Source of the DNA: a virus
IMG/VR virus record: IMGVR_UViG_3300038405_000273
Strand: one strand, 5' to 3'
DNA length: 64,000 bases
Each line of letters begins with the position of its first letter. Positions within the stretch are counted from its first letter, which is position 1. The notes beneath the pieces are model-generated. The model did not search any database. It had not been told where the DNA came from and was given only the letters and a program-made list of their open reading frames with translations. Below, one piece after another: positions 1 through 64,000 of this stretch. The translations under genes and the position numbers were made by a program.

Positions 1-183
1 GTAGACGGACCGGCTGAGGCGGTGAAATCGAAGTCCAGGTTCAGCTGCCCTGCTGTGATCAGCGTGGGGGCGGATGGCTGGAAGCTGCCCGTCAGGGCCT
101 TGTTGAACAGCTGCAGCACGATCTCGACGATAACACAGGGCCTCGGTGTGACAAAAATCAGGGTCGGGGGTAGGGTAGACGAG

Positions 184-621
184 ATGGAGCGGCCATTCCT
201 AACTGGTGTGTTGGTCGGCGCCGGCGGCTTGTTCCTCTGGTACAAGCGCGGCTGGTTCGTGAGCCTGTTCCGTCGGGCGACTTCGCACTTTCATGGCGCC
301 GGGCCTGCAGCGGCAGGTGCGCACGAAGCCGCTCTTCGCCATGCGCGCCGGTACGCCTTCGCGGCCGCGCAGGACCGCAGCCCGGTAGCGGGGCTCACGC
401 ATGCCTCGTACGCACTCAACAGCCTCGATCTCATCGAGGAGATCGCCGGCACGGAATCGATTCGAGCTGCTGGCTACGACCCGGTGAAGGTGCGCAAGTT
501 CATCAGCGACCTGCAAGATCGGCACGCCGAGGCGCTGCGCGGCGCCGATCCGTACGTCACGCAGGTGCTCGCGCTCCAGGACAGCTTCGTCGAGCACGGC
601 GCGGCGCCGAACGGGGCGTGA
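184..621 (+). CDS. Hypothetical membrane-anchored protein
   Basis: Within ORF 22..621; start re-picked at ATG 184 (MERPFLTGVLVGAGGLFLWYKR, N-terminal hydrophobic helix); TAGGGT -10-like box 7 nt upstream. Confidence 0.7.
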   Translation: MERPFLTGVLVGAGGLFLWYKRGWFVSLFRRATSHFHGAGPAAAGAHEAALRHARRYAFAAAQDRSPVAGLTHASYALNSLDLIEEIAGTESIRAAGYDPVKVRKFISDLQDRHAEALRGADPYVTQVLALQDSFVEHGAAPNGA

Positions 622-631
622 CCGGCAGTCC

Positions 632-808
632 GTGCTTTCCCTTGCCGCCAAGGCACGCATTCGTCTTGCCATTGCTGCCGTCGCGCTCGTACCTGTGGCG
701 CTTCTCGCACGTGCTGTCGCTAGCGGACGGCTGACCGAGTTCGTCCAGCGGCGCTGGGCACAGCAGTGGAAGCGCTACGACGCAGCCGCGCGCAAGCCGG
801 CGCCGTAG
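632..808 (+). CDS. Small membrane protein (58 aa)
   Basis: Read by hand, below the ORF-track length cutoff: GTG start, MLSLAAKARIRLAIAAVALVPVALLARAV...RRWAQQWKRYDAAARKPAP. Confidence 0.5.
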   Translation: MLSLAAKARIRLAIAAVALVPVALLARAVASGRLTEFVQRRWAQQWKRYDAAARKPAP

Positions 809-809
809 C

Positions 810-924
810 TCACGTCGCGTCGCCGTCGGTGATGTAGCCGTGCCAGGCGCAGCCGCCGATCGTCTCAACGTATCGGTGCGTGCGCTCGTCCGAGAAACTT
901 CGGATCGAGGTCGCGCAGCCTCAC
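810..924 (-). pseudogene. Internally deleted, frameshifted remnant of a small Cys/His protein
   Basis: GTGA overlap with the upstream stop; frame A MRLRDLDPKFL, frame B SDERTHRYVETIGGCAWHGYITDG; span is 115 nt (not a multiple of 3). Confidence 0.4.
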
Positions 925-1160
925 GTCTGAGGAGTCGGCGGATTCGCGGCGGCCTTGAGCGACGCCTTGAGTGCATCAATCTCGGTCTTGTGCTGCAGCA
1001 GCATGCGCCGCTGTGCGTTCTGCTGCTCCGCGAGGAGGCGCGTCAGCTGCGCTGCGTGTTGCTCGCGCAGCGCGATCTCGGCAGGCGAGATCTCGTCACT
1101 CGCCATGATCTGCTGCATGAGCTGTTGCGGCGCCTGCTGGGATGGCTGAGGGTTGTTCAT
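921..1160 (-). CDS. Gln-rich coiled-coil hypothetical protein
   Basis: 79 aa ORF with heptad-like helix; co-oriented with the fibre genes. Confidence 0.7.
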   Translation of the reverse strand: MNNPQPSQQAPQQLMQQIMASDEISPAEIALREQHAAQLTRLLAEQQNAQRRMLLQHKTEIDALKASLKAAANPPTPQT

Positions 1161-1202
1161 GCGGCCGAGTCTGCCAGCAATAGATCAGCGCCGCAATAGG
1201 AC

Positions 1203-4200
1203 TTACGGGAAGATGCCGAAGTTGAAGCAGACGTTCACGTCGGTCAGTGTCCCGTCGGACGTGCGGCGGATGTAGAGCGTCTTGGGCGAGTTCCCGAAGG
1301 CGCCGTCGACGCACGAGACGGTGAAGCCTGGAGACGTGTTGTCGAGCACGCCGGCCGTGAAGACGTAGTTCGGGAACTGCACGGTGACAGGGCTCGCGCT
1401 GATCTGCCACTGGCCGGTACCGACGTGCGTCGCGGTGCAGTTGTGGCAGTTTTGGGTTACGCCATCCCCGCCGAGCACACCGCTGCACTCGGATATGCGC
1501 TGCCCGTGAACGGTGACGTGGCCGCCCGTGAAGACGTCGCCAGTAAGGGAGGAGATGCCGCTAACCTGCAAGCTGCCGCCACTACCAACCGAGATACCAC
1601 CCGCACCGACAAAGAGCGTGTTTGCGATCGTCGTGTCGCCCGCTGCAGAGATGGTCAGCCGTGCTACTCCGTTCGTTGACAGGAATAGCTGATGTGCGTC
1701 GCTCGTGCCTACGACCAAGTCCTGCCCAGCAGTATTGAAGTAGTCTTGCGCATGTACGTCTCGACTGACGTGCAAATCGCTTGAGAACGTTCCGACCCCG
1801 GTCGAGTCCAGCGTGAGGATGGTCGTTCCGTTCACACTCAGAAATATTGACTGCGTATCGAGTGTAGCCAGTGTTAGCCCCGTCCCGAGAGGCGCAGCAA
1901 TGCCAAACGTCGCATACACCCTTCCTGCAAACGTCACAGCGCCATTCTGCAGCGGGCCTGCCGTGATGTCGACGAGCCCGAGCGTGCCGCTCACTTGGAG
2001 GACGTTTCCGAGAAAGACCGGATACGACGGGACGTTGTTTGTCGCGTTTCCAGCGTTGGTTGGACTTAGGTAGGCGCTATCTCCTGGGTTCGGTGCCGAG
2101 TCGAACTGGATCCATTGCGGTCCTGCTGTCCCTACGACCACACGGCTATTCGCGGCGCCAGTTGAAATGCTAACGCCAACAATTCCAACGGAATGGACCG
2201 AATCGCCTTTCGCCGGGATGACACGCCCGTTGACCTGTTGGCGAACGACGCTATAGCGGTTCGTTCCGGTGCCAGTGTCGGTTGGGTAGGTCTCCTGGAA
2301 GCGCTGGGGAGCATTCTGGCTTGAAATGATCTGGTTTCCGGCGGGATCCACGATCCCATTGGCAGCATCAGCCCAACTGACAATCGTGCCGTCCGAAAGC
2401 CGGATGTCGCCCAACGAGCCGGTGACTGTAGGCGCCCCGTTAAGGACGACCGTCGCACCCTGCGCGTTCGTCATGTCGAGCCCGACATCGCTGTTGCCCG
2501 TCGATCCCGCCGTGTTATTGGAGAGCGCCAGGACCGTACCGCGGCCACGCAGTAGAATCGCCGGCAACAGGCCCGAGCCCGTGATGGTGAGTAGGTTGAC
2601 GACGAGGGGTGCGCGAACGTCGAGGCCACCTACACCTGCTCTTGGTCCGATGACGCGAACAGGTGAGCCACTGCTGCCAATAGCCGCGCTGGTCGAATTC
2701 CACTGCGTGCTATCCCAGATGATCCCGCCACCAGCGACCGCGCCGGCTTGGATTACGCCAGCCGTGCCCCCAGACAGCGTGAGCGTGCTCGTAACTGCTA
2801 CGAGGCGCATAGTAGTCGAATATATGCCGTTCGTACAGCTCGCCGCGCTTCCCCACAGACCGCCGCCGACGGTATAGCTCGTGGCCACAAGCGGATCGAT
2901 ATACGAGTTTGCGACGAACAAGCACGACCCGAGTTGAGCGGTGATTACTCCGCCTAGACATCCAATAGTCGTAGCAATCGACGCGTTGATCGTGATGCTG
3001 GCAAATGAGATACCTACGAACTGAATACCTGCGTTGGCAATAGCGTTGCCCTTGTTTCCCTGGCCGCTGTAGTTCGTGGCCGGATAGGATAGCCCTGGCA
3101 TCTCTAGATAAAAGCGGTCGCTAGTGCTAGGCGTAGCAGGCAACGCCGAGTCGAGAGTGACAGTATCGGTTCCGCTGACAATGATCACCGTGCGGCACAC
3201 ATTTCGCAGCGCTGTCGTTGCCGTAGCGCTATCGAACCGGATGCGGCCCATCAGTGGTAATGCTGGTTCGGCAGGCAGTGCGGCTGCACCGCCGCCAGCC
3301 TGCTGCATTTTAATCACCTTCGTAGTGGGACTACCGATCGGGTTATAACCACCGGAATTGCAACCGGTAGAAGTGGTGAACCCGCAAAAAGTGCGATCTG
3401 CTGTGTCGTCAGCAAACGCGATAGAGCTTGCCGTTGCATTTGTCGTGGTACCACGCACGAGGCTAGCAGCGGATAGACCGCTTGCACCGCCGAGAAGCGT
3501 TTCGATGTCGGCTGTTGCATACGTCTGCGCCGCGACAATCAGCCGGAAAGTCCGACCGGCGTATTGTTGGGGCATAATCGCCTGCAAACCCGCAACCGTC
3601 TTCTTCGCTTGTGTCGCCGGGTTGTACGGGCCCGCGCTATCCGAGTAGCCGGGATTTGCATCGCTTCCGTTCACGGGATCGAGAAGGAACGTGCGTACAG
3701 TCGTCAGCGCCCATGTCGCGATCAGATTGTGTTGGCTAATGTTTCCGGTCACGATCAGATCGCCGCCGACGCTTTCGTTCCCAGTGATAGAGGAATTGCC
3801 CGACACGCTCAGGCTGCCACCATCGTTGATCGTGAGACCGCCACCGCCACTCAGCGTGATCGCTCCGCCGCTCACGAACAGGCCGTTCGAGAACGTGCCG
3901 AGTCCGACCGCCGTCAGCGTGCTGTTGAACGTCGCCGCGAGCATGACGCCGAGCGTCCCGCCGATAGTCGCGTTGTTCAGCACGGCAAGCGTGTTGAGCG
4001 TGGCAACGCCGGAGCACTGAATCGCGGCAGCGAAGACCGTTCCGCTGACCGTCAAGTCGTGGACGACGCTGACGGAGCTGTCGAAAACAGCGGCCGTCTG
4101 AACCGTAATTCCGCCGGGGACGACCAGGCTACCCGGAAGCACCATGGGATCCGGGATGCCCATTTGCACTGCGCCTTGCGCGCCGATGTTGCTGGGCGAC

Positions 4201-6485
4201 AAGAAGATCGCGTTCGGTGCTTGCGTCGTCAGGCTGGAAACGCCCGCTCCGCCTCCGCCGCCACCGGCTGGCCCTTGCGCGCCGGTACCGCCCTGCGCGC
4301 CTTGGAAACCCTGAGCGCCTTGCGCGCCGACGCCAGGGCCTTGAGCACCCTGGGCGCCCTGAAAGCCTTGCGCACCCGAGCCTGGACCTTGCGCGCCGGT
4401 AGAGCCCTGAAAGCCTTGCGCGCCCTGCGCACCCGAGCCCGCTGGGCCTTGAAACCCTTGCTGACCGTTCGCGCCCTGTGCCCCCTGCACGCCGATGAAA
4501 CCTGCAGGGCCCTGATTGCCTTGCGCTCCCTGCGCACCCGAGCCTGTCGCGCCCTGGAAGCCTTGCGCTCCTTGCTGCCCAGCCGGCCCGGACGTCCCGG
4601 TTGCGCCTTGCTGCCCAAGAGCGCCTTGGGCGCCCTGGAAGCCCTGCGTACCGGTCGCACCTTGGGAGCCTTGAGGACCGCCGCTCGGACCCTGCGGCCC
4701 TTGCGCGCCTTGGTTGCCCTGCGCGCCGCCGCTCGGCCCTTGCGCGCCGGTAGCACCTTGGGCGCCTTGAGCACCCGAGCCGGTCGCGCCTTGAAAGCCC
4801 TGCGAGCCCTGCGCGCCGGTCGCGCCTTGCGCACCGAGGCCGATTTGCCCTTGCGGTCCCTGTGGGCCTGCCGGCCCTTGCGCACCGCCCGTGCCGGTGA
4901 TTCCCTGTGCACCCTGAGCGCCTTGCGCGCCCTGTGAACCGGTTGCGCCCTGCGCGCCGGCGCCGGTGGCACCCTGCGCCCCTTGCGCGCCCTGTGAACC
5001 GGTTGCGCCCTGCGGCCCTTGCGATCCCGGAGGACCGCCGCTCGGGCCTTGGAAACCTTGCGCGCCCTGCGCACCCTGCGCGCCAGATGCAGGACCCTGC
5101 GCGCCGGTCGCGCCTTGCGCACCTTGATTGCCCTGCGAGCCAGTGTTGCCCTGCGCCCCCTGCACGCCGGTGAAGCCCGTCGGGCCCTGCGAGCCCTGGA
5201 AACCCTGAGCGCCTTGCGCGCCTGAGCCAGTCGCGCCCTGGAATCCCTGTGTTCCAGTCGCGCCCTGAAAGCCTTGCGCACCTGTCGCGCCTTGCGCGCC
5301 CGAGCCCGCGGGACCCTGAGCACCTTGCGCGCCTTGATTACCCGTGGCGCCCGAGCCGGTCGCTCCTTGGAAGCCTTGAGCGCCCTGAAAGCCCTGCGTT
5401 CCAGTCGCGCCTTGCAAGCCCTGCGGACCGGCCGATCCTTGAGCGCCGTTCGCGCCCTGGAAACCCTGCGCGCCTTGGCTGCCGACACCGGGGCCCTGTG
5501 CGCCCTGCGCACCCTGGAAGCCTTGAGAACCCTGCGCGCCGCCGCTCGGGCCCTGCGCGCCTGTTGCACCTTGGAATCCTTGCGATCCCGAGCCCGTCGC
5601 ACCCTGAGCCCCCTGGAAACCTTGCGTTCCCGTATTCCCCTGCGCACCTTGCGCGCCTGCGCCGGTCGCACCCTGGAAGCCTTGCGAACCCGTCGGACCC
5701 TGAGCACCGGTGGCGCCGGTCGTTCCGGTCACACCTTGCGCGCCTTGAGCGCCCTGGGCGCCGAAACCGATTTGGCCGGTTGCTCCCTGCGCACCTTGCG
5801 ACCCCTGTGCGCCTTGCGCCCCGGTGGCGCCGGTCGCCCCTTGCGCACCTTGCGCGCCCTGCGCCCCCTGCAGACCTTGGCCACCCTGCGCGCCGCCGCT
5901 CGGCCCCTGCGCGCCTGTTGCACCTTGGAATCCTTGCGCACCCTGCGAACCCACGCCGGGACCCTGCGGACCTTGCGCGCCCTGAAAGCCCTGGGCTCCT
6001 TGTGCACCTTGCACGCCTGGAAACCCGCGATCGCCTTGCGCGCCCTGCGGACCACCGAAACTTCCTTGTGAACCCTGCGGACCCTGCGCGCCGGTGCCGC
6101 CGCTGCCGAACGCGCACATGACGGTGTTCGTCGACGGGTACAGCAGCGGATCGGTCAGCGTTCCGATCGATACAGCAAGCGGCGGGGCGACATTCGTCGC
6201 GCGGCCCGGCATCGTCGCGGAGATGTAGAGCGGCTGCTGCGCAGTGATCGTGAGGCCAGGCTCTAACAGAACTGGCGCTTCGCCGACGGACCAGACCGTG
6301 ACCTTTCCGCCGGGGTTGACGACGCCCGAGAAGGCTGCGCCGACGTAGCCGGTGACGTTCGCCTGAGAGTCAGCAGATGCGCGCTTGCACTGGTTCGTCC
6401 CAGCGACACGGAGCAGCTCCCCCGAGACGATCGGGGTAGCGGTGACGTTCGTGAACGGAGGGAGGATTACGCCGTCTGCAGCCAT
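1203..6485 (-). CDS. Long collagen-like virion fibre protein (1760 aa)
   Basis: About 600 aa of Gly-X-Y repeats, N-terminal module shared with 6538..8157, [14 protein letters not shown] motif typical of entry to a beta-helix region, beta-rich C-terminus. Confidence 0.92.
4270..6090 (-). repeat. Collagen-coding degenerate 9-bp tandem repeats
   Basis: [15 protein letters not shown] triplets; exact 34-bp direct repeat at 4921 and 4981; near-identical ~54-bp repeat at ~5531 and ~5885; boundaries approximate. Confidence 0.95.
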
Positions 6486-6537
6486 GCGCCCTAGCGTACA
6501 CCCGTGAGGCGGGGCGGCGAAATCCTGCAGGACGTGC

Positions 6538-8157
6538 TCAGTTATACATCTTGAGCGTAGCAGTAAAGTCGATCTCGGTCTGCCCCTCGCCCGAAGTCGT
6601 TGCGAGCACAGACACGAAGTCGCCGACGTTGACCGTATGTGCGTTTGCAGCGATGGCTGTACCCGTCGCGAACAGTGTCGCAGTGATCCCAGTGGAGACG
6701 CCGTTTACATAGACGGTAAGCACCACGTTGGGAGGACCGACGAACGTAATCACGTTCACGTAGAGCACGATGTTCGCCGTACTGATGGGGGCATACCACG
6801 CCCAGACCGGGCTTTCGCCCTGATTGTTGTCCATCAGGTTCACAGCTGATGTCGGGCGCACGAAGAACGACGCAGGTGCATTCAGCAGATTGTTGTTGTT
6901 CGCACTTCCACCGCCGAACGACAGGGGGAGCGTCCAAAATCCGAGCGTTCCTTGAAAGCCTTGGGCGCCTTGGGCGCCTTGAAAGCCCTGCGCGCCCGTC
7001 GAGCCTGTCGCACCGGTGGCGCCCTTCGGACCTTGAAAGCCTTGCGGGCCAGTCGCTCCAGTCGCACCCGTTGAGCCTGTCGCACCGGTGGTGCCCTGAA
7101 AACCTTGCGATCCCTGCGCGCCAGTCGTCCCGGTCGCACCCGTGTTGCCTTGCGCGCCTGTTTTTCCTTGCGCGCCTTGGAAGCCTTGGGCGCCCTGAGC
7201 ACCTGAACCGGTCGCGCCTTGAGCACCAGTCGCACCCTGAAAACCCTGCGATCCGCTTGAACCTTGCGCCCCTGCCCCGGTGGCACCTTGCGCGCCGTTG
7301 GCACCTTGAGCACCAGTGGCGCCTTGCGCCCCTTGAAAGCCAGCACCCGTCGCGCCCTGTGCACCGTTTGGGCCTTGGGCACCCGTCGCACCCTGCGCCC
7401 CTTGTGCACCTGCGCCGGGGCCCTGCGGACCGGTGGCGCCCTGAGCACCTTGAAAGCCTGCACCCTGCGAGCCCTGCGCGCCTTGCACGCCAGTCGCGCC
7501 CTGAAAACCCTGCGTTCCAGTCGCGCCCTGAGCACCGATGGAACCTTGCGCACCCGTCGCACCCTGTGATCCTTGAACGCCGGTCGCGCCCTGGAAACCT
7601 TGTGGGCCGGCAACACCTTGAGCGCCGATGGCACCCTGTGATCCTTGAACGCCGGTGGCACCTTGGAAGCCCTGTGCGCCGACGCCAGGACCCTGCGGAC
7701 CTTGCGGACCGGTCGCACCCTGGGCGCCTTGCGCGCCCGACCCGCCGCTGCCGAGGCCAGATGCAGGCAGTACGGCTTCGACCTTCCCTGTGCGAGCGTA
7801 CGCGCCTGCGTCGATGATCGTGCCGATCGGGATGGCGATCCCCGGCTCCACATTCGTCGCGTAGCCCGCTGTGGTCTCCGAGATGTAGAGCGTCTGTCCC
7901 TCAACGGGAGTGAGCCCCTGTTCGAGCAGCACGAGCGCGCGGCCGTCGGTCTTGACCAGCACAACGCCTGACGCGCTCGGCGTCTTGTTGATCTGCCCCG
8001 AGATGATAACGCCGACGTAGCCCTGTACGTGTGGATTCGAGTCGGCGATCGCACGTACGACTTGGTCCCTGCCCGACACACGGACGATGTGCCCCTCGAC
8101 GAGAGGAACGGTGTCCGCGTTGTAAAGCGGTGGGATTATTGTGCCGTCACCTGCCAT
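6538..8157 (-). CDS. Shorter collagen-like virion fibre protein (539 aa)
   Basis: About 260 aa of Gly-X-Y repeats, N-terminal module paralogous to 1203..6485, small beta-rich C-terminal domain. Confidence 0.92.
6955..7740 (-). repeat. Collagen-coding degenerate 9-bp tandem repeats
   Basis: GAQ/GAT/GFQ triplets; boundaries approximate. Confidence 0.95.
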
Positions 8158-8395
8158 GGGCTCGCTTTCGTCGAGGGCGCCCGAGCAGCATGTCGAGGCG
8201 CCGTTCTAGTTTCGCGCGGGCGGTCTGTGCGTACCGGTGCATCGCCGCGCAGCTTCCGCGATCGGCGGCGGTGCGAGCGGCGCTCAAAGCACGCGTGATC
8301 GCGGCGCGGGTGGACGGCGGAAGCGCGCGGGCTACACCGCGATAGGTGTCGGCAGTGTCGACGAGCACGCGAGTGTTGCAGGAGCGCGAGGGCAC
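8147..8395 (-). CDS. Small basic protein
   Basis: 82 aa ending [14 protein letters not shown]; overlaps the start of the fibre gene. Confidence 0.6.
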
Positions 8396-8399
8396 AGGG

Positions 8400-8765
8400 T
8401 CAGCGCCTCCGACGTCGACGTCGCCTCGACCCGTGCATCGACGACGCGGGTATGTACGTGCCTCGCTTCGTACGGATCATGTAGATCCGGCGGCTCATCG
8501 GGTTGCGCTTCTTCGGCTTCGGCTTGAGGAAGTCGAAGATACCGCTCAGGTCGCCGCGCCGTCGCGCACGTCGCTCGGCCGCCACCAGCTCGTCGCAGCC
8601 CACCATGAGCATCCGTCGCGCACGTCGAGCCTCGGACACCGTGATTTTGTGGTGCTTGGGATAGTTGACGCTGTTGATCGCGCGCCCGTTCCACATCAGC
8701 ACTGCAGCGGGACCGTGCGGCGAGCGCTGGAAGCGCACAGTGCAGCTCGACTTTCGGAAGGCCAT
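8400..8765 (-). CDS. Arg-rich basic protein
   Basis: Start MAFRKSS at 8765 is coupled (TGATG) to the upstream gene; ends MHGSRRRRRRRR. Confidence 0.65.
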   Translation of the reverse strand: MAFRKSSCTVRFQRSPHGPAAVLMWNGRAINSVNYPKHHKITVSEARRARRMLMVGCDELVAAERRARRRGDLSGIFDFLKPKPKKRNPMSRRIYMIRTKRGTYIPASSMHGSRRRRRRRR

Positions 8766-9121
8766 CAGCGGCGTCGCCTCCGCCGCGCTCGCACACGCCT
8801 TGGCAGGTGCATCAGCCAGAACGTCGGGAAGCCGAGGCCACGTCGGCGGCGCTTCGCTTTGCGCGCGCCGCTGAAGCCTTTCGGTGGCTTCTTCATCGGC
8901 CGCAGGCTCACGCTCATATGGTCGCCGTACCCACGCCCGGCATACCACTGCCCGTCGACTTTGAAGCGGTAGCTGCAGCGCTCGTTCGAGATCCACGAGC
9001 CGGGCGCGCCCGGTCGGATGCGCGTGCAGCTCACCTTGTGGCCGTGGCCGATCACGTTACCGGCGCCATCGGTGAGCACGCGGCCACCGTCCTTGACGTA
9101 GCCGCCGATCTTCCCAGCCAT
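8765..9121 (-). CDS. Arg-rich basic protein
   Basis: Start MAGKIGG at 9121 (TGATG coupling); contains FSGARKAKRRRRGLG, ends RVRARRRRRR. Confidence 0.7.
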   Translation of the reverse strand: MAGKIGGYVKDGGRVLTDGAGNVIGHGHKVSCTRIRPGAPGSWISNERCSYRFKVDGQWYAGRGYGDHMSVSLRPMKKPPKGFSGARKAKRRRRGLGFPTFWLMHLPRRVRARRRRRR

Positions 9122-9357
9122 CAGCGGCGCCTCCGACGACGCTTTGCCTTGCGTGCACCCCACAAATTGGCAGGCGTCTCGCGTGCACATGCGCCCACCG
9201 TCACGGTGCGCCGGGTGACGACGTTCGTGAGCGTCCAACAGTCGCCATTCGCCTTGCCGTCGCGCGAAAAGTCGGCGACGTCCGACGACGGCAGCGGCTT
9301 CGCCCAGCGCGGCCAGTCCCAGCGCTTGCCGTTCTTCTTGGTGATGATGTACGGCAC
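9121..9357 (-). CDS. Arg-rich basic protein
   Basis: 78 aa ending LWGARKAKRRRRRR. Confidence 0.7.
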   Translation of the reverse strand: MPYIITKKNGKRWDWPRWAKPLPSSDVADFSRDGKANGDCWTLTNVVTRRTVTVGACARETPANLWGARKAKRRRRRR

Positions 9358-9359
9358 GA

Positions 9360-9473
9360 TCAGCGCTCCCCTCGCACACGCTTGCTCGGCAGCTCCCGCA
9401 CAGCCTTGCGCACCACGACTCCGCGCCCTTTCTTGAGAACGCGTACGCGTGCAATCCGTCGGCGCGTTCTCAC
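9360..9473 (-). CDS. Very small basic peptide (37 aa)
   Basis: GTG start overlapping the upstream stop; MRTRRRIARVRVLKKGRGVVVRKAVRELPSKRVRGER. Confidence 0.45.
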   Translation of the reverse strand: MRTRRRIARVRVLKKGRGVVVRKAVRELPSKRVRGER

Positions 9474-9694
9474 CGCTGCACGCACGTCTTCGGGGTGAAC
9501 ATCCAGATCGCCAACCCGACGGCGAGCACGGTGCCGACGAAGCTGAGCCCTCGATTGCGCTCGATGAGGCATTCCAGGCGCCGTTGTCGGCACATCATGT
9601 GCGCGACCACTGCCGGATGTGCAGAGGGCACCGCCGCGGGCACGACCGCCGTCACCGGATCCGCGGGCGTGTCGCCGAAGGTCATGAGGCTCAT
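9470..9694 (-). CDS. Small protein with C-terminal membrane anchor
   Basis: GLSFVGTVLAVGLAIWMF hydrophobic helix. Confidence 0.6.
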   Translation of the reverse strand: MSLMTFGDTPADPVTAVVPAAVPSAHPAVVAHMMCRQRRLECLIERNRGLSFVGTVLAVGLAIWMFTPKTCVQR

Positions 9695-9734
9695 GCTACG
9701 CCGCCGCTCGGAGAGCGGTCAAATCGGCGTGCGC

Positions 9735-10199
9735 TCAGTCTTCGGCATCGCTCGCGTGCTTCGCCCACAGCACAGCGCCAACGACGAGTCCTGCGACGAC
9801 GAGCCCGCCGATCACCCACTTCCAGGGGAAGCCGCCTTCGCTCGCGCCGAGCAGCTCCACGCCGGGCGCGCCCGCCCAACCCCCGCCGTGCATCATCATC
9901 GCTTGCTGCTGCGCGGGCGCGGCCGCCGGCAGATTGGGCGCGCCGGCGCCGCACGGCAGCCCCGTCAGATCGTGCGTGTGCCCGTCGCTCTCATCGGGGA
10001 GCACGCGGAAATTCTTCACACGGTGAAAATGCCCCGCGTCGACGTCCGTGTTGCCGTCACCGTTCGAGTTGATGAATGCGCCGTGGTTGTGCAGCGGATA
10101 CTGCTTGCTCGGCGTCTGCGAGGTGAGCTGGCAAGGATTCCCGACCGGATGCAGCCGCGCGTACGGCACTGCATCCGGGTTCGGGTAGCGATGCTGCAT
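9735..10199 (-). CDS. His-motif protein with C-terminal membrane anchor
   Basis: Start re-picked at MQHRY (coupled to the upstream stop); HNH, GHFH and GHTH motifs; C-terminal WKWVIGGLVVAGLVVGAVLWAK. Confidence 0.7.
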   Translation of the reverse strand: MQHRYPNPDAVPYARLHPVGNPCQLTSQTPSKQYPLHNHGAFINSNGDGNTDVDAGHFHRVKNFRVLPDESDGHTHDLTGLPCGAGAPNLPAAAPAQQQAMMMHGGGWAGAPGVELLGASEGGFPWKWVIGGLVVAGLVVGAVLWAKHASDAED

Positions 10200-10375
10200 C
10201 AAACCACCCACCGGCGCTTCAGCCGCGAAATGAACGCGTCGATCTTCTTGTATTGGCGCAGCCCTGCCGACGTCATGGAGCGCGCGGCTGCAGCCCGACA
10301 GCTCCACAGCTGGTCATGCAGCCGAATTGCCGCCGCGCGTGTGCGCGGGAGCTTGCGGGGGATGCGACAGGTCAT
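10199..10375 (-). CDS. Small basic protein
   Basis: MTCRIPRKLPRTRAAAIRLHDQLWSC...RLKRRWVV; stop overlaps the next start. Confidence 0.5.
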   Translation of the reverse strand: MTCRIPRKLPRTRAAAIRLHDQLWSCRAAAARSMTSAGLRQYKKIDAFISRLKRRWVV

Positions 10376-10388
10376 CGGGCGCGCTCGA

Positions 10389-11153
10389 TCAGGCCGCGTA
10401 ATCGCCGGGGCGCAGGACGTTGCCCTGCGCGTCGCGGTACTCGACCACGCGCCCGTTGCAGATCGTCTTGTGCATCCCCGAGACGCTGTCGTACACGGTC
10501 TCACACGCAGTGGCCTGCTGCGCGGCGACCTCGTGAATGGTCTCGGGCTGCCACATCCGCGAGAACCACCCTCGACGGCGGCGCGGACGGCCGAACGCGT
10601 AGCCGAAGCCGTGCGTGGCGGCGGGCGCCGGCGCTCCCGGAGCCGCAGCGGCCGCGGGCGGCGCGGGCGGAGGCGGCGGGGGAGGAAGCGGTGCCGTCTG
10701 GAACGGCATCGACCGGTGGATGCGGCCGCTCGCGTTCTGGACGCCGGCTCGAATGTTCGACCCGTTCGCCATGACGCCCGGTAGGTACCCGCTGCGCATG
10801 ACCATGTACGGGTTCACGTGTGCATGGCCGCCCCCGACGCCGCCCGTCGCACCGAACGCGCCAGCGAAGCCAGCCGTCCCACCGGGCTTCGGCACCGGCG
10901 GCGCCACCGGCGCTCCTGGCGCTCCTGGAGCAGCGGCCGCGGGCGGCGCGGGCGGTGGGACCGCCGGCAGCGGCACCGGGCCCATGCTCGGATTGAGCGG
11001 CGGGCGGTACATGCTCGCGGCCGCCATCGGCAGCATGATCTTCGTCAGCGGGTGGAAGTGGCTGAAGAATCCGACGTCGGGGATCTTCGGCTGCCAACCG
11101 GGCTGTGCGGCGGATGGCGTCGAGAACGGGGTGCGGGATTGGCCGAGAATCAT
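10389..11153 (-). CDS. Pro/Ala-rich protein with internal duplication
   Basis: Start re-picked at MILGQ; two copies of PPPAPPAAAAPGAP; AFGRPRRRRGWF motif. Confidence 0.7.
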   Translation of the reverse strand: MILGQSRTPFSTPSAAQPGWQPKIPDVGFFSHFHPLTKIMLPMAAASMYRPPLNPSMGPVPLPAVPPPAPPAAAAPGAPGAPVAPPVPKPGGTAGFAGAFGATGGVGGGHAHVNPYMVMRSGYLPGVMANGSNIRAGVQNASGRIHRSMPFQTAPLPPPPPPPAPPAAAAAPGAPAPAATHGFGYAFGRPRRRRGWFSRMWQPETIHEVAAQQATACETVYDSVSGMHKTICNGRVVEYRDAQGNVLRPGDYAA

Positions 11154-11264
11154 CGATGTACCTCGCTGAAAAGCAGGATACGGCCAAGGCGCACATACGG
11201 TCAAATCGCGCTCGGGGCCCCCTCCGATTGGACAGCGCGCGGGTCGAACATCTACCATCAAGGT

Positions 11265-11858
11265 ATGTCGAAGCTCTGGAACAGCAAAGTGGCGCAATTC
11301 CTGTTGGCCTTCGTCGTCCTCGTCATGGGCGTGCTCATGAGTGTGAACGCGAAGGATCCTGATTTCTGGAACGCGCACAAGCACTGGCTGGTGATCGCGC
11401 TGGCGCTCGCCACGGACCTCCACGTGCTGCTCACCAAGAAGCCCACGACCGTCGGGGAAGCGGTGAAAGACGTGCTCGACACGAAAAAGGCGCCGCCCGT
11501 CGCTGGGCCGCCACCAGCAGCGATCGTCGTGCTCGGGCTAATCGTGCTCGCCGCGTATGCGTGCGCGCTGACGCCGACTCCCGCGCCCGGCACACCGACG
11601 GCGCCATCGACGACGTTCAAATACTGCACGACGGACGCGCTGAAAGCCGCGGGCGCGAATCTGCTCGGTGACGTCGCGAACGCCGTCGCCACGGACGACT
11701 ACGTTGCCGAGCTGGAGAAGCTCGTCGCGCAATTCGGCGCCGCCGAGGTGAAGTGCGCCGTCGAGCTGTTCGTGAACAGCACGTTCCGCAAGGCGAGCGC
11801 CGACAAGCTCGCGGCCACCGAGGTCTCGCGCGCCCAGGACTGGCTGTCGACGCAGTAA
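11265..11858 (+). CDS. Multi-pass membrane protein (holin-like or virion membrane protein)
   Basis: Start MSKLWNS at 11265; three hydrophobic segments, the third followed by Cys (LAAYAC); TACCAT box 6 nt upstream. Confidence 0.7.
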   Translation: MSKLWNSKVAQFLLAFVVLVMGVLMSVNAKDPDFWNAHKHWLVIALALATDLHVLLTKKPTTVGEAVKDVLDTKKAPPVAGPPPAAIVVLGLIVLAAYACALTPTPAPGTPTAPSTTFKYCTTDALKAAGANLLGDVANAVATDDYVAELEKLVAQFGAAEVKCAVELFVNSTFRKASADKLAATEVSRAQDWLSTQ

Positions 11859-12031
11859 TGCGCGCGATCCGGCTGTTGATCGTGCTCGGGAGCCTCGGCG
11901 TGTTGCGCTGTTACGCACACACGACGCCACCGGTCCATTGCGCGAACATCGCGAACTGCCCTGACGACCCAACCCAGTTGCCGCCGCTCACCGATAGCAA
12001 GGTGGACGGCGGTCAGAAAGACGGCAGATGA
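11858..12031 (+). CDS. Small secreted or lipoprotein-like protein
   Basis: TAATG coupling; MRAIRLLIVLGSLGVLRC signal-like N-terminus; Cys/Pro-rich. Confidence 0.55.
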   Translation: MRAIRLLIVLGSLGVLRCYAHTTPPVHCANIANCPDDPTQLPPLTDSKVDGGQKDGR

Positions 12032-12759
12032 TGCCCCAGATCGCGCTTGTGGCCGAGCCGGACACCGACATCGACGAGCTGACGATGGCGATCTGGGCCG
12101 ACGCGCTCGATCGGCAGGTCGCCGAGATCGCACAGGTGTGGGCAGCGTTCGGCGTCGTGTACACGCCAGTCGTCTTCTACAAGGTGTCGGAGAACTTGCC
12201 GATCGACTGCCGGATCGCGCTCATCACGCGCAGCCTTGGCGTTCCGGGCGCGGCGGGCTACCACGATGATCAGCTCGGAGTGATCTTCTCCCGCATCCTT
12301 CGGCAAGCCGACGACGACGACACGAGCGTGACGGCGTCACACGAAGATGCCGAAGAGGTTGGCGATCCAGAGTGCAACCTGTGGTCGCCGTGGGACGACC
12401 AGCACGAGCAGGCGAAAGAGCTGTCCGATCGCGTGGAAGGCGACGTCTACGACGGCACGGGCGTAGTCGGGACCGTCTCGCGCACGGTGAAGCTGTCGAA
12501 CTGGCTCTACCCGAGCGCGTTCGACCCGAATGGCAAAGCGCCTTTCGACAAGATGGGGCGGCTCGACTCGTGGAACGCCATGACCGAGGGCGGATACGTC
12601 ATCTTGCGGAACAAGCTCACCGGTGAGACCACCGACGTGTTCGCGCAGGCTCGGCGCGCGCCGTACGTGCTCCCGGCGAGCGAAAAGGCCAACAGCACGA
12701 TCGCTCGAAAGATGCGCCGGCCCGACTCGCGGATGATGCGGCGGCTGCGCAGTCGTTAG
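12028..12759 (+). CDS. Putative zincin-like metallopeptidase (HExxE)
   Basis: GAAGYH, SVTASHEDAEEVGDP, ELSDRVEG and LSNWLYPSAF motifs match a HExxE zincin-like family. Confidence 0.7.
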   Translation: MMPQIALVAEPDTDIDELTMAIWADALDRQVAEIAQVWAAFGVVYTPVVFYKVSENLPIDCRIALITRSLGVPGAAGYHDDQLGVIFSRILRQADDDDTSVTASHEDAEEVGDPECNLWSPWDDQHEQAKELSDRVEGDVYDGTGVVGTVSRTVKLSNWLYPSAFDPNGKAPFDKMGRLDSWNAMTEGGYVILRNKLTGETTDVFAQARRAPYVLPASEKANSTIARKMRRPDSRMMRRLRSR

Positions 12760-12807
12760 CAGTCGCGGCGGGCTTGCATTCGTACGCGTTTTAGCTAGCT
12801 TTAATGC

Positions 12808-13233
12808 ATGGCTAAAACGGCGAGAATCCGGCTAGGCGCTGCGACCGACAATCCGCTTGCACTCCTCCAACACGCTCGACGAGGCATCGAGGAGGCGCGT
12901 CGGCGCGGTGACTCGACCGCTCTACGCGAAGCAGCAGAAATGGGGTGGCTCGCAGCATCCTCCACAGCGGACGTCGTAGCTGCAAAGCTCGGCCAAAAGG
13001 TTCCGAAGGGCGCTTCAGGCCGCCGCGCTGTTCTCGTCGACTTGGAAGACCGCGCGAGGCTACGGCGCGGCACGCTGATCGGACCGTTCGAGGCAGCGCG
13101 GACGGTCCTGCACGGCGAATGCTTTCACGGTGACGAGTGCGATCCACGCTCCATCGACGGGATCATCAATGGCGTCCAGGACCTCGCGACGACGGCGCTG
13201 CGGGCTGCGCCGAAAAGAAGCCGCCGTGGGTAG
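12808..13233 (+). CDS. PaREP1/HEPN-like protein
   Basis: REAAEMGWLAA...ARTVLHGECFHG resembles the PaREP1 pattern. Confidence 0.6.
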   Translation: MAKTARIRLGAATDNPLALLQHARRGIEEARRRGDSTALREAAEMGWLAASSTADVVAAKLGQKVPKGASGRRAVLVDLEDRARLRRGTLIGPFEAARTVLHGECFHGDECDPRSIDGIINGVQDLATTALRAAPKRSRRG

Positions 13234-13411
13234 ACCGCGCTTGGCCGGCGTGCGCCTCGTCGCTGTGCGCCTGCGCGACAAAGACCTCGCCGTGGCAAAG
13301 AAAGTTGCCAGCAGGACAGCCCAAGCGCGCGACGCAGTGATTCGCGCCTGGGTGGCGAAGGGCGCCGAAGAGGCCCAAGCCGAGGCTACCGCCCGAGAAC
13401 GATCTTCTTGA
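13226..13411 (+). CDS. Ribbon-helix-helix DNA-binding protein
   Basis: GTG start; GRPR then alternating strand LVAVRL followed by two helices; paralog of 49469..49636. Confidence 0.65.
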   Translation: MGRPRLAGVRLVAVRLRDKDLAVAKKVASRTAQARDAVIRAWVAKGAEEAQAEATARERSS

Positions 13412-13625
13412 ACCAGTCGACGGCTTGCTGGGCGCCCATAGCAAGCCGCATTCCCTGCATTGCCGACGCCTGATAGACCCATTTCGCCAGGCACACGAGC
13501 GAGCACGTCGCCGTCACCTGCGTCTCGGTGCCGTCGTTCTTCACGCGGGTCACGCGGAAGTACGCAGGGGCATCGTTGCGGCTGCACACTGCGCAGACAA
13601 GCGCCACGGCTACACCTTCCTCCAA
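13386..13625 (-). CDS. Small Cys4 zinc-binding protein
   Basis: CAVC...CSLVC motifs; start uncertain. Confidence 0.55.
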   Translation of the reverse strand: MEEGVAVALVCAVCSRNDAPAYFRVTRVKNDGTETQVTATCSLVCLAKWVYQASAMQGMRLAMGAQQAVDWFKKIVLGR

Positions 13626-14530
13626 GAGGTCTGCACCGAGTACGTGCCGTCGGGCAGCTCCAGCAGCTTGTAGTCGTTGAACAGCATCGGTTCAATGTGG
13701 CGCATGGCCAAGAAGATGCGCGTCGTCACCTCGCGAATCGGGACATCGGCAGCGCCAGAGGCGCGCATCTCGCACACATGGCGGAGCGCGCGAATGTTTC
13801 CCGAGAAGACAATCGGCGCCTCCGTTTCGTTTGGCAAGCACGAGCGTGCTGCCTGGTTGACCTTCTTTCGCAGCTCGGTGCGCTTCTCACCCGAGAGCGC
13901 TGTGTCGCCTTTGAGCTGGCGTTCGACGAGGCGCTCTGCGATCGCGGCGTACTCACGCGCCGAGCGGTCGATACGCTCCTCAAACCACGCGTGCAGCACG
14001 TCGTCGGTCTGGTACTCGGGGCGCTCGACGAACCGCAGCACCTTGCCGTCGACGTAGCGCTGCGAGACCTGCGAAAACGCGACACCCGTGCGGTGGCGCA
14101 CCAGCTCGTGTGTGAAACTACGATCGCAGCCCCACAGGAGAAAGGTGAACTGCGCATGTTCGAGCACAGAGCCGTGGCCGCTCGCGAGGATGTTGTCGAC
14201 ATACTTCTGCGCGTCGCGGTTCTTGGTGCGGTTCTCGCCGAAGCTCATGTAGCACGTCTGCCCGGCAAGCTTGATTAGCTCGGTTGCATCTTCGGCGCCG
14301 GTTCCGATCGGCTCGTCGTCGATGTACGCATCGAACCCGAGGTCGTCCGGGAATCCCGTGAGAAACGGGAGCAGTGCCGAACGCGACACTACAGGCTGGG
14401 CCAGCAGCACGACGCCCGGTTGCGTGAAGTAGAGGCCGCCTCCTTTTGTCGTGCGTGGCATTGCTGTGAAGGTCGGTCCACCTAACTTCTCGAACACCGC
14501 TTCTGGATGCACTTCTTTCGCGTCAGCCAT
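13610..14530 (-). CDS. thyX: FAD-dependent thymidylate synthase ThyX
   Basis: GHGSVLEH, RSFTHELVRHR, FSQVSQRY, GNIRALRH motifs. Confidence 0.95.
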   Translation of the reverse strand: MADAKEVHPEAVFEKLGGPTFTAMPRTTKGGGLYFTQPGVVLLAQPVVSRSALLPFLTGFPDDLGFDAYIDDEPIGTGAEDATELIKLAGQTCYMSFGENRTKNRDAQKYVDNILASGHGSVLEHAQFTFLLWGCDRSFTHELVRHRTGVAFSQVSQRYVDGKVLRFVERPEYQTDDVLHAWFEERIDRSAREYAAIAERLVERQLKGDTALSGEKRTELRKKVNQAARSCLPNETEAPIVFSGNIRALRHVCEMRASGAADVPIREVTTRIFLAMRHIEPMLFNDYKLLELPDGTYSVQTSWRKV

Positions 14531-14879
14531 CTGTCTTCGTCCTTTCTGCAAGCCACGTCTTGAGCAGTCCGATTCCTGTAAAAAGCGGCATGTTCAGCCG
14601 GCGCGACTCGGCGATTTCGCCTTGCACGCCTTTCGATCCTTCGTAGCCGGGCACGAGGATCATCGCGTCGCACCGACGTAGTAGTTCGAGCGTCCCCTCA
14701 TACCAGAACGCAAGCGTGATGGTCCCGGTGAACATGCTGCCCGTATTCGTGTGCGGGATGACCGGGTAGGCACCGAGCTTAGCCACTTCCATCCCGACTT
14801 CTGCCGCACGGTGAATGTTGCAGCGGATGGCCCAGTCGTTCTCAGCGAAGAGCGCCCCCGCCACGTAGATGATCTTCAT
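14523..14879 (-). CDS. Nucleoside deoxyribosyltransferase-like protein (DUF4406-like)
   Basis: IYVAG, PVIPH, LLRRCDAM, SKGVQGEI pattern. Confidence 0.75.
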   Translation of the reverse strand: MKIIYVAGALFAENDWAIRCNIHRAAEVGMEVAKLGAYPVIPHTNTGSMFTGTITLAFWYEGTLELLRRCDAMILVPGYEGSKGVQGEIAESRRLNMPLFTGIGLLKTWLAERTKTDG

Positions 14880-14883
14880 GGCC

Positions 14884-15555
14884 CTATTGCACCGGCGCCA
14901 CTTCGTCGAGCGCTTGCCAGGACGGATGTGCAGTGACAGCTGACCAGATGCGATCCGTCACCTCGCGCTCGGTGCCCATTCCGTCAACGCGCACCCACCA
15001 CGTCTCATACAGCTCGTGAGACTCGACGATGGCCTCCCCGATCTGCCCGCCCCACATCGACTGGTAGTTCTCGCGCACGCACGCTTGTTTCTCGCGGTCA
15101 CGCTCGTACCGATCGCGCACGTCTGGGCGGCGGCGCAGCGCCTCTTCTGGCGGGATGTCGATGAACACGTTGACGTCCGGATCGGACAGCAGATAGCTCA
15201 TCGACTTGATCAGCTCCGGATCCAGCCCATCCGCGATGGCGTACGCGATCCCCGATGAGATCCAGCGGTCGCAGATAACCACGCCGCCCTCGTCGAAATA
15301 GCTCTTCATCTCTCGAATCGCACACGCCTTGTCGGCTAGGTGAAGCGCCTGGAACAACAGCGCCTCGTCGAGGGGCGCGCCGCTCACCGTCACGTCGCCA
15401 ACGAGCAGCTTCTTGATCAGCGCGCCCGTCGGCGTGTCGTACCGCGGGAACGAAAAGACGCGTGCGCGCCGATTCGCTGCTCGCACGCGCTCGGCGATGC
15501 GCTGGGATTGGGTGTGCTTGCCGCTTGCGTCGAGTCCTTCAAGCGCGATTATCAC
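14884..15555 (-). CDS. tmk: Thymidylate (dTMP) kinase
   Basis: IALEGLDASGKHTQ P-loop, FSFPRY, ICDRWISSGIAY; start re-picked at GTG 15555. Confidence 0.92.
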   Translation of the reverse strand: MIIALEGLDASGKHTQSQRIAERVRAANRRARVFSFPRYDTPTGALIKKLLVGDVTVSGAPLDEALLFQALHLADKACAIREMKSYFDEGGVVICDRWISSGIAYAIADGLDPELIKSMSYLLSDPDVNVFIDIPPEEALRRRPDVRDRYERDREKQACVRENYQSMWGGQIGEAIVESHELYETWWVRVDGMGTEREVTDRIWSAVTAHPSWQALDEVAPVQ

Positions 15556-16355
15556 AGCCGTGTCCTCGTGAGCTTGCGTTCGAGGCGCACGACGAGCGCG
15601 TAGACGTCGATGCACGGAAGGTCCTGCTTGTCAGCCTCGTCGAGCAGCGCTTCCAATTCCGTGGGCGTCAGCCCGGCGTCTTCTGCGCTCGGCGAATCGG
15701 CCGCGGTCGCGAAGCTCGGCGCCAGCTCGCCGGCAACAATCATCTCGGCGACGCAGTAGCGGCAGTTCCAGCGCTTCTTGTCGTGCTCGGGGCACACGAA
15801 CGCAATCTTCCTGTCGAGCACAGGAGGCTGTACGGGCTCGGCGTCTGCAACATCGTCCGCGGTTATCTCCACGCCCGGCGGCAGCTCACGGCCGCGCAGT
15901 GCATCGGCAGTCTTCATGAGCCGATCGTCGAGGTTAGAGCCGCGCACACGTCGGGCCGATTCGATGTACTCCATCTGCCCTTTCTCGGCCGCGTTGAGAG
16001 GGCGCGAGATCTTGTCGGTCTGCTCCGGATAGCGCGGTTGCTGCTGCTCCTGCAAACCGCCGATCGTGTTGTGCGCGAGGCAGAACCGTGTCGGCGGCAC
16101 GAAGCACGGAAGGCCAACGCCACCTCCGCCGAGCCCCATGCGCAGCTCACGAATATCTTCTACGGAAAGCCCTTTGGCGAGGGCCCCCGTGCAGCCGAGC
16201 GTCTCGATTTCGTGGGCGAAGTTCACGCCGCAAGCACGAAGGGCGGCGCGCACGCGTTCGGCGACAGCCTCTCGATCGGGGAAGCCGTCGCCGAACGCCA
16301 TGTCGTCGATGGAGCGGTTGTCTGGGGCAGCGGGGTCAAAAAGTGGCGCGGTCAT
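15552..16355 (-). CDS. Hypothetical protein with CPEH...CRYC motif
   Basis: Start re-picked at MTAPLF after GGAG; fills the gap between co-oriented genes. Confidence 0.7.
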   Translation of the reverse strand: MTAPLFDPAAPDNRSIDDMAFGDGFPDREAVAERVRAALRACGVNFAHEIETLGCTGALAKGLSVEDIRELRMGLGGGGVGLPCFVPPTRFCLAHNTIGGLQEQQQPRYPEQTDKISRPLNAAEKGQMEYIESARRVRGSNLDDRLMKTADALRGRELPPGVEITADDVADAEPVQPPVLDRKIAFVCPEHDKKRWNCRYCVAEMIVAGELAPSFATAADSPSAEDAGLTPTELEALLDEADKQDLPCIDVYALVVRLERKLTRTRL

Positions 16356-16365
16356 CGAAGTCTCC

Positions 16366-17082
16366 TTAGCTTGCACCGTTTGTGCGCATGTATTGTATTA
16401 CGCGCTCTAATTCATCAATGGAGGCGTCGCGCTTAATCGCGTTGGCACGATGGCTGATTACACGAACATTGCTGAGCACATATCCGTGCTCTGGGATTAC
16501 ACGATCCAGCGTGGGGCTATTGTGATGATGCGTACGCTTGCCGACATTCGGCTCAAGCCGTATTCCAAGCACTGGACACGTAGATGGGATCACGATGTCC
16601 GATTTCAGTAGGTCGAATGGAAGCCCTCGTTCCTTTGCGCGTTTGCGCGCGCCGCTCCACAGCACCCAACGCGGATCACTCCGATCTTCTCCCTTTACGT
16701 TGTTCCACAATGTCGCTGCGCGTGCACGACAGACGTCTAGTTTTAGGCAGCCGCAGCTTCGAGTGTTGCCCGATTGCAATGTCACGGAGCCGATGCTGCG
16801 GATGTTGCCGCATGTGCACCGGCAAAACCAGAAGCTTCCGGGGCGCGCATCACGCGCGACGACTGTCAAACGGCCGAACTGCCGCCCGACCAGATCGATG
16901 CGGTATCGTGCACATCCGCAAGATCTACTCCTCTTGGCGGATACATTCGACGCTAGCATGCGCCGCTGTTTGCCGCAGTCGCACTGGAAAAGATACTCTG
17001 AGCCGTGGTTGCCAATGCGGCGCTCACCCAAACACACCAGGCGTCCAAAACGCGCGCCTGTTTGAATTATCTGTCGCGCCAT
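16366..17082 (-). CDS. Free-standing HNH homing endonuclease-like protein
   Basis: Two FGRL...C.C.CG...SCGC repeats plus SPTLDRVIPEHGYVLSNVRVISHRAN; visibly lower GC. Confidence 0.85.
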   Translation of the reverse strand: MARQIIQTGARFGRLVCLGERRIGNHGSEYLFQCDCGKQRRMLASNVSAKRSRSCGCARYRIDLVGRQFGRLTVVARDARPGSFWFCRCTCGNIRSIGSVTLQSGNTRSCGCLKLDVCRARAATLWNNVKGEDRSDPRWVLWSGARKRAKERGLPFDLLKSDIVIPSTCPVLGIRLEPNVGKRTHHHNSPTLDRVIPEHGYVLSNVRVISHRANAIKRDASIDELERVIQYMRTNGAS

Positions 17083-18074
17083 CTTCTCTCGCCCTCGCTA
17101 CCTCGCGGCATCCTGTGTGCGTCGTACGGTCGTCTACCTGTTCGTGGTTCGGCAGGCGCAAGCGTTGCTCGCCGTGCAGCTTCGATTGTCTTATTCAAGT
17201 AATGCATGCCTGCTTCTCTATATTTCAGATTTCCGACTGGCTCCCGTTCATACACCCAGTGCACCATGGCGTCGGTGCAGCCGGCTCGCACGAGCGCGCA
17301 CACAACAACCCAATCCGCCTCAGACCGCGTGACCTGCTTTTCGGAAAAGGCGTTCTTTTCTCCGGTGTCGATGATGTCGAGCACGCCTTCCGACAAGCGC
17401 TTGCGCAACTCGATCCAATCTTCGGGCGGGTCGACGGGCACTGCGATGCCTTCCTTTGGCGTGCGCGCCGGGCCGGCGCCGAGGCGATCGAGCGCGAAGT
17501 CGATCTCGTCGATGTCGTAACGACGATCGGGGCAGAATTCGGTGATGTACCCCCACGCAGGTGGCGCCTTCCAATTCACACAGCCCGGAAGACGCCCTAT
17601 CCGATTGATCGAGAACACCGGATCACTACCTGTGTACTTGCACAGGCGTTCCCACACGAGTTTTGCACGGGTCGGATCGGCAGGCTTCGCGAGCAGATGG
17701 TACATATGCGCGCCGTGGCCCGAGCTGCATGTGACCGTCGGCGGAATCCGTCCAATCGTGAGCCGCTTGTTCACCTCCTCGATCGACGTGCGCTCGGGCT
17801 GCAGGTCCAGGAACAGCGCAGTCACGTACGGCACGTCGCGCTCGAAGCCGCTGAACGCGCTGCGCGGGTTCACGTTCACGAACGCGGACATCCCCTGCAG
17901 GTTCATTTCCACGGCGTGCTTCGATGCGATCCACGGATCGGTGAGGTAGCGCTTCATCGGGCGCCGGCTGCCCATCGCGGTGATCTCAATGAGCGCCGTC
18001 TCGCTCGCGCGCTCGTGCAGAAGTGCGATGAGCGCGTAGGCGTGGCGGGCCATTCTGTCGGCATCGACGCTCAT
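17067..18074 (-). CDS. DNA primase, AEP/RepB-like
   Basis: FVNVNPR, ALFLDL, SSGHGAHMYHLL, RIGRLPG motifs; start MSVDAD overlaps the helicase stop. Confidence 0.8.
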   Translation of the reverse strand: MSVDADRMARHAYALIALLHERASETALIEITAMGSRRPMKRYLTDPWIASKHAVEMNLQGMSAFVNVNPRSAFSGFERDVPYVTALFLDLQPERTSIEEVNKRLTIGRIPPTVTCSSGHGAHMYHLLAKPADPTRAKLVWERLCKYTGSDPVFSINRIGRLPGCVNWKAPPAWGYITEFCPDRRYDIDEIDFALDRLGAGPARTPKEGIAVPVDPPEDWIELRKRLSEGVLDIIDTGEKNAFSEKQVTRSEADWVVVCALVRAGCTDAMVHWVYEREPVGNLKYREAGMHYLNKTIEAARRATLAPAEPRTGRRPYDAHRMPRGSEGERRWRDR

Positions 18075-19705
18075 GCGATCCTCCCAATGAAAACACCGGC
18101 AACCTGTGTCGCTCTCGTAATCGAGGTGTAGGCCCAACGCCGACCGTCCTCTTCGTTGAGCCGAACGGATGGCTCCACGACGACGAGGACGCCAGGCCAC
18201 TCGGACCCTTGCGACTTGTGCGCGGTATACACGTAGCCGAAGTTCGCGTGGATGTGCGACGCCACCTTGTCGCCTGCATAGAAGTTCTCGCCACGTGCCC
18301 ACCGACTCGCCGAAATCTCCACGGCAATCGGACCGCTCTCCAATCGGCCATGCAGCTCTTCGACAGCGAGCGTGATCGGAATGCCGTCGACAGTGCTACC
18401 TCCGAAGCGTGCATTCTCGTCCTTCTGCTTCCACTTGTCGTGGATGTGCTCGTACTGCCCAGGCGGACGCTGCCATCCCTCGAAGTTGAACGACTCGCCG
18501 TTGACGAGGCCGACTTCATAGGCGTTCTTGAGCACGACGAGAGGCTCGCCCTCGACGGGCATCTCATCGTAGATGCCGAGCGACGCACGGAACATCGCGT
18601 TCAAGTGAAGGCGCGTCGCGTTTCGATGACAGATCGTGATGCCGCCTTGCCGGTGCGCGTTCAGCGCCCACGCACCGAAGTTGGACAGGTCGCAGTGTGG
18701 AAGCTCGTCGAACGCGCGCACGCCCATCCCGTTGCGGAGCTGAATCGACGCACGGATGACTGGCGAGTCTTGCGCCTGGCGCACGACCTCGTTCATCTCC
18801 ACGCGGTCCGCACCGATGTCATCGGCGAAGTTCGGCGCGAGCACGGAGAACGGCGCCGAGTTTGGCGGCTGCACGGGCGGGAGCTGGAACCCGTCGCCGA
18901 CGAGAATTAGCTTGAGGTCGTGCGAGCGACACACGTTGTAGACGTCGCGCCACACGTCCGGGCCGACCATCGAGGCTTCGTCGAGCACGATCATCCGCGA
19001 CGCAGGGATCTCGATGTCGCTGCCCTCGCGCCGAACGAACTTCACGACGCCGGTCTTCTCGTCCATGACGGGCTTGTAGATCCAGCGGTGGATCGTCTGG
19101 GCTTGAAGCCCTGTCGCCTCGCGCACGCGCAGCGCCGCCTTGCCCGTCGGCGTGATGATCATGGGCGCGCCATGCACGTGCCCGATGACTTTGATGGCAG
19201 TGGTCTTCCCGGTGCCCGCCCACCCGACGATGATGCCGAGCGCGAACCCGTACTGACGCGCCAGCCGATTGGTCATCTCCAGCGCCTCGTCCTGACCGCG
19301 TGTGAGCTTAAAAGGGAGAGCAAGCGGAGCAGGGGCAGCAGGCGCGAGGGTGGGTGCCGGCGACGGTGCAGAAGTCTCGATCGTTCCGCGCCAGTATCGC
19401 TGCTCGATTCGCTGTGAGAGCGCCTCGAACCCGAGTTCGTGCAGGCGAAAGATCGCGCCGCGAAGCTCCACCCCGCGCAGCTTCTCGCCCGCGAGCGCGT
19501 GAATGAGCACGTTGATCTCGATGCGCTGGAATTCGGTGAGCGCCGAGATGTGCCGATAGTTCAATTGGGCTCTACAATCTGGACCCAGGCCGATGGTCTG
19601 GCTCAGTCCGTCGGTCAAATCGCGCCCGCACGCTGCGCAATAGACCGACTGGAGCGGCGGTGGCACAGCGGGAGCGATAGCGGATTCGTCGATCGTCGTC
19701 ACCAC
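18071..19705 (-). CDS. SF1B RecD/Dda-like helicase with N-terminal zinc finger (DUF6011-like)
   Basis: GWAGTGKT, DEASMV, GDGFQLPPV, YTAHKSQGSEW; N-terminal CAACGRDLTD...GLGPDC. Confidence 0.92.
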   Translation of the reverse strand: MVTTIDESAIAPAVPPPLQSVYCAACGRDLTDGLSQTIGLGPDCRAQLNYRHISALTEFQRIEINVLIHALAGEKLRGVELRGAIFRLHELGFEALSQRIEQRYWRGTIETSAPSPAPTLAPAAPAPLALPFKLTRGQDEALEMTNRLARQYGFALGIIVGWAGTGKTTAIKVIGHVHGAPMIITPTGKAALRVREATGLQAQTIHRWIYKPVMDEKTGVVKFVRREGSDIEIPASRMIVLDEASMVGPDVWRDVYNVCRSHDLKLILVGDGFQLPPVQPPNSAPFSVLAPNFADDIGADRVEMNEVVRQAQDSPVIRASIQLRNGMGVRAFDELPHCDLSNFGAWALNAHRQGGITICHRNATRLHLNAMFRASLGIYDEMPVEGEPLVVLKNAYEVGLVNGESFNFEGWQRPPGQYEHIHDKWKQKDENARFGGSTVDGIPITLAVEELHGRLESGPIAVEISASRWARGENFYAGDKVASHIHANFGYVYTAHKSQGSEWPGVLVVVEPSVRLNEEDGRRWAYTSITRATQVAGVFIGRIA

Positions 19706-20271
19706 CTCTTCCCCTTTCCAGTCTCGTAGACTTTCCCGCGCGGGTCCTCGCCCTCGGCTAGCCGCTTGTCGATCATCGCCCGCACGAGAGAATCCGCGAC
19801 GTTGAACGCGGGGATGCCGAGACGGTTCGCCATCCTGAAGGCGCCGAGCGTTCCGCCGCCCACGGGCTTGTCGGGGTCGAGCGCACCGAGCACCAGGTGT
19901 GCGCCCTCGACAATCATCGCGTTGCGCGCATGCAGTGCTAGTGCCTCTTTCGCCAAGCGCCGTCCGCGCGGATGCGTCTCGAACACCATCTCGAAATAGC
20001 CGGCATGAGAGACGTCATCGGCGCGCAGATGCCGAATAGGATTTCGCCCGTCGATCGCGTGCGCTTCGAAATACTCCCAAGGCAAGCACAGCTCGACCTG
20101 GCGCGGGTCGGCGCGGTTGCCGCCACGCGCCCACGCCTGATCGGCGCCCGGCGCGTTGCCGCTGACGATCTTGTAGCCATGGCGCACGAGCGTCTCACCT
20201 CTCGCCTCCATCCAGTCGAGGATCGGCTTCGGTGTCGTGCGGGCTCCGATACAGGCGATGCGGTTCGTCAT
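19699..20271 (-). CDS. SLOG-superfamily (DprA/Smf-like) protein
   Basis: IACIGAR, IVSGNAPGADQA, HARNAMIV, GGTLGAFRMA motifs. Confidence 0.8.
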   Translation of the reverse strand: MTNRIACIGARTTPKPILDWMEARGETLVRHGYKIVSGNAPGADQAWARGGNRADPRQVELCLPWEYFEAHAIDGRNPIRHLRADDVSHAGYFEMVFETHPRGRRLAKEALALHARNAMIVEGAHLVLGALDPDKPVGGGTLGAFRMANRLGIPAFNVADSLVRAMIDKRLAEGEDPRGKVYETGKGKRW

Positions 20272-20627
20272 GTAGCAGCTCCTCGAAGCGCGAAGCCGCT
20301 GTCGACGAGCGCTGTGATCAGCCCAACAACGTTTGCGCGAACACGCGAACTATTCCAGACTGCTTCCCCTTCCGGCGGGTGGGCATTCCACCACTCCGCC
20401 GCCTGCGTCCACGCGGCGCCGAACTCGTGCATCGGCACAGTATTCTCGCCGGCATCGACGGCGAACTCCATACCGCTACGACGCACCAGCATGTAAACGC
20501 GCGGAGGTGCCGGCCGGATGAAGATCTCGTCGGGGGTGAATCCGAGCCTTCGAAACGCCTCGTGCACGGCCAAGGCTTCGAGAAGGATCGGCGGGATTTC
20601 GGCAGGAGTCATCGGCTTCGCGTCCAA
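20268..20627 (-). CDS. Hypothetical protein
   Basis: 119 aa co-oriented ORF with overlapping start and stop. Confidence 0.65.
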   Translation of the reverse strand: MDAKPMTPAEIPPILLEALAVHEAFRRLGFTPDEIFIRPAPPRVYMLVRRSGMEFAVDAGENTVPMHEFGAAWTQAAEWWNAHPPEGEAVWNSSRVRANVVGLITALVDSGFALRGAAT

Positions 20628-20920
20628 ATAGGCACCGATCGCTTATGCGACCCTGTTCGCTCGCGCTGCACTTCGACCCACCCTCGATTCGGCCGGAACA
20701 CAACACCCATCCAGCGTCTATCTGCTTTGCTTAGCCAATAAGCGAGCTGCGTGTTCGTCTTCGCTTCCGCCTCTAATGCGCTCCATACATCCGTGGCCGA
20801 CACCACGCCGCGTTGCTGACAAATCGACACAGCTACTCTGTAGGCGTGTGCAACCAATGCACCGCGAGCCTGCTGTAAGAGATCTAGTGCTGCGTCGCGC
20901 GCGGCTTCCTCGCTCATCAC
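20609..20920 (-). CDS. Hypothetical protein (possible winged helix)
   Basis: 103 aa co-oriented ORF; VSATDVW...WMGVVF. Confidence 0.65.
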   Translation of the reverse strand: MMSEEAARDAALDLLQQARGALVAHAYRVAVSICQQRGVVSATDVWSALEAEAKTNTQLAYWLSKADRRWMGVVFRPNRGWVEVQRERTGSHKRSVPIWTRSR

Positions 20921-21237
20921 AGCAACCCCTCCAGCGGATCGCCGAGCTTCGCCTTGATCGCGCGCTCACGCCACTCTATCGCTTCGGCGAGGTAGTTCGC
21001 CGCGACTAGCGCCGCCGCTTCGTCGTGCGGCTTGAACGCCAGCGTCGATACGGCCAAGCGCTGCACGGCCATGTACCGTGGCGATGGGTCCTTCCGCACC
21101 TCTTGTCCGTCGACGTACTCGCGATTGATCGCGCCGCGCATGCGTGGTTCGAGCATTGTCCAGTGCATGCGACACACGAACCGGCGAGGCGGGACCGGCG
21201 TTTGACAGTCGTGTGCGTGGCAGAGGTGCGGCGGCAT
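20917..21237 (-). CDS. Cys/His zinc-binding phage protein
   Basis: Start MPPHLCHAHDC; C-x4-C...C-x2-HW motif. Confidence 0.7.
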   Translation of the reverse strand: MPPHLCHAHDCQTPVPPRRFVCRMHWTMLEPRMRGAINREYVDGQEVRKDPSPRYMAVQRLAVSTLAFKPHDEAAALVAANYLAEAIEWRERAIKAKLGDPLEGLL

Positions 21238-21245
21238 CGGGCGGC

Positions 21246-21776
21246 TCAGTGGCGGCGTTGCTCGTCGATCAGCTCGGCGACACGGGGTGGCTGCCAACCC
21301 GGAGGCTTGAGCGTCTTTCCGTCGGGCCGCGTCGCGCCACCTTCCTTGGCGATGTTCGTGCGGTGGACCTCGTCGAAAATCGGCTGGATGTTGACGCCGA
21401 ACTCGATCGCGGTCCCGAACGTCACGTAGAGCAAATCGCAGATGCCGTCGATAGCCTCGACGAGATCGGGCGTCGCAGGCGCGCTCTCTTCGAGGCGCCC
21501 AAGCTTCGAGCGCAGCAGAGCGCGCGTGTTTGTGGTTCCGAGGATGCCGACGACTGTCTCGATAGCCTCTTCGAGAATCAGGGCGGCGCGCAGCTCCGGG
21601 CGTCGAATATCTGGTGTCTCGCCAATCGTGTGGCCGAACTTGCGGTGGAACTCTTCGACCTGCTCCTGCATCCGATTTTTCAATGCGCGCTCCTTTCGCA
21701 TCTCGCGTTTGCCGCCGAACACGGCGTCGAAGTTGTCTCGATACTCTTGCGTCGCAGGTCTCGTCACGATCGACAT
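21246..21776 (-). CDS. MazG-like NTP pyrophosphohydrolase
   Basis: ILEEAIE, EAIDGICDLLYV, EVHRTNIAK, RPDGKTLKP motifs. Confidence 0.88.
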   Translation of the reverse strand: MSIVTRPATQEYRDNFDAVFGGKREMRKERALKNRMQEQVEEFHRKFGHTIGETPDIRRPELRAALILEEAIETVVGILGTTNTRALLRSKLGRLEESAPATPDLVEAIDGICDLLYVTFGTAIEFGVNIQPIFDEVHRTNIAKEGGATRPDGKTLKPPGWQPPRVAELIDEQRRH

Positions 21777-24223
21777 CAGCTCACCTTCTTCCAGTCTGGT
21801 CCCGCTGTCGGCTTCGCGGGGAAACGCATCGGACCGATCGTGCGGTTCATGGCCTTCTCGATGATCTTCTTCACGTCCTCGGCCTCACGCTCAGCGCACT
21901 CGACGACGATCTGGTCGTGGCCGTTGATGATGAGGCCGCGATGGTTGCTGAAGTCGAACGGGTAGGCGCGCACGACGTCGCGGATGGCATCGTTCTGGAG
22001 ATCGGCGCTTGAGCCCTGCACGGGGTGGTTGCCCATCTCTTCTGCTTTCTCTCCGCCGATGAAGTAGCGCTTCCGTTTGTGGTACGCCGTCTCGATGAAG
22101 CCCGTTCGCCGCCACCCGTAAATCAGGTTCTTCTTCCACACAGGGATCGCGGGGTGCAACTTCCACCACGTCTCATACGTCCGCTGGATGTGAGGCAGCG
22201 TGATGTTGGGGAAGAGTGGCTTGAGGTTGTCGTCCCGCATGAGGGAGAGCGTCTGGTAGATCTTCGGCGGCTGCGCGTCGTACGAGAGCGCGTACACGAA
22301 CCGCTTGATGAACGTGCGCACGTCGTCGGTGACTTTGTCGGTCGTCGTGCTGAACACGTCGCACGCGTTGCGGATGTGCACGTCGGGGCCCGTCCCAGCA
22401 TCGAACGCCGCGAACGCCTGGATCAGCGGCTCGTCGTGCGCGAGCAGCGCGATCATGCGCAGCTCGACCGCGCTCATGTCGGCCGCGACGAAGACGTTGC
22501 CAGGGTGTGGAACGAACATCGCGCGCAGCTTCTTGGGAATGTTCTGCGTGTTCGGTTCAGAGCTGCCCCACCGGCCTGAACGCTTCCCAGGCCGCCACAC
22601 GGGGCGCATCCGGCCATCACCGTGCACCGTCGGGCCGCCTTCGAGAAACCCGTCGACGATATGCCCGGTGTACGTGCCGAGGATCTTCTCCGCTTCACGG
22701 CAGCCGAGAATCGCCTGGATGACTTTCCGTGCGCGGTCGTCGACACCGAGCGAGAGCAGCTCCAAGAGCGTCGTCTCGTCCGTCGACGGGTCGCCCGAGT
22801 CCGTCATGTGCTCTTCTAGTTCTGGAAGCCCGAGATCACGATAGAGCAACTGTTGCATCTGTTTCGGCGAGTTCGGGTTCACCTCTCGGCCGGCGACAGC
22901 GACGAACTCACGTAACAGGCGCATCGACCGCTCCTGGTACTCGACGGCGAACTTCCAGCGTGCAGCCGGATCGATACGCACGCCCAGCGTCGACATGGCG
23001 CGGCCGATTCGGAACAGCTCCGCGTCGAGCTGGTAGATATGCCCCTGTGCCGCCGAAATGAGATTGCCCTCGATATACGGCTCGGACAAATACGTCACGG
23101 CGACGTCGAAGCTCAGATACTTGTCGAGGATCTCGTCGCTTCGCACGGTCGAGTGCTTGAACGTGTCCTTCCAGTGAGGCGCGTCGGTGTAGATCGAGCC
23201 GAGGAAGTCCAAGCTGTGCGGAAGCTCGGACGTGAAGCCGATCTGGTGGCCGACCATGGTGTCCGCGCAGCGGTCGTCGGGCAGCGGCATCCCGTGGCGC
23301 CACAGCACGATGGAGTCGAACGCGATGCCGTTGTGGAGCGCCGCGCGCGGCATTCGCTGGAAGTAGGCGGCGATCGCACGAGATTGTGCAGCGATCTCCT
23401 CGGGCGGCAGCATGTAGCGGCCACTGACCGACAGCGGCGAGTAGATCATTACCTCGCGATCCGTGCCGATTCCGATGCGGCGCAGGTTGCACGACCATGC
23501 ATCTTTTCCGTCGGTCTCGACGTCGATTGCTACGCGCGGCCGCTTAACGGCAAGGAAGTTTTCGGCCTCCGCGGCGGTGCGCGGCACGAAGTACCACGGG
23601 TCGCTCCACGTGCTTCCGCCCTGCGACAGCCGCACAGCTTTCTTCACATCCGCGCGAAAGATCGGCCGCATCACACGGCCCTCGTCGCGAAGTACGAAGG
23701 CTGCGTGCGGAGTCGCGATAGCTGGCTTGCCACTCGGCAGCGTAAGCGGCGTGCCGCGCAACTTCATCACGGATGCAGACGAGCCAAGCCCGGCGCCTTG
23801 GACGCTCACGCCGCCCATAAGCAGCACGTACTTCGCGAGCCGCAGCTCGTTTTGCAGCCGCGGGTTGCAGCACTCGACCGGCGTCGGTAGCCCCTGCTTC
23901 TTGAGCTGCCGCGCGTAGCGCTTGTAGTCGCCGCCGTCGGGGTAGCACAAAAAGGTGTTGGTGAAGCCGACCTTCGACATGTCCTGACCGGCCTCTTGCA
24001 GCGCGCGCCGAACTTCTTGCCCCGAAGCGCCGATGAGCGGACGACCCTCCTCGACCTCTTTCGTACCGGGCGCCTCGGCAACGACGAGGAATTCGAAATT
24101 TTCGGGGAGCGTCGGCATCACAGGACCGCGGCCGCAGCCAAGCAACGCGCAGCGCCCGCAGTCGGCCCCCAACATCGCCGCTGCGATGTGCTGGTCGGGA
24201 AGCTGGGACAGAGCCACGGTCAC
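21776..24223 (-). CDS. polA: Family A DNA polymerase with N-terminal family-4 uracil-DNA glycosylase-like domain and 3'-5' exonuclease domain
   Basis: CGRC...AEAPG..E...GRPLIGASG (UDG4), IDVET (exonuclease), EPNTQNIP, DMSAVELRMIA (motif A), KRFVYALSY (motif B), GHDQ (motif C). Confidence 0.95.
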   Translation of the reverse strand: MTVALSQLPDQHIAAAMLGADCGRCALLGCGRGPVMPTLPENFEFLVVAEAPGTKEVEEGRPLIGASGQEVRRALQEAGQDMSKVGFTNTFLCYPDGGDYKRYARQLKKQGLPTPVECCNPRLQNELRLAKYVLLMGGVSVQGAGLGSSASVMKLRGTPLTLPSGKPAIATPHAAFVLRDEGRVMRPIFRADVKKAVRLSQGGSTWSDPWYFVPRTAAEAENFLAVKRPRVAIDVETDGKDAWSCNLRRIGIGTDREVMIYSPLSVSGRYMLPPEEIAAQSRAIAAYFQRMPRAALHNGIAFDSIVLWRHGMPLPDDRCADTMVGHQIGFTSELPHSLDFLGSIYTDAPHWKDTFKHSTVRSDEILDKYLSFDVAVTYLSEPYIEGNLISAAQGHIYQLDAELFRIGRAMSTLGVRIDPAARWKFAVEYQERSMRLLREFVAVAGREVNPNSPKQMQQLLYRDLGLPELEEHMTDSGDPSTDETTLLELLSLGVDDRARKVIQAILGCREAEKILGTYTGHIVDGFLEGGPTVHGDGRMRPVWRPGKRSGRWGSSEPNTQNIPKKLRAMFVPHPGNVFVAADMSAVELRMIALLAHDEPLIQAFAAFDAGTGPDVHIRNACDVFSTTTDKVTDDVRTFIKRFVYALSYDAQPPKIYQTLSLMRDDNLKPLFPNITLPHIQRTYETWWKLHPAIPVWKKNLIYGWRRTGFIETAYHKRKRYFIGGEKAEEMGNHPVQGSSADLQNDAIRDVVRAYPFDFSNHRGLIINGHDQIVVECAEREAEDVKKIIEKAMNRTIGPMRFPAKPTAGPDWKKVS

Positions 24224-24229
24224 GACGAA

Positions 24230-25174
24230 TCACGCGTCGAGAAGCAACCGCTTTGTGTCGCAGCCGAACGTGATGGTTCCGAGTTGCGCTCGCGCGCACG
24301 CATCGAGCAGTGTCTTCGCCATCACGCGATACTGCTCGATGGACAAGCCGCCGCGCATGAGCCGGTAGCGCAACAACAGATACGCCGTCCGCACGGCGTC
24401 GCTCCAGCAGTACGCCTCGACTTTTTGGATGTCGCCGCGATTGAACAGCTCGCGGACTTTCGTGCCGTCGACGGCGCCTTTGCCTGGCAGCCCGATCATC
24501 TGCGTGAGCGTATCGAGGCTGAAGCCTGTTCGCGGGAGCGCGCCGAACTCGGTGAGCGCGTCGAACAGGTCGAGGTGCTGATCGCTATAGCGCTTGCGGT
24601 AGTCACCGTCCGCCCAGCTCTGCGAGATGCCGTGGCGAAGTGCTCGAAGGCTCAACACTGGGACGTCGAACGATCGACCGTTGAACGAGACGACCGTCGG
24701 GTGGTGCTGCTGCACGAATGTGTTCCACGCCGACAGCAGCGCTGCCTCGTCGTCTTTGAAGGTGCTGGTGCCGACACAGCCCATGCCGAGGAGCGCAGGA
24801 GTATCGCCCTCCAGAGACAGCCAGACGTACCCGATCGCGACCACACGATGTGCATAGTGGGGCGGGAACGGATCCTTCGCTTCACCATTTGCCGTTTTGC
24901 GTGGCGCACGTGGTTTGCGCGGCTTCTTGGTGCCCTGCGGCGGGATCGTCAGGGTGAAACCGGCTGCGGGCGTCGTCGGGGCGGCGATGGTGCTCACCTC
25001 GGGCAGCGGCACAGCCTGCAGGATCGGTGCGGCCGGCGGGGGCGGAGCACCGGGCAGCCCGAGCGGCTGCTGGCCGGGAAGCGTTCCGTCTTCGGCCGGA
25101 GGCTCTGTCATCGTTGGCGGCGTCCACAAGGACAAATCGGGCACGGTCTCGATGTCGAAAATCAGGTAGCTCAC
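24230..25174 (-). CDS. DnaQ/PolB-like 3'-5' exonuclease with Pro-rich insert
   Basis: FDIETVP, SFNGRSFDVPVL, YCWSDAV (Exo I-III). Confidence 0.9.
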   Translation of the reverse strand: MSYLIFDIETVPDLSLWTPPTMTEPPAEDGTLPGQQPLGLPGAPPPPAAPILQAVPLPEVSTIAAPTTPAAGFTLTIPPQGTKKPRKPRAPRKTANGEAKDPFPPHYAHRVVAIGYVWLSLEGDTPALLGMGCVGTSTFKDDEAALLSAWNTFVQQHHPTVVSFNGRSFDVPVLSLRALRHGISQSWADGDYRKRYSDQHLDLFDALTEFGALPRTGFSLDTLTQMIGLPGKGAVDGTKVRELFNRGDIQKVEAYCWSDAVRTAYLLLRYRLMRGGLSIEQYRVMAKTLLDACARAQLGTITFGCDTKRLLLDA

Positions 25175-25294
25175 GCAGGTCTCCTTGCAAGGACGTCGAA
25201 CAGCGAAAAGGTTGCCCCGCGGCGAGCGTCTCGAAATCCTCCTCTCGGAGGGTGTACGCTTCGCCCCGCCCGCCGCGGAGGCTTTAGATCGTGC

Positions 25295-26347
25295 TTACTG
25301 CTGCGGATGCCCGCCGGGGAAGCTCGACGCGAGCCCAGCCGCCGTGGGAGGAGGCTGCGGCACGGTGCCGTTCGGTGGTGCGAAACCAGCAGGCGGCTGC
25401 GCGAACGAGAACGGCTGCCCTGGTGCTGGCGGCGCGGGCATGTTCGCCGGAGCAGCCATGGGCGCTTGCGCAGGGGCCTGTGGCATCTGCGGCTGCGGCG
25501 CCGGCGGTGCTCCGAACGAGAAGGCCGCCGGTGCCGTCGGAGCGGGCGCGGGTGGGGCGGCTTGCATCGGAGCCGCGCCAGGTTGCGGCGTCACCGCGGG
25601 CCCGGCCACGGGTGCGAGCGCCATCGGAGCGGCTTGCATCGGAGCCGCGGGGAAGCCGGGCGCTGCGGGAGCGCCAGGGAGCCCGCCGCCTACGCCGACG
25701 CCAGGCAGCCCTGGCGCCGCGGGCGTCCCAGGCAAGCCGCCAAAGCCCGTCGGGACGGCGCCCGGGAGCATGCCGACTTGCCCAGCGCGCGCGCCCGACG
25801 TTTTCGGTCGAGGGGCCCAGCGGTGCTTCCCTTCTTTGATCGCGTTCTCCCACTCGGAGCGCACAGACCAGCCGTCGATGCCGGTTCGCAAGTTGCCGTC
25901 GTTGTCGGTGTACGCGCCAGTCTTCACATACGCGTACTGGTTCGTGAACATGCCGACGGTATAGGCGATCCCTTGCTTCGCGACGTCGAGCGTTCCGTAG
26001 ATCGCGCGCAAGAGGCCACGCCACTGGAACCACGTGTCCTTTTCCGTGTTGCGCGAGTCGGGAAGAAAGCGGTTGAGGATCTTGCCCTTGGCGTCGTCGT
26101 CGTACACTTCGAGCGTGAACCACACGCCGGGTTTGTCGCCAGAGCGCGCCGACTCCTTGATGATCTTGACGCAGTAGTAGCCATCCTTTTCGAGCACATC
26201 CGTTTGCTGGTATGGCTCCCAGTCAAGATCGGGCGGGATGATCATCTGAAACTGCACGGGTGTGGCAGCTTGCGGGGCAGCGCCGGGCATTGTCCCCGGC
26301 ATCATCCCTGCGCTTGGGAAAGGCATTCCGTTGGGTGGCATCGACAT
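25295..26347 (-). CDS. Probable ssDNA-binding protein (DUF669-like) with Pro/Ala tail
   Basis: AAGGAG RBS before MSMPP; beta-rich core DGYYCVKI...VWFTLEV; located next to the AAA_24 gene. Confidence 0.7.
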   Translation of the reverse strand: MSMPPNGMPFPSAGMMPGTMPGAAPQAATPVQFQMIIPPDLDWEPYQQTDVLEKDGYYCVKIIKESARSGDKPGVWFTLEVYDDDAKGKILNRFLPDSRNTEKDTWFQWRGLLRAIYGTLDVAKQGIAYTVGMFTNQYAYVKTGAYTDNDGNLRTGIDGWSVRSEWENAIKEGKHRWAPRPKTSGARAGQVGMLPGAVPTGFGGLPGTPAAPGLPGVGVGGGLPGAPAAPGFPAAPMQAAPMALAPVAGPAVTPQPGAAPMQAAPPAPAPTAPAAFSFGAPPAPQPQMPQAPAQAPMAAPANMPAPPAPGQPFSFAQPPAGFAPPNGTVPQPPPTAAGLASSFPGGHPQQ

Positions 26348-26394
26348 CGGGGTCTCCTTGGTGTGTTGGTTTTTTCCGAAAGCCGTTCGAAAAA

Positions 26395-27180
26395 TCAGAG
26401 GTTCGCGTATGGCGGCTGCCGCGCGCGAAGGAAAGCAGCGAGGTCGGCTGGCACGACGGCTTGCGCAACGCCCTCGCGATTCTTCATTCGCCAGTAGCGC
26501 CAGTCCACGGGCGGCTGCAGCGGGTTCAGCTCCGCCGGCCACGTGTTGCCGCCTGTCCAGTACACACGCATCGGTGGGCGTCCGACCGGTGTGAGGTAGT
26601 CGACGCGCAGCACAGTGTCGAGCTGGCCGTGGTAGTCCTCGATCATCGTCTTCGGCGCGAGAAGTGGGCCACCGAGATAGAAAACGCCGTCCTTCACCGT
26701 GGGGGGCATCGCGTGCGCGATCATCACGCAATGCATACCGAGCATACGGATCCACTCGCGTAGCTGGAACAGCGCGCCTCGCATGGCGACAGGGGTGAGG
26801 TACTTGTTTTTGCTGCTCGCGTTCGCCGCTTCGAGATCCTTGTACATGTTCGCGGTCAGCGTCGAGATCGTGTCGATGATGACGGCGCGATAGCGGCCAC
26901 GCCCATTCTGTCCCAGCCAAGCGATCGTCTCGACCATCTGCTGCCACGTCTTCACGGTCTCTTTCACGTGACCGGGCACGGGCAGTCCGCGCGCGGGGAT
27001 GATCTTCAGCGCGCCGTCTTCGCAAGGGATGAAAAACGCCGAGCACGTATTGCCTGAGCAGAACGCGCGCACAGCGTCGGTGGTCTTCTCACTGCCGGGC
27101 GGTCCGTAGAGCAGCACGTTGGCTGGCAGCGCCGCGATGTTCTGGTAGGCGCTATCGCCTTCGACGATGTCAATTGGCAC
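26395..27180 (-). CDS. AAA_24 / Sak4-like phage ATPase
   Basis: LLYGPPGSEKT P-loop variant, VIIDTIS, CVMIAH. Confidence 0.8.
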   Translation of the reverse strand: MPIDIVEGDSAYQNIAALPANVLLYGPPGSEKTTDAVRAFCSGNTCSAFFIPCEDGALKIIPARGLPVPGHVKETVKTWQQMVETIAWLGQNGRGRYRAVIIDTISTLTANMYKDLEAANASSKNKYLTPVAMRGALFQLREWIRMLGMHCVMIAHAMPPTVKDGVFYLGGPLLAPKTMIEDYHGQLDTVLRVDYLTPVGRPPMRVYWTGGNTWPAELNPLQPPVDWRYWRMKNREGVAQAVVPADLAAFLRARQPPYANL

Positions 27181-27406
27181 GCGTGGGCTCCGTTGGCTGT
27201 GGCGGAGCGAAGGCGTCCTGCGCTGCGTGGAACATGTCGTGCGCCTGATCGTGGAACTCGTGGCAGTCCGTGTGCGTGTTCAGCTTCGTCGCGGCACTGG
27301 CGGCGACTAGTAGCAGCGACTCGACGCACTCGCGCGGGCTGCATCCGCTGCGGTCGGCTGCGCGTGCGAGCTTCGCGATCAGCTGCTCCATCTTCGGCGT
27401 GCGCAT
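27170..27406 (-). CDS. Hypothetical protein
   Basis: Start MRTPKM coupled (TGATG) to the upstream stop. Confidence 0.6.
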   Translation of the reverse strand: MRTPKMEQLIAKLARAADRSGCSPRECVESLLLVAASAATKLNTHTDCHEFHDQAHDMFHAAQDAFAPPQPTEPTRAN

Positions 27407-28284
27407 CACGTCCTCCTCACGTACTGGATCAGCTCGTGGTCCCCATTGGTGCAGATGTCGTAGAAGTCGCATCTCCCATACTTACGGAGGCAACTATCGA
27501 GATTCCTTGGTCTTTTTCGCGGATCCGGCCAGCGCTTTCGCACGTCGCGCATCCGCTCCAGCACGTACGCTGTGTCCTCGCCGAGACGCGCGTACGCCTC
27601 GTGCGAGATCGGCACTTCGAAGCGGCCGAACTTTGCCTCGGGCCACTCGCGCGACATCGCGTTGATCACGACGCGCGAAATGTTGTAGCCAAACAGCCGA
27701 GCGAGCGCGAGCTGCGTGAGCATCTGCCGATCGGCGCGGTAGCTCGTGCCGGTGTGGTTGGAGAGCTTGCTGCCGGTCTTGTTGTCGATCAGCCACAGCT
27801 CGTTTCCGACTTGCGCCATCAAGTCGATTCGCGCGCTGTAAGGCTCGGTGCTGCCGTCGGGCATCGTGAACTGTGAAACAAACTGGTGCTCGACGAGCAC
27901 AGGCTGCCACGGCACGACCATTCCGCGCGCGATCAACGGATCGTAGAACGCACAGTACGCGTCGTAGATGCGAAGAGCTTCCTGCGCGAGGTCAGGGCGG
28001 TCCGCGCCGCAGATCCAGATCGCGTAGCGGCCATCTGGATAGACAAGCCAATCGGGCTTGACAGGAAGAAGCACGCCGTATCGATAGGCGAGGCCGACGT
28101 GCACGAGCGTGCCGACCTTTGTCGCTTCCTTCTCGATCGCAGGGCGCAGGTTCAGCTCGTAGCCGAAGCCTTCGAGTTGTGGGCACAGGTCGAACGCACC
28201 GACGCGGTGGGGGCCTTGGAGTGAGGCGCCTCCGGGCCAAATTGCGTGGCCTGTATTGACGTGGCCAAGATGCGTATCGGGCAT
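27406..28284 (-). CDS. PD-(D/E)XK (Cas4/RecB-like) nuclease
   Basis: CP...GTLVH, ARIDL, LIDNKTG, C-terminal C....CDFYDIC. Confidence 0.85.
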   Translation of the reverse strand: MPDTHLGHVNTGHAIWPGGASLQGPHRVGAFDLCPQLEGFGYELNLRPAIEKEATKVGTLVHVGLAYRYGVLLPVKPDWLVYPDGRYAIWICGADRPDLAQEALRIYDAYCAFYDPLIARGMVVPWQPVLVEHQFVSQFTMPDGSTEPYSARIDLMAQVGNELWLIDNKTGSKLSNHTGTSYRADRQMLTQLALARLFGYNISRVVINAMSREWPEAKFGRFEVPISHEAYARLGEDTAYVLERMRDVRKRWPDPRKRPRNLDSCLRKYGRCDFYDICTNGDHELIQYVRRT

Positions 28285-28895
28285 CAGATGTGACTCCACG
28301 TTTTTCGGTGCACGACGTTGGCGATTGTTTTCTTGGCCACGCCATACTGATTCGCGAGCCACTGTAGTCCAACAACATTCGGTGTGTACGCCTCTCGAAT
28401 GGCTTTGACGTCGACTTCGCGAAGCGTGTTGATCCCGCTCTGCTCGCCGCGCGCCTTTCGTCCTTTCCGGATCTGATCGGCGTTGTTGTCGGCGATGGTC
28501 CCACCGAAGATGTGTGACGGATTAACGCACTGGGGGATATCGCATCGGTGGCAGGCAAGGCGCGACTTCAGCTCACGTCCGTAGTGCATGTAGTACGCGA
28601 GTCGGTGCGCTCTGAACTTTCTGTTGAAAGCCCAAAATTCGCCATACCTGTCTCTATCCGTTCCAGCAAGCCAGAACAAGCAGCTGCTATTCGGCTCCGG
28701 CATCGTATATGCAAAAAAGCGAGCCAGAATCGCGCGTGCCGCTATCTCGTTTGCTAGCTCTTCTCTCGGAGCTAACGCAATTACAGCGTCGACGTAGTCT
28801 ATCGGACCGTCGTAGGTTGCCGCGCGCGCAAGACATCGTGGGCAGAACACGGCCGCGCTAGCTTGGCGGCAACCTGTACACAATGAATGGTGCAC
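28284..28895 (-). CDS. HNH homing endonuclease-like protein with C-terminal HTH
   Basis: CLFW, YGEF, RAHRLAY, CHRCDIPQCVNPSHIFGGTIADNNAD, LANQYGVAKKTI; visibly lower GC. Confidence 0.9.
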   Translation of the reverse strand: MHHSLCTGCRQASAAVFCPRCLARAATYDGPIDYVDAVIALAPREELANEIAARAILARFFAYTMPEPNSSCLFWLAGTDRDRYGEFWAFNRKFRAHRLAYYMHYGRELKSRLACHRCDIPQCVNPSHIFGGTIADNNADQIRKGRKARGEQSGINTLREVDVKAIREAYTPNVVGLQWLANQYGVAKKTIANVVHRKTWSHI

Positions 28896-28900
28896 GCCTT

Positions 28901-29152
28901 TTACTCTCCTTCGATAGGCGGTGGGTTGGCGGTCATTCGACGCCCCTCTTTGCTCGACGGCTCGATGGCTCGATCGCCGATCAAGTCGCGGAGCCCCTTG
29001 GCGACGATGGCGAGCGGTGTGTTTCCGCCGAACGCCTTCGCCCACTTCACTGCAGTGAGCTGCATTCGATTGATGCCGTTGACGAGATCATCCCGTTCTT
29101 TTTTCAAGGCTTTGATCACGGCCTCGAACGCAGCTCGCTCCTCGTCGTCCAT
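28901..29152 (-). CDS. Hypothetical coiled-coil protein
   Basis: GGAG RBS; 83 aa. Confidence 0.65.
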   Translation of the reverse strand: MDDEERAAFEAVIKALKKERDDLVNGINRMQLTAVKWAKAFGGNTPLAIVAKGLRDLIGDRAIEPSSKEGRRMTANPPPIEGE

Positions 29153-30853
29153 CTACTCCCCTCCTGCAAGCAAGCTCTGAAACAGCGAATCGAGAATCTG
29201 CTCGCTCGATTGACCGCCGAGCATCTTCGTCAAGTCGCCCGCCTCGGTGCTGCCCTCTTCGCCCGTGAGCGTCTGCTCGATGACCGGGATCTTGGCGATC
29301 ACGTTAGCGGCCATCGCGTCGTCGATCGTCCCCTTGGCGATGATGTAGCGCACGAGGAGGCGCTCCACCGAGTCGAACCGATGCGCGCGCTTCTCGGCTT
29401 GGAGCAGCTTCCAAGGCTCGTGCACGAGGTCGCCGAAGATCATCAGGTGCGCGCCGACGAGCGACAGCGACACGGTCATCGAGTCGATCGTCGCCACGAA
29501 ACAGGCGGGTGCGCTCGACTGCCGAAACGTCTGCGCTTGAGCGAAGCGTCCGTCGGCGGGGAGGTCGCCCGACACGCACATCACGTTGCAGTCGACGTGC
29601 TTTCGAATCTCCTTGGCGATCGAGTCGGCCTGCTCGCGCAGGTAGACGAACACGACTACTTTTTGGCGCGACTGCAACGCTTCGACGGCCATGTTCACGA
29701 CGGCGGAGCGCTTGGCCCGCGCAGTAGCACGCAGCGCCGCGCCGACCGCTTGGCCTTTGCTGAGCGCCTTGTTCCCTTCGGCTACAGACGAAGCGGTGAG
29801 CTGCACGTCGACGGGGAACACCTCGCGCCGTTTCTCGGGCAACTCCAGCTTCACGTCCTTCGCCGAGCGGCCAAGCATGAAGAAGCTCAGGCGCCCTGTC
29901 AGCTCTTCGATGCGTGAAGCGCCGGTGTCCTTCCATCCGTACGTGCTCTGGTGCGCGTCGCAGTAGGCCCGTGCCCACCCCCAGTACGAGTTGCCAAAGA
30001 GCCCGCCAGAGACGATGTCGACGATGGAGTACAAGTCGCGCACGTAGTTCGGCATGGGCGTGCCAGAGAGCCCCCAGACGATCGGCACGCGCGCGAGCAC
30101 CTGCTTGACCGTTTTTGCGCGGCGAGACGAGCGGCCGCGCAGCATGTGCACCTCGTCGAGGATTCCGATCAGAAACCGATTCGAGAGGTGCTGGCCCCAT
30201 CCCGGGAGGTGCTCGGTCGCGTGCACGACGCCAGCAGCATCCGAGCGGCGGCCGCCGTAGAGGATGTCGTAGTTCGCGATCACGTAGCGCTCCCAGATGG
30301 CGTCGGGATCGGGGCGCAGCCCATCGAGCACCGTCGCGTCGTGCCCCGTCCACTTGCGGACCTCGTTGCGCCAATGGTATTTCGCCAGCGCGGGGCATAG
30401 GATCAGCACGACTGGCATTCGCAGGTTAGGAATTACTGCGGATGCGAGACGTGCTTCGGCCGCGACAAGCGCCTGCCCGGATTTGCCTATGCCGGGCTCG
30501 TCTGTCAGTAGCGCGTAATCCCGCTCGGCGAGGAACGCCGACCCAGCGCGCTGAAATGCAGCCGGTGTTGCACCCGGTGCCTGGAACGCGAGTGCTGCTT
30601 GCCGCGCGCCATGTACGCCAGGCCACGCCACATCGGGCTTCTTAAACGGTTGTCCGAGAACGCGCTCGACGAGCCACGCCGCATCGATCGCGGCTCGCGT
30701 CGCTCCTCGCTCAAACGTTGCACCTGGAGCGTGGTACTCGTCGAGCTGCCCGTGAAAGGCAAAGTTCCGGGCTCCCCGAGCATAGATGCTCGACCGGATC
30801 GACGCGCGCGCAGCCGGAGGCGGCGCAGGAAATGGAATGACCTGAGCGCTCAT
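29153..30853 (-). CDS. SNF2-family helicase
   Basis: DEPGIGKS, LDEVH, LSGTPMPN, LLQAEKRAHR; start 30853 or 30877. Confidence 0.9.
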   Translation of the reverse strand: MSAQVIPFPAPPPAARASIRSSIYARGARNFAFHGQLDEYHAPGATFERGATRAAIDAAWLVERVLGQPFKKPDVAWPGVHGARQAALAFQAPGATPAAFQRAGSAFLAERDYALLTDEPGIGKSGQALVAAEARLASAVIPNLRMPVVLILCPALAKYHWRNEVRKWTGHDATVLDGLRPDPDAIWERYVIANYDILYGGRRSDAAGVVHATEHLPGWGQHLSNRFLIGILDEVHMLRGRSSRRAKTVKQVLARVPIVWGLSGTPMPNYVRDLYSIVDIVSGGLFGNSYWGWARAYCDAHQSTYGWKDTGASRIEELTGRLSFFMLGRSAKDVKLELPEKRREVFPVDVQLTASSVAEGNKALSKGQAVGAALRATARAKRSAVVNMAVEALQSRQKVVVFVYLREQADSIAKEIRKHVDCNVMCVSGDLPADGRFAQAQTFRQSSAPACFVATIDSMTVSLSLVGAHLMIFGDLVHEPWKLLQAEKRAHRFDSVERLLVRYIIAKGTIDDAMAANVIAKIPVIEQTLTGEEGSTEAGDLTKMLGGQSSEQILDSLFQSLLAGGE

Positions 30854-30882
30854 GGGACGAAGCGTACGGTCGAGCATTAACC

Positions 30883-30944
30883 GTCAGCTAGCTGACACCG
30901 TCAAGAAATTTTTTCTCGCGACGCAAAAATAGGAAACTTGACGG
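30883..30944. promoter_or_regulatory. Divergent promoter region with 14-bp palindrome
   Basis: GTCAGCTAGCTGAC (30883-30896); inverted CCGTCAAG (30898-30905) and CTTGACGG (30937-30944) give two outward-facing TTGACG boxes around an AT-rich core. Confidence 0.55.
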
Positions 30945-30979
30945 CTGAGCCACAAACCTGTTACACCGATGGCCCCGCG

Positions 30980-32224
30980 ATGCTGCCTGATCGGATCTCC
31001 CAGGCCATACCACAAGGCCATGGCTTTATCAGGAGTTACGTCGAATATGCCGCATCGTGTTCCGACGCTCCGGAGATCTTCCACGTAGGCGTCGCACTGA
31101 CGATTCTTGCCTCAGTAACCGCCAAGAGACTGGTCGCGCCGTTCAGCTCAGCCACAATGCTGGTGCCGAACCTCTACACGCTCCTCGTCGGCCCATCCGG
31201 AGAGCGAAAATCGAGCTGTCTCGACACCGGAATCCGTATTCTTCGACGGGTCGCGAGCGATGCAGTCATCCCGGTTCCTGGAAGCTACGAGGAGATGATT
31301 GCGCAGATTCGCACGCAGCCGACAGGGCTCCTCAAGCTGCGCGAGTTCGGCCACTTCCTGAAATTCACCGAGCGCGGCTACGGCGAGCCCATGCGTACAG
31401 TGCTCATGGAGCTGTACGACCATCCCACGGATGAGCCGTACACGCGCAATTTGCGCAAGGGCAAGACGGTCATCGACGGGCCGATTTGCGTTTCGCTCGG
31501 CGCCGCGTGCTCGGACGATTTGCTGTACAGCTACACGGACACCGAGAGCTGGTCCGGCGGTTTTCTCGGTCGCATGACGATGCTCTACGGCGACCGGCAA
31601 GTCTTCCGGATGCCGACGGTGTGGCCGCAAGCGTTCGACTACCTCGTCACGCTTCTCCATACGTACGCGTTCGGGACGATTCACCGCTGCGGCGGTTGGA
31701 GTCCACCAGCCTGGCAGGAGTTCCAGCGCTGGGCCGCGTGGCGAGACGCTCAACGGCACTCGGCGCCCGCGCGGGTGCGCACGCACGTCGCCAGAGCCGA
31801 GACGCTTGCGGCGAAAGTCTCACAGCTCTACGCGTGCGACGCTGGCGAGTCGAACACAGGAGACGGTTGGCTCATTTCGCACGAGTCGATGTGTCGCGCG
31901 ATCATGTTCGTCGAGCAGCTCTACCTGCCGTCGATATTCCACCTCGGCGAGCACTTGGCTCTCGGCATCTGGGAGCGCGATCGGCAGAAGGTCCTCAACG
32001 CCATCGACGCGAAGCCGAACGGCATCGAACGGCCCGATCTGCTCCGCCGCGTGAAGGTGTCGAGCGACTTGCTGGAGGCGATCCTGACGACGCTCAAGGA
32101 CGAGCGGACCATCGTCCAGTCGATCGCTGGCCGCGAGACGGTGTACAGGCGCGCGCCACAGGGTGGAGCGCCGCCACCGACAGGGAACAACGTCTTCCCG
32201 ATTCGGCAAGGAATGTCCGTATGA
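30980..32224 (+). CDS. DUF3987-like P-loop protein (putative replicative helicase)
   Basis: APEIFH, NLYTLLVGPSGERKS, LMELYD, GGFLGR; C-terminal winged-helix-like region; start 30938 or 30980. Confidence 0.8.
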   Translation: MLPDRISQAIPQGHGFIRSYVEYAASCSDAPEIFHVGVALTILASVTAKRLVAPFSSATMLVPNLYTLLVGPSGERKSSCLDTGIRILRRVASDAVIPVPGSYEEMIAQIRTQPTGLLKLREFGHFLKFTERGYGEPMRTVLMELYDHPTDEPYTRNLRKGKTVIDGPICVSLGAACSDDLLYSYTDTESWSGGFLGRMTMLYGDRQVFRMPTVWPQAFDYLVTLLHTYAFGTIHRCGGWSPPAWQEFQRWAAWRDAQRHSAPARVRTHVARAETLAAKVSQLYACDAGESNTGDGWLISHESMCRAIMFVEQLYLPSIFHLGEHLALGIWERDRQKVLNAIDAKPNGIERPDLLRRVKVSSDLLEAILTTLKDERTIVQSIAGRETVYRRAPQGGAPPPTGNNVFPIRQGMSV

Positions 32225-32730
32225 CGGGACTGCGGAGGCACCGGTACTTCGTACAAGCGTCTTCGATAGTGCGCGCCGTCGTCTCCGTCGTCGAAAGGTT
32301 CTACGAGTTGCCCTCTGCGCGTGGAGTGATGTCGCGCAACCGCACGCCGGCTGTCGCCAACGCGCGGGCGCTCGCGATGTACGTTTCGCGCGGCGCGACG
32401 AGCCTCAGCTATCCAGAGCTGGGACGCCTCTTCAGACGCGACCATTCTACCGTCGTCGCTGCGGTCCAACGAGTCGAGAGCTGGATGGACAAGGATCCGT
32501 TCGTCAAGTACCAGCTGATTCAGATCGCGCAGCTAGTCGCGCTTCGAACGCAGCAGCCTCATCTCGCGGCGCCAAAGCAAGAACTGCCGGACCCGTCGAC
32601 GGTCACGCCAGAGATCGCGCAGCAGCTCACGGACGGAGCGTGCAGGCCCGACGTTCTCCTTGGAGCCGCTGAAGCTCCCGTAGATCGTGCCGAGCCGCCA
32701 CTGCAGATAGGGCCGAGTCGCACGGCGTAG
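32221..32730 (+). CDS. Stand-alone DnaA C-terminal (domain IV) HTH protein
   Basis: RTPAVANARALAMYVSR...SLSYPELGRLFRRDHSTVVAAV matches DnaA domain IV; ATGA coupling. Confidence 0.85.
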   Translation: MTGLRRHRYFVQASSIVRAVVSVVERFYELPSARGVMSRNRTPAVANARALAMYVSRGATSLSYPELGRLFRRDHSTVVAAVQRVESWMDKDPFVKYQLIQIAQLVALRTQQPHLAAPKQELPDPSTVTPEIAQQLTDGACRPDVLLGAAEAPVDRAEPPLQIGPSRTA

Positions 32731-32778
32731 GCTCCAGAGGACCCGAGCGCCTTCCAAGAATGCGAGGAGCGTCTGCAC
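32533..32778 (-). CDS. Trp/Arg-rich hypothetical protein antisense to the 3' end of the DnaA-domain gene
   Basis: 81 aa protein-like ORF continuing the minus-strand run. Confidence 0.5.
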   Translation of the reverse strand: MQTLLAFLEGARVLWSLRRATRPYLQWRLGTIYGSFSGSKENVGPARSVRELLRDLWRDRRRVRQFLLWRREMRLLRSKRD

Positions 32779-32787
32779 GAGGGGTGC

Positions 32788-33012
32788 TTACGTGTCCCAG
32801 CCGGTCTCGGCGATGTCGCCAAGGTCGAACTTGATCGACGCCAGTGAACGCAGCTCTATCTTGGCGTTCGGCGACCCGTAGAACTTCTGCGCACGCGTTC
32901 GCGGGTCGATGCCCAAGAATGCAAACGACTGGATCCCGAGCTGCTGGGCCAACACGGAAATCTGTGTGACGAACTGGTCGAGGATCGGCGCCGGGATGTC
33001 GTTCTGTGCCAT
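32788..33012 (-). CDS. Hypothetical protein
   Basis: MAQNDIPAPILDQFV...; start 33012 or 33036. Confidence 0.6.
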   Translation of the reverse strand: MAQNDIPAPILDQFVTQISVLAQQLGIQSFAFLGIDPRTRAQKFYGSPNAKIELRSLASIKFDLGDIAETGWDT

Positions 33013-33032
33013 GAAGACGAGTTTACACCCGC

Positions 33033-33488
33033 TCATACGGGCTTGACGATACGGCTCTCCTCGCCTTGTTGTTGGGGCGCCTGATAGGCGATCACGGCGC
33101 CAACGACGCTCTTCACGAGCGCTCGATGCGCGTCTTTGATGGCGTCTGGAAGGTCTTCCCATGTCTGCTGGCCGCCCTTCGCCAGCTCGTGGCCCGCACA
33201 CACCACCACCGAACACAGAGCAGCTTGCACAGCAGCCTCATCGGCTCTGTCCGGCACGATGCGCGTCCCATGCAGAACTACTGCAGCGGTCTCGATGGCT
33301 GCCTCCTGATTGAGTAGCGCGTTCTTCGCTAGCACCAACGACTGCTGTGTGTTCCCCGCCGTGATCACGCGGTTCCCGTCACGGAAGACGACGAACGCTT
33401 CGGCTTGTTGCTTGGCGAGCGCCTTGAGCATGCTACCAACGTAGACGCGAATCGGTATCGCGTTCGGATCGATCATGTGGTCGGCCAT
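33033..33488 (-). CDS. Hypothetical protein
   Basis: AAGGAG RBS before MADHMID. Confidence 0.75.
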   Translation of the reverse strand: MADHMIDPNAIPIRVYVGSMLKALAKQQAEAFVVFRDGNRVITAGNTQQSLVLAKNALLNQEAAIETAAVVLHGTRIVPDRADEAAVQAALCSVVVCAGHELAKGGQQTWEDLPDAIKDAHRALVKSVVGAVIAYQAPQQQGEESRIVKPV

Positions 33489-33499
33489 TGGGTGCTCCT

Positions 33500-35434
33500 T
33501 TACTCTGCGTTGAAAAACCACATCCAGAACAGCCGGCCGTTCTCGATGTTCGTGCCGAAGTAGCAGCTCGCCGAGTGAATCAAGCGGCTGTCGAACAGTA
33601 CGAGGCGATTGTAGACGTTGCCGATCCGATCGATCAGCTCCCACGCCGTCAGGTCGAAGAGCTTCCCGTCGAACGTCTCGCGCGAGACAGCGTCGTCCGT
33701 TGGCGAGCGCCGATGCTTCGTCGCCTTGCTGCGATAGAAACTCGTTCCGGACTCGGGCGGCGCGTCCGGGGTGAGCATGATCATCGCGGCGTAGCTCTGC
33801 GCATCCGCGTGGTACACGATCGGGTCTTCCGACGTGCAGTATTGAAACTTGCCGTTCACCGGCTGCTCTTCCCAGTCGGTGATGCGCTTGCCGAGAAGGT
33901 TCTCGAACAGCTCCTTTTCGATCGCGTGGTGGAACCGTTCGGCCGAGCGCACGCCCGCCGAGCCCTGCTTCGCGTAGGTCTGCATCAACGCTGTGCCACG
34001 CCAGTAGTGCGGGTTGGCGAGGAAGTCGTCGACGACGATGATCGTGGGGGTGGTCGATCCGATGATGGCGCTTTCGCGCGAAGTCAAGACGGGATCCATC
34101 GAAACCTCCAACGACGTGCTTGCGTGGGCGCGCCGAAATAGAAGCAGCGTTTCTCGAAACCACGGAGTCGAGCTGTTCGGAGGGACAACCGAGCGAGCAG
34201 CAGCCGTCCAGCTATCCACGTGTTCGAAACCGCGTGTCGCCAAGCTCCTGATTATCTCGTCATTGCTTTTGCAGTTGACGTGCCCCGTCCCGCCTTGGCC
34301 GGGCACCGCCCAGGATAGGATCAACCGATCGGCACAATTATTGGCTAGATTGTCGAGCAGTTGGTGCTCGTACTCGGCGGGGATATGCTCGCCGACTTCC
34401 AGGCAGACGATCGTTCCAGGCGGCACGGAGAACGGCACGGTGAGATCGCGCTGCTCGATCGCGGGATGGAGCCGATAGGCAAGCGGCAACGGTTCTCCCT
34501 CGAACCCGCACAAGTTGATATGGCCTGCATCTGCAAGCGCGCGCAGATAAGTCCCCGCCCCACAGCCGAAATCGTATATCGGAGCGTCCAACGGGGTGTC
34601 TGCAAGAAATCCGACGATCCACGCAGCGAGTTCACGAGACCACCCGTAGTCGTCTGGACGAAGCTCCCCAGACCAAAAACCTGTGTGCGAAATAATCATC
34701 TTGTCCAGACGAGGATACCGCGGCTTCGCATGGATACGATCGCGTTCAGCAAGGTCCGCGATGCGCTCGTCTTCTGTGCTTTGTCCGAACCAGCCCGCGC
34801 CGGCGCTCGTGTTGTACATGCACAGCACTTCATCGATGAATGCACGCTTCTCTCCTGCCATATCCGCGAGCGGCAACATGACGGCGCGGTCCGTGCAGTA
34901 GTAGCACCATGCTCCGCTAGGCGTCTTTAAGTCGTCCTCGGCAATGCGCTTGACCAGCCACGCGCGAAACGTTCTCAAGTGCGTCAGTCGCCAGTCCCAC
35001 GGTACATCCCTGGGATCGACACCGGGCGGGTACAGCCCCGCGAAGCCGCGCTTGGGAAAGCCGAGTGGCGGCTCGGTGAACTCGAACTGCCCGTAGGTGA
35101 ACCACGCGTCGGTATCTTGATACACCTGCACCAGACGATCGAAGACGCGATCGTGCGCCAGCCAGTCGTCGCCATCGAGCCAGACGATGATCTCGTCGTC
35201 GGGGAGGCTGTGCCAAATAGGAAAGAGGTTGGCTAGGCTCGGCGCCAATGAACGCCGCACACGGACGCCTGCGCTCGCCACACTCTCGGCCGCGAGCGCT
35301 GTCTCTTCGTCGGCGGCGCTGTAGACGTGCATCCAGTGCGGGTAGCGCTGTGCACGCACGGACTCGATGCACTTCGGCGCCCACTGCGCCGCGTTCTTGG
35401 CCGTCGACGTGACGGTGAAGTGAGGAAGGCTCAT
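33500..35434 (-). CDS. GT2 glycosyltransferase + SAM methyltransferase + 2OG-Fe(II) oxygenase fusion
   Basis: WLDGDDWL (DxD), YDFGCGAG (SAM motif I), YHAD...FDSRLIHS (HxD...H). Confidence 0.85.
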   Translation of the reverse strand: MSLPHFTVTSTAKNAAQWAPKCIESVRAQRYPHWMHVYSAADEETALAAESVASAGVRVRRSLAPSLANLFPIWHSLPDDEIIVWLDGDDWLAHDRVFDRLVQVYQDTDAWFTYGQFEFTEPPLGFPKRGFAGLYPPGVDPRDVPWDWRLTHLRTFRAWLVKRIAEDDLKTPSGAWCYYCTDRAVMLPLADMAGEKRAFIDEVLCMYNTSAGAGWFGQSTEDERIADLAERDRIHAKPRYPRLDKMIISHTGFWSGELRPDDYGWSRELAAWIVGFLADTPLDAPIYDFGCGAGTYLRALADAGHINLCGFEGEPLPLAYRLHPAIEQRDLTVPFSVPPGTIVCLEVGEHIPAEYEHQLLDNLANNCADRLILSWAVPGQGGTGHVNCKSNDEIIRSLATRGFEHVDSWTAAARSVVPPNSSTPWFRETLLLFRRAHASTSLEVSMDPVLTSRESAIIGSTTPTIIVVDDFLANPHYWRGTALMQTYAKQGSAGVRSAERFHHAIEKELFENLLGKRITDWEEQPVNGKFQYCTSEDPIVYHADAQSYAAMIMLTPDAPPESGTSFYRSKATKHRRSPTDDAVSRETFDGKLFDLTAWELIDRIGNVYNRLVLFDSRLIHSASCYFGTNIENGRLFWMWFFNAE

Positions 35435-35447
35435 CGCGCGTGCGCCA

Positions 35448-37520
35448 TCATCGATCGGGCCCCGTCCACTCGTGCGTATGAAACTCCGACCCGTACACGT
35501 TGCCTGCGATCAGGCCCGTCTTCATGTCGAGCTTCCACAGCGCAAACGGGAAGCTGATCTGGTCCTGCGGCGACCACGCGACGTTCTCGCCCCACCAATG
35601 CTCCATGAGCTTTCGGACGCGCGGGGTGCTCCGTCGCGCGATCACGCCGCCTGCATAGAGACCTGACGGCGTCGGCAACCCGACCGAGTGGTAGTGCTCA
35701 GCTTGCTTGCACAGGTCGAAGCCGTCGTACTTCTTCATCTTGCTGGACGCCTTCGCTTCTTCCAGCACGTCGTTGCGCTCCGGGTGCTTGAACACCGCGA
35801 TGTCGTTGTCGCCGAGCGCCGCCAGACACGCATCGACCAGCTTTTGCGTATCGGTCACGCGAATCGAGGCGTCGATCCAGATGGAGACGTCGTGCTTTGG
35901 AAGCGTATCGGGCGGGAAGAGCTTCACGCGCTTCGCCTGCAGCCTTGGCGATTTTCCGCGTGTGCCCATCCAATCGGACGCGAGCACGCGGACGTCCCAC
36001 GCGTTCTGTACGTCTTCTGAAGCAATCATTTCGTCGTCGGTGAAGCACACGAATGGGTACGGACTAGTGTCGTGCGATTTGAGATCGGTGTGCTTGCCGT
36101 AGATCGCCGTGTAGACGACGACACGCGGAGCAGAGCGCCTCGCCGCCAGTGCGCGCTGGGCGTCCTCGGGGTTATCGAACGTCTTTCCGTCGACTTCAAA
36201 CGCGACGCTGATCTTCGGCGGCTTCCACGCCGTCACGTTCGCCGTCACGTACGGGATGGCGTTGTTGCGGTGCCAGTCCGAGGGGAACCAGCTCTTCAGG
36301 ATCACCTCGTCGAAGAGCGGATTATCGCGGCGCACGTACTTCGTCTGGGCGCGCCCACGGAGGTGGTACCACCATGCGTTCTCATTCCAGAGCGAGCAAT
36401 GCGTCGGGTCCTGCCACGCGCCGCGTCCGTCGGTGCTCGGCGTGAAGCTCAAGAGCCACCCGCCCGGCCGCAAGCACCGGTGGATCTCGCGCAACGTGTG
36501 CAGCCTGTCTGGAATATGCTCCAGAAAGTCGTGCGCTCGGAACGCTCCGACGCTGTTGTCCTCGAATGGCCAGCGCTGCATGAGATCGGCCTTCACGTCG
36601 AGCGGCTTGCTGTCTTCGCGCTCCTCGATGTCGACGATCTTCCAACCAGCCGCCGGGTCGAGAGCCCCACCGAGGTCGTACGCGGGCAGCCCGAGCAGCT
36701 CGCACTCGCGCAGCACGAGCCGATCGATGTACTGCGCTTGCAGCTCGTACGTGATGCGCTGGATTTCGGGGATGTTTTGCGCCCACGTGTTCCTGCCACT
36801 GATTCGGTAGAGGTAAAGCGGCGCCTCGATGTGGTGCATGCGTGTGACGAGATACGTCCTCAACATCAGCTCGTGATCATCGCACACGCGGTATGCCGGA
36901 TTGTGGCCGCCGATCTGGTGGTACACAGAGCGGCGCCACGCACGCACGTGGTTGGGCGCCTGGTAGATCGTCGACACGAGCTTGGCTGTCACTTTTTGCG
37001 TGCGACAGAACTCGTACCTCATCGGGCGCGGCGCTTTCACGTCGACGTCGTAGAACGTCGAGCCGCCCGCGATCCAGCCTTGCCGGACCTCGGGATGGCG
37101 ATACGTCCACGTGCCCTGGTCGGTCAGGTTCTCCGAGTCGAAGTCGGCGAAGTCGGAGTACGCGAACCCGATCTCGGGATTCTCGAACGCCTGCGCGATC
37201 TCTTCGAGTGCATTCGGCAGCAGAAGGTCGTCGTGGTCCAGCTCGATGAGCACTTCACCCACGCCAAGGTCGAAGGCAATCTTCTTGCGAGCGCCGACTC
37301 CGCTGAACGGGGACAGCTCCGAGTAGATCTGTACACGCGGATCACTGTCGACAATTGTTCGGACTTCAACATGCCGTTTCGCGACGCGCGTCACATCCCC
37401 TTGCGCGTCGTTCACCAGCACGACCCACTCGAAGTCGGTGTGCGTTTGCAGCTTCAGCGACTCCCACGTCTCGCGGAGCCACGTCGTGTCGTGCGTCGGT
37501 GTGATGACGGAGAGTTTCAT
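35448..37520 (-). CDS. GT2 glycosyltransferase + SAM methyltransferase + DUF616-like glycosyltransferase fusion
   Basis: LSVITPTH, ELDHDDLL, YDLGGA...HDFLEHI...LRPGG, VVYTAIYG...CFTDD...WIDAS...HPER. Confidence 0.88.
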   Translation of the reverse strand: MKLSVITPTHDTTWLRETWESLKLQTHTDFEWVVLVNDAQGDVTRVAKRHVEVRTIVDSDPRVQIYSELSPFSGVGARKKIAFDLGVGEVLIELDHDDLLLPNALEEIAQAFENPEIGFAYSDFADFDSENLTDQGTWTYRHPEVRQGWIAGGSTFYDVDVKAPRPMRYEFCRTQKVTAKLVSTIYQAPNHVRAWRRSVYHQIGGHNPAYRVCDDHELMLRTYLVTRMHHIEAPLYLYRISGRNTWAQNIPEIQRITYELQAQYIDRLVLRECELLGLPAYDLGGALDPAAGWKIVDIEEREDSKPLDVKADLMQRWPFEDNSVGAFRAHDFLEHIPDRLHTLREIHRCLRPGGWLLSFTPSTDGRGAWQDPTHCSLWNENAWWYHLRGRAQTKYVRRDNPLFDEVILKSWFPSDWHRNNAIPYVTANVTAWKPPKISVAFEVDGKTFDNPEDAQRALAARRSAPRVVVYTAIYGKHTDLKSHDTSPYPFVCFTDDEMIASEDVQNAWDVRVLASDWMGTRGKSPRLQAKRVKLFPPDTLPKHDVSIWIDASIRVTDTQKLVDACLAALGDNDIAVFKHPERNDVLEEAKASSKMKKYDGFDLCKQAEHYHSVGLPTPSGLYAGGVIARRSTPRVRKLMEHWWGENVAWSPQDQISFPFALWKLDMKTGLIAGNVYGSEFHTHEWTGPDR

Positions 37521-37711
37521 TTCTTTGCGACCTTGATCTTCTGCTCCAACAGCGTGAGCGCGACGTCGAGCACCGCGCCGATGGTCACGCTCGACGAGCG
37601 CTCGACGCCCGCGGCGCGCCAGCCGTTCTGCGCGATAGTCGGCACGAGGCGGCTAAGCCGGTCGTAGGCGTCGACAGGGACGCGGACTGAACGAAATCGT
37701 GCCACTGCCAT
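37517..37711 (-). CDS. Small RHH-like DNA-binding protein
   Basis: FRSVRVPVDAYDRL strand-helix pattern. Confidence 0.6.
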   Translation of the reverse strand: MAVARFRSVRVPVDAYDRLSRLVPTIAQNGWRAAGVERSSSVTIGAVLDVALTLLEQKIKVAKK

Positions 37712-37714
37712 TTT

Positions 37715-37936
37715 TTAGGTGCCCTTTCTTGTGAATTTTCCGCTGCCGAGATCGATCACGTCGACGACCTTCGAGAGCGCTTCCTCCCAAGTCGTGCCTG
37801 CGCCGAACTTGGTGAAGCTGCCGCGCTCCTTCACGCCCACGAAGAGCGGCGCGTCCTGATACTGCTCGTTGTGGCCGACAATGGCTTTGCTGCCGAAGCG
37901 GCGCTGGGCCTCTGCGAAGGCTTGCTCGCGCGTCAT
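37715..37936 (-). CDS. Hypothetical protein
   Basis: 73 aa; GAGG RBS. Confidence 0.65.
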   Translation of the reverse strand: MTREQAFAEAQRRFGSKAIVGHNEQYQDAPLFVGVKERGSFTKFGAGTTWEEALSKVVDVIDLGSGKFTRKGT

Positions 37937-37939
37937 CGA

Positions 37940-39625
37940 CTACTCCTTGAACACGTCTGCGATGGTGAGGTCGCCGCCGTTCGGACCGTAGACCAGATCG
38001 AGCGTCCGCAAGCCGCTGATTGCATTCGCGAAGCCGCTCGACGTGATGCTGTAGTCGGTCTCGCTAGCGATCGTCTCGCGATCCACAGTGCCATGACCGT
38101 ACACGCATGCGAGGATTGTCGCCTCAGCTTTCGACAAACGGCGCCGCCAGTAACCGAGCAGCTCCGCGCCGCGCGGCAACGGCTCAACCGGTCCGGCGAG
38201 TTCGCGTCCAGCCTGTGTGATTCCACGTCGATCGGGCGAGCCGTCGTCGATGAGCCTTTTCGTGCGCAGCTCCGACAACGCGTTCGCGAAGCCGCTCGAT
38301 GTCTTTCGGTACCCGGAAAGCGCCGAGAGCTGCGAGTCCGATGCAACGCCGCGCTGGGCAAGCACGCCGAGAAGCGCGCGAGCACAGCGGGACAGTTGCG
38401 GGTCACCATCGCGTGGGGGTGAACCGTTCTCGAACCGTCCGTGCTTCGCTGCTGCTACGCCGGCCGCGACGCCGTCCATCATGGCCTGCTTCGCCGACTT
38501 GCCAAGCACAGTGCGCACGTTCCCCAGCTCGGACAGAACGGCTTGCTGAGCCTGCGCGAGCTTGTCGACGAGCTTCTCCAGCCGCTTGATGCTCTTTTCG
38601 GAGAGCACCTCGCGTTCAATCGTCTTCGTCGGCGCGCCCGTCTGCTTTGCCAGCGCAAGCCCGCGCTCCAGCTCGGCGATGCGTGCACGTAGAATTCTCG
38701 GGTCGTTCGCCTTGGCCTCTTCGACAGCCGTTCCCATCACCGTTTCCAGCTCGGCGAGGTCGAGCGCTTTGATCTTGACGGCCTTGCGCACGGCGAGCGG
38801 CGTCGCGTTCACGTCGTACGTGGCACGCTTGTGAAGCTGGTAGGTGCCGTAGGTGTTGAACACGCTCGGCGACCACACGATAGCGTTGCCGCGCGCGAGC
38901 CCTGGTAGCTCATCCTTCACGGCGTCGCGGCCGATGGCTTCTTTTTCCTGCACCCACTCGGCGATGGCCTTGCGTTCGAGCACGCCGTTCATGCGAAGCG
39001 CGATCAGCACGTCGGCGAGATTGAGCACGTCTTTGTTGATCTTCTGCGGGCGCTGCGAGATGAGGCCGAGGCCGATTCCGTAGTTTCGGCCGACCTCGGC
39101 GATCTCCTCGAAGGCGCCCAGCATGCGCTCCTGCCCCGTGAAGAGCTTTTGCGGGATGAACCGCTGTGACTCCTCAAGCCAGATCTGCACAGGGCCGGGA
39201 TGGTCTTTCTTCACGCGGAAGAACGTCTCGGCGAAGTCGGTCGCGAAGCGGCAGCGGTCGCCCTTCGACATGAGGCTCACGTCGAGAACCGCGGACGATT
39301 GGCTGCGCGCGAGCGCGTCGGCCACTACAGAACCTGTCGACGGCATGAGCGGGATATCGCCGTGCGCGCCGCCAAGAACCGGGATCTGGAACGGCGATGG
39401 ATGCTTGCCGGTGTCGTCGAGGCGAAGGCTCCAATAAATACCCACGTAGTCGATCACGATCACAGGGATCGACGCGGCGAGTAGCCCCTCGATGATCACG
39501 AAGGCCGCGTTCGACTTGCCCGATCCGCGATTTCCGAGCAGGGCGACGACGAGCGTCGAGAGTTCAGCAGCGGGGAAGCCGAGGTCGCGAGCGAGACGGA
39601 CGTTTTTCATCGTTTCCCTTTCCAA
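37940..39625 (-). CDS. HerA/FtsK-like ATPase (DUF87-like) with tandem C-terminal winged helices
   Basis: GNRGSGKS, LEESQRFIPQ, GRNYGIGLGLISQRP; two TSSGFANA(L/I)SxLRT repeats; start 39625 or 39610. Confidence 0.88.
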   Translation of the reverse strand: MERETMKNVRLARDLGFPAAELSTLVVALLGNRGSGKSNAAFVIIEGLLAASIPVIVIDYVGIYWSLRLDDTGKHPSPFQIPVLGGAHGDIPLMPSTGSVVADALARSQSSAVLDVSLMSKGDRCRFATDFAETFFRVKKDHPGPVQIWLEESQRFIPQKLFTGQERMLGAFEEIAEVGRNYGIGLGLISQRPQKINKDVLNLADVLIALRMNGVLERKAIAEWVQEKEAIGRDAVKDELPGLARGNAIVWSPSVFNTYGTYQLHKRATYDVNATPLAVRKAVKIKALDLAELETVMGTAVEEAKANDPRILRARIAELERGLALAKQTGAPTKTIEREVLSEKSIKRLEKLVDKLAQAQQAVLSELGNVRTVLGKSAKQAMMDGVAAGVAAAKHGRFENGSPPRDGDPQLSRCARALLGVLAQRGVASDSQLSALSGYRKTSSGFANALSELRTKRLIDDGSPDRRGITQAGRELAGPVEPLPRGAELLGYWRRRLSKAEATILACVYGHGTVDRETIASETDYSITSSGFANAISGLRTLDLVYGPNGGDLTIADVFKE

Positions 39626-40002
39626 GCTCCACGCATGTACAGCTCCGTTCCTTCGATCAGCACCGCCTTCCCGTCCACGACGCGGCAGCGCGCGATCCGG
39701 TACCGCGGCTTGTCCTCGTCACCGGGCTCGTCGTTGAACGTCGAACGGAAGGACAGATCGACGTGCGGCGCGTCCGGGCGATTTCGCGGCGCGAGATGCC
39801 CGAACCGCCAGTCCTCGCGCCCGTGCACCCACGCCAAATACTTGGCTTCGCACCATGCACAGTGCGCGTTGGCGACGAGCATCCCTTCGTATTCGTTGAA
39901 GTAGCCGCCGGCCTCGTCACGTGTAATCGGGCGTGGCGGCTCTTCGTGGACGACAGGGCCCTCGCAAAAGTAGCAGTTGGATCGAGCGAGATTGTGGCTC
40001 AT
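39607..40002 (-). CDS. Cys-containing hypothetical protein
   Basis: CYFC and CAWC motifs; ATGA coupling. Confidence 0.7.
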   Translation of the reverse strand: MSHNLARSNCYFCEGPVVHEEPPRPITRDEAGGYFNEYEGMLVANAHCAWCEAKYLAWVHGREDWRFGHLAPRNRPDAPHVDLSFRSTFNDEPGDEDKPRYRIARCRVVDGKAVLIEGTELYMRGAWKGKR

Positions 40003-40367
40003 CCGCACCCCCCGCGCATGGCGTACGCAACCGCGAATCGGATCACGCCCGACGGATCGGTGCTCCCGTACAAGGCGCCAGGTTTGATCGCGTCTGCAGC
40101 GAGCACGCTCAGTCGAAGCGCTTCACTGACACGCTGATCGATCTGGTCGAGCGGCACTCGCAATGCGTCCGCGAGCCGACGCGCTTGCGCGAGCGTGCAT
40201 TCGCGCTCTCCGCGCTCCAGCCGTGAGATGTGCGCCTGCGACGTCTCGATCTGCATCGCAAGCTGGACCTGCGACAGCCGGCGCTTCTCGCGCAGGGCCT
40301 CGATGACCGCGCCGAACGCGATGGCGCGCAGCCGTTCGTCGACGTCGGCGCACAGCGCAGCGGTCAC
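39999..40367 (-). CDS. XRE-family HTH regulator
   Basis: LREKRRLSQVQLA...SQAHISRLERGER. Confidence 0.9.
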   Translation of the reverse strand: MTAALCADVDERLRAIAFGAVIEALREKRRLSQVQLAMQIETSQAHISRLERGERECTLAQARRLADALRVPLDQIDQRVSEALRLSVLAADAIKPGALYGSTDPSGVIRFAVAYAMRGGCG

Positions 40368-40391
40368 GCTCGCCCTCCGCGACGCACGAAA

Positions 40392-40577
40392 TTAATCGCG
40401 TCTTCGGCTCCAACGAGCCACGCGTGTGTGTGTGTGCCTACCCTCACGCTGATGTGCATGCAGCCACATCCGCCGCGGGACTGGCACGCGCGCCCAGTGC
40501 TTGGTGCAAAGCAGTTCTCGCGGACGCACGAGCGTTCGGCAGGCTCCACACTCGTGCCATTCGTAACGGGGCGGCAA
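40392..40577 (-). CDS. Cys/His zinc-binding protein related to 20917..21237
   Basis: HECGACRTLVRPRELLCTKHW; TTG start inferred. Confidence 0.5.
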   Translation of the reverse strand: MPPRYEWHECGACRTLVRPRELLCTKHWARVPVPRRMWLHAHQREGRHTHTRVARWSRRRD

Positions 40578-40731
40578 GGATCTGCTCGTCGGCGATCGCG
40601 TCGATCGCTTCGACCAGCTCGGCGGTCTCTTCGAGCAGCTTCGCACGCAAAAGGCCCAGCATCTCTTCGGGGCGCGCGACGCGAAACTCGCCTTCTGTGC
40701 CACGCAGCCGATGCCGAACCAGTTTCTCCAT
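40444..40731 (-). CDS. Truncated MazG/PRA-PH-like protein
   Basis: KLVR...LRAKLLEETAEL pattern; the 3' half overlaps 40392..40577 out of frame. Confidence 0.5.
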   Translation of the reverse strand: MEKLVRHRLRGTEGEFRVARPEEMLGLLRAKLLEETAELVEAIDAIADEQILAAPLRMARVWSLPNARASARTALHQALGARASPAADVAACTSA

Positions 40732-40741
40732 GCGGACGGCA

Positions 40742-40771
40742 TGTGTAGCACTTCGTGGAATCGGATGTCAA
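40742..40771 (-). promoter_or_regulatory. Candidate sigma70-type promoter
   Basis: TTGACA-18 nt-TACACA with TG upstream of the -10, 10 nt before ATG 40731. Confidence 0.45.
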
Positions 40772-40786
40772 TGGCGCGAAGGGCTT

Positions 40787-42094
40787 CTACTGCGGAATGT
40801 TGTGCCACGCGCCGGGAGCGCATGGCTCTTGGTCGCCCGTCACGGTGTGCGCCTTTCGGTGAACCGTGCAGTGCACGAGACGCGTCGCGCTCGTCTGGCT
40901 CCGCGCCGCCCAATCGATGAACTCGATTTTGTCTCCAGACGAATCAGCGGCCTGATCGGCCCGCGTGTCGGATCCGCCGATGTCGAGCACGGCTGGCTGG
41001 TCCTCCGCGTGCTCCTCGTCGTCCACCCCGTTCGCGTCGTCGCTCCCGAGCACCTTCTTCGCGAAGTCGCCGAGTGCTGGCGGCGGAGCGCCGAGCACCG
41101 GCGCGGGCGGCGCCTCCGGTAGCGTCAGCGGGGATCCAGGAAGCGGCGCGTTGTTGGTGGGGATCAGACCCCCCACGAGAAGTTTCTTCTCTTCAGGGGG
41201 TTGCGCTGCCAAGTAGCGATGACCAGCTTCCCGCACGGCCATGAGCACAGCGTCCAGCCTCGACGCTCCAATCGCGCTGAAATCGATTGCGACCGCGCCT
41301 GGGGTGTTGGCCTGTAACCGGTCGAGAAACGCGCCCAGGTCGCGCGCTACGCTCGCCCCGAGCTGGTCTAGCGCGGTCGCGAGAGCCCCGTGGGGGAGGA
41401 TAGCCGCGATGGTTGGCGTCTTGCTCTGCCTGGCGTCTACGACATTCGCGACCGGCGGGGTGCCGAACAGGAACGCGTCAGCCGGCACGGCGTCGAGCTG
41501 CCGGTGCCCCCAAGCCTTCTCGAACGCCGAGGCGATGATGTCGAGCTGCCTGGCGTCGAGCTTGATCAGCACGCAGTCCGGGCACGGGTCCGTGTGTGCT
41601 GGCGCCGAAGCGCGCTGTGGCACATGGAGGGTCCATTCGTTGCACGGCTCCTCGGAAATCACTACCTGCAGCGCCGTCTCGCCGACCGGCATGGGCAGCA
41701 GCCGTTTCAGGAGCTTCTTGCCGGCGTAGGGTGGCACGAGCGCGCCGCGCCGCAGCCATCGGACTCCAACCGTCAGGTCGGTCTGGTTGATCGCCTGCAG
41801 CACAGGGCGCACACGGTCGTCGTACGTTTCGTTGATCCAGCGCCAGTAGCCGTTGACTGCAGTCCTCTCGACACGCCCCTTGATCGCTTGCGGGAAGTCG
41901 AGCCGGCCGAACCGCCTCATCCGTGCGACGAGCTTCACGTAGTGCACAGCCATAGGCGCAGACACGCCGCGCACGACTAGCAGGTAACGCAGGTAACCAG
42001 GCGCTTCGGGGAAGCCGTCCAGCGACCGCGGCGGGAACGAGTACGTGGCGCCATCGATCACGAGATTTAGGGGCGGACCGGCGTATTTCGGCAT
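40787..42094 (-). CDS. Hypothetical protein with tyrosine-recombinase core-binding-like N-terminus
   Basis: YLRYLLVVRGVSAPMAVHY resembles the XerC/D core-binding helix; no R-H-R-Y catalytic set recognised. Confidence 0.55.
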   Translation of the reverse strand: MPKYAGPPLNLVIDGATYSFPPRSLDGFPEAPGYLRYLLVVRGVSAPMAVHYVKLVARMRRFGRLDFPQAIKGRVERTAVNGYWRWINETYDDRVRPVLQAINQTDLTVGVRWLRRGALVPPYAGKKLLKRLLPMPVGETALQVVISEEPCNEWTLHVPQRASAPAHTDPCPDCVLIKLDARQLDIIASAFEKAWGHRQLDAVPADAFLFGTPPVANVVDARQSKTPTIAAILPHGALATALDQLGASVARDLGAFLDRLQANTPGAVAIDFSAIGASRLDAVLMAVREAGHRYLAAQPPEEKKLLVGGLIPTNNAPLPGSPLTLPEAPPAPVLGAPPPALGDFAKKVLGSDDANGVDDEEHAEDQPAVLDIGGSDTRADQAADSSGDKIEFIDWAARSQTSATRLVHCTVHRKAHTVTGDQEPCAPGAWHNIPQ

Positions 42095-42103
42095 CGGAGA
42101 AGC

Positions 42104-42132
42104 ACAGTAGATAGGTGCACTGTTACTGTCAA
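42104..42132 (-). promoter_or_regulatory. Sigma70-type promoter of 40787..42094
   Basis: TTGACA-17 nt-TACTGT, 9 nt before the ATG. Confidence 0.75.
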
Positions 42133-42147
42133 CAAGTATTGCGTCCT

Positions 42148-42238
42148 CCCGCGCGCACGTAATTCAAGTTGCCACCCACGTAATGTACTTAAAGAAGTAA
42201 TAAAATATAGGTCGCAACTTGAATTACGTGCGCGCGGG
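42148..42238. repeat. Perfect 25-bp inverted repeat with 41-nt AT-rich spacer
   Basis: CCCGCGCGCACGTAATTCAAGTTGC (42148-42172) / GCAACTTGAATTACGTGCGCGCGGG (42214-42238). Confidence 0.95.
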
Positions 42239-42288
42239 CGCGTAAGAGAGTAGATTTATGGGCCCCCTAAGTATTATGCTTTCCCTTA

Positions 42289-42558
42289 ATGGAAAAGCTG
42301 AGGGAGCTGCCACAGGAGGGGGACCGGATCCTGGCGGTCAAGGACGCAGGAGGTCGCATCGAAGTTCGCCGTGCTCGTGTGGAGCGCGTCGTGATCGCCA
42401 GCAACGGAACACTGCACCCTGCCATCGCGCTCGCGGTGACGACGACAGGCGAGCTGCTGTGCACGTTCAACCTCGCGACCGAGAGCATCACGTGGTGCCG
42501 CGGATGGGACGAAGCACAACGGGACGTGCTCGAAGCCGCGTATCGACTGGCGGCGTGA
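42289..42558 (+). CDS. Small protein, WxxG(W/H) family copy 1
   Basis: PQEGDRI...ITWCRGWDEAQRDVLEAAYRL. Confidence 0.7.
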   Translation: MEKLRELPQEGDRILAVKDAGGRIEVRRARVERVVIASNGTLHPAIALAVTTTGELLCTFNLATESITWCRGWDEAQRDVLEAAYRLAA

Positions 42559-42608
42559 CGCGCGCTCGTGCCGTGCTCGTGACTTGACGCGGGCCCCGCC
42601 GTTCACGC

Positions 42609-42878
42609 ATGCTCTCGCCCATGCCCGCGACCCCCGAACCCGAGCCGCTCGGCGCCGAGATTCGGCGCGTGCGCGAATCGCTCGGGATGACGCTGGTGCA
42701 GTTCGGCAAGTACGTCGACATGCCGTGGCAGACCATCGCCGCGTGGGAGAGTGGCCGCACCGTGCCGCCCGCCGATCGGTTGCTGGCGCTCGCGCACGCG
42801 ACGCGACGTGCACCGACACCGTTCCGGTTCGAGCGCGTCGCCCGCGAAGTCGCGGCGCAGGAGCGCGCGGCGGCGTGA
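42609..42878 (+). CDS. XRE-family HTH regulator
   Basis: IRRVRESLGMTLVQFG...WQTIAAWESGRTVP. Confidence 0.9.
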   Translation: MLSPMPATPEPEPLGAEIRRVRESLGMTLVQFGKYVDMPWQTIAAWESGRTVPPADRLLALAHATRRAPTPFRFERVAREVAAQERAAA

Positions 42879-43021
42879 GCGCGACCGTGCCGCGCATCGT
42901 CGTGATCGATCGGACCCGCGCCGGCCGCGCGTGGCGTGCGCTGAAAGCATTTGCGTCGCTCGCGCTGGTGCTTACGCTGGCTGTGCACGTCGACGACGAG
43001 GTTCGGCGGGTGTTGGGCTGA
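42875..43021 (+). CDS. Small membrane protein
   Basis: GTGA coupling; AFASLALVLTLAV. Confidence 0.5.
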   Translation: MSATVPRIVVIDRTRAGRAWRALKAFASLALVLTLAVHVDDEVRRVLG

Positions 43022-43024
43022 CCT

Positions 43025-43216
43025 GTGCCGCCTCGCCAGACTTACAACGCGCACCCGACGGACCTGAATTTGTACCTGGAGCACGTGGCGGCGCTTCGAA
43101 TACCGAGCTGCGGCTGCAACGTGGGCGTCCCCGACTACCACTGCGACATCGGGTACGCGCTGTTCCAGGTCGAAAAGAACAAACGCAACGCACGCCGCGA
43201 TCCCGCGAAGGGGTAA
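43025..43216 (+). CDS. Hypothetical Cys/His protein
   Basis: EHVAALRIPSCGC...HCDIG. Confidence 0.55.
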   Translation: MPPRQTYNAHPTDLNLYLEHVAALRIPSCGCNVGVPDYHCDIGYALFQVEKNKRNARRDPAKG

Positions 43217-43260
43217 GCAGGCGTTTCGGAGCGCTATCCGACGCGTGTTAGCCTAGGCAC

Positions 43261-43536
43261 GTGGCGGTTCGCACGTACGTGCACTGTGTGCTTTGCGGCT
43301 ACGACGTGAAGCCGGCACGGCTGGGCCTGCGAGAAGACGGCGTTTACGACGCTACGACCGCGCCGGCGCATGTACCGGAGCTGCGTGTCGACCACATTGG
43401 GGGGCGTGGCAAGCTGGCCGTGGAGAAGCTCGCGCTGCCGATGCCGTTCGCGCTCGGTGTTCGAGAGGCGCTGCGTGCCGCGCTCGCCCGTGTGGAGGCG
43501 GAGATTTTGGAAGCCGGCGGCGAGCTGCCGGATTGA
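43261..43536 (+). CDS. Hypothetical protein
   Basis: 91 aa; HCVLCG at the N-terminus. Confidence 0.65.
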   Translation: MAVRTYVHCVLCGYDVKPARLGLREDGVYDATTAPAHVPELRVDHIGGRGKLAVEKLALPMPFALGVREALRAALARVEAEILEAGGELPD

Positions 43537-43553
43537 GCATGTCGGTAGGGCTA

Positions 43554-43568
43554 TGCTAGATTACTGGC
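43554..43568 (+). promoter_or_regulatory. Repeated promoter motif TGCTAGATTACTGGC
   Basis: One mismatch to the TGCTAGATTGCTGGC consensus; just upstream of 43573. Confidence 0.7.
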
Positions 43569-43572
43569 ATCG

Positions 43573-43830
43573 GTGATGGCGTCCTACCCGAAGAAAGGCG
43601 ACCGCGTCACGGTGGTCGTCCCGGGGTTCCCGACGCCACAACGCACGGCACCTGCAGTGGTCGTTCGGCGACGACAGCGGCGTGTGTTCATGGCGCGACG
43701 ACTCGATGCCGTCGGTTCCGTTTTGCTGTGCTCGCCAGACGACGAAGGATGGCGCTGGGCGCGTGGATGGAACACCGGCGCGGCGCAAGCGCTCAAAGCA
43801 GTGGTGGCGCTAGGGAACTGCCAGGAATGA
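43573..43830 (+). CDS. Small protein, WxxG(W/H) family copy 2
   Basis: PKKGDRV...DEGWRWARGWNTGAAQALKAVVAL. Confidence 0.7.
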   Translation: MMASYPKKGDRVTVVVPGFPTPQRTAPAVVVRRRQRRVFMARRLDAVGSVLLCSPDDEGWRWARGWNTGAAQALKAVVALGNCQE

Positions 43831-43893
43831 AAGTGGGGCCGCCGCCCGTCGTGCCCGAGTCGCGGTTCGGGTTGGTGACGGCGGCCCCGAGAA

Positions 43894-44220
43894 CTAGTTA
43901 GACGTCTCGTCCGGCGTCGCCTCGATGCTGGTTTGCTGGAGCGCCCAGAGCAAAACGGCCTCGAAGACTGGCGTGAAGAACGCCCCGAGCAAGCCGCCAA
44001 TCAGCACACGTTTCCACACCACGGCGTTCACGAGCGTGTGGCTGCCGAGCCCGCTCGCGGCGCCCAGCCAGAAACCCGAGCAACCGGCACAGCGCAGGAG
44101 CTTGTCCACCCAACCCGAGGCGCGGGACCACAGCGGCCGCGCGATTTCACTGCGTGCGACGATCCAGTGCGAGGCGGCCCACAGCACGGCGTACACGAGC
44201 ACGTGATCGAGCTGAATCAT
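43894..44220 (-). CDS. DUF1360-like membrane protein
   Basis: LLRCAGCSGFW motif flanked by hydrophobic helices; AGGAGG RBS. Confidence 0.7.
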   Translation of the reverse strand: MIQLDHVLVYAVLWAASHWIVARSEIARPLWSRASGWVDKLLRCAGCSGFWLGAASGLGSHTLVNAVVWKRVLIGGLLGAFFTPVFEAVLLWALQQTSIEATPDETSN

Positions 44221-44230
44221 CGGAGCCCTC

Positions 44231-44650
44231 CTATCGACGGCGCATCCGCTGCTGAAAATCAGAAAGCGAGATCGTGGGCTGCCAGTTTTCACAGGTCGCG
44301 AGCATGTCCGTAATGATTGAATCGCGTCGACAAAATCCGCTGCTCTTTGGGTCCAGCTCCAGCGACTTGCGGCCGACGAAGTCCTTTGCGATCGGCGTCG
44401 TGAAGTTCCCGCGCTCGTTCGGCTTGAGTCCGTGCGCCATGATGTGCCGAATGAGCTTGTTCTGATCTACGTTCTCCCAGGACCTACACATCGCACACGG
44501 ACGCGACTCCGTGCCGGTGGCCAGCTCCACGACGCCGGCGGCATCCGTCTCGCCGTCACCGCCGACGACTTCTAACGGCCGCCACTGATCGTCGTCGCTC
44601 ATCTGTGCCAGGAAGCTTGCGACGTCTTGAGCCTTCCCGTCAACGGGCAT
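44231..44650 (-). CDS. Cys-containing hypothetical protein
   Basis: CAMC...GFC...CENW. Confidence 0.7.
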   Translation of the reverse strand: MPVDGKAQDVASFLAQMSDDDQWRPLEVVGGDGETDAAGVVELATGTESRPCAMCRSWENVDQNKLIRHIMAHGLKPNERGNFTTPIAKDFVGRKSLELDPKSSGFCRRDSIITDMLATCENWQPTISLSDFQQRMRRR

Positions 44651-44670
44651 TCGAGCTAGAGTCCTGGCCC

Positions 44671-46785
44671 ATGGCTGTCGCCGCGCCGATCCCGCTGCTC
44701 AAGTCGATTCCAGACATGAGCAGGTTGAACACGTTCACCGGGTACATGGTCACGGTCACGAAGCACACCGGCCCGAAAGGAACGCCGGGCACCAGCGTGG
44801 TCCCGACGCAGAAGATGACCAAGGACAATCTGCTGGCGCTGCAGGCGACGCTTCCGATCCAGCATGGCGCCGGGTACTACCAGTTCGACGTCACCGACGA
44901 AGGCGGCACTGGAACCGACGCGTGGATGGTCAAGCTCGGCTCCGATGTGATGCCAACCCAGGAGGGTTTCCCGATGGCCGGTTCCACACCGTTCGCACCT
45001 GCTGCTCCTGCCGTTCCCGGCGCGCCGCTCGACCCGTCCGTGCAGCAGATCATGCCGGGGTGGTTCTTCAACGAGCAGCTCGGGCTCCTCACGACGCCGT
45101 GGCGCGAGACCGTGCAGTGGCGGCAAGGCGATCCGCTGCCGAAGCCACCCGTGTCCGGCGCAGCAGCCAGCCACCTTCAAGTCGTCCCGCCGAATGCAGC
45201 GCCGTGGAACTGGCCGCCGCAACAGCAGGGATGGGGCGGCTGGGGCGGCTACCCAGCTAACACCGGCGAGTCCGACAAGATCGCGCAGCTCGAAGCACGG
45301 CTCGCCGAAGAGCGCCGCCAGCGCGAGATGGACGAACTACGTGCCGAATCGCGCAGGCGTGACGAAGAGAACACGCGCCGCATGGAGGAGCAGGCGCGGC
45401 GGTTCGAGGCGCTCATCGAGAAGGTGACGTCCAAGCCGTCCGGGCCGACCGAGGCGGAGCTGCGCGCGCAGCGCGAAGTCGAGGAGACGCGCCGCCGGCT
45501 GGAAGAGACCGAACGCCGTCGCGAAGAATCCGAGCGCGAGACGCGCCGCCGCGAAGAAGAGCGCGCTCGCGAAGAGCGCATTCAAAAGCAGATCGAGGAC
45601 CAACGCCGCGACACCGAGCGGATGCTGCGCGAACTGTCGTCGAACAAGAGCGACCCGATGCTCACGCTGCTCGGCTCGATCATCCAGACCCAGTCGGCGA
45701 GCAGCGCCGAGACGATTCGGACCATCCGTGATGCGAGCGCCGCTGCCACTGCGGCTGCCGAGCGCGGGACTGCCCAGGTGCTCGAACTCGCACGGACGAG
45801 CCGCGAGGGCGCCGTCGAGTCGTCGAAGACCGTGATGGAGTCGATGAAGGGCGTGATGGACATGCAGGCGCAGGTCTACTCGCAGCTCCTCGACGTCGCG
45901 GGCCAAGGCAACCAGCCATGGTGGGCGAACGTCGTGCAGGAAGGCGTGGGCAAGATCGGCCTCATCGGGCAGGCGCTCATGGAACAGCGCCAGCAACAGG
46001 CGCAGCAGCCGCAAGTCATGATGCCGGCGCCGCAGGCCCGCCGGATTGCGCCGGCACAGCCGATGCGGCCGACGGGCGCGCCGATTCCACAACCGGCGGC
46101 TCCGGTCGGAATGGCGCCTGTCTCTGCGGCGCCGCAGCTCGCCGGTCGCCCCGCCGACGCGGCCTACGACCAGGAGAAGGACGAGTTCGTGTTCCCGGAC
46201 GGCTGGCGCGTGCCGGCTGCGCAGGTCCAGCGCGATGGCTGGCCGGCGACGATCAAGCGGCGACACCTCCCCGCGCCGGCGCCGATGCCGATCGACGCGG
46301 CCGCCGTCAACGGCGCCACGAGCGGCGCTCCCGTTTCGGTGGTGCCTCCAGCTGCTGCACCCGCTCCCAAGAAACGAAGCCGGAAGAAAAACGGCCCCGA
46401 CAAGGACGCCGCGACGCAAGCGAGCACGTTCGAGGGGCTCCGCGGGATGGATCCCGAAGCGTGCTACGACACGCTCAAGCCGCTCGACGACCAAATGCTC
46501 TTCGGCGCGCTGCTCCCGTACGTGCAAGATCTCCGCGATAAAGTGGCGGCCGGAAAGCTGCCCGAGGAGAAGGCGGCCGAGTTCATCTTGGGGACGCGTG
46601 CTTACGCCACGTCGTTCGGCGGCGCGCCCCCGCCCGCATTCGAGCTGCTCGCAGCAGAGCAACTGGACGTGCTGGTCGAGCGGCTCCTCCCCGATGCCGA
46701 AGAGGACTACAAAGAGGGCGTCGTCGAGATCATGGAGACCACGCTCGAAGCCGAAAACAACGGCACGGTCGCGCAGCAGCAGTAG
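44671..46785 (+). CDS. Large Pro/Gln-rich coiled-coil protein of unknown function
   Basis: Start re-picked at 44671 (TAGAGT box 8 nt upstream); central E/R coiled coil, Pro/Ala linkers, helical C-terminus. Confidence 0.85.
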   Translation: MAVAAPIPLLKSIPDMSRLNTFTGYMVTVTKHTGPKGTPGTSVVPTQKMTKDNLLALQATLPIQHGAGYYQFDVTDEGGTGTDAWMVKLGSDVMPTQEGFPMAGSTPFAPAAPAVPGAPLDPSVQQIMPGWFFNEQLGLLTTPWRETVQWRQGDPLPKPPVSGAAASHLQVVPPNAAPWNWPPQQQGWGGWGGYPANTGESDKIAQLEARLAEERRQREMDELRAESRRRDEENTRRMEEQARRFEALIEKVTSKPSGPTEAELRAQREVEETRRRLEETERRREESERETRRREEERAREERIQKQIEDQRRDTERMLRELSSNKSDPMLTLLGSIIQTQSASSAETIRTIRDASAAATAAAERGTAQVLELARTSREGAVESSKTVMESMKGVMDMQAQVYSQLLDVAGQGNQPWWANVVQEGVGKIGLIGQALMEQRQQQAQQPQVMMPAPQARRIAPAQPMRPTGAPIPQPAAPVGMAPVSAAPQLAGRPADAAYDQEKDEFVFPDGWRVPAAQVQRDGWPATIKRRHLPAPAPMPIDAAAVNGATSGAPVSVVPPAAAPAPKKRSRKKNGPDKDAATQASTFEGLRGMDPEACYDTLKPLDDQMLFGALLPYVQDLRDKVAAGKLPEEKAAEFILGTRAYATSFGGAPPPAFELLAAEQLDVLVERLLPDAEEDYKEGVVEIMETTLEAENNGTVAQQQ

Positions 46786-46792
46786 CTCGAAT

Positions 46793-46822
46793 TTGACGCC
46801 CTCCCGCCGACCGGCGTACGCT
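46793..46822 (+). promoter_or_regulatory. Sigma70-type promoter of the second basic-protein cluster
   Basis: TTGACG-18 nt-TACGCT, 7 nt before ATG 46830. Confidence 0.65.
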
Positions 46823-46829
46823 CGTCTCC

Positions 46830-47042
46830 ATGGCACGTACGCGAAAAAGAGCCCTTCGTCGGTTCGTGTTCGGTGAGCCCAAGGCCCGTCGTAAGCGGCG
46901 CGCCTCGGGCGTAGCCGCGCGAGCCAAGAACGCCCCGAAGCACTGCAAGGTGGAGCTGGGGTCGTGCATGCGTGGCGGGGGCGGGCGATCGAAGGCAGGG
47001 AAGTGCATGAAGGCGTACTGGGGCTGCATCAAGTCGAGCTGA
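46830..47042 (+). CDS. Arg/Lys/Cys-rich basic protein
   Basis: MARTRKRALRRFVFGEPKARRKRR; four Cys. Confidence 0.7.
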   Translation: MARTRKRALRRFVFGEPKARRKRRASGVAARAKNAPKHCKVELGSCMRGGGGRSKAGKCMKAYWGCIKSS

Positions 47043-47049
47043 GCGCGCC

Positions 47050-47313
47050 GTGGCTCGCCGCCGTCGCCCATTCATCCCGATGATCCCGTGGCTGCGCGGC
47101 AGCTCCGGGCGCGGGAGGATTTCGTCCGGCGAGGCGTGCAGCATCCTGAACCGCATCGGGATTCCGCGCGGCGAGGATTTCCACACGCTGTCCAGCTCGA
47201 AGGTAGATGCGCTGGTGGACGAGGCGAAGCGGCGCGGCTACAAGAAGCCGAAGAACGCGAACGGCTCGCGCGGCCGCTACTTCCACGCGTACTTGCAGAG
47301 GAGCTGTCGATGA
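47050..47313 (+). CDS. Arg-rich basic protein
   Basis: MARRRRPF...WLRGSSGRGR. Confidence 0.7.
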   Translation: MARRRRPFIPMIPWLRGSSGRGRISSGEACSILNRIGIPRGEDFHTLSSSKVDALVDEAKRRGYKKPKNANGSRGRYFHAYLQRSCR

Positions 47314-47750
47314 AGACGATCTTGGGCGTGCTCGTCCCGCTCGGCCTCGTCGGCGCTGGCGTCTGGGCGATGCGCGGCCGTGGGGGCTCGCTGAGCGGCT
47401 CGCGCCGGCGCCGTCGCGTAGGGCTTCGCGGCCCCCACGAGGTGCGCGAGCTGAAGCTCTACTGCGAGAACGACGGTGACCTCTACCGCCAGCAGGTGCA
47501 GCCGATCCATCGCAACTTGGAGAAGAAGATCGCAAAGGGCGTCTACGACCACGCGAAGGCGAAGAAGCTGTGGATGTACCTCGCCGACAACTGCGCGAAG
47601 AAGTACGCCAAGGAATTCGGCTCTCCAGGAACGCCCTGGCACAAGATGTTCTCGACGGCCGACCGGCGCGAGGTCGCAGCGGAGTTCGCCGACGAGTTCA
47701 AGAACGAGTACGACATCCAGCACCCGACGCTGCACGGGTATCGGTCATGA
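47310..47750 (+). CDS. Membrane-anchored protein with poly-Arg linker and helical domain
   Basis: ATGA coupling; N-terminal TM, LSGSRRRRR, ELKLYCENDGDLY domain. Confidence 0.8.
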   Translation: MKTILGVLVPLGLVGAGVWAMRGRGGSLSGSRRRRRVGLRGPHEVRELKLYCENDGDLYRQQVQPIHRNLEKKIAKGVYDHAKAKKLWMYLADNCAKKYAKEFGSPGTPWHKMFSTADRREVAAEFADEFKNEYDIQHPTLHGYRS

Positions 47751-47998
47751 AGCAGCGCCGGGTCTGCCTCGCGCCGGGGTACAAGTACGAGTACGACGGC
47801 GCCCCGCACAGTTGGACGGCGTCCAGCGACGAGCGCTGGGACATCGTCAACGAGAAAGCCGTATGTGGCGCGCGCCTCGGGAAGCGGCTCATCGACGGCC
47901 GCGTCGCAACAGTCGTGCAAGCGCGCGGGAAGGTCTACGCCAGCACCCACGTGACGCACGATCGAACTGGGCTGGGGCGCGCGCGTCGGAGGCGCTGA
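47747..47998 (+). CDS. Small protein with C-terminal GLGRARRRR
   Basis: ATGA coupling; 83 aa. Confidence 0.7.
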   Translation: MKQRRVCLAPGYKYEYDGAPHSWTASSDERWDIVNEKAVCGARLGKRLIDGRVATVVQARGKVYASTHVTHDRTGLGRARRRR

Positions 47999-47999
47999 G

Positions 48000-48233
48000 A
48001 TGGCGTACAGGCCACGAAAGACGTTCAATGCCACAGCGCAGGTCGTGTGCGTTCAGCGCGATGGCTATAGAACGTCTTTCGGTTTGACGACCGTCGCGGA
48101 CATCAAGGCGACGACGAAAAAGGCCGCTGAGCAGATCGCGCGTCGCCTGTGGCGCATGCGCGGCGAGCTTCCTGTGAAGCGCCCGAAGTACAGGTCTTCG
48201 TGCAAGCTTCTCTCGTCTATCGAGGAAGTGTAA
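48000..48233 (+). CDS. Small basic protein
   Basis: 77 aa co-oriented ORF. Confidence 0.65.
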   Translation: MAYRPRKTFNATAQVVCVQRDGYRTSFGLTTVADIKATTKKAAEQIARRLWRMRGELPVKRPKYRSSCKLLSSIEEV

Positions 48234-48245
48234 GAGGCGACGCTG

Positions 48246-48758
48246 ATGGCCATCCATACGCGTCCGAGCCACCACAACTGCCATCGTAGCCAGCCGCGCA
48301 ACCGGATCCGCTACTTCGTCGCGCCGAACGAGAACAAGCGCGCAGGCGGCTTCTGTCCGCTCTACACCGTCAACAACCAGCGCATGGCGTACAGCCGAAA
48401 GCGCGCGTGGCAGACGCACGGGAACACGTTCTGTCGTGGGTACGACAAGGCCACCGCGATCAAGATGGCGAAGGCGGCGGCGATGGACGAGGCCGAGCGC
48501 CACTACGGCGGAGACGACTGCACGACCGTGGTGTACAGCGCGACGGGCAGCACGCGATTCGCGGGCAGTGCGGGCAGCAAGCGCGGCTATCGCAAGCCCA
48601 AGCTGAAAGTCGGCTCGACCTACTACACTCCGCACGGCTGGATGTCGGTTCACTTCGTCGACACGCGTGCTGCTGGCGGGCGCGGACAGGTCATCGCCTA
48701 CAGCGAGGGCAAGAAGTACATCTGGGACCTGCCGCACTTCAACGCCATGCGCTTCTGA
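48246..48758 (+). CDS. Basic hypothetical protein
   Basis: 170 aa; internal FAGSAGSKRGYRK linker. Confidence 0.7.
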   Translation: MAIHTRPSHHNCHRSQPRNRIRYFVAPNENKRAGGFCPLYTVNNQRMAYSRKRAWQTHGNTFCRGYDKATAIKMAKAAAMDEAERHYGGDDCTTVVYSATGSTRFAGSAGSKRGYRKPKLKVGSTYYTPHGWMSVHFVDTRAAGGRGQVIAYSEGKKYIWDLPHFNAMRF

Positions 48759-49024
48759 TGAAGCGCCGCTACTGCCACGCCGGCTACAACGAGAACGGCG
48801 ACCCCGTCTTCGTTGAGCACGGCAACCCGAGCGCTCCCACGCGTGCGCTGACGGGCGTCGCCGTCGAAGGCAAGCCCGTCGCACCGGGAAGCGGGCTCGC
48901 GCTCGTCGAGTTCGAGGAGGACGGCCACGCGATGATGGAAGACGTGGTCGAGCCGACTTCGAGCGGGCCGGCCAAAGTCGCCACGGATGCTTATCGGCGC
49001 GGCTGGGACAAGGCATTCAACTGA
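48758..49024 (+). CDS. Hypothetical protein
   Basis: TGATG coupling; ends GPAKVATDAYRRGWDKAFN. Confidence 0.7.
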   Translation: MKRRYCHAGYNENGDPVFVEHGNPSAPTRALTGVAVEGKPVAPGSGLALVEFEEDGHAMMEDVVEPTSSGPAKVATDAYRRGWDKAFN

Positions 49025-49067
49025 AAGGTTGCCGGTTTCGTCCTTATATTGTATGTATATAACCCAA

Positions 49068-49488
49068 ATGGGTGACATCGTACGGAAGGTCGAGGTCTGC
49101 AGCCTGACGACGGCTGGTGAGCCAGGGCCGTGCACGACGGTAGACGCCTTGATCGATCCCGGCGCGTCCAGCACTGTCATCTCTGCGCGCCTAAGCGAAG
49201 CGGATGGGAGGCAAGACGCTTCCGTCGCGGTACGCTGCAACGATCGAGGGGAAGAAATTCCCAGTGAAGCTCGCCGCGGTCAAGCTCCGTGCACCCACGT
49301 GCACTGAAGCGGTGCTTACGACTGTCGTCTCCGACCAGCTCGTTGGGCGCGCGGCGCTGCCAGTAGAAATGCTGCTCGGTCACGACTACCTCCAACGGAA
49401 GCGCGTTGCGCTCCTCTGTGCTGAGCGCCCGGAAGAGCACAAGGCCGCGTGTACGACGGGAGGGCATCGTGCCCGGCGGGCGCCCTAG
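49068..49488 (+). pseudogene. Clan AA (retropepsin-like) aspartyl protease split by a one-base frameshift
   Basis: ALIDPGASSTVIS in one frame and MLLGHDYL in another; deleting one A at 49193-49194 gives ISARLAKRMGG. Confidence 0.7.
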
Positions 49489-49636
49489 AATTCCCGGGCT
49501 CCAGCTCGTCACGCTTCGGCTGCGCAGCGCCGACGTGCGAGCAGCACGCGCCGTAGCGAAGCAACGCGCGGTCCCCTACCAGCTTGTTATTCGTGAGTGG
49601 GTAGGGGCCGGCGCGTCGGCGCAGCGCGTGGCCTAG
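49469..49636 (+). CDS. Ribbon-helix-helix DNA-binding protein
   Basis: GTG start after GGAGG; GRPRIPGLQLVTLRL...PYQLVIREW; paralog of 13226..13411. Confidence 0.7.
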   Translation: MPGGRPRIPGLQLVTLRLRSADVRAARAVAKQRAVPYQLVIREWVGAGASAQRVA

Positions 49637-49983
49637 TTTTCGTCGAGCAGCTTCTCGGCGCAGAGCACGCGCAGGTGCACGAGCATGGCGTCGAAGTGGT
49701 CCTTCACGAAGTCGTCGAGAGCTGCCGGCGTGAGCTTCCCTGGAGGGATAAGCGATCGCGGATTTTTCATCAGCTCGGTCGCGCACGCGATACAAAAAGG
49801 GGGCGCTGTGGCTGTTCCGAGCGAGGTTGGCGTAGCATCACCCTCGCGCACGGCTACGCAGAGCGACACACGATAATCGCTCATGTGCGTGCGGCACGTG
49901 TCGCGATGGCAGATCGAGCATGCAGTGTCCGTTGGGTTCGAGCATCCATCGGCATCGCAGAGACGTGCTAGGCGCTCGCTCAT
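49633..49983 (-). CDS. Cys-rich zinc-binding protein
   Basis: CDADGC, CSIC, CRTH, CIAC. Confidence 0.7.
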   Translation of the reverse strand: MSERLARLCDADGCSNPTDTACSICHRDTCRTHMSDYRVSLCVAVREGDATPTSLGTATAPPFCIACATELMKNPRSLIPPGKLTPAALDDFVKDHFDAMLVHLRVLCAEKLLDEN

Positions 49984-50492
49984 TTTTTGAACACGAGCGA
50001 TCGTGCCTTCATGTACTTGTCGAGCTGTGCCTTGACGATGCCGGCGACAATGCCCTCCGGGACCTTCCACGAGTCGGTCGCGAGCCGCATATTGTTGGCG
50101 ATTCGCCAGTGTAGCTCGTTCTCCGCGCGCTCCTGCGACCACTTGGAGAGGACGCGCTTCCAGCCCTTGGCCGGGTCGAAGTCGTAGCGGAGCGTCGCCG
50201 CGCGTTTGCCGTGCTCCACGTTGAGGCGATAGGCCGAGAAGCGCCCCGAGCGGCCGGCGGCGTAGAGTTGGATAGCGTCTAGCGCCTTGCGCGCGCGGAC
50301 TCGGCCGGCAACGCGCTGGTTGTAGATCGGCGAGTCGCCCGTTGCGACCATGTAGACGCGGCACTTCGAGCACGGCACGCCATCGTAGCTGCCGCCGATG
50401 TAGCCGTCCTCGTCGCAGCGTCCGCCGCACCGATAGGCGCCGAGCGGCTTGCGCTTCTCGTCGGGCAGATCGTCGGTGTCGGCGCCATTCAT
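49980..50492 (-). CDS. Hypothetical protein with Cys4 motif
   Basis: CGGRC...CSKC; ATGA coupling. Confidence 0.7.
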   Translation of the reverse strand: MNGADTDDLPDEKRKPLGAYRCGGRCDEDGYIGGSYDGVPCSKCRVYMVATGDSPIYNQRVAGRVRARKALDAIQLYAAGRSGRFSAYRLNVEHGKRAATLRYDFDPAKGWKRVLSKWSQERAENELHWRIANNMRLATDSWKVPEGIVAGIVKAQLDKYMKARSLVFKK

Positions 50493-50594
50493 CGGAACCG
50501 CTCCTTCCACCACATGCCGAAATAGAAGCCGGCGACGAGGAACGCGATCGCGCAGAGGAGGTCAGTGTTCATGCGTTGGTCCTTTCGACGAACA

Positions 50595-51182
50595 TCAGTT
50601 CACTTTCGCGTGCAGCGTTTTGATCGCGCCGCGCAACAGAACATCCAGCGGCAGCTTCGGGTCGAGCTTCGCGACCACTGGCTCGTACTCGCCCTTCGTG
50701 TAACCCAGCTCGCGCATGGCCGTACGCACGTCATCCAAGCGCATCCTGTCGGCCGGCGCCAGCGTGTTGATCTCGCCCGAGACGCTATCCTGCACCACCT
50801 TCCGCCCATGCTCGCGGAGCACGTCGATCACGATCTTCTTTACGTGCTCGATGTCGACAGAACGACCAGCTCGTTCCTGGCGCTTCTCACGAACAACCCG
50901 GTCCATCTCGCCGACGACGCGGCCGACGCGCGCCTCGCGCCCGTGCCACGCCCAGCGGACGAGCGCGCCGAGCGCGCCGTGCGGGATGACGAACAGGAGG
51001 CCCACGCCGAGCAGCGTGTACATCAGGAGCGTGGAGCCTGTCTGCCCGAGCAGAAAGGACGAGCCGCGGGCGATGAGGTGGCCGGTGATGCCGCAGGTCT
51101 CGGCGAACGCGTAGAACACGGCGATGGCGATGAGCAGGACGCCGGTGATGAGGCGCTTGCGGGAGGGGTGGAGGTTTTTCAT
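50595..51182 (-). CDS. Membrane protein with C-terminal RuvA domain III-like module
   Basis: N-terminal hydrophobic helices; C-terminal DVRTAMRELGY...LLRGAIKTL. Confidence 0.7.
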   Translation of the reverse strand: MKNLHPSRKRLITGVLLIAIAVFYAFAETCGITGHLIARGSSFLLGQTGSTLLMYTLLGVGLLFVIPHGALGALVRWAWHGREARVGRVVGEMDRVVREKRQERAGRSVDIEHVKKIVIDVLREHGRKVVQDSVSGEINTLAPADRMRLDDVRTAMRELGYTKGEYEPVVAKLDPKLPLDVLLRGAIKTLHAKVN

Positions 51183-51451
51183 GGGAGGGGTCCTTTCACT
51201 TGGGCAAGAAGCTCTGCAGGCGGCGGGCCGATCCGCGTCGGCTCTTCCGTCTCGGCGAACTCCACTTCGGGCTGCCAGTCGACGATGGTCTGATCGTCGA
51301 GACTGTCGGCGACAGTGAGCACCTCCGTGGTGAGGAGCGCTTCAGGACCGCGGCGACCACAGCCAATGCAGGCGCGGCAGCCGTTGACGGCGTCGAAGTA
51401 GACTAGGACGACGTCGTGGCCGCAGGCGGCGCAGGCGCCGAGGCGGGTCAC
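51179..51451 (-). CDS. Zinc-ribbon protein with acidic tail
   Basis: CAAC...CRACIGC; GGAGG RBS, GTG start. Confidence 0.6.
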   Translation of the reverse strand: MTRLGACAACGHDVVLVYFDAVNGCRACIGCGRRGPEALLTTEVLTVADSLDDQTIVDWQPEVEFAETEEPTRIGPPPAELLAQVKGPLP

Positions 51452-51594
51452 CGACGCACCTCCGTGCTCTTCTTGAGGACGAGGAAGCGCAGCGCCCGCT
51501 CGATGGCATGGCCGCGATCGACACCGCGCTTTTGCAGCTCGGCGAGCAACTCGCGGATGATCAGAGTGGCTTCGGCTTGTTCGCGAGGGGTCAC
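51448..51594 (-). CDS. Small helical protein
   Basis: GTG start overlapping the upstream stop. Confidence 0.5.
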   Translation of the reverse strand: MTPREQAEATLIIRELLAELQKRGVDRGHAIERALRFLVLKKSTEVRR

Positions 51595-51875
51595 AGGATG
51601 ACCCCCGCGCACGAGCTGCGATCGCAGATGAGGTATCCGGCCTCGCGCGTCGACTTGGCACACTTCGTCGCGCAGGAGCAGACCCGATGGAGCAGCTCGG
51701 TACCCGTGATCGCGCCGGGGTGGTACAGGTTCGCACGGCGGAACGCAGCCGGCTCGGTGACACCCCCGTACGTGACGAACCGACCGTCGATCAGCCGGAA
51801 CGTGAACAGCTTGAGCGACATGCGCCGCTCATCGTCGAAGTTGTACTCTTGCGACTCGGCAGTGATCGTATCCAT
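51591..51875 (-). CDS. Hypothetical Cys-rich protein
   Basis: ATG directly after the repeated promoter motif. Confidence 0.6.
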   Translation of the reverse strand: MDTITAESQEYNFDDERRMSLKLFTFRLIDGRFVTYGGVTEPAAFRRANLYHPGAITGTELLHRVCSCATKCAKSTREAGYLICDRSSCAGVIL

Positions 51876-51877
51876 GT

Positions 51878-51892
51878 GCCAGCAATCTAGCA
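51878..51892 (-). promoter_or_regulatory. Repeated promoter motif TGCTAGATTGCTGGC
   Basis: Exact copy followed by AC-ATG. Confidence 0.75.
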
Positions 51893-51986
51893 CATCCCAT
51901 TCCACACCGGAACACCCGTCTACCCGCCCAGTTTACGCCCGTATGCGCCGTGTCACGCCGCGTCTACTGTGGCGCTGTGGCACACC

Positions 51987-52211
51987 TCACGTGCCAAAAA
52001 GCAGCACGGATCCGTCGTCTTCCACGTGCACCGGGACCCCCTCCTCTACCGGAGCGGCGAGATGTGAACCACAGGTGCAGACGCGCAGCTCGAACAGCAC
52101 GTCCCCGGTTTCGTCGAGCTGGACGCCGGCAGGGGTGGTCGAGCGGCGCAAGGCAAGCGGGTCTGCGCGGAGCGCGTCGTGCGTCTCGTAGGTGCAGCCT
52201 GCACCGAGCAT
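51987..52211 (-). CDS. Hypothetical protein
   Basis: ELRVCTCGSHL motif; start uncertain. Confidence 0.5.
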   Translation of the reverse strand: MLGAGCTYETHDALRADPLALRRSTTPAGVQLDETGDVLFELRVCTCGSHLAAPVEEGVPVHVEDDGSVLLFGT

Positions 52212-52231
52212 GCAAATGATCCTTTCGACCG

Positions 52232-52408
52232 TTACGGTTTGGACTTGAGCCCGGCTCGCAGCGCAAGCTCGGCAGATAGACACTCGCCCCGCCTCGTGAA
52301 CGGACCGCTCACGGGAGGCCCGAGCGCGCCGCCAACGACGCGGTAGACGAACCAACGCCTAAGTTTTCGGTCGAATGCCGAGCAGAAGACGATGCATCGT
52401 TCCTTCAT
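52232..52408 (-). CDS. Small hypothetical protein
   Basis: ATGA coupling, GAGG RBS. Confidence 0.55.
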   Translation of the reverse strand: MKERCIVFCSAFDRKLRRWFVYRVVGGALGPPVSGPFTRRGECLSAELALRAGLKSKP

Positions 52409-52704
52409 CTCGCCGCCTCGCTGAACAGCCCTCTGAGCAGGATGCTTTGCATATCGCTCGTGCTGGCGCCGAGCCGACGGGCGGCATCGAAAGCTCGAAA
52501 TGTCTCCGGCCGCCCGGCGAGCGCGAGGCCGAGTTCGCCGAACTTCTCGTGCTCGAAGCCGAGCAGGTCGAGCGCGCAATTGATGGACACGATGATCTCG
52601 ACCATCGCGTCTATGTCATCGCGTGGGCTGCCAGTCATGTCGAACTTGAAAGCGGCCAGCACCGTTTCCACGGCTTCGGAGTATTGCAAGTGGTGCGGCA
52701 TCAT
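52405..52704 (-). CDS. Hypothetical protein
   Basis: GAGG RBS; overlaps neighbours at both ends. Confidence 0.65.
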   Translation of the reverse strand: MMPHHLQYSEAVETVLAAFKFDMTGSPRDDIDAMVEIIVSINCALDLLGFEHEKFGELGLALAGRPETFRAFDAARRLGASTSDMQSILLRGLFSEAAR

Positions 52705-52955
52705 TCCGCCCTCGACAGAGCGCGCTGAGCGAGAAGCGCTGCGCGCGCCTGCGGTCCGTGGCCGTGCGCCCACTCGATGCCTTCATCTCGCGACCAGACA
52801 TCACCGAAGCGTGCGCCGCAACGCCATGAGATCGCGACAGCACCAGACTGTAACTCTTGTACTTGCTCGACATAGGCGCGCAGCAGCTTCGGGTGCTCCT
52901 CGCCCCACTTCTTGACCGCGACCGTGATCCCGGCGCCGATGCATGGGAGGCTCAT
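52701..52955 (-). CDS. Small protein, WxxG(W/H) family copy 3
   Basis: PCIGAGITV...DEGIEWAHGHGPQARAALLAQRAL. Confidence 0.7.
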   Translation of the reverse strand: MSLPCIGAGITVAVKKWGEEHPKLLRAYVEQVQELQSGAVAISWRCGARFGDVWSRDEGIEWAHGHGPQARAALLAQRALSRAE

Positions 52956-53413
52956 GCACGCGACTCTCGCAACGCCTTCTCGGCGAGCACCGCGCGACGA
53001 AGCTTGACGCTCTTGAGTGCTTCACGCAGCTTCGCGCCATCGACAGCGCCGATCTCGTGCGCCCACGTCGGAACGAACAGATGACCATGCCCTTGCTCGT
53101 CAACAACGCGGCGAACCGACACACCGTGTGCAGCGAGGGCCCCCGCCATCGCCGCCGCTATGGAGATCCACCCTCGCGCTTCTAGCCGCGCAATGCGTCC
53201 CTTAGTCGTCTTCAGCCGCGTGACCTTCCCGCGCATGATGATCGCTGGCGCCTTCTCGTCGACGACCGCGCGGACCTTGCGAAGCGCGCCGAGCACGCGC
53301 CTGCGCGCGTTCCGGCGAGCGATCGGCCGCCCCTCGGTGCCGTCGAGCCCGCGGAGCGCCATCACGAGGGCGTACAGCGCGATGTCGTAGGCGGGGACGT
53401 TCGTGGAGCGCAT
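52952..53413 (-). CDS. Basic hypothetical protein
   Basis: 153 aa co-oriented ORF abutting the vWA gene. Confidence 0.7.
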   Translation of the reverse strand: MRSTNVPAYDIALYALVMALRGLDGTEGRPIARRNARRRVLGALRKVRAVVDEKAPAIIMRGKVTRLKTTKGRIARLEARGWISIAAAMAGALAAHGVSVRRVVDEQGHGHLFVPTWAHEIGAVDGAKLREALKSVKLRRAVLAEKALRESRA

Positions 53414-54886
53414 CTAGGCCGCCCTCCTCTCTTCCTCTTCCTCCACGTGGACGACCTCGCCGAAGTCCGGCGTGAAGTCTGGATTTCCGCCGACGATGCA
53501 CCAGATGGTGCCGAACGGCGGTGTGGCGGGACGGTCGATGTAGCCGTCCGTGATGACGATGCAGACCTCGGGCATCGGACGGAGCTTGGCGACCGCCGTG
53601 AGCGCAGGCGCCATCGCCGTGCCGCCACCGCCTGTCAGCATCTTCGCAGCCTCCTCGATGTTCTTCACCGGCCGGATCCCGTGCACCTTGGCGTCGCAGA
53701 CTACGAACGTGATGTCGGCGCCCACGGCGTCGAGCACGCCCTTGACCTCGGAAAGCGCCGTCGAGAGCGCGTCCGTGCTCATCGAGCCCGACGTGTCGAC
53801 GACGACGGCCACGCGAGGTTGCGGCGCGTGCGTCGCCGGCATCACCGGGCGGCCCACGCCGAACCCGACGCCCGCTTGCCGGCGGCTCATGCGAGTCCAA
53901 GTGTAGTCGACAGCGCCCGGCCGGTAGGCGATGGCGTTGCGGGCCAGCCGCGCGAGCTTTTGCCGCCACGGGATCTTCGGCGGCGCGAGCTGCTCATCGG
54001 CCCACCGTTCGAGCGCCGCAGGCACCGTGCCGCGGTTCTTCGAGCCATACTCGCGCACGGCCTGCGCGGTCTCTCGGCGCATCCGCTCCATCGACGCCTC
54101 GGAGCGCCCGCCGGTATCCGTGGTGCCGCTCTCGCCGCCGCTGCCTTTGCCGTCCTTGCTGGCGCCGCCCTTGTCCTTGCCTGGCTTGGGCTCGCCGGGG
54201 ACGGGGCGGTGCGCGCAGCCGCCGCAGTGGCCGGTACCCGCGCCAGCGCCCTTGCCGCCTGGAAGCGCGGACGTGCCGCTACCAGCCGAGCTGCCGTTGC
54301 TGCCACCCTGTGAGCCGGCGCCCTTGCTGCTGCCCTGCCCGCCCCCGCCGGCTTTTTGCTGCTCCTTCTTCATCTCCTCGACCAGCAGGCGATAGCGCTG
54401 CTCGGTGGCGAGCCCTGGCGGCTGCTTGAGTGTGCTCGGGAGAACGCAGCCTTTTGGCAGCGTGACGAACTTCGAGATGTCCTCGTTGATGCACGCGTCG
54501 CCAGCGAGGTTCCATAGCCGCGCCCCGACGACTGCCTCGATGGTGGCTTCGGGGACGATGCTCATCGCGGTGGCGCGCTCGCTGTGCCGAAGCACGACGT
54601 GCATCGCCTCGTGCACGAGCACCCCGGATAGCTCGTCGACGCTGAGGCCGAGCAAGAACTTCGGGTACCAGTACAGGATCCCGTCGTTCGAGACGGCGAG
54701 CGTCGGCTCCATGCCGGCGGAGCGCATCGCCGTCGCCATCTCCTCGTCGATCTCCCGGCGAAGGAGCCCGCGCAGGATCGCGCCGAAGTACGGCGCGATC
54801 CCGTTCGGGCGTCCATCGGATTTGCGCGTCGGATCGATGACGCGGGTGATGCCAGCGGCCAGTTTCTCACGAGCTGAAAGAGCCAT
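53414..54886 (-). CDS. DUF2201-like metallopeptidase + vWA domain protein
   Basis: VLVHEAMH (HExxH), WNLAGDACIN, VVVDTSGSM (MIDAS), GGGGT, IVITDG. Confidence 0.9.
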   Translation of the reverse strand: MALSAREKLAAGITRVIDPTRKSDGRPNGIAPYFGAILRGLLRREIDEEMATAMRSAGMEPTLAVSNDGILYWYPKFLLGLSVDELSGVLVHEAMHVVLRHSERATAMSIVPEATIEAVVGARLWNLAGDACINEDISKFVTLPKGCVLPSTLKQPPGLATEQRYRLLVEEMKKEQQKAGGGGQGSSKGAGSQGGSNGSSAGSGTSALPGGKGAGAGTGHCGGCAHRPVPGEPKPGKDKGGASKDGKGSGGESGTTDTGGRSEASMERMRRETAQAVREYGSKNRGTVPAALERWADEQLAPPKIPWRQKLARLARNAIAYRPGAVDYTWTRMSRRQAGVGFGVGRPVMPATHAPQPRVAVVVDTSGSMSTDALSTALSEVKGVLDAVGADITFVVCDAKVHGIRPVKNIEEAAKMLTGGGGTAMAPALTAVAKLRPMPEVCIVITDGYIDRPATPPFGTIWCIVGGNPDFTPDFGEVVHVEEEEERRAA

Positions 54887-54913
54887 AGCTGTCTCCCCTT
54901 GCAGACTGCGTGC

Positions 54914-56074
54914 CTACGCGACGCCCGCGGCGACCAGGATGGGGTGGAGCTTTTCGAGCGCGGGCCGCGCGGCCGAGGCGATCTTCTTGTCGAGGAGCGG
55001 GGCGATCTTGTGCTGGATCAGCGTGCGGGCCGCGGGGATGGCGACGTCGGCCGTGTCCTTGACCGTCTGCCCGATCAGCTCCCAGCAGCGGGCGGCGCGG
55101 TCGATGCGGTTGGGGCACGCCTCGGGGATGACGAGCGCCGCGCAGGCGGAGAGCGTCGCGAGCGTGCGGTCCAGGCGGCGCTCGTCGTGCTGGAACTTGA
55201 CCTTGCCGTCCAGGACGTCGGCCGGGTTCGGCAGGTCGGCGAGCGCGAACCAGGCGCGGAACTCGGACACCCAGCCTTGCCCGACGAAGCCCGAGAGCAT
55301 CTCGTCGGTGTCGATCTCGTTGAGGCCGTGCACCATCGACGAGGCGAGCGCGACTGCGGTGTACTCGACCGAGCGGCGGGACGGCCACGAGCGCGACGAG
55401 GCGGCCGACGCCTTGTCCGGGCGCTTGTGGAGCAGCTCGGGGCGGCGGTGGATGAAGCCGCCGATGAGCCCGCGGGCGGAAGCGTCAGCTCCCGGCCACG
55501 CCGCCATGACGCGGGCCTCCTCGACCATCGGGTCGATCGGGGTGACCGTCTCACCGGTGCCGAAGCCGCCGAGGAACGCTTCCACCCACGCGTTGCTGTC
55601 GAGCCCTTCGAAGTCGTAGTGGCCGAACCGGTTGGCGAGCGCGGGAGCGAGGTCCCAGCCGCCGGCGGCGTCCTTCACCTCGTTGGCGGCGCCGATGACG
55701 CGGGTGCGAGGCCCGAGCTGGTGGGAGCCAATGGTGCGGAGCTGCACGAGGCCGAGGAGCGGCGCTTGGAGCATGGGGGCGGCGGTCGAGATCTCGTCCA
55801 CGAAGAGCAGGCCACCGCTCGCGAACTTCTTCGCCCAGTCCGGGGCGGGGTAGTACAGGAAGCCATCCGCGGCGGGTACTGGAACAACCCCGAAGGCACC
55901 CTCACCGCGCTCGGCCGGAGAGATGCGCTCGTAGGGCAGACCCAGCGTGCGCGCGAGCATCTTGATGAGCGCGGTTTTCCCGACGCCGGGCTCAGACCAA
56001 AGAATCGAGGGGAGCCCCCAGAAACCTTCGGGTCCGGGGCAGAAGAGAAGAGCGTGCAGGATTCGAGCGTTCAT
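54914..56074 (-). CDS. MoxR/dynein-related AAA+ ATPase
   Basis: SEPGVGKT, LLFVDEI, APALANRF, SRRS; AGGAG RBS before MNARIL. Confidence 0.9.
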   Translation of the reverse strand: MNARILHALLFCPGPEGFWGLPSILWSEPGVGKTALIKMLARTLGLPYERISPAERGEGAFGVVPVPAADGFLYYPAPDWAKKFASGGLLFVDEISTAAPMLQAPLLGLVQLRTIGSHQLGPRTRVIGAANEVKDAAGGWDLAPALANRFGHYDFEGLDSNAWVEAFLGGFGTGETVTPIDPMVEEARVMAAWPGADASARGLIGGFIHRRPELLHKRPDKASAASSRSWPSRRSVEYTAVALASSMVHGLNEIDTDEMLSGFVGQGWVSEFRAWFALADLPNPADVLDGKVKFQHDERRLDRTLATLSACAALVIPEACPNRIDRAARCWELIGQTVKDTADVAIPAARTLIQHKIAPLLDKKIASAARPALEKLHPILVAAGVA

Positions 56075-56111
56075 GGTCGTTGGCTCCTGTTCGAGGTTGG
56101 CGAAGCGTACA

Positions 56112-56126
56112 GCCAGCAATCTAGCA
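56112..56126 (-). promoter_or_regulatory. Repeated promoter motif TGCTAGATTGCTGGC
   Basis: Exact copy upstream of the AAA+ gene. Confidence 0.75.
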
Positions 56127-56301
56127 TATGGCGATCCAGCGTGGCAAGCCTCGTCCTATAAGGAGTTACGAGCCGCCAGTTCGTGCCAAGGTGCAGCAAG
56201 TGTGGCGAGCTGGGGGTAACACTGTGCCCATCCTGCCACAGCCCGAGTTCTCGCTGGGCGCGAATCTCGCGAGTTCTTCGCTCCGCGTTTGGCATACTGC
56301 C

Positions 56302-56316
56302 TGCTAGATTGCTGGC
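56302..56316 (+). promoter_or_regulatory. Repeated promoter motif TGCTAGATTGCTGGC
   Basis: Exact copy followed by AC-ATG; divergent from the 56112 copy. Confidence 0.75.
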
Positions 56317-56318
56317 AC

Positions 56319-56879
56319 ATGAACAAATCACGCATTCTCTGGCGGCACCGGTCAACCCACTCCAACAACAAGCTCCGGTACGAGCGGTTCCTGTCGCAGC
56401 ATCCTGGCCTCTACGAGGCGCTGATGCTCGAACACCGCATCTCGCACGACCTCGACGCCAAGCTCATGTCGTTCGGGTCGCTGTCGGACGCCCAGATCGC
56501 GCTGGCGTTCAAGCTGGCCGCCGACGCGTGGTGCCCTGCGCGCCCGGCCGAGACCAACGTCCCGGCGCCGGTGGGCCGGCAGACGATCCGCGGCACGGTC
56601 GTCTCGATCAAGGACCACGAGGGCAACTTCGGGCCCTCGTGGAAGATGACGGTCAAGGTCACCACCGCGACTGGCACGTGGCTCTGCTGGGGCACCGTGC
56701 CGCGCAGCCTCATGGCGGAGGCGCGCGAGCGCACCTACCAGACGGACGCGCCTAGCGGCTCGACCGTCGACATCGTCAAGGGGGCCGAGGTGGAGTTCAC
56801 CGCGACCCTCAAGCGCGGACGCGACGCGCACTTCGCTCTCTTCTCTCGCCCGACCGGCGCCCAGCTCGTTGCGGCGTAG
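56319..56879 (+). CDS. Hypothetical protein with OB-fold-like C-terminus
   Basis: ATG directly after the motif; GSLSDAQIA, GRQTIRGTVVSIK. Confidence 0.75.
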   Translation: MNKSRILWRHRSTHSNNKLRYERFLSQHPGLYEALMLEHRISHDLDAKLMSFGSLSDAQIALAFKLAADAWCPARPAETNVPAPVGRQTIRGTVVSIKDHEGNFGPSWKMTVKVTTATGTWLCWGTVPRSLMAEARERTYQTDAPSGSTVDIVKGAEVEFTATLKRGRDAHFALFSRPTGAQLVAA

Positions 56880-56910
56880 GTTCCACTTCTCCAACGCGAA
56901 AGGACACCCC

Positions 56911-57813
56911 ATGACCAACCCCGACAAGAACTACGTCATCACTCCCGAAGCCGCGCAGACGGCCGGCGCCGTCTCGTACTGGCGCGCCGCGGGATCCATC
57001 TCGATCAAGGCACTCCACGATGCGTGGGTCGCCGCCGGGCTGGACCCCGCGCTCATCCGCAAGGCGCCCGAGCCCGAGACAGCGCTTCGGCGCGCCGTGC
57101 TCGACCTCGCCGAGCGCAAGCACGTCAGCGACACGACGGAAGTGCGCGTGCTCATCCGCCCCTGCAAGGAGCAGCACGAGTGGGCCGTAGTCGAGGAGAC
57201 AGCCGTGAAAGGCAAGGCGCCGACCTACCGCACGGTCGCCATCGTGCGGTTCGCCGCCGGGCAGCCAGCGGTCGCCGACGTGAGCGCTACCGCGCAGGAG
57301 CACGACTCCATCCTCGCGCGCATCGCTAACGGCTTCACTGCTCAGCAGGGCCTCTTCGACCCCGCCGACATCACCGGCTGGCTCGTGAAGCTCGCCTACG
57401 CCAACGGCGCTGTCACCCTGCGCGACTCAGGCGGCGTGTACTTCATCCCGCGCAGCGCCACCGAATTCTGGACCAAGGCCGCCAACGTGATCGAGACGGT
57501 CTCTGGTCAGGCGCATCGCATCTTCCGCATCCCCGCCATGAAGAACACCGAAGCAGTCGAGGCCATCATCGCGGCCGTCACCACCGAGGCCGAGCAGGTC
57601 GCCACCGAGATCGACGCGGAGGTCGCCAAGGGCGTGGGCCCGCGAGCCCTCGAAGCGCGCAAGGCGGCCGCTGACGCGCTCCTCGCCAAGGTCGCCTCGT
57701 ACGAGGAGCTGGTCGGGCAGCAGATCGCGGTCCGCGAGCGCGTCGAGGCGCTCCGGGCGTCGCTGGCGCAGGTCGCGCTCGCGGCGATGTTCTCGTCCGA
57801 GGCGGCGGCGTAG
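56911..57813 (+). CDS. Conserved phage protein (DUF6744-like)
   Basis: AAGGA RBS; GAVSYW, LRRAV, GGVYFIP motifs; C-terminal coiled coil. Confidence 0.75.
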   Translation: MTNPDKNYVITPEAAQTAGAVSYWRAAGSISIKALHDAWVAAGLDPALIRKAPEPETALRRAVLDLAERKHVSDTTEVRVLIRPCKEQHEWAVVEETAVKGKAPTYRTVAIVRFAAGQPAVADVSATAQEHDSILARIANGFTAQQGLFDPADITGWLVKLAYANGAVTLRDSGGVYFIPRSATEFWTKAANVIETVSGQAHRIFRIPAMKNTEAVEAIIAAVTTEAEQVATEIDAEVAKGVGPRALEARKAAADALLAKVASYEELVGQQIAVRERVEALRASLAQVALAAMFSSEAAA

Positions 57814-57815
57814 TC

Positions 57816-58226
57816 ATGGCCACGCGTCGGATCAACGACCAAACGCGGCTCGGCGAGCTGTCCCCGCTGTTCACGCGGCTCAAAGCCACGATGCGCGTGA
57901 GCGCGAAAGACAACGTCTTCGAGGTGGTGATCGCCACGCCGGGCGGGCACGCGCGCTTCGTCGACGTGGCGCTCGCTGGCGCAATCGACGGGGCGGTGGG
58001 CTTGCTCCGCTATCAAGCTGCGCGCACCGAGCACACGCCGGCTCCGCAACCTGTACATGAGGCGCTGCCCGAGCAAGAGGCCGCCCCCGAGCTGCCAATG
58101 CCAGCCGAAGACGCGCCGGAGCCCGACCCGGACGGCTGCCACGTCGGCCCTGCGCCGTTGCCGGATCGCACAGGGACGCGCATCGGCCCCGTGCCCGCGC
58201 CGGACGTCGACGAGGCTGCGTCGTGA
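57816..58226 (+). CDS. Hypothetical protein with Pro/Glu tail
   Basis: 136 aa co-oriented ORF. Confidence 0.65.
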   Translation: MATRRINDQTRLGELSPLFTRLKATMRVSAKDNVFEVVIATPGGHARFVDVALAGAIDGAVGLLRYQAARTEHTPAPQPVHEALPEQEAAPELPMPAEDAPEPDPDGCHVGPAPLPDRTGTRIGPVPAPDVDEAAS

Positions 58227-58444
58227 TCGCGTTCCTGTCGACGCCGCTCGGTCTCCTCGTGCTGACGCTGGCGATCATCGCGGGGACGCTGTTCCTGGGC
58301 GAGACCTTGCGGATCGTGGCGCGGCTCGCACTCGTCGGGCTGATCGTCGGCGCGGTCCTGTATTTTCTGGGCTGGCGCCCCGTCGTCGAGCTGGTGGACG
58401 GGGCGCCGGTACAGGCGGCAAGGCTGGCAAGGAGGCTACCGTGA
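58223..58444 (+). CDS. Small membrane protein
   Basis: Two hydrophobic helices; GTGA coupling. Confidence 0.7.
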   Translation: MIAFLSTPLGLLVLTLAIIAGTLFLGETLRIVARLALVGLIVGAVLYFLGWRPVVELVDGAPVQAARLARRLP

Positions 58445-59070
58445 TGCGCTACGGAATCTTGCTCGGTGTCGCAGTCGGCCTTATCGGCTGCGGGGCCGTG
58501 GACGCCAAAAACAGCGACGCCGCGACGGACGGGGTAGCAGCAGGTACAGGCGGCGCGGAAGCAGGCGCGGCCGGCGGGAGCGGAGGCGAAGCGCTTTCTG
58601 CCGGCGGGCGCTCAGGCAACGCCGGTGTGGAAGCAGGGGCAGGAAGCGGTGGCGCCCCCGATCCCGGTCGTCCGCTCGGCGCGGGCTGCACAACCAACGC
58701 GCAGTGTGGCTCGCACATCTGTGACGACGCGACACAGGCGTGCTGCGACAAACGCCCGAGCGACACATGCGGCGCGTGCATCGGCGGGTACTTCACGCCG
58801 AAGCCTGACGGTACGAGCTGCGGTGCGCTATCGTGCGGGGGCCCTCGCGTGATGGTGCCAGGCGAGCCGACGCCATCCCCGACCGTCGCGACCGTACGTG
58901 CGTGCCAAGCGGGAGCATGTGTCGAGCAGATGATCGACTGCGAAAAGCCGTTCACGTGCAGCGATGGCAAGACGTACGACTTCGGCGCAGCAGGGCTGTG
59001 TGACGAAGTGGATGGCTGCGCGCGGGTCAGCCCGTCGTACGAGAACTGCTTGCGCCCGGCCGCGCAGTGA
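58444..59070 (+). CDS. Cys-rich lipoprotein with Gly/Ala linker
   Basis: TGATG coupling; lipobox LIGC; GTGG/AGGSGG linker; about 16 Cys including GCTTNAQCGSHIC. Confidence 0.8.
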   Translation: MRYGILLGVAVGLIGCGAVDAKNSDAATDGVAAGTGGAEAGAAGGSGGEALSAGGRSGNAGVEAGAGSGGAPDPGRPLGAGCTTNAQCGSHICDDATQACCDKRPSDTCGACIGGYFTPKPDGTSCGALSCGGPRVMVPGEPTPSPTVATVRACQAGACVEQMIDCEKPFTCSDGKTYDFGAAGLCDEVDGCARVSPSYENCLRPAAQ

Positions 59071-59074
59071 ACGC

Positions 59075-59962
59075 TTACACGCCTCGAACCGGGTAGCTCC
59101 GCAATCGGTGCGCCAGCTCTACAGCTGGACGCGCCGATTCGATCGTGTAGCCGAGCCCGCGCAGCGTTTGCTCGTACAGCCGTGTGTGCAGCTCGTTGAA
59201 GCCATCGCTGAACAGCACGTCTTCGCCATCGACGGTCATCTTTCGGCACGGCTCGTCCCCATCGATCGACAAGAACCAGCGACAGAAAGCGCGCTCCAAG
59301 TGTAGCGTGCCGCTCACGGCCGTTGACGTGCGCAGCGTAATCGCCATCTTGTCGACTCGCCCGAAGACCCACAGCAAAGCGTCGAACAGGTGGATCCCGA
59401 TATTCGTGACCAAGCCGCCGCTCCGTTCAGGATCTCCTTTCCACGAGTGTTGGTACCACGGACCCCGCGGCGTGACGTAGCGGACCTCGACCTCGTGGTG
59501 TCCGGCTTTTGACATGATCCGCGAGCGCAGATTCGCGAGCGCGGGCAAGAGCCGCAGCTGCAGGACCGTATAGACGTGTCGCCCTGTGCGGCGCTCTTCT
59601 TCGGCGAGCGCGTCAAGATTCCACGGAGATAGCGTGAGCGGTTTCTCGCAGATGACGTTCGCGCCGGCGCGGAGCCCAAGCCGCGAGTGCACATCGTGCA
59701 AGTGGTTCGGCGAGCACACACTGAGCCAGTCGATGCCGTTGCCGATCCGACGCAGTAGATCGAGGTGCCGCTCGAACCGCTCGGGCTCGACGAAGAACTC
59801 TGTGCTCCGGTTGAACCGGTCGAGCACCCCCACGGCATCGTGCGGGTCGAGCGCGGCGACCAGCTCGCCGTTCACATCTCGGATCGCCTGCATGTGCCGA
59901 GGGGCGACGAAGCCTGCGGCTCCGGTGAGGGCGAAACGCGGCGTCGACGGGGGCACGCTCAT
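59075..59962 (-). CDS. wbpB: Gfo/Idh/MocA oxidoreductase, WbpB/WlbA-like UDP-GlcNAcA 3-dehydrogenase
   Basis: GAAGFVAPRH, SPNHLH, VICEKP, SWKG...SGGLVTNIGIHLFD. Confidence 0.85.
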   Translation of the reverse strand: MSVPPSTPRFALTGAAGFVAPRHMQAIRDVNGELVAALDPHDAVGVLDRFNRSTEFFVEPERFERHLDLLRRIGNGIDWLSVCSPNHLHDVHSRLGLRAGANVICEKPLTLSPWNLDALAEEERRTGRHVYTVLQLRLLPALANLRSRIMSKAGHHEVEVRYVTPRGPWYQHSWKGDPERSGGLVTNIGIHLFDALLWVFGRVDKMAITLRTSTAVSGTLHLERAFCRWFLSIDGDEPCRKMTVDGEDVLFSDGFNELHTRLYEQTLRGLGYTIESARPAVELAHRLRSYPVRGV

Positions 59963-60003
59963 CAGGATATCGCAAAGTGCCTTTGCTTCGCTATTGACCC
60001 CGC

Positions 60004-60018
60004 GCCAGCAACCTAGCA
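60004..60018 (-). promoter_or_regulatory. Repeated promoter motif TGCTAGGTTGCTGGC
   Basis: One mismatch to consensus; upstream of the WbpB-like gene. Confidence 0.65.
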
Positions 60019-60101
60019 GTATTCGTCTCGCGCGCGACGGTCGGGGAACAGGTCCTTCGTCCTTTCAACCTTGGGGCTTGGCCGTCGCGCGCATTTAGCT
60101 C

Positions 60102-62216
60102 ATGAGAATCGTCGTTCTCGATTCCGCTGTCGTCCCGGGCGTAACGACCGGACCGGGCTCCCCTGCGTACTTCTCGCGCTTCCTCGTCGAGCACCTGCGC
60201 GAAGCTGGCCACGAAGTCGAGATACACGCCGAGTTCGACGCCGGCATTTGCACCGAAGCCGATCTCGTCTGGAGTGAATGGGTCAACGAGCCCGCCTACG
60301 AAGCGGCCGCATCGGGCGTGTGCAAGCGGCTTGTGCTCAGGATGCGCGGGTACGACGCCTTCGGTCCGCTCGGCAAGCTAGAGTGGCAGAACGTCGATGC
60401 GCTCGTGTACGAGAGCCCGTTCTTGAAACAGCTCGTAGAAGAACAATTCAAGGGGCTCAAGTCGTTCCCGTCGCATGTCATTCCGAGTGGCATCGACGTC
60501 GCGCATATCCCATTCAAGGAACGAGGGCACGGCTTGAACGTGGCGATGGTCGCGCGAGGCGTCGCCGATAAAGGATTCCAGCTCGCGTGGGTGTGGGCGC
60601 GATCCCGGCCCGCCGTGCGCTTGCATGCCGCGCTCGCGATGCCCGAACCGCGGCTCCTCCGCTACTTGCAGGAGACGAAGCCGGACAACGTGACGATGTA
60701 TCCACAGGTGGACACGGTGAAGTGGCTCGACGAGATCGACGCCAACTATTTGCTGTCCGCGTCGAACTGGGAGTCGCTCGGGTACACGATCGCCGAAGCG
60801 ATGGCGATGGGAATCAAGCCGCTCGTGCACGCTACGCCGGGGTCCGTTGTGAACTGGCCCATACCCGTACAGCAATGGATATCTTTCGCGGGGCTTGATG
60901 TGCTCGCGCACGGTATGCGGGTTTCGAAATACGACTACGCTTCGCGCGCGTATCGCGCCTTCGTCGAAGAGCGTCTCGACGCCGCGAAACAGTCGAAGAA
61001 GTTCGCCGAACTCGCGCTCAGCATTCCCGCGCGCCCTGCCCGTGCGCGCTCTAGCTACACCAGCACGATGCTGCTTACCGTTGCCATGAATGCGCTCGGC
61101 GGCGCCGATCTTGCGCAGGCCGATCAGCTCGTGACGCGCTTTCGTGAAATCACGCCGGCGACGCCCGCATTCGTCGATCATCGAAGCGGCCTCGCGTTGC
61201 TCCTTGCAGCACGCTACTACGCCGCGGACGATCTGGCGCACGCCAAGGCGTGGGCCTTGCGGTCGATGCTTGAAGGACCGCGCGCGAACGCGTTAGCTCT
61301 GCTCGGTGAGATCGCCGCCGAAGAGGGCGACTTCGCCGGGGCCGAACGCTGGTACGTGCTTGCAGCCAACGCACGGCACGTGCCGTCCCGCTACGATCAG
61401 CCGACCGTCACGCAGGAGATCGGCGCACGCTGGGCAGACGTACGAAAAGAACTGGCGCCATTGAGCTGGTACGGGAAAGGCAGCGAGTATCCGAAGCGGT
61501 TCTTGGTCGTCGTGGCCACGCGAAACGCTGAGCAGTACATCGATGAGTGCCTACAGTCCATCAGCAAGGCCGACTTCACACCGTTCCACTGCGTGGTAGT
61601 CGACGACAACTCGACCGACAACACGTACGCGCTTGTGGCGAAGCGCGCGCTCGCCTCGGATCGCTTCACCACGCTCCGGCGGGCTGACCGCCGCGGGTCC
61701 CTCTACAACATCGTCCACGCCATCCGAGAGAACGGCCGACCGGGCGACGTCATTGTGATTCTCGACGGCGACGACCAGCTGTTGCCTCCAGCGCTGAACG
61801 TGATCGCGACCGAATATCGTGCTGGCGCGTGGCTCACCTACGGCAACTTCAAGACGACCTCGGGCAAGCTGAGCTGGATGCCACCCTACCCGCGCGACGT
61901 GCTCAACGACGGTCGTGTGCGCGAGTACCCCTGGCAAGTGTCGCACCCGAAGACGTTCCGCTACGAGCTGTTTCAGCACCTCACCGATGCCGACTTCACC
62001 GAAGACGGGAAGTGGTTCATGACGGCCGGGGATGTCGCGCTCATGCTGCCGATGCTGGAGCTGGCCGGGGAGCGCGCCGTCTACATCCCGACGCCGATCT
62101 ACGTCTACAACGACCAGAGCCCAGCGAACGACCACCGAGTCGATCCCGACGGGCAGGTACGCGTCCGCGATCTCATTTATGCTCGCCCGCCGAAGTGCCG
62201 ACTCAAGGAGTTGTGA
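60102..62216 (+). CDS. GT4-like glycosyltransferase + TPR + GT2 glycosyltransferase fusion
   Basis: SNWESLGYTIAEAMAMG (GT-B signature), TPR-like helices, VVDDNSTD and ILDGDD (GT-A). Confidence 0.88.
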   Translation: MRIVVLDSAVVPGVTTGPGSPAYFSRFLVEHLREAGHEVEIHAEFDAGICTEADLVWSEWVNEPAYEAAASGVCKRLVLRMRGYDAFGPLGKLEWQNVDALVYESPFLKQLVEEQFKGLKSFPSHVIPSGIDVAHIPFKERGHGLNVAMVARGVADKGFQLAWVWARSRPAVRLHAALAMPEPRLLRYLQETKPDNVTMYPQVDTVKWLDEIDANYLLSASNWESLGYTIAEAMAMGIKPLVHATPGSVVNWPIPVQQWISFAGLDVLAHGMRVSKYDYASRAYRAFVEERLDAAKQSKKFAELALSIPARPARARSSYTSTMLLTVAMNALGGADLAQADQLVTRFREITPATPAFVDHRSGLALLLAARYYAADDLAHAKAWALRSMLEGPRANALALLGEIAAEEGDFAGAERWYVLAANARHVPSRYDQPTVTQEIGARWADVRKELAPLSWYGKGSEYPKRFLVVVATRNAEQYIDECLQSISKADFTPFHCVVVDDNSTDNTYALVAKRALASDRFTTLRRADRRGSLYNIVHAIRENGRPGDVIVILDGDDQLLPPALNVIATEYRAGAWLTYGNFKTTSGKLSWMPPYPRDVLNDGRVREYPWQVSHPKTFRYELFQHLTDADFTEDGKWFMTAGDVALMLPMLELAGERAVYIPTPIYVYNDQSPANDHRVDPDGQVRVRDLIYARPPKCRLKEL

Positions 62217-62317
62217 CGGTGAAGGAAGCGCTAATCACGCTTGCAGCGTTCGCCTTTGTCGGGGCGGTCATTGGGGTTGCCGGTGGCGTGCTGTTCGGAT
62301 GGGTGCTCGGTCGATGA
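62213..62317 (+). CDS. Tiny membrane peptide
   Basis: GTGA coupling; 34 aa, hydrophobic. Confidence 0.45.
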   Translation: MTVKEALITLAAFAFVGAVIGVAGGVLFGWVLGR

Positions 62318-62406
62318 CCTACTGGCACGTGTCGACGCTAGTGTGTGGCTGCGTTAGCCTTTGGCTCGTGATCAGCAACGTCATCGAGGTTTCACGGCGC
62401 CGATGA
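62314..62406 (+). CDS. Tiny membrane peptide
   Basis: ATGA coupling at both ends; 30 aa, hydrophobic. Confidence 0.45.
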   Translation: MTYWHVSTLVCGCVSLWLVISNVIEVSRRR

Positions 62407-63296
62407 GCACGACCCTCATCGTCTTCTCGAAGGACCGCGCGATGCAGCTCGACTCACTGCTGCGATCGGTGAGGGACCACTGCATGGGGATCGACCGCGT
62501 GGCAGTTGTGGCGCGGACGTCGAGCGATCTGCATAGATCGGCGTACTTGGCGCTCGCGAAGCACTTCGACGACGTAGATTGCATCCTCGAAGACACGGCC
62601 GGCCTTGGCTTGGCTTTGAGCTGCGCTGTCGGGGCAGGCGCGGTAAAGCCGCACGGCGAGCCAGAAGCACAAGTGACAAGGTTTCCATTACACGATCATC
62701 TCGCTTTCGCCGTCGACGACATGCTGTTCTATCGCCCGTCCGACTATCGCTTCGCTGTGCGCGCCCTTGAAGCTGCCGACGGGTTCGTCTGGTCGTGGCG
62801 ACTGGGACATCCGTGGCCAGCGCATGACCCGTATTGGGTGCGCGCGCCGTGGCTGCCACATGCGGACTACGGCTACCTCTTCCACACCGACGGTTCGCTG
62901 TACCGCACGAACGAATGGACGTGCCTTCTCGATCGCTGCTTCCCCGCCTGGACCACAATGCAGTGCACGCCCAACGATATTGAAGGCACGGTCGCAGCGC
63001 GAAAGGCCGAGTGGATAGCCGATGCTGGACCGCACCTCGGACCGCCACAGCCGACTTGCATCACGTGGCAGGTGAATCGCGTGCAGACGAAGTACGGCTC
63101 GCCAGCAGCCGAGATTCCGGAGACGCACATCGACGTGCTCGCGGCTGCGTATCTTGCAGGGAAACGCGTCGATAACGAGCGGCTCTACACGCGGCTGCAA
63201 AGAGACGCGCTGAGCTTCAACCCGCCGGGAACGCGGCCGACGCACATCTATGCTTGCGAGGAGGCGTCGCGGTTCTACGCAAGCACGATCCGATGA
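62403..63296 (+). CDS. GT-A fold glycosyltransferase-like protein
   Basis: LIVFSKDRAMQL...LLRS, FAVDD, YLFHTDGSLY. Confidence 0.8.
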   Translation: MSTTLIVFSKDRAMQLDSLLRSVRDHCMGIDRVAVVARTSSDLHRSAYLALAKHFDDVDCILEDTAGLGLALSCAVGAGAVKPHGEPEAQVTRFPLHDHLAFAVDDMLFYRPSDYRFAVRALEAADGFVWSWRLGHPWPAHDPYWVRAPWLPHADYGYLFHTDGSLYRTNEWTCLLDRCFPAWTTMQCTPNDIEGTVAARKAEWIADAGPHLGPPQPTCITWQVNRVQTKYGSPAAEIPETHIDVLAAAYLAGKRVDNERLYTRLQRDALSFNPPGTRPTHIYACEEASRFYASTIR

Positions 63297-63841
63297 AGTT
63301 CACCGAGGATTGGTTCACCGTACACATCCCGACCTGGGAGAAGTACGTGCTGCCTCGGTTGAGAAACCATCCTGCGCGCATGGTCGAAATCGGCTCGTTC
63401 GAGGGGCGGGCAGCCGTGTGGCTCTTGCAGAACGCGCTCACGGAGCCAACGGATGTTCTCGTCTGCATCGACCTGTTCACGAGTCACGAAGGGCACGACG
63501 ACTACGAGAAGACATTCGATGCAAACCTGCGCGAGCTAGCACCGCGCGCACAAGTTCACAAGATGCGCGCCCCGTCGCGCGACGCCTTGCCGACGCTGTT
63601 GCCCACCTTCGACGGCGTCTACATCGACGGCTCCCACGCGACTATCGACGTGCTCCGCGACGCCGTGCTGGCGTTCGATATCGTGAAGCCCGGCGGCTTT
63701 ATCCTATTCGACGACTACGACTATGCGCCTGACCCCGATCACGTCGTGAGTGACGCCGTCGACCACTTCGTTTCGGTGTACTATCGGTGCCTCAAGACGG
63801 TTTTCTCCACGCGTCAGTACATGGTCGAGCGCATCAGATGA
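63293..63841 (+). CDS. Class I SAM methyltransferase (Methyltransf_24-like)
   Basis: VEIGSFEG, YIDGSH, VKPGGFILFDDY. Confidence 0.9.
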   Translation: MKFTEDWFTVHIPTWEKYVLPRLRNHPARMVEIGSFEGRAAVWLLQNALTEPTDVLVCIDLFTSHEGHDDYEKTFDANLRELAPRAQVHKMRAPSRDALPTLLPTFDGVYIDGSHATIDVLRDAVLAFDIVKPGGFILFDDYDYAPDPDHVVSDAVDHFVSVYYRCLKTVFSTRQYMVERIR

Positions 63842-64000
63842 CTCCATTGGTGTCGTGCCTGATGGTCACGAAGAGCGGACGCGAGATGTTCGCTCGGGCT
63901 GCCATCGAGTCATTCCACCAGCAAACGTATCCGCACAAGCAGCTCGTGATCGTCGCCGACATGCCTGACGCGTTCAACGGGCTGCCATCGAACGTGAAGC
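63838..64000 (+). CDS. GT2 glycosyltransferase (partial, cut by window end)
   Basis: Read by hand: MTPLVSCLMVT...AIESFHQQTYPHKQLVIV; ATGA coupling. Confidence 0.8.
   Translation, partial: MTPLVSCLMVTKSGREMFARAAIESFHQQTYPHKQLVIVADMPDAFNGLPSNVK

Follow-up and report, generated by a model that had tools for sequence, protein, structure and literature searches.

Collagen fibres with a predicted capsid-decoration-like base and glycosyltransferase, methyltransferase and oxygenase genes in a phage genome and its relatives

The viral sequence IMGVR_UViG_3300038405_000273, from an uncultured phage of high GC content, encodes two collagen-like fibres together with a set of glycosyltransferase (GT) and methyltransferase genes, which raises the questions of where the fibres are attached and what the enzymes modify. 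An initial inspection without database searches (the sequence-only reading) had proposed a virion glycosylation system. We analysed the window, that is, the whole 64,000 nt stretch of DNA, and compared it with other viral records; the features are listed in Table 1.

Two neighbouring fibre ORFs were confirmed on the minus strand, and both proteins match the Pfam collagen family PF01391 (171 bits for the long fibre and 109 bits for the short fibre, against a cut-off of 27.2). As the sequence-only reading had described, the Y position of the G-X-Y triplets is dominated by Gln and Thr (Q 114, 58%, and T 34, 17%, in the long stalk; Q 46, 53%, and T 25, 29%, in the short stalk) and Ser is frequent, chiefly at X (~11-12% in both stalks). 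The long stalk has one acidic and one basic residue in 618 aa and is devoid of Lys, the short stalk has no acidic residue and two basic ones, both Lys, and Pro is almost missing from the Y positions. At 0.286 nm per residue, fully helical stalks would reach ~177 and ~78 nm, slightly above the ~170 and 75 nm given earlier. On sequence grounds the collagen frame is the true reading frame, because homologues exist elsewhere for the non-collagen N- and C-terminal domains that it encodes.

The distal domain of the short fibre has no homologue in Pfam, PDB sequences or protein databases. The central module of the long fibre is 38% identical to P0122, the product of the gene directly after the baseplate module in record L044, 43% identical to the product of a separate 655 aa gene in L046 and 39% identical to a collagen-free fibre in L063. 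As this module is common to a myovirus tail fibre and to separate fibre-adjacent genes in relatives, it is probably the host-binding part. Nearer the distal end, the long fibre carries a second copy of the module that forms the N terminus of the short fibre (BLASTP E 3e-6), and the long fibre of the relative G026 likewise has such a copy at aa 1797-1904.

Table 1. Coordinates of the fibre and enzyme features in the window
Feature	Position	Strand	Details and evidence
Long collagen fibre gene	1203..6485	-	ORF, 1760 aa; Pfam Collagen E 3e-51
Second cement-like module copy, near distal end of long fibre	1995..2252	-	aa 1412-1497; BLASTP and A1 profile
Long-fibre central non-collagen module	2301..3779	-	aa ~903-1395; homology to other phages' fibre genes
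Long-fibre collagen stalk	4248..6101	-	aa 129-746; 195 G-X-Y triplets, 23 segments
Long-fibre N-terminal cement-like domain	6102..6485	-	aa 1-128; A1 profile E 1.7e-49
Short collagen fibre gene	6538..8157	-	ORF, 539 aa; Pfam Collagen E 1e-31
Distal C-terminal domain of short fibre	6541..6933	-	aa 409-539
Short-fibre collagen stalk	6934..7746	-	aa 138-408; 87 G-X-Y triplets
Short-fibre N-terminal cement-like domain	7753..8157	-	aa 1-135; AF2 model, fold matches
GT2 - class I methyltransferase - DUF6445 2OG-Fe(II) oxygenase triple fusion	33500..35434	-	644 aa; Pfam, PHROGs
2OG-Fe(II) oxygenase domain	33509..34048	-	aa 463-642; alignment A2, AF2 fold
GT2 - Methyltransf_11 - TOD1/MUCI70 (DUF616-type) triple fusion	35448..37520	-	690 aa; Pfam
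GFO/IDH/MocA NAD-dependent oxidoreductase	59075..59962	-	Pfam E 2e-14
GT-B (GT1/GT4) + GT2 two-domain glycosyltransferase	60102..62216	+	704 aa; Pfam
Conserved protein accompanying the enzymes	62361..63296	+	311 aa; homologues in L047 and G026
Methyltransf_24 SAM methyltransferase	63254..63841	+	195 aa; Pfam E 9e-20

The two fibres begin with related N-terminal domains (~47% identity). When the AF2 model of the short-fibre domain (pLDDT 86.9) was searched against 48,161 PDB representatives, the top 16 matches were all phage virion proteins, 15 of which are capsid decoration proteins; the Z scores were 12.5 for XM1, 11.6 for HFTV1, 10.3 for Pam3 gp6, 9.1-9.3 for the base of phi29 gp8.5 and 8.6 for E217. 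An Atlas comparison gave TM 0.72-0.77 to cement families, in agreement with Foldseek. The N-domain with the beginning of the stalk (aa 1-176) was modelled as a homotrimer with an ipSAE of 0.81 compared with 0.00 for the best control, a mark that, in the calibration of the tool, 21 of 30 solved homomers and none of 23 monomers reached. The runs shared at least 87% of contacts with pLDDT of at least 79, and the predicted contacts between subunits lie inside the N-domain and along the collagen at aa 140-176. The N-domain family comprises 249 representative clusters, and 45 of the best 150 run straight into Q/T-rich collagen at ~aa 130. At the sequence level, the Pfam cement families gave no match (PF22758) and one match at E 0.5 (PF09956) among 53 family members, and a PDB profile search with the N-domain found none.

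Pam3 gp6 occupies the three-fold and quasi-three-fold axes of the capsid as 140 trimers (PMC9942802), and trimers that bind capsids are also formed by phi29 gp8.5 and by the collagen-like SPP1 gp12 (PMC7602432). Because the fold of the N-domain matches the phi29 head-fibre base as well as trimeric decoration proteins, and because it models as a trimer, the fibres are most likely head fibres, and these models lead us to regard anchoring to the capsid as probable. The decoration-type base adds a feature that the sequence-only reading did not contain.

Alternatively, the fibres might be tail or side fibres whose N-terminal beta-barrel docks on the baseplate or neck. PHROGs labels the collagen proteins as tail fibres, but it is the collagen repeats that drive these matches. 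The C-terminal fragment of the phi29 tail appendage gp12 has a similar fold (Z 10.2), against the preponderance of decoration proteins among the best matches, and the order of base, trimeric stalk and tip copies that of phi29 gp8.5. While the central module is homologous to the gene directly after a myovirus baseplate, the tail fibre of that phage (L044) is devoid of the cement-like N-domain. The absence of a capsid gene near the fibre genes would fit tail fibres; a major capsid protein, portal or terminase could not be recognised in G026 or anywhere in the window. On balance, we consider attachment to the tail somewhat unlikely.

For the enzymes, the sequence-only reading had counted about nine glycosyl- and methyltransferase domains. 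We found eight, five GT and three SAM-methyltransferase domains. They are accompanied by one 2OG-Fe(II) oxygenase and one GFO/IDH/MocA oxidoreductase. In the triple fusion that ends in the oxygenase, the GT2 and class I methyltransferase matches are both weak, and a WLDGDDW motif is compatible with the DXD motif of GT-A enzymes. The oxygenase, whose presence had been noticed before, is a DUF6445 domain with an H-x-D...H...R signature invariant in alignment A2. Its AF2 model (pLDDT 84) most closely resembles protein prolyl hydroxylases (OGFOD1, Z 13.7; PHD, Z 13.6; bacterial P4H, Z 13.0), and the viral enzymes PBCV-1 collagen P4H (Z 11.8) and mimivirus L230 hydroxylase (Z 10.8) as well as LH3 (Z 10.0) also match. 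The sugar- and antibiotic-modifying oxygenases HygX, AviO1 and EvdO are nearly as close, and TET and AlkB (Z ~10.5) score below the prolyl hydroxylases. The modelled fold suggests a prolyl/lysyl-hydroxylase-like enzyme, a resemblance beyond the first description of the domain.

The fusion with the TOD1/MUCI70-like domain has 2339 homologues, many of them on ~100 kb contigs. The gene previously called a sugar-nucleotide dehydrogenase does encode a GFO/IDH/MocA oxidoreductase, whose specificity can be assigned at the family level only, as the NCBIfam matches to inositol and UDP-GlcNAc 3-dehydrogenases are weak; it is kept together with the second enzyme cluster in G026 and possibly makes a sugar precursor. 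The two-domain glycosyltransferase has a homologue in G026 at 56% identity. The 311 aa protein has no Pfam or NCBIfam match, and its homologues lie within the second cluster of G026 (45%) and next to enzyme genes in L047, ~3 kb from the fibre gene (46%). The window methyltransferases belong to Methyltransf_11/23/24 with weak matches to sugar O-methyltransferases, and no transmembrane (TM) helix was predicted in any of the enzymes. We also considered two established pathways. With respect to Gtr-type O-antigen conversion, only the GT2 core matches (phrog_841, E 1.6e-8), and neither a GtrA flippase nor a GtrC partner was found beside these TM-free enzymes. With respect to base hypermodification by a C5-methyltransferase, a TET/JBP oxygenase and a GT, Pfam yielded only DUF6445 and the above methyltransferase families.

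In the window, a distance of 27-53 kb separates the enzymes from the fibre genes. The first cluster is located inside the replication module, flanked by the DUF3987 primase-helicase gene and the HerA gene, as it is in L043. Both enzyme genes of the first cluster have homologues that directly adjoin the long collagen fibre gene in G026, L067 and L047. G026 (121.5 kb) is syntenic with the window, the PolA proteins being 68% identical, and has the order long fibre, GT2-MT, TOD1-GT2-MT and DUF6445; L067 is arranged in the same way, and counterparts of four enzyme genes or domains of the window flank the collagen fibre in L047. In a further record, L068, GT2-MT and DUF6445 adjoin a fibre without collagen in its first 405 aa. 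The GT2-MT proteins are 54-61% identical between these lineages, except for the G026-L067 pair (81%). In the unrelated jumbo phages L039 and L042, a collagen gene (512 or 3030 aa) begins 15-53 bp after the end of the GT2-MT gene.

Collagen genes are present in 10 of 15 viral records with GT2-MT and in one of 10 control records selected by HerA (one-sided Fisher p 0.007, from a small set that is not phylogenetically independent). The GT2-MT enzyme was missing from all four control records checked. L062, L074 and L058 have fibres without an enzyme gene in the flanking DNA examined, and L041 (87% complete) has the enzyme and no collagen gene. Thus, in the test by co-occurrence that the sequence-only reading had suggested, the GT loci were correlated with collagen genes. 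This correlation is the part of the proposed virion glycosylation system that is borne out; the glycan, its methylation, the acceptor residue and its role belong to the model set out below. We lean toward the view that the substrates of the enzymes are the fibres or other virion proteins.

The enzymes could instead act during infection or lysogeny to remodel a polysaccharide of the host surface (O-antigen, EPS or teichoic acid), blocking superinfection or easing release, with the collagen fibres left unmodified and the proximity of fibre and enzyme genes in relatives reflecting a shared, fast-evolving region of host interaction. GT clusters beside fibre genes are customarily read in this way in phages (PMC7029224), and JGI names the homologues 'O-antigen biosynthesis protein'. 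Weak matches link the GT2 domains to GtrB-like, TuaG, PglI and EPS enzymes, but the TM helix, flippase and Gtr-type partner are all lacking. G026, with an integrase-like and a ParB-like gene, may be temperate. The GT2-MT family, common on viral and metagenomic contigs, is however almost absent from bacterial genomes, with only two full-length matches in 185,579 species genomes; it is tightly linked to collagen genes in unrelated phages and is fused to a protein-hydroxylase-like oxygenase. For these reasons, modification of the host surface appears unlikely.

It is less probable still that the enzymes glycosylate other virion proteins, such as the major capsid or tail tube protein, or make a free or capsid-bound polysaccharide, rather than modifying the collagen stalks. 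The models here would be the mycobacteriophages and mimivirus, and known glycosylation of phage virions does hit capsid and tail proteins. In L039 and L042, GT2-MT lies ~1.3 kb downstream of decoration-like and capsid-like genes (as read by eye), but in these two phages, as in G026, L067 and L047, the nearest neighbour is the collagen gene. The non-collagen fibre beside the enzymes in L068 and the enzyme without a collagen gene in L041 would fit another substrate, against the enrichment of collagen genes in enzyme-bearing records.

Hypermodification of phage DNA bases to evade restriction is very improbable. The first cluster does lie amid genes for replication and nucleotide metabolism (ThyX, Tmk, PolA-UDG) in the window and L043, pathways of a TET-type oxygenase, methyltransferase and GT are known in phages (bioRxiv 10.1101/2023.12.21.572611), and TET and AlkB folds still match, but no TET_JBP or DNA C5-methyltransferase Pfam domain was found, prolyl hydroxylases outscore TET and AlkB, and the cassette adjoins fibre rather than replication genes in four other lineages.

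Returning to fibre modification, we propose the following model. The fibre genes would give rise to trimeric capsid fibres. Taking Pam3 gp6 and the phi29 gp8.5 base as analogues, three N-domains would together occupy a three-fold or quasi-three-fold capsid site. The base would be followed by a nearly charge-free, Pro-poor triple helix in which G-A-Q and G-A-T triplets abound, and then by a distal domain, and the distal part of the long fibre with the tail-fibre-type module would probably bind the host surface. Within the infected cell, the fibres would be modified by the soluble phage enzymes. The prolyl/lysyl-hydroxylase-like oxygenase may hydroxylate a fibre residue, or else a sugar; with Lys absent or rare in the stalks and hardly any Pro at Y, the stalks offer few obvious residues for hydroxylation. 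GT2 domains would then place the first sugar on Thr/Ser or on the new hydroxyl, the TOD1/MUCI70-like, GT-B and further GT2 domains would extend the chain, and the three methyltransferases would O-methylate the sugars, with the GFO/IDH/MocA oxidoreductase possibly providing an unusual precursor. Such a coat might stabilise the helix, shield the virion or mediate adhesion.

That the fibres are capsid-anchored and that the enzymes act on them or on other virion proteins, taken jointly, is close to an even call. The complete picture, in which many three-fold sites of a 'hairy' head bear collagen fibres of ~80 and ~180 nm with a methylated glycan coat made by a phage hydroxylase-GT-methyltransferase line, is possible but tentative. 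If it is true, this head would be a bacterial-virus counterpart of the mimivirus fibrils and of the collagen-modifying enzymes L230 and LH3, and hydroxylation-primed or Thr-linked glycosylation would stabilise the helix in place of hydroxyproline and charge pairs.

The predicted trimeric base has the same fold as phi29 gp8.5, Pam3 gp6, E217 and XM1 (Z 8.6-12.5), and the fibres share with gp8.5 the order of base, trimeric stalk and distal tip. They differ in that the stalk is a collagen helix of ~78 or ~177 nm, whereas that of gp8.5 is a helical coiled coil and the cement proteins are stalkless. Family membership is not evident at the sequence level, and capsid binding is predicted only. SPP1 gp12 resembles the fibres as a collagen-like trimer that binds the phage capsid (PMC7602432). 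It is tiny in both size and repeat number, binds hexamer centres and is without a cement-type base or a distal domain, and it is not known to have associated glycosylation enzymes.

Among bacterial proteins, BclA of the Bacillus exosporium filaments carries methylated sugars. The Clostridioides difficile GT-A enzyme SgtA, whose gene adjoins bclA3, adds O-GlcNAc to Thr/Ser of the BclA3 collagen triplets (PMC7157674). The fibres are likewise collagen-like filaments with Thr at Y, and in relatives a GT gene stands beside the presumed substrate gene, but BclA and BclA3 are bacterial spore proteins and Gln, not Pro, goes with Thr here. SgtA consists of a GT-A domain and C-terminal TPR, whereas the GT2 proteins of the window have no TPR Pfam match; G026 has a weak GT2+TPR protein.

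Mimivirus L230, a glucosyltransferase and lysyl hydroxylase, acts on the viral collagen L71, and PBCV-1 A064R is a GT-GT-methyltransferase (PMC9614988). Like mimivirus, the phage encodes collagen-like proteins plus a fused GT and 2OG-Fe(II) hydroxylase, but a methyltransferase separates the GT and hydroxylase domains, prolyl hydroxylases, not lysyl ones, are the closest folds, the stalks are almost Lys-free and the host is bacterial. In mycobacteriophages (Che8 and relatives), phage-encoded GTs glycosylate capsid proteins (Freeman 2023, cited in PMC11256854). These systems and A064R share with the window the use of soluble virus-encoded GT enzymes, and in A064R a multi-domain GT/methyltransferase builds a methylated virion glycan. 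They differ in GT families, domain orders and acceptors, which are an N-glycan on the capsid protein for A064R and C-terminal O-glycans on capsid and tail tube proteins for mycobacteriophages, and neither is known to have an oxygenase. Soluble GTs fused to a methyltransferase or hydroxylase, the trait of virus-encoded virion glycosylation, are also found in the window, as judged from the Pfam domains, the TM prediction and the oxygenase triad.

The two collagen-like genes expected from the sequence-only reading, with Gln and Thr dominating the Y position, were borne out by Pfam and by triplet counts: the long fibre has 195 G-X-Y triplets, spread over 23 segments, and the short fibre has 87. 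Gln and Thr occupy 58% and 17% of Y positions in the long stalk and 53% and 29% in the short one. Ala dominates the X position, and Ser, which had been called frequent in the triplets, is present though mostly at X. There are two charged residues in the 618 aa of the long stalk (one acidic, one basic) and two in the 271 aa of the short stalk; Pro makes up ~5% and ~3%, respectively, with 25 and 9 copies at X. The usual bacterial strategies for stabilizing a triple helix do not apply to these stalks. As full helices at 0.286 nm per residue, they were computed to be ~177 and ~78 nm long, against earlier estimates of ~170 and ~75 nm. A further claim, that the long fibre contains an extra copy of its own N-terminal domain, also held: a third, weaker copy was found. 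Scanning the fibre region for promoters and terminators yielded nothing above shuffled sequence.

Coordinates of fibre, enzyme and other features in the window (G026, relative IMGVR_UViG_3300050821_013777)
Feature	Position	Strand	Remarks
Long collagen-like fibre, 1760 aa	1203-6485	-	Pfam Collagen E 3e-51
Third N-domain copy in long fibre	1995-2252	-	aa 1412-1497
Long stalk	4248-6101	-	aa 129-746
Short collagen-like fibre, 539 aa	6538-8157	-	Pfam Collagen E 1e-31
Short stalk	6934-7746	-	aa 138-408
Two function-unassigned genes near fibres	10818-12759	+	
Family A DNA polymerase with N-terminal uracil-DNA-glycosylase-superfamily domain	21776-24223	-	
GT2 + class I methyltransferase + DUF6445	33500-35434	-	
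GT2 + Methyltransf_11 + TOD1/MUCI70	35448-37520	-	
HerA/FtsK-like (DUF87) ATPase	37940-39625	-	PHROGs label 'terminase large subunit'
DUF2201 metallopeptidase/VWA protein paired with MoxR-like AAA ATPase	53414-56119	-	Pair kept in G026, 55-65% identity
GFO/IDH/MocA oxidoreductase	59075-59962	-	
GT-B domain + GT2	60102-62216	+	
Methyltransf_24	63254-63841	+	

Both fibres begin with a domain of ~130 aa (N-domain), which is 47% identical between them. An exhaustive HMMER search found this domain in 249 representative clusters, at the N-terminus of 130-1700-aa proteins in most matches listed; in 45 of the best 150 matches it leads directly into collagen with Q/T at Y at about residue 130. No Pfam family matched in a scan of 53 N-domains. 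The AlphaFold model (pLDDT 86.9; 53-sequence alignment) was compared with 48,161 PDB representatives, and all of the top 16 matches were phage virion proteins. Fifteen of these are capsid decoration or cement proteins, among them those of XM1 (Z 12.5), HFTV1 (11.6), Pam3 (gp6, 10.3), phi29 (base of the head-fibre protein gp8.5, 9.1-9.3) and E217 (8.6) as well as FCWL1, Sf11, BB1, TW1, phiCD508, Adjutor and Patience. Herpesvirus triplex proteins rank directly below, and Foldseek and the ESM Atlas concur with a decoration-type fold. A three-copy model of short-fibre aa 1-176 passed the mark for homomer models, with an ipSAE of 0.81 (best control, 0.00), contact agreement between runs of at least 87% and pLDDT of at least 79; in calibration, which used two copies, 21 of 30 solved homomers and none of 23 monomers passed. 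Trimeric capsid binders are known: Pam3 gp6 forms 140 trimers at three-fold and quasi-three-fold axes (PMC9942802), phi29 gp8.5 is a quasi-three-fold binder bearing a fibre, and SPP1 gp12 is collagen-like (PMC7602432). The simplest reading of the models is that both proteins are head fibres, each with a trimeric base that binds the capsid, followed by a collagen stalk and a distal domain.

Attachment to the tail instead of the head, a question apart from the target of the enzymes, is fairly unlikely. The lone match in the top 16 that is not a capsid decoration protein is a tail-appendage fragment, phi29 gp12 (Z 10.2). The central module of the long fibre (aa ~903-1395) is homologous to the gene directly after the myovirus baseplate in contig L044 and to separate or collagen-free fibre genes in L046, L063 and L067; this module is therefore portable and probably host-binding. 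The L044 tail fibre has no N-domain. Searched against PDB sequences, the distal parts of the two fibres gave no match, nor did a database search with the short fibre's C-terminal domain yield a homologue. The distal decoration-like module of the long fibre is also kept in the G026 long fibre (aa 1797-1904); it could be a folding aid or make fibre-fibre or fibre-capsid contacts.

Turning from the fibres to the enzymes, five glycosyltransferase domains, three methyltransferase domains and one oxygenase domain were recognized in the window, in line with the sequence-only reading, while the proposed sugar-nucleotide dehydrogenase was supported at the level of the GFO/IDH/MocA family only. Membrane helices were predicted in none of the window's enzymes. 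The glycosyltransferase-methyltransferase (GT2-MT) family has >2,000 homologues (~2,300 proteins), many on ~100-kb contigs. It appears to be essentially viral, as just two full-length matches were found in 185,579 bacterial and archaeal species (one genome each), neither with collagen nearby. The DUF6445 domain has an invariant H-x-D...H...R in the alignment, and the nearest folds to its model (pLDDT 84) are protein prolyl hydroxylases, namely OGFOD1 (Z 13.7), Trichoplax PHD (13.6), Pseudomonas P4H (13.0) and PHD2 (12.6). PBCV-1 collagen prolyl hydroxylase (11.8), mimivirus L230 lysyl hydroxylase (10.8) and LH3 (10.0) also match. The sugar- or antibiotic-modifying oxygenases HygX, AviO1 and EvdO are interleaved with these hydroxylases, and TET and AlkB rank lower. 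By itself, the modelled fold would fit a protein or a sugar substrate alike.

In the window, the first enzyme cluster lies 27 kb from the fibre genes, between DUF3987 and HerA, and the second 53 kb away. G026 is a clear relative of 121.5 kb (88% complete): its PolA is 68% identical, and gene order is conserved across dozens of genes at 40-78% identity. Directly upstream of its long fibre (2026 aa, 280 triplets) and on the same strand is the GT2-MT homologue of the 33500-35434 gene, adjoined by a divergent TOD1-GT2-MT fusion and a separate DUF6445 gene (cassette 72919-76882). The same enzyme-fibre arrangement is found in the 150-kb soil contig L067. The 12.7-kb contig L047 encodes a 1219-aa cement-collagen fibre with homologues of the 33500-35434 enzyme (45-47% identical) and of the TOD1 domain on its flanks; further out lie a homologue (46%) of the function-unassigned protein encoded at 62361-63296 on one side and, two genes downstream on the other, a GT2-MT homologue (56%). 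In contig L068, GT2-MT and DUF6445 adjoin an N-domain fibre with no collagen in its first 405 aa. Because GT2-MT is just 54-61% identical between these fibre-linked lineages (81% for G026-L067), the linkage seems to have outlived considerable divergence and rearrangement. Outside the lineage, the end of GT2-MT lies 15 and 53 bp ahead of collagen genes (512 and 3030 aa) in two ~200-kb phage contigs, L039 and L042, and the N-terminus of these collagen proteins is unlike that of the window fibres. The order decoration-like, capsid-like (both by eye), GT2-MTase, collagen is common to L039 7032-12783 and L042 7213-20390, and the 3030-aa protein has repeated G-A-S/G-A-T blocks split by globular modules.

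Co-occurrence of glycosyltransferase loci with collagen genes, a check proposed in advance, gave a positive result both in this adjacency (G026, L067, L047) and in counts. Of 15 viral records (≥20 kb) bearing GT2-MT, 10 had collagen genes (PF01391, E ≤ 1e-8), compared with 1 of 10 HerA-selected control records (one-sided Fisher p 0.007; p 0.047 for 40-110-kb records only); with so few controls and with lineages that are not independent, this enrichment is supporting evidence, not proof. The HerA-selected loci were used as controls only, since they share just the ATPase with the window, plus one helicase in L008; the GT2-MT enzyme was absent from the four tested. DUF6445 accompanies GT2-MT in 16 of 32 IMG/VR loci.

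Glycosyltransferase clusters beside phage fibre genes are conventionally read as remodelling a host surface glycan (O-antigen modifiers; PMC7029224). For this lineage, we consider such a role rather unlikely. The lineage offers a concrete alternative, with named candidate substrates, soluble and expressible enzymes, and linkage that recurs in several lineages. That the enzymes act on other virion proteins or make a free polysaccharide is improbable. Two observations weigh against the enzyme-fibre link: some enzyme-bearing records have no collagen gene, and some fibre-bearing relatives have no enzyme gene in the flank examined. Judging from gene positions, the first cassette moves about within the lineage: the window and contig L043 have it in the replication module, whereas in four other lineages (G026, L047, L067, L068) it adjoins the fibre genes. 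Domain order differs as well. TOD1 sits at the C-terminus in the window but at the N-terminus in G026 and L067; DUF6445 is part of a fusion in the window and a gene of its own in G026, L043 and L068. Hypermodification of phage DNA, favored solely by the place of the first cluster in the window, is very improbable given this different positioning and the absence of TET/JBP and C5-MTase domains from the window (Pfam). G026 also encodes, in locus L050 (23507-24814 and 26513-27778), another GT2, whose C-terminus weakly matches TPR in an SgtA-like architecture, and a transglutaminase-like protein with a weak intein-splicing match; integrase-like and ParB-like genes lie at 53.6-55.1 kb.

The window (GC ~64%) carries phage-type replication genes, including a PolB-type exonuclease, ThyX, thymidylate kinase, SF1 helicase, SNF2, DUF3987 and a PD-(D/E)XK nuclease, and no tRNA genes were found in it. 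Labels of metagenome-assembled genomes point, as a guess, to a soil host in the Acidobacteriota or Actinomycetota. The nearest GenBank phage by its family A polymerase is Virus Rctr197k, at 27% identity only. In MW202482, the homologue of the HerA/FtsK-like ATPase (37% identical) coexists with that genome's own terminase, portal, capsid and tape-measure genes. The ATPase is therefore unlikely to be the packaging motor, and the idea that it points to a tailless virus was rejected for the same reason. Neither the 64-kb window nor G026 (PHROGs and Pfam on 28 G026 ORFs) yielded a recognizable gene for a major capsid protein, portal, large terminase or tail, with ~20-30 kb of the lineage genome outside the sequence covered; relatives of 138-150 kb exist. 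Nor was any capsid, portal or terminase gene recognized by whole-record PF05065 and PF03237 scans, by tblastn with the structural proteins of MW202482, or by Atlas look-ups of the window ORFs at 40787-42094 and 44605-46785. With PolA, SNF2 helicase or the N-domain as query, IMG/VR locus searches gave no match, and ThyX matched G026 solely. The gene pair at 10818-12759, the first of which encodes hydrophobic helices, is the most constant neighbour of the fibre genes in G026, L063 and L065 (the first gene also in L068); a lysis or membrane role is possible.

We infer the following scheme for modification of the phage's own fibres. Fibre chains would be made in the cytoplasm, where the oxygenase may hydroxylate a fibre residue, Pro at X being one candidate, or a sugar. 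GT2 domains would begin O-glycosylation on Thr/Ser or the new hydroxyl, the remaining glycosyltransferase domains would lengthen the chain, and the methyltransferases would cap the sugars. The trimeric fibres would then dock on the capsid via the cement-like base. Glycosylation could serve adhesion, protect the particle, or stabilize a helix devoid of hydroxyproline and charge pairs.

Phage fibres of collagen type, decoration proteins of capsids and glycosylation encoded by viruses have all been described singly; to our knowledge, phage-encoded virion glycosylation has been shown experimentally in a few mycobacteriophages only. The predicted joining of very long collagen stalks to a cement-type capsid base, the fusion of a prolyl-hydroxylase-like oxygenase to glycosyltransferase and methyltransferase domains, and the apparent repeated linkage of this enzyme set to cement-collagen fibres would be new. 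If correct, the scheme would establish cement domains with very long collagen stalks as a new class of capsid decoration, and bacterial viruses would have a collagen hydroxylase/glycosyltransferase system comparable to those of animals and giant viruses. It would explain how Pro-poor, charge-free collagen helices remain folded, have implications for how phages adhere, persist in the environment and are shielded from immunity, and offer a possible source of enzymes for glycosylated recombinant collagens.

Phage-encoded virion glycosylation is described as established in mycobacteriophages (Freeman et al., 2023, as cited in PMC11256854), and SgtA-BclA3, encoded by adjacent genes, is a bacterial precedent for glycosylation of G-X-T collagen repeats (PMC7157674). 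L230 hydroxylates and glucosylates the collagen of mimivirus, and PBCV-1 A064R is a GT-GT-MTase (PMC9614988). Like L230, the enzyme encoded at 33500-35434 would combine a glycosyltransferase with a 2OG hydroxylase, and the glycosyltransferase/methyltransferase enzymes of the window recall the design of A064R. The fibres in turn would resemble phi29 gp8.5 in the fold of the base, as modelled, in the predicted trimer and in having a fibre beyond the base.

Follow-up and report, generated by a model that had tools for sequence, protein, structure and literature searches.

A minus-strand array of small basic proteins

The locus lies in the genome of an uncultivated, high-GC soil virus, of which a stretch of 64,000 nt (the window) was analysed. 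An operon-like array of translationally coupled genes occupies the minus strand, with the replication module on one side and fibre genes on the other (Table 1). The array products are typically small (58–154 aa) and highly basic (pI 10–12), and most contain 2 or 4 Cys. The translational coupling proposed in the earlier note was confirmed by stop/start overlaps, namely TGATG at 9121 and 8765, together with a GTG start 4 nt past the stop at 8400. The last array gene further overlaps the collagen-like fibre gene by 11 nt (8147–8157), and no terminator-like site was found on the minus strand in the array-to-fibre interval.

The same arrays occur on five related viral contigs, with orthologues and synteny in G001, L020, L022, L023 and L026, and identical contigs were found in four further runs, from soil and rhizosphere. 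Orthologues of the Pro-rich protein in G001 (49% identity) and L020 retain its internal linker as HGFG-RP(H/R)KRR-W, while those of the His-rich protein in G001, L020 and L026 keep a His/Asp-rich core. The 74-aa membrane protein has a 53% identical orthologue in G001 and another in L020. Orthologues of the 82-aa protein (64–66% identical) stand last in the array every time and end in LLGRR, LLGPARSR or LLGRRR. The gene encoding the 58-aa protein, for which no orthologue was found and whose coding score is weak, is the least certain call of the array.

Table 1. Position of the array genes, tail motifs and other features of the window
Feature	Position	Strand	Basis
Collagen-like fibre gene, directly downstream of the array, not a tail carrier	6538..8157	-	Pfam Collagen, E=1e-31
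82-aa protein, last gene of the array	8147..8395	-	
Tail LLG-RPRRKR of the 82-aa protein	8150-8188	-	
121-aa protein: N-terminal domain of ~72 aa ending LSG, then mobile ~45-aa extension	8400..8765	-	
Extension of the 121-aa protein: KKRNPMSRRIYMI...IP...MHG, terminal SRRRRRRRR	within 8400..8765	-	
Tail MHG-SRRRRRRRR of the 121-aa protein	8403-8438	-	
GGAGG for the next gene, in the tail of the 121-aa protein	8406-8410	-	
LSG-IFDFLKPKPKKR, internal	8505-8549	-	
118-aa protein: beta-domain, internal basic motif, GLGFPTFW patch, second tail	8765..9121	-	
Second tail RRVRARRRRRR of the 118-aa protein	8768-8800	-	
GGAGG for the next gene, in the tail of the 118-aa protein	8777-8781	-	
FSG-ARKAKRRRR, internal, in the 118-aa protein	8837-8875	-	
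78-aa protein: small alpha/beta domain, then tail	9121..9357	-	
Tail LWG-ARKAKRRRRRR of the 78-aa protein	9124-9165	-	
GGAGG for the next gene, in the tail of the 78-aa protein	9130-9134	-	
74-aa membrane protein, without basic tail	9470..9694	-	
Promoter-like site near the 74-aa membrane protein gene	9722-9693	-	
His-rich protein, 154 aa, C-terminal transmembrane helix	9735..10199	-	
LLG-ASEGG, ahead of the transmembrane helix of the His-rich protein	9831-9854	-	
Basic protein, 58 aa, pI 11.9, 2 Cys; stop/next start overlap TGATG	10199..10375	-	sequence
Pro-rich protein, 254 aa, first gene of the array	10389..11153	-	ORF + coding score
AFG-RPRRRR, internal; conserved linker FG-RPRRRR-GW of the Pro-rich protein, then small C-terminal domain	10569-10598	-	
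Promoter-like site near the Pro-rich protein gene	11204-11175	-	
83-aa tail carrier, second cluster, end GLG-RARRRR (47969-47995), GGAGG inside tail	47747..47998	+	
Retropepsin-like remnant, frame-split, weak lead	48987-49488		17.8 bits vs cut-off 24.3

The basic tail as a portable peptide module

The tail takes the form Phi-x-Gly-(Ala/Ser/Arg)-(Arg/Lys)4-9 (Phi, hydrophobic residue) on the 78-, 118-, 121- and 82-aa proteins of the array, as well as on the 83-aa protein of a second cluster, whose neighbours (46830–47313) carry N-terminal MAR(T/R)R... arms. At the N-terminus the arm takes a mirror form, M-A-(K/R)-R-R-R...Phi-Gly. The minus-strand motifs listed in the earlier note are all present where it placed them, and GARKAKRRRR is indeed identical in two adjacent genes; LLG-ASEGG, which is neither basic nor kept in orthologues, looks like a chance resemblance. 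No hydrophobic segment separates the Gly motif from the basic run, and a sorting signal of the LPXTG, PEP-CTERM or GlyGly-CTERM kind, in which a transmembrane helix stands between motif and basic cluster, was rejected.

Enrichment of the motif over the Arg/Gly background was borne out against composition-preserving shuffles. Five proteins of the window carry at least five Lys/Arg among their final eight residues, where 0.31 are expected (1000 within-protein shuffles, maximum 3), and in the relative G001 the count is nine against 0.57. In counts pooled across genomes, which are not phylogenetically independent because orthologues were entered from several genomes, an N- or C-terminal basic arm is present in 53 of 63 array proteins versus 42 of the 151 small proteins encoded elsewhere (P=3e-14). 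In 19 of 39 tails from six related sequences the basic run has Gly at its −1 or −2 position (18% expected, binomial P ~1e-5), and in all but one of these 19 a hydrophobic residue stands one or two positions ahead of that Gly. Cysteines are paired, 25 of 29 array proteins having 2 or 4 of them against 10.5 expected.

The earlier note had claimed that the tail forms a portable module, shared by small proteins of otherwise unrelated sequence; this is supported by the occurrence of the tail in more than 12 families from six related viral sequences, with no detectable similarity between families; BLASTP among the array proteins detected similarity in three pairs only. Within families the tail has been gained, lost and moved. 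The two alignable families, those of the 118-aa protein (28 metagenome homologues) and the 78-aa protein (eight), present it as a discrete terminal module of varying length and Lys/Arg content behind a variable linker, some members having no tail. The NLWGA(R/K)...Rn terminus is found in all eight homologues of the 78-aa protein, while (L/F)xG(A/S)-Rn closes the extreme C-terminus of 19 of the 28 homologues of the 118-aa protein, after linkers of varying length; the remaining members lack both parts, and Phi-x-G-A never occurs without the Arg run. Likewise, the N-terminal domain of the 121-aa protein is homologous to a 75-aa protein of G001 that ends in SLG-RRRR, and its tail-bearing ~45-aa extension, which four different N-terminal domains carry, recurs on other domains in G001, L020, L026, P0081 and P0082. 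AF2 models of the 118-aa protein (residues 1–80, pLDDT ~90) and the 78-aa protein (residues 1–60, pLDDT ~86) predict different folds, one all-beta and the other beta-alpha-beta-beta, each followed by a disordered tail. Judged from these sequences, selection on the protein maintains the arm as a portable peptide module, since Lys and Arg interchange, all six Arg codons are used and the two GARKAKRRRR copies differ only synonymously (at 9 of 30 bases, all nine changes being silent).

Tail codons and the coupling of successive genes

A feature missed in the earlier note is that in most tails the final two or three Arg codons (CGG AGG or AGG AGA) double as the Shine-Dalgarno sequence of the next cistron, with GGAG(G/A) placed 5–9 nt upstream of the overlapping start. 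Across relatives, GGAG-type words occur in 22 of 27 tails, mostly 10–14 nt before the end of the stop codon. AGG and AGA together make up 23% of the Arg codons in tails versus 6–8% genome-wide. As in other coupled cistrons, a Shine-Dalgarno-like word in the array precedes, by 5–10 nt, a start codon that overlaps the stop of the gene before it or lies next to that stop, and TGATG/ATGA operons with a Shine-Dalgarno sequence in the upstream 3' end share both this architecture and its effect on C-terminal codons.

It could be argued that in a GC-rich genome an in-frame Shine-Dalgarno sequence and its CG-rich spacer simply read as Arg, leaving an inert peptide. The correct distance of GGAG(G/A) from the overlapping ATG in those 22 tails would fit such an origin, and so would the genome-wide excess of Arg as the C-terminal residue (window 18%, G001 29%, overall 7%), with over-use of CGA-TGA. 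However, Shine-Dalgarno-like words overlap only 40 of 147 basic residues, about a quarter, and are absent from five of the 27 tails, some of which have no overlapping start downstream (e.g. L011 8282). Neither the internal copies (FSG-ARKAKRRRR and AFG-RPRRRR) nor the N-terminal arms can be driven by a Shine-Dalgarno sequence, Lys (AAG) freely replaces Arg, and the conserved Phi-x-G-A ahead of the run is left unexplained. In ordinary coupling the constraint falls on two or three codons; the tails retained here, even in places that have no coupling, are 6–14 residues long and start with a conserved Phi-x-G-A. Coupling as the sole cause of the tails is thus largely refuted, and an inert peptide appears improbable.

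Possible roles of the arm and comparison with known systems

The explanation that we favour, at roughly even odds, is that the arm would be a disordered polycation tethering diverse paired-Cys mini-domains to nucleic acid, in the manner of protamines or of the adenovirus 'molecular sled'. The arm would bind polyanions without sequence specificity and hold a diversified set of mini-domains on DNA or RNA (the viral genome being the likeliest), which might result in genome coating, condensation or co-packaging; the Gly would act as a hinge at the domain boundary, and is not a proven cleavage site. The paired Cys of the array proteins offer circumstantial support for a chromatin-like role, as does a SET-domain protein encoded by the relative G001, prokaryotic SET enzymes being known to methylate histone-like proteins (PMC3980110). 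The binding to DNA and sliding along it of short basic peptides with a KRRR core (PMC4797294) offer further circumstantial support. Against a nucleic-acid arm, the two modelled domains show no resemblance to known DNA-binding folds (best Z-scores 3.8 and 3.1). Polycations have other ligands too, namely anionic membranes and acidic proteins, and the Trp/Phe patches that flank several tails would be suited to a membrane interface.

Binding to anionic membranes could anchor these proteins to an internal viral or host membrane, or the arms could be membrane-active cationic peptides engaged in lysis or entry. The aromatic patches next to the tails (NLW-G, FPTFW, WWPF, IFDFL) are typical of interfacial peptides, the array includes a small membrane protein and the C-terminal helix of the His-rich protein, and the unrecognised structural block of G001 is rich in small membrane proteins. 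Nevertheless, runs of Arg alone that show no amphipathic periodicity rather characterise nucleic-acid binders, a hydrophobic segment is missing from most carriers, and there would be no precedent for over ten paralogous lysis peptides, so that a membrane role seems to us rather unlikely. Less probable still is that the positive terminus might be a translocation signal read by the HerA/FtsK-type ATPase of the virus (37940–39610). Type IV secretion substrates carry Arg-rich C-terminal signals recognised by VirD4-type coupling proteins, and the window does encode a DUF87/HerA-like ATPase, while the arm is terminal, portable and charge-based as such a signal would be. Yet the argument is one of pure analogy with type IV signals, the ATPase adjoins HTH regulators, and no homologue of it was found in the relative G001 (88% complete).

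In the model put forward in the earlier note, a virus-encoded maturation protease would cut at Phi-x-Gly, and the poly-Arg would be either a detachable tag for loading cargo into the virion or a leftover DNA-condensing peptide. Clan CA/CE cysteine proteases generally favour a hydrophobic residue at P4/P3 followed by Gly at P2/P1. The tails are, besides, discrete modules behind variable linkers, and the fibre genes, to which the array is coupled, run in the same direction as the array. A transglutaminase-like (papain-fold) protein found among the small membrane proteins of G001 is a weak lead (Pfam 23.7 bits, cut-off 23). Adenain, by consensus, cuts (M/I/L)-X-G-G|X or (M/I/L)-X-G-X|G, with Gly at P2 plus P1 or P1', whereas the tails read Phi-x-G-(A/S/R)-(R/K)n and almost all lack the second Gly; an adenain-type site was rejected. 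Moreover, Pfam searches covering ~50 proteins of the window, itself part of an incomplete genome, and 65 G001 proteins detected no adenain, Ulp1 (Peptidase_C5/C48-like) or prohead protease. The retropepsin-like ORF at ~49 kb is below threshold and split over two frames; it has DPG in place of D(T/S)G, and it forms a toxin-antitoxin-like pair with a CopG-like gene. In the N-terminal arms the hydrophobic residue stands in a different register, and a Gly hinge explains the motif with no need for cleavage. The proposed cut is so far unsupported, and we hold the protease model to be doubtful, if slightly less so than a membrane role.

If the arm does bind nucleic acid, several known systems offer parallels. 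Lambda N and HIV Tat and Rev are RNA-binding proteins with arginine-rich motifs, and the hepatitis B core C-terminal domain is likewise an arginine-rich nucleic-acid binder (PMC7412469). Disordered terminal Arg runs are shared with the array, for which a charge-based binding of the same sort may be supposed, but each of those proteins stands alone and has a defined RNA target, while here one tail is set on many unrelated proteins.

Closer in form are adenovirus pVIc, the 'molecular sled', and other short basic DNA-sliding peptides (PMC4740752, PMC4797294), in which binding and sliding depend on a KRRR core, a requirement that we adopted from the second of these studies (PMC4797294). Both systems present a short terminal peptide with an Arg/Lys core past a hydrophobic-x-Gly-type boundary, portable onto unrelated cargo, which the sled carries along DNA, and the array tails are disordered terminal peptides with at least 3–4 consecutive Arg/Lys attached to a cargo domain. 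However, adenain cuts pVIc free at IVGL|G and is itself activated by it, whereas the array has no known protease and its site lacks the defining Gly; its runs are also longer (4–9), its host is prokaryotic, and its DNA binding is putative.

Protamine-like DNA-condensing proteins of viruses, such as baculovirus P6.9, adenovirus VII and mu, and ascovirus P64 (PMC12159748, PMC7998265, PMC6163548), are small, highly basic and Arg-rich as well, and the paired Cys of the array recall disulfide-locked protamines. These proteins of eukaryotic viruses are nonetheless Arg-rich throughout, whereas the array combines a folded mini-domain with a separate tail on more than ten carriers per genome. A protamine-type composition (~30–40% Arg or more over the whole length) was rejected, Lys plus Arg amounting to 16–31% and being concentrated in the arms, and the predicted folded domains of 60–80 aa (pLDDT 86–90) argue against it. 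No capsid, portal or terminase family was recognised, for which reason 'core protein' is used as an analogy only. As a bolder and, taken whole, unlikely proposal, this would be a lineage of large soil viruses not recognised before, with Acidobacteriota as possible hosts, in which a poly-Arg 'address arm' at either terminus loads fast-diversifying, disulfide-stabilised mini-proteins onto the genome or into the particle, possibly with Phi-x-Gly trimming and lysine methylation by a viral SET enzyme, while the same codons drive stoichiometric co-translation of the whole array. If true, the 'address arm' system would be the equivalent, in a virus of prokaryotes, of protamines and of the adenoviral core proteins.

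Tail arrays in the window and its relatives

The earlier note had listed a series of hydrophobic-x-Gly motifs followed by Arg/Lys runs among the small proteins of the minus-strand array. Every one of them was found in the window, where four consecutive array genes end in an Arg/Lys run that is preceded in three of the four by hydrophobic-x-Gly, and a gene of the second cluster ends likewise. One listed member, LLG-ASEGG, is neither basic nor conserved in orthologues and was treated as a chance occurrence. Composition-preserving shuffles within each protein showed these tails to be enriched: the window contains five against 0.31 expected (maximum of three in 1000 shuffles). By the same shuffles, nine tails against 0.57 expected occur in G001 (IMGVR_UViG_3300050821_013777), a 121.5-kb contig syntenic with the window at roughly 35–78% amino-acid identity (40–65% for most genes). 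Over six related sequences a basic C-terminal tail was present in 39 of 343 proteins, counts that include orthologues and do not represent independent events. Gly occupies position −1 or −2 of the basic run in 19 of the 39 tails, against 18% expected (P ~1e-5), and in 18 of those 19 the Gly is preceded, at a distance of one or two places, by a hydrophobic residue; six further tails have Phi-x-G(A), Phi being hydrophobic, within the tail window itself. As had been proposed, the carriers are otherwise unrelated, falling into more than 12 families without detectable mutual similarity.

Downstream of its replication module, in the same place as in the window, G001 bears fifteen contiguous coupled small genes, the ends of which include NFG-RARPRRRRR, LAG-AHKRRRR, SLG-RRRR, FNG-AKRRRRR, LHG-AKRRKRSR, ILG-RAKRKRRRR and LSG-RKRRRR. 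The same tail pattern appeared in the related viral contigs L020, L023 and L026, and more sparsely in L022 (57% G+C); genes of fibre or receptor-binding type stand where the array leads to, or close to where it stops, in the window, L020, L023 and L026. These comparisons of predicted proteins show that tail arrays are a feature of the whole lineage.

A basic arm is present at the N-terminus, the C-terminus or both in 53 of 63 array proteins, versus 42 of 151 other small proteins of the same genomes (P=3e-14). An N-terminal mirror arm, M-A-(K/R)-R-R-R-R...hydrophobic-Gly-(A/G/E), is frequent on array proteins devoid of a C-terminal tail, and some members of the 118-aa family have both arms. Exactly two or four cysteines occur in 25 of 29 array proteins (window 8147-10375 and 46830-48233; related sequence L011 8106-12666), where their own Cys frequency predicts 10.5, a pattern absent from the other small proteins of the same genomes, which suggests that each array mini-domain may hold one disulfide or metal site. 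Only one of the 32 small proteins that were tabulated has a pI below ~10.

Coordinates of the array genes and associated features in the window and in related viral contigs
Feature	Sequence	Coordinates	Strand
254-aa protein	window	10389-11153	-
58-aa protein	window	10199-10375	-
154-aa protein, C-terminal membrane helix	window	9735-10199	-
74-aa membrane protein	window	9470-9694	-
Short frame in gap between 74-aa and 78-aa genes	window	9357-9470	-
78-aa protein	window	9121-9357	-
118-aa protein	window	8765-9121	-
121-aa protein	window	8400-8765	-
82-aa protein	window	8147-8395	-
Collagen fibre genes, downstream of array	window	6538-8157 and 1203-6485	-
Tail carrier of second cluster	window	47747-47998	+
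N-terminal mirror arm	window	46830-47313	
N-terminal mirror arm	L022	8795-9677	
N-terminal mirror arm	L023	11830-12482 and 17549-17746	
~45-aa extension	window	8403-8549	
~45-aa extension	L011	10220-10363	
~45-aa extension	L020	6960-7105	
~45-aa extension	L026	10520-10671	
HerA/DUF87-type ATPase	window	37940-39610	
Membrane-anchored protein, RuvA_C match	window	50595-51182	
SET-domain protein	G001	21140-21526 (L013 1140-1526)	
Transglutaminase-like protein	G001	26816-27778 (L013 6816-7778)	
ORFs of 178, 287 and 164 aa	G001	32866-36625 (L013 12866-14314 and 16131-16625)	

The tail as a peptide module and as a ribosome-binding site

The translational coupling of the array genes that had been reported was confirmed, with TGATG overlaps at 10199, 9121 and 8765; in addition, a GTG start lies 4 nt past the stop at 8400, and the 82-aa gene overlaps the fibre start at 8157 by 11 nt. 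Consensus matching, the only basis for these sites, gave promoter-like sequences at 11204-11175 and 9722-9693 and no terminator-like site on the minus strand between the array and the fibres. Codon-usage scores are weak or negative for the 82-, 121- and 58-aa genes, and orthologues confirm every array gene except that of 58 aa, the only one lacking such support and hence uncertain. Pfam and PHROGs searches of all eight array proteins and the second cluster gave nothing above threshold. A short frame reading ...HAYAFSRKGAESWC... separates the 74-aa gene from the 78-aa gene; it is similar to the middle of the 58-aa and 67-aa proteins of G001 and L020 (..IHVFTRKGAERVL..) and looks like a decayed leftover of another array gene. 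A programmed frameshift joining neighbouring ORFs at the Arg run was ruled out by inspection, there being no slippery heptamer at CGC CGC TGA.

Within the family of the 118-aa protein, 19 of 28 sequences end in (L/F)-x-G-(A/S)-R4-8 behind linkers of varying length, and members without the Arg run are also without Phi-x-G-A. A profile search of 1.84 billion representatives retrieved 50 relatives, the near ones often provided with the module and the distant ones stopping shortly after the domain. NLWGA(R/K)...Rn closes every one of the eight sequences of the 78-aa family, the tails differing in length and K/R content. A tail-bearing C-terminal extension of ~45 aa, composed of an aromatic/hydrophobic patch, KKKxKR, NPMS(R/K)R-IYMI, G..IP, Phi-x-G and Rn, is carried in different genomes by four or more N-terminal domains unrelated to one another, including that of the window's 121-aa protein, and is fused to the 78-aa family in P0081 and P0082. 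The sequence GARKAKRRRR is indeed identical in two neighbouring genes, though their DNA differs at 9 of 30 bases, all synonymous; all six Arg codons are used in tails, and Arg and Lys interchange. The modularity claimed in the earlier note therefore stands, the tail being portable on unrelated carriers and gained or lost within families, and as judged from these alignments it is a discrete module under selection as a peptide. Spread of the tails as a conserved DNA linker cassette was not compelling, the sole recurring word, GCGAAGCGC, corresponding to preferred Ala-Lys-Arg codons.

AlphaFold modelled residues 1-80 of the 118-aa protein as all-beta (pLDDT ~90) and residues 1-60 of the 78-aa protein as beta-alpha-beta-beta (pLDDT ~86), with both tails unstructured and of low confidence. 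No convincing match was found for the former in Foldseek PDB, AFDB clusters and VIA-align wide, nor for the latter in Foldseek PDB and VIA-align wide; the highest-scoring hits were an uncharacterised AFDB cluster at TM 0.54 and VIA matches with Z-scores of 3.8 and 3.1, and Cren7, eIF5A and GYF appeared only as weak look-alikes. The central 40-50 residues of the 118-aa beta-domain (G.G..IG.G..V.C..I.PG..G.WIS..RCSY) recur as tandem repeats in giant metagenomic proteins, with 28 copies in P0031 (7077 aa), ten in P0054 and five in P0057.

The tail also carries a second message. GGAGG is located at 9130-9134, 8777-8781 and 8406-8410, within the last four codons and 8-10 nt ahead of the next start, and a GGAG-type word occurs in 22 of 27 tails, mostly 10-14 nt before the stop ends. 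Junctions commonly read (C/A)GG AG(A/G) CGN TGA TGG CC, which imposes R-R-R or G-R-R as last residues and makes the next protein begin with M-A. AGG and AGA supply 23% of the Arg codons in tails, compared with 6-8% across the genome, and Arg is the last residue of 18% of the window's and 29% of G001's predicted proteins versus 7% overall, excesses that arise because the tail end also has to bind ribosomes for the gene that follows. CGA is over-used ahead of TGA in both the window and G001, which fits genome-wide ATGA/TGATG coupling with an in-frame Shine-Dalgarno (SD) sequence. This constitutes a clean natural case of dual coding, in which a 10-15-nt stretch is both a selected peptide and the next gene's ribosome-binding site, with a bearing on gene calling, the reading of C-terminal composition biases and synthetic operon design.

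The virus and its gene content

The window has a G+C content of ~65%, and a nucleotide search of the array region against 50,697 phage records gave no match. Its recognised viral genes encode a family A DNA polymerase, Dda-like and SNF2 helicases, ThyX, thymidylate kinase, a PolB-like exonuclease, a PD-(D/E)XK nuclease, an HNH endonuclease, a HerA/DUF87-type ATPase, glycosyltransferases, methyltransferases and two collagen-like fibres; nothing was recognised as a member of a capsid, portal or terminase family. The ATPase, adjoined by two HTH genes, has PDB matches to the HerA family down to E=6e-12 and relatives of 28-37% identity on ten viral contigs of 20-75 kb. A membrane-anchored protein of the window matches RuvA domain III at its C-terminus (Pfam RuvA_C, E=5.6e-5, at the cut-off). 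Protein-atlas look-ups yielded no clue to the capsid type, and PHROGs gave 0 hits for ten candidate structural proteins of G001, where three ORFs of 178, 287 and 164 aa, with no family match, show the top codon-usage scores per residue and are candidates for major structural proteins.

The same DNA is present in soil and rhizosphere metagenomes, and the runs listed included no RNA run. Contigs of four further runs are 100% identical over window 8100-9500, so the window is not an assembly artefact, and their identity carries no information on tail polymorphism. One homologue comes from a contig assigned to the bin of a Vicinamibacterales MAG, a weak hint of the host.

Possible functions of the basic arms

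Nearly every member of the diversifying array, which lies between the replication and fibre genes, combines a folded mini-domain with a Gly hinge and a polycationic, disordered arm. The reading that best fits this anatomy, to which we give an even chance, is that the arm may act as a nonspecific nucleic-acid binder tethering the mini-proteins to DNA or RNA. DNA binding and sliding are known for short basic peptides built around a KRRR core (PMC4797294; PMC4740752), and genome condensation by protamine-like proteins for several eukaryotic viruses (PMC6163548, PMC12159748, PMC7998265). One G001 protein, of 128 aa, contains a SET domain (Pfam E=3e-10), a further hint for nucleic-acid binding given that histone-like proteins are methylated by prokaryotic SET enzymes (PMC3980110). 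Its gene lies outside the window, the corresponding region being past the window's end, and no SET-domain protein was found in the other partial contigs. Speculatively, this protein could modify Lys in the basic arms, and the ARKA of the window tails recalls the ARKS motif of histone H3.

The earlier note had seen in Phi-x-Gly a possible cleavage site for a maturation protease, which we consider quite unlikely. The motif departs from the adenain consensus, and no clan CE, prohead or other maturation-protease family was found among the proteins scanned. The sole positive lead is a 320-aa protein of G001 with a transglutaminase-like (papain-fold) core, encoded among small membrane proteins. An intein-like insert interrupts that core at the catalytic Cys (..GGGD|CLP...VHN|CDDHA..), which appears to be the +1 residue of the intein. 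A retropepsin-like ORF at 48987-49488 was discarded as a maturation protease; it matches Asp_protease_2 below the cut-off (17.8 bits), has DPG in place of DTG/DSG at the active site, is split between two overlapping frames and is followed by a CopG/RHH-like ORF (48987-49636 overall), which gives it the look of a toxin-antitoxin-like remnant.

The SD role accounts for the AGG/AGA and terminal Arg excesses but not for the whole tail: of 147 basic residues only 40 coincide with an SD-like word, such a word is missing from five tails, and internal copies and N-terminal arms cannot be SD-driven. We regard it as very improbable that the tails are a pure by-product of coupling, and place at the same low level the idea that the polycationic arms bind membranes. 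Least probable is a translocation signal recognised by the HerA-like ATPase, a homologue of which was looked for in G001 and not found.

Nucleic-acid tethering remains our preferred reading. A transferable polycationic arm on at least a dozen unrelated mini-proteins per genome could point to a virus-encoded chromatin-like layer or to general nucleic-acid tethering, in a lineage of unexplored soil viruses whose structural genes match no known family, and Phi-x-G-A-Rn would offer a compact natural tag and a candidate DNA-tethering handle. The general view is that phages package bare DNA with small cations to neutralise it; genomes coated or condensed by proteins are known chiefly from eukaryotic viruses. 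No description of shared tails of this type in phages was found in the literature searched. It is rather unlikely that they represent a truly novel system by which prokaryotic viruses tag proteins or coat their genomes. We class the tails as a combination of known kinds, namely polycationic nucleic-acid-binding arms and SD-in-ORF coupling.
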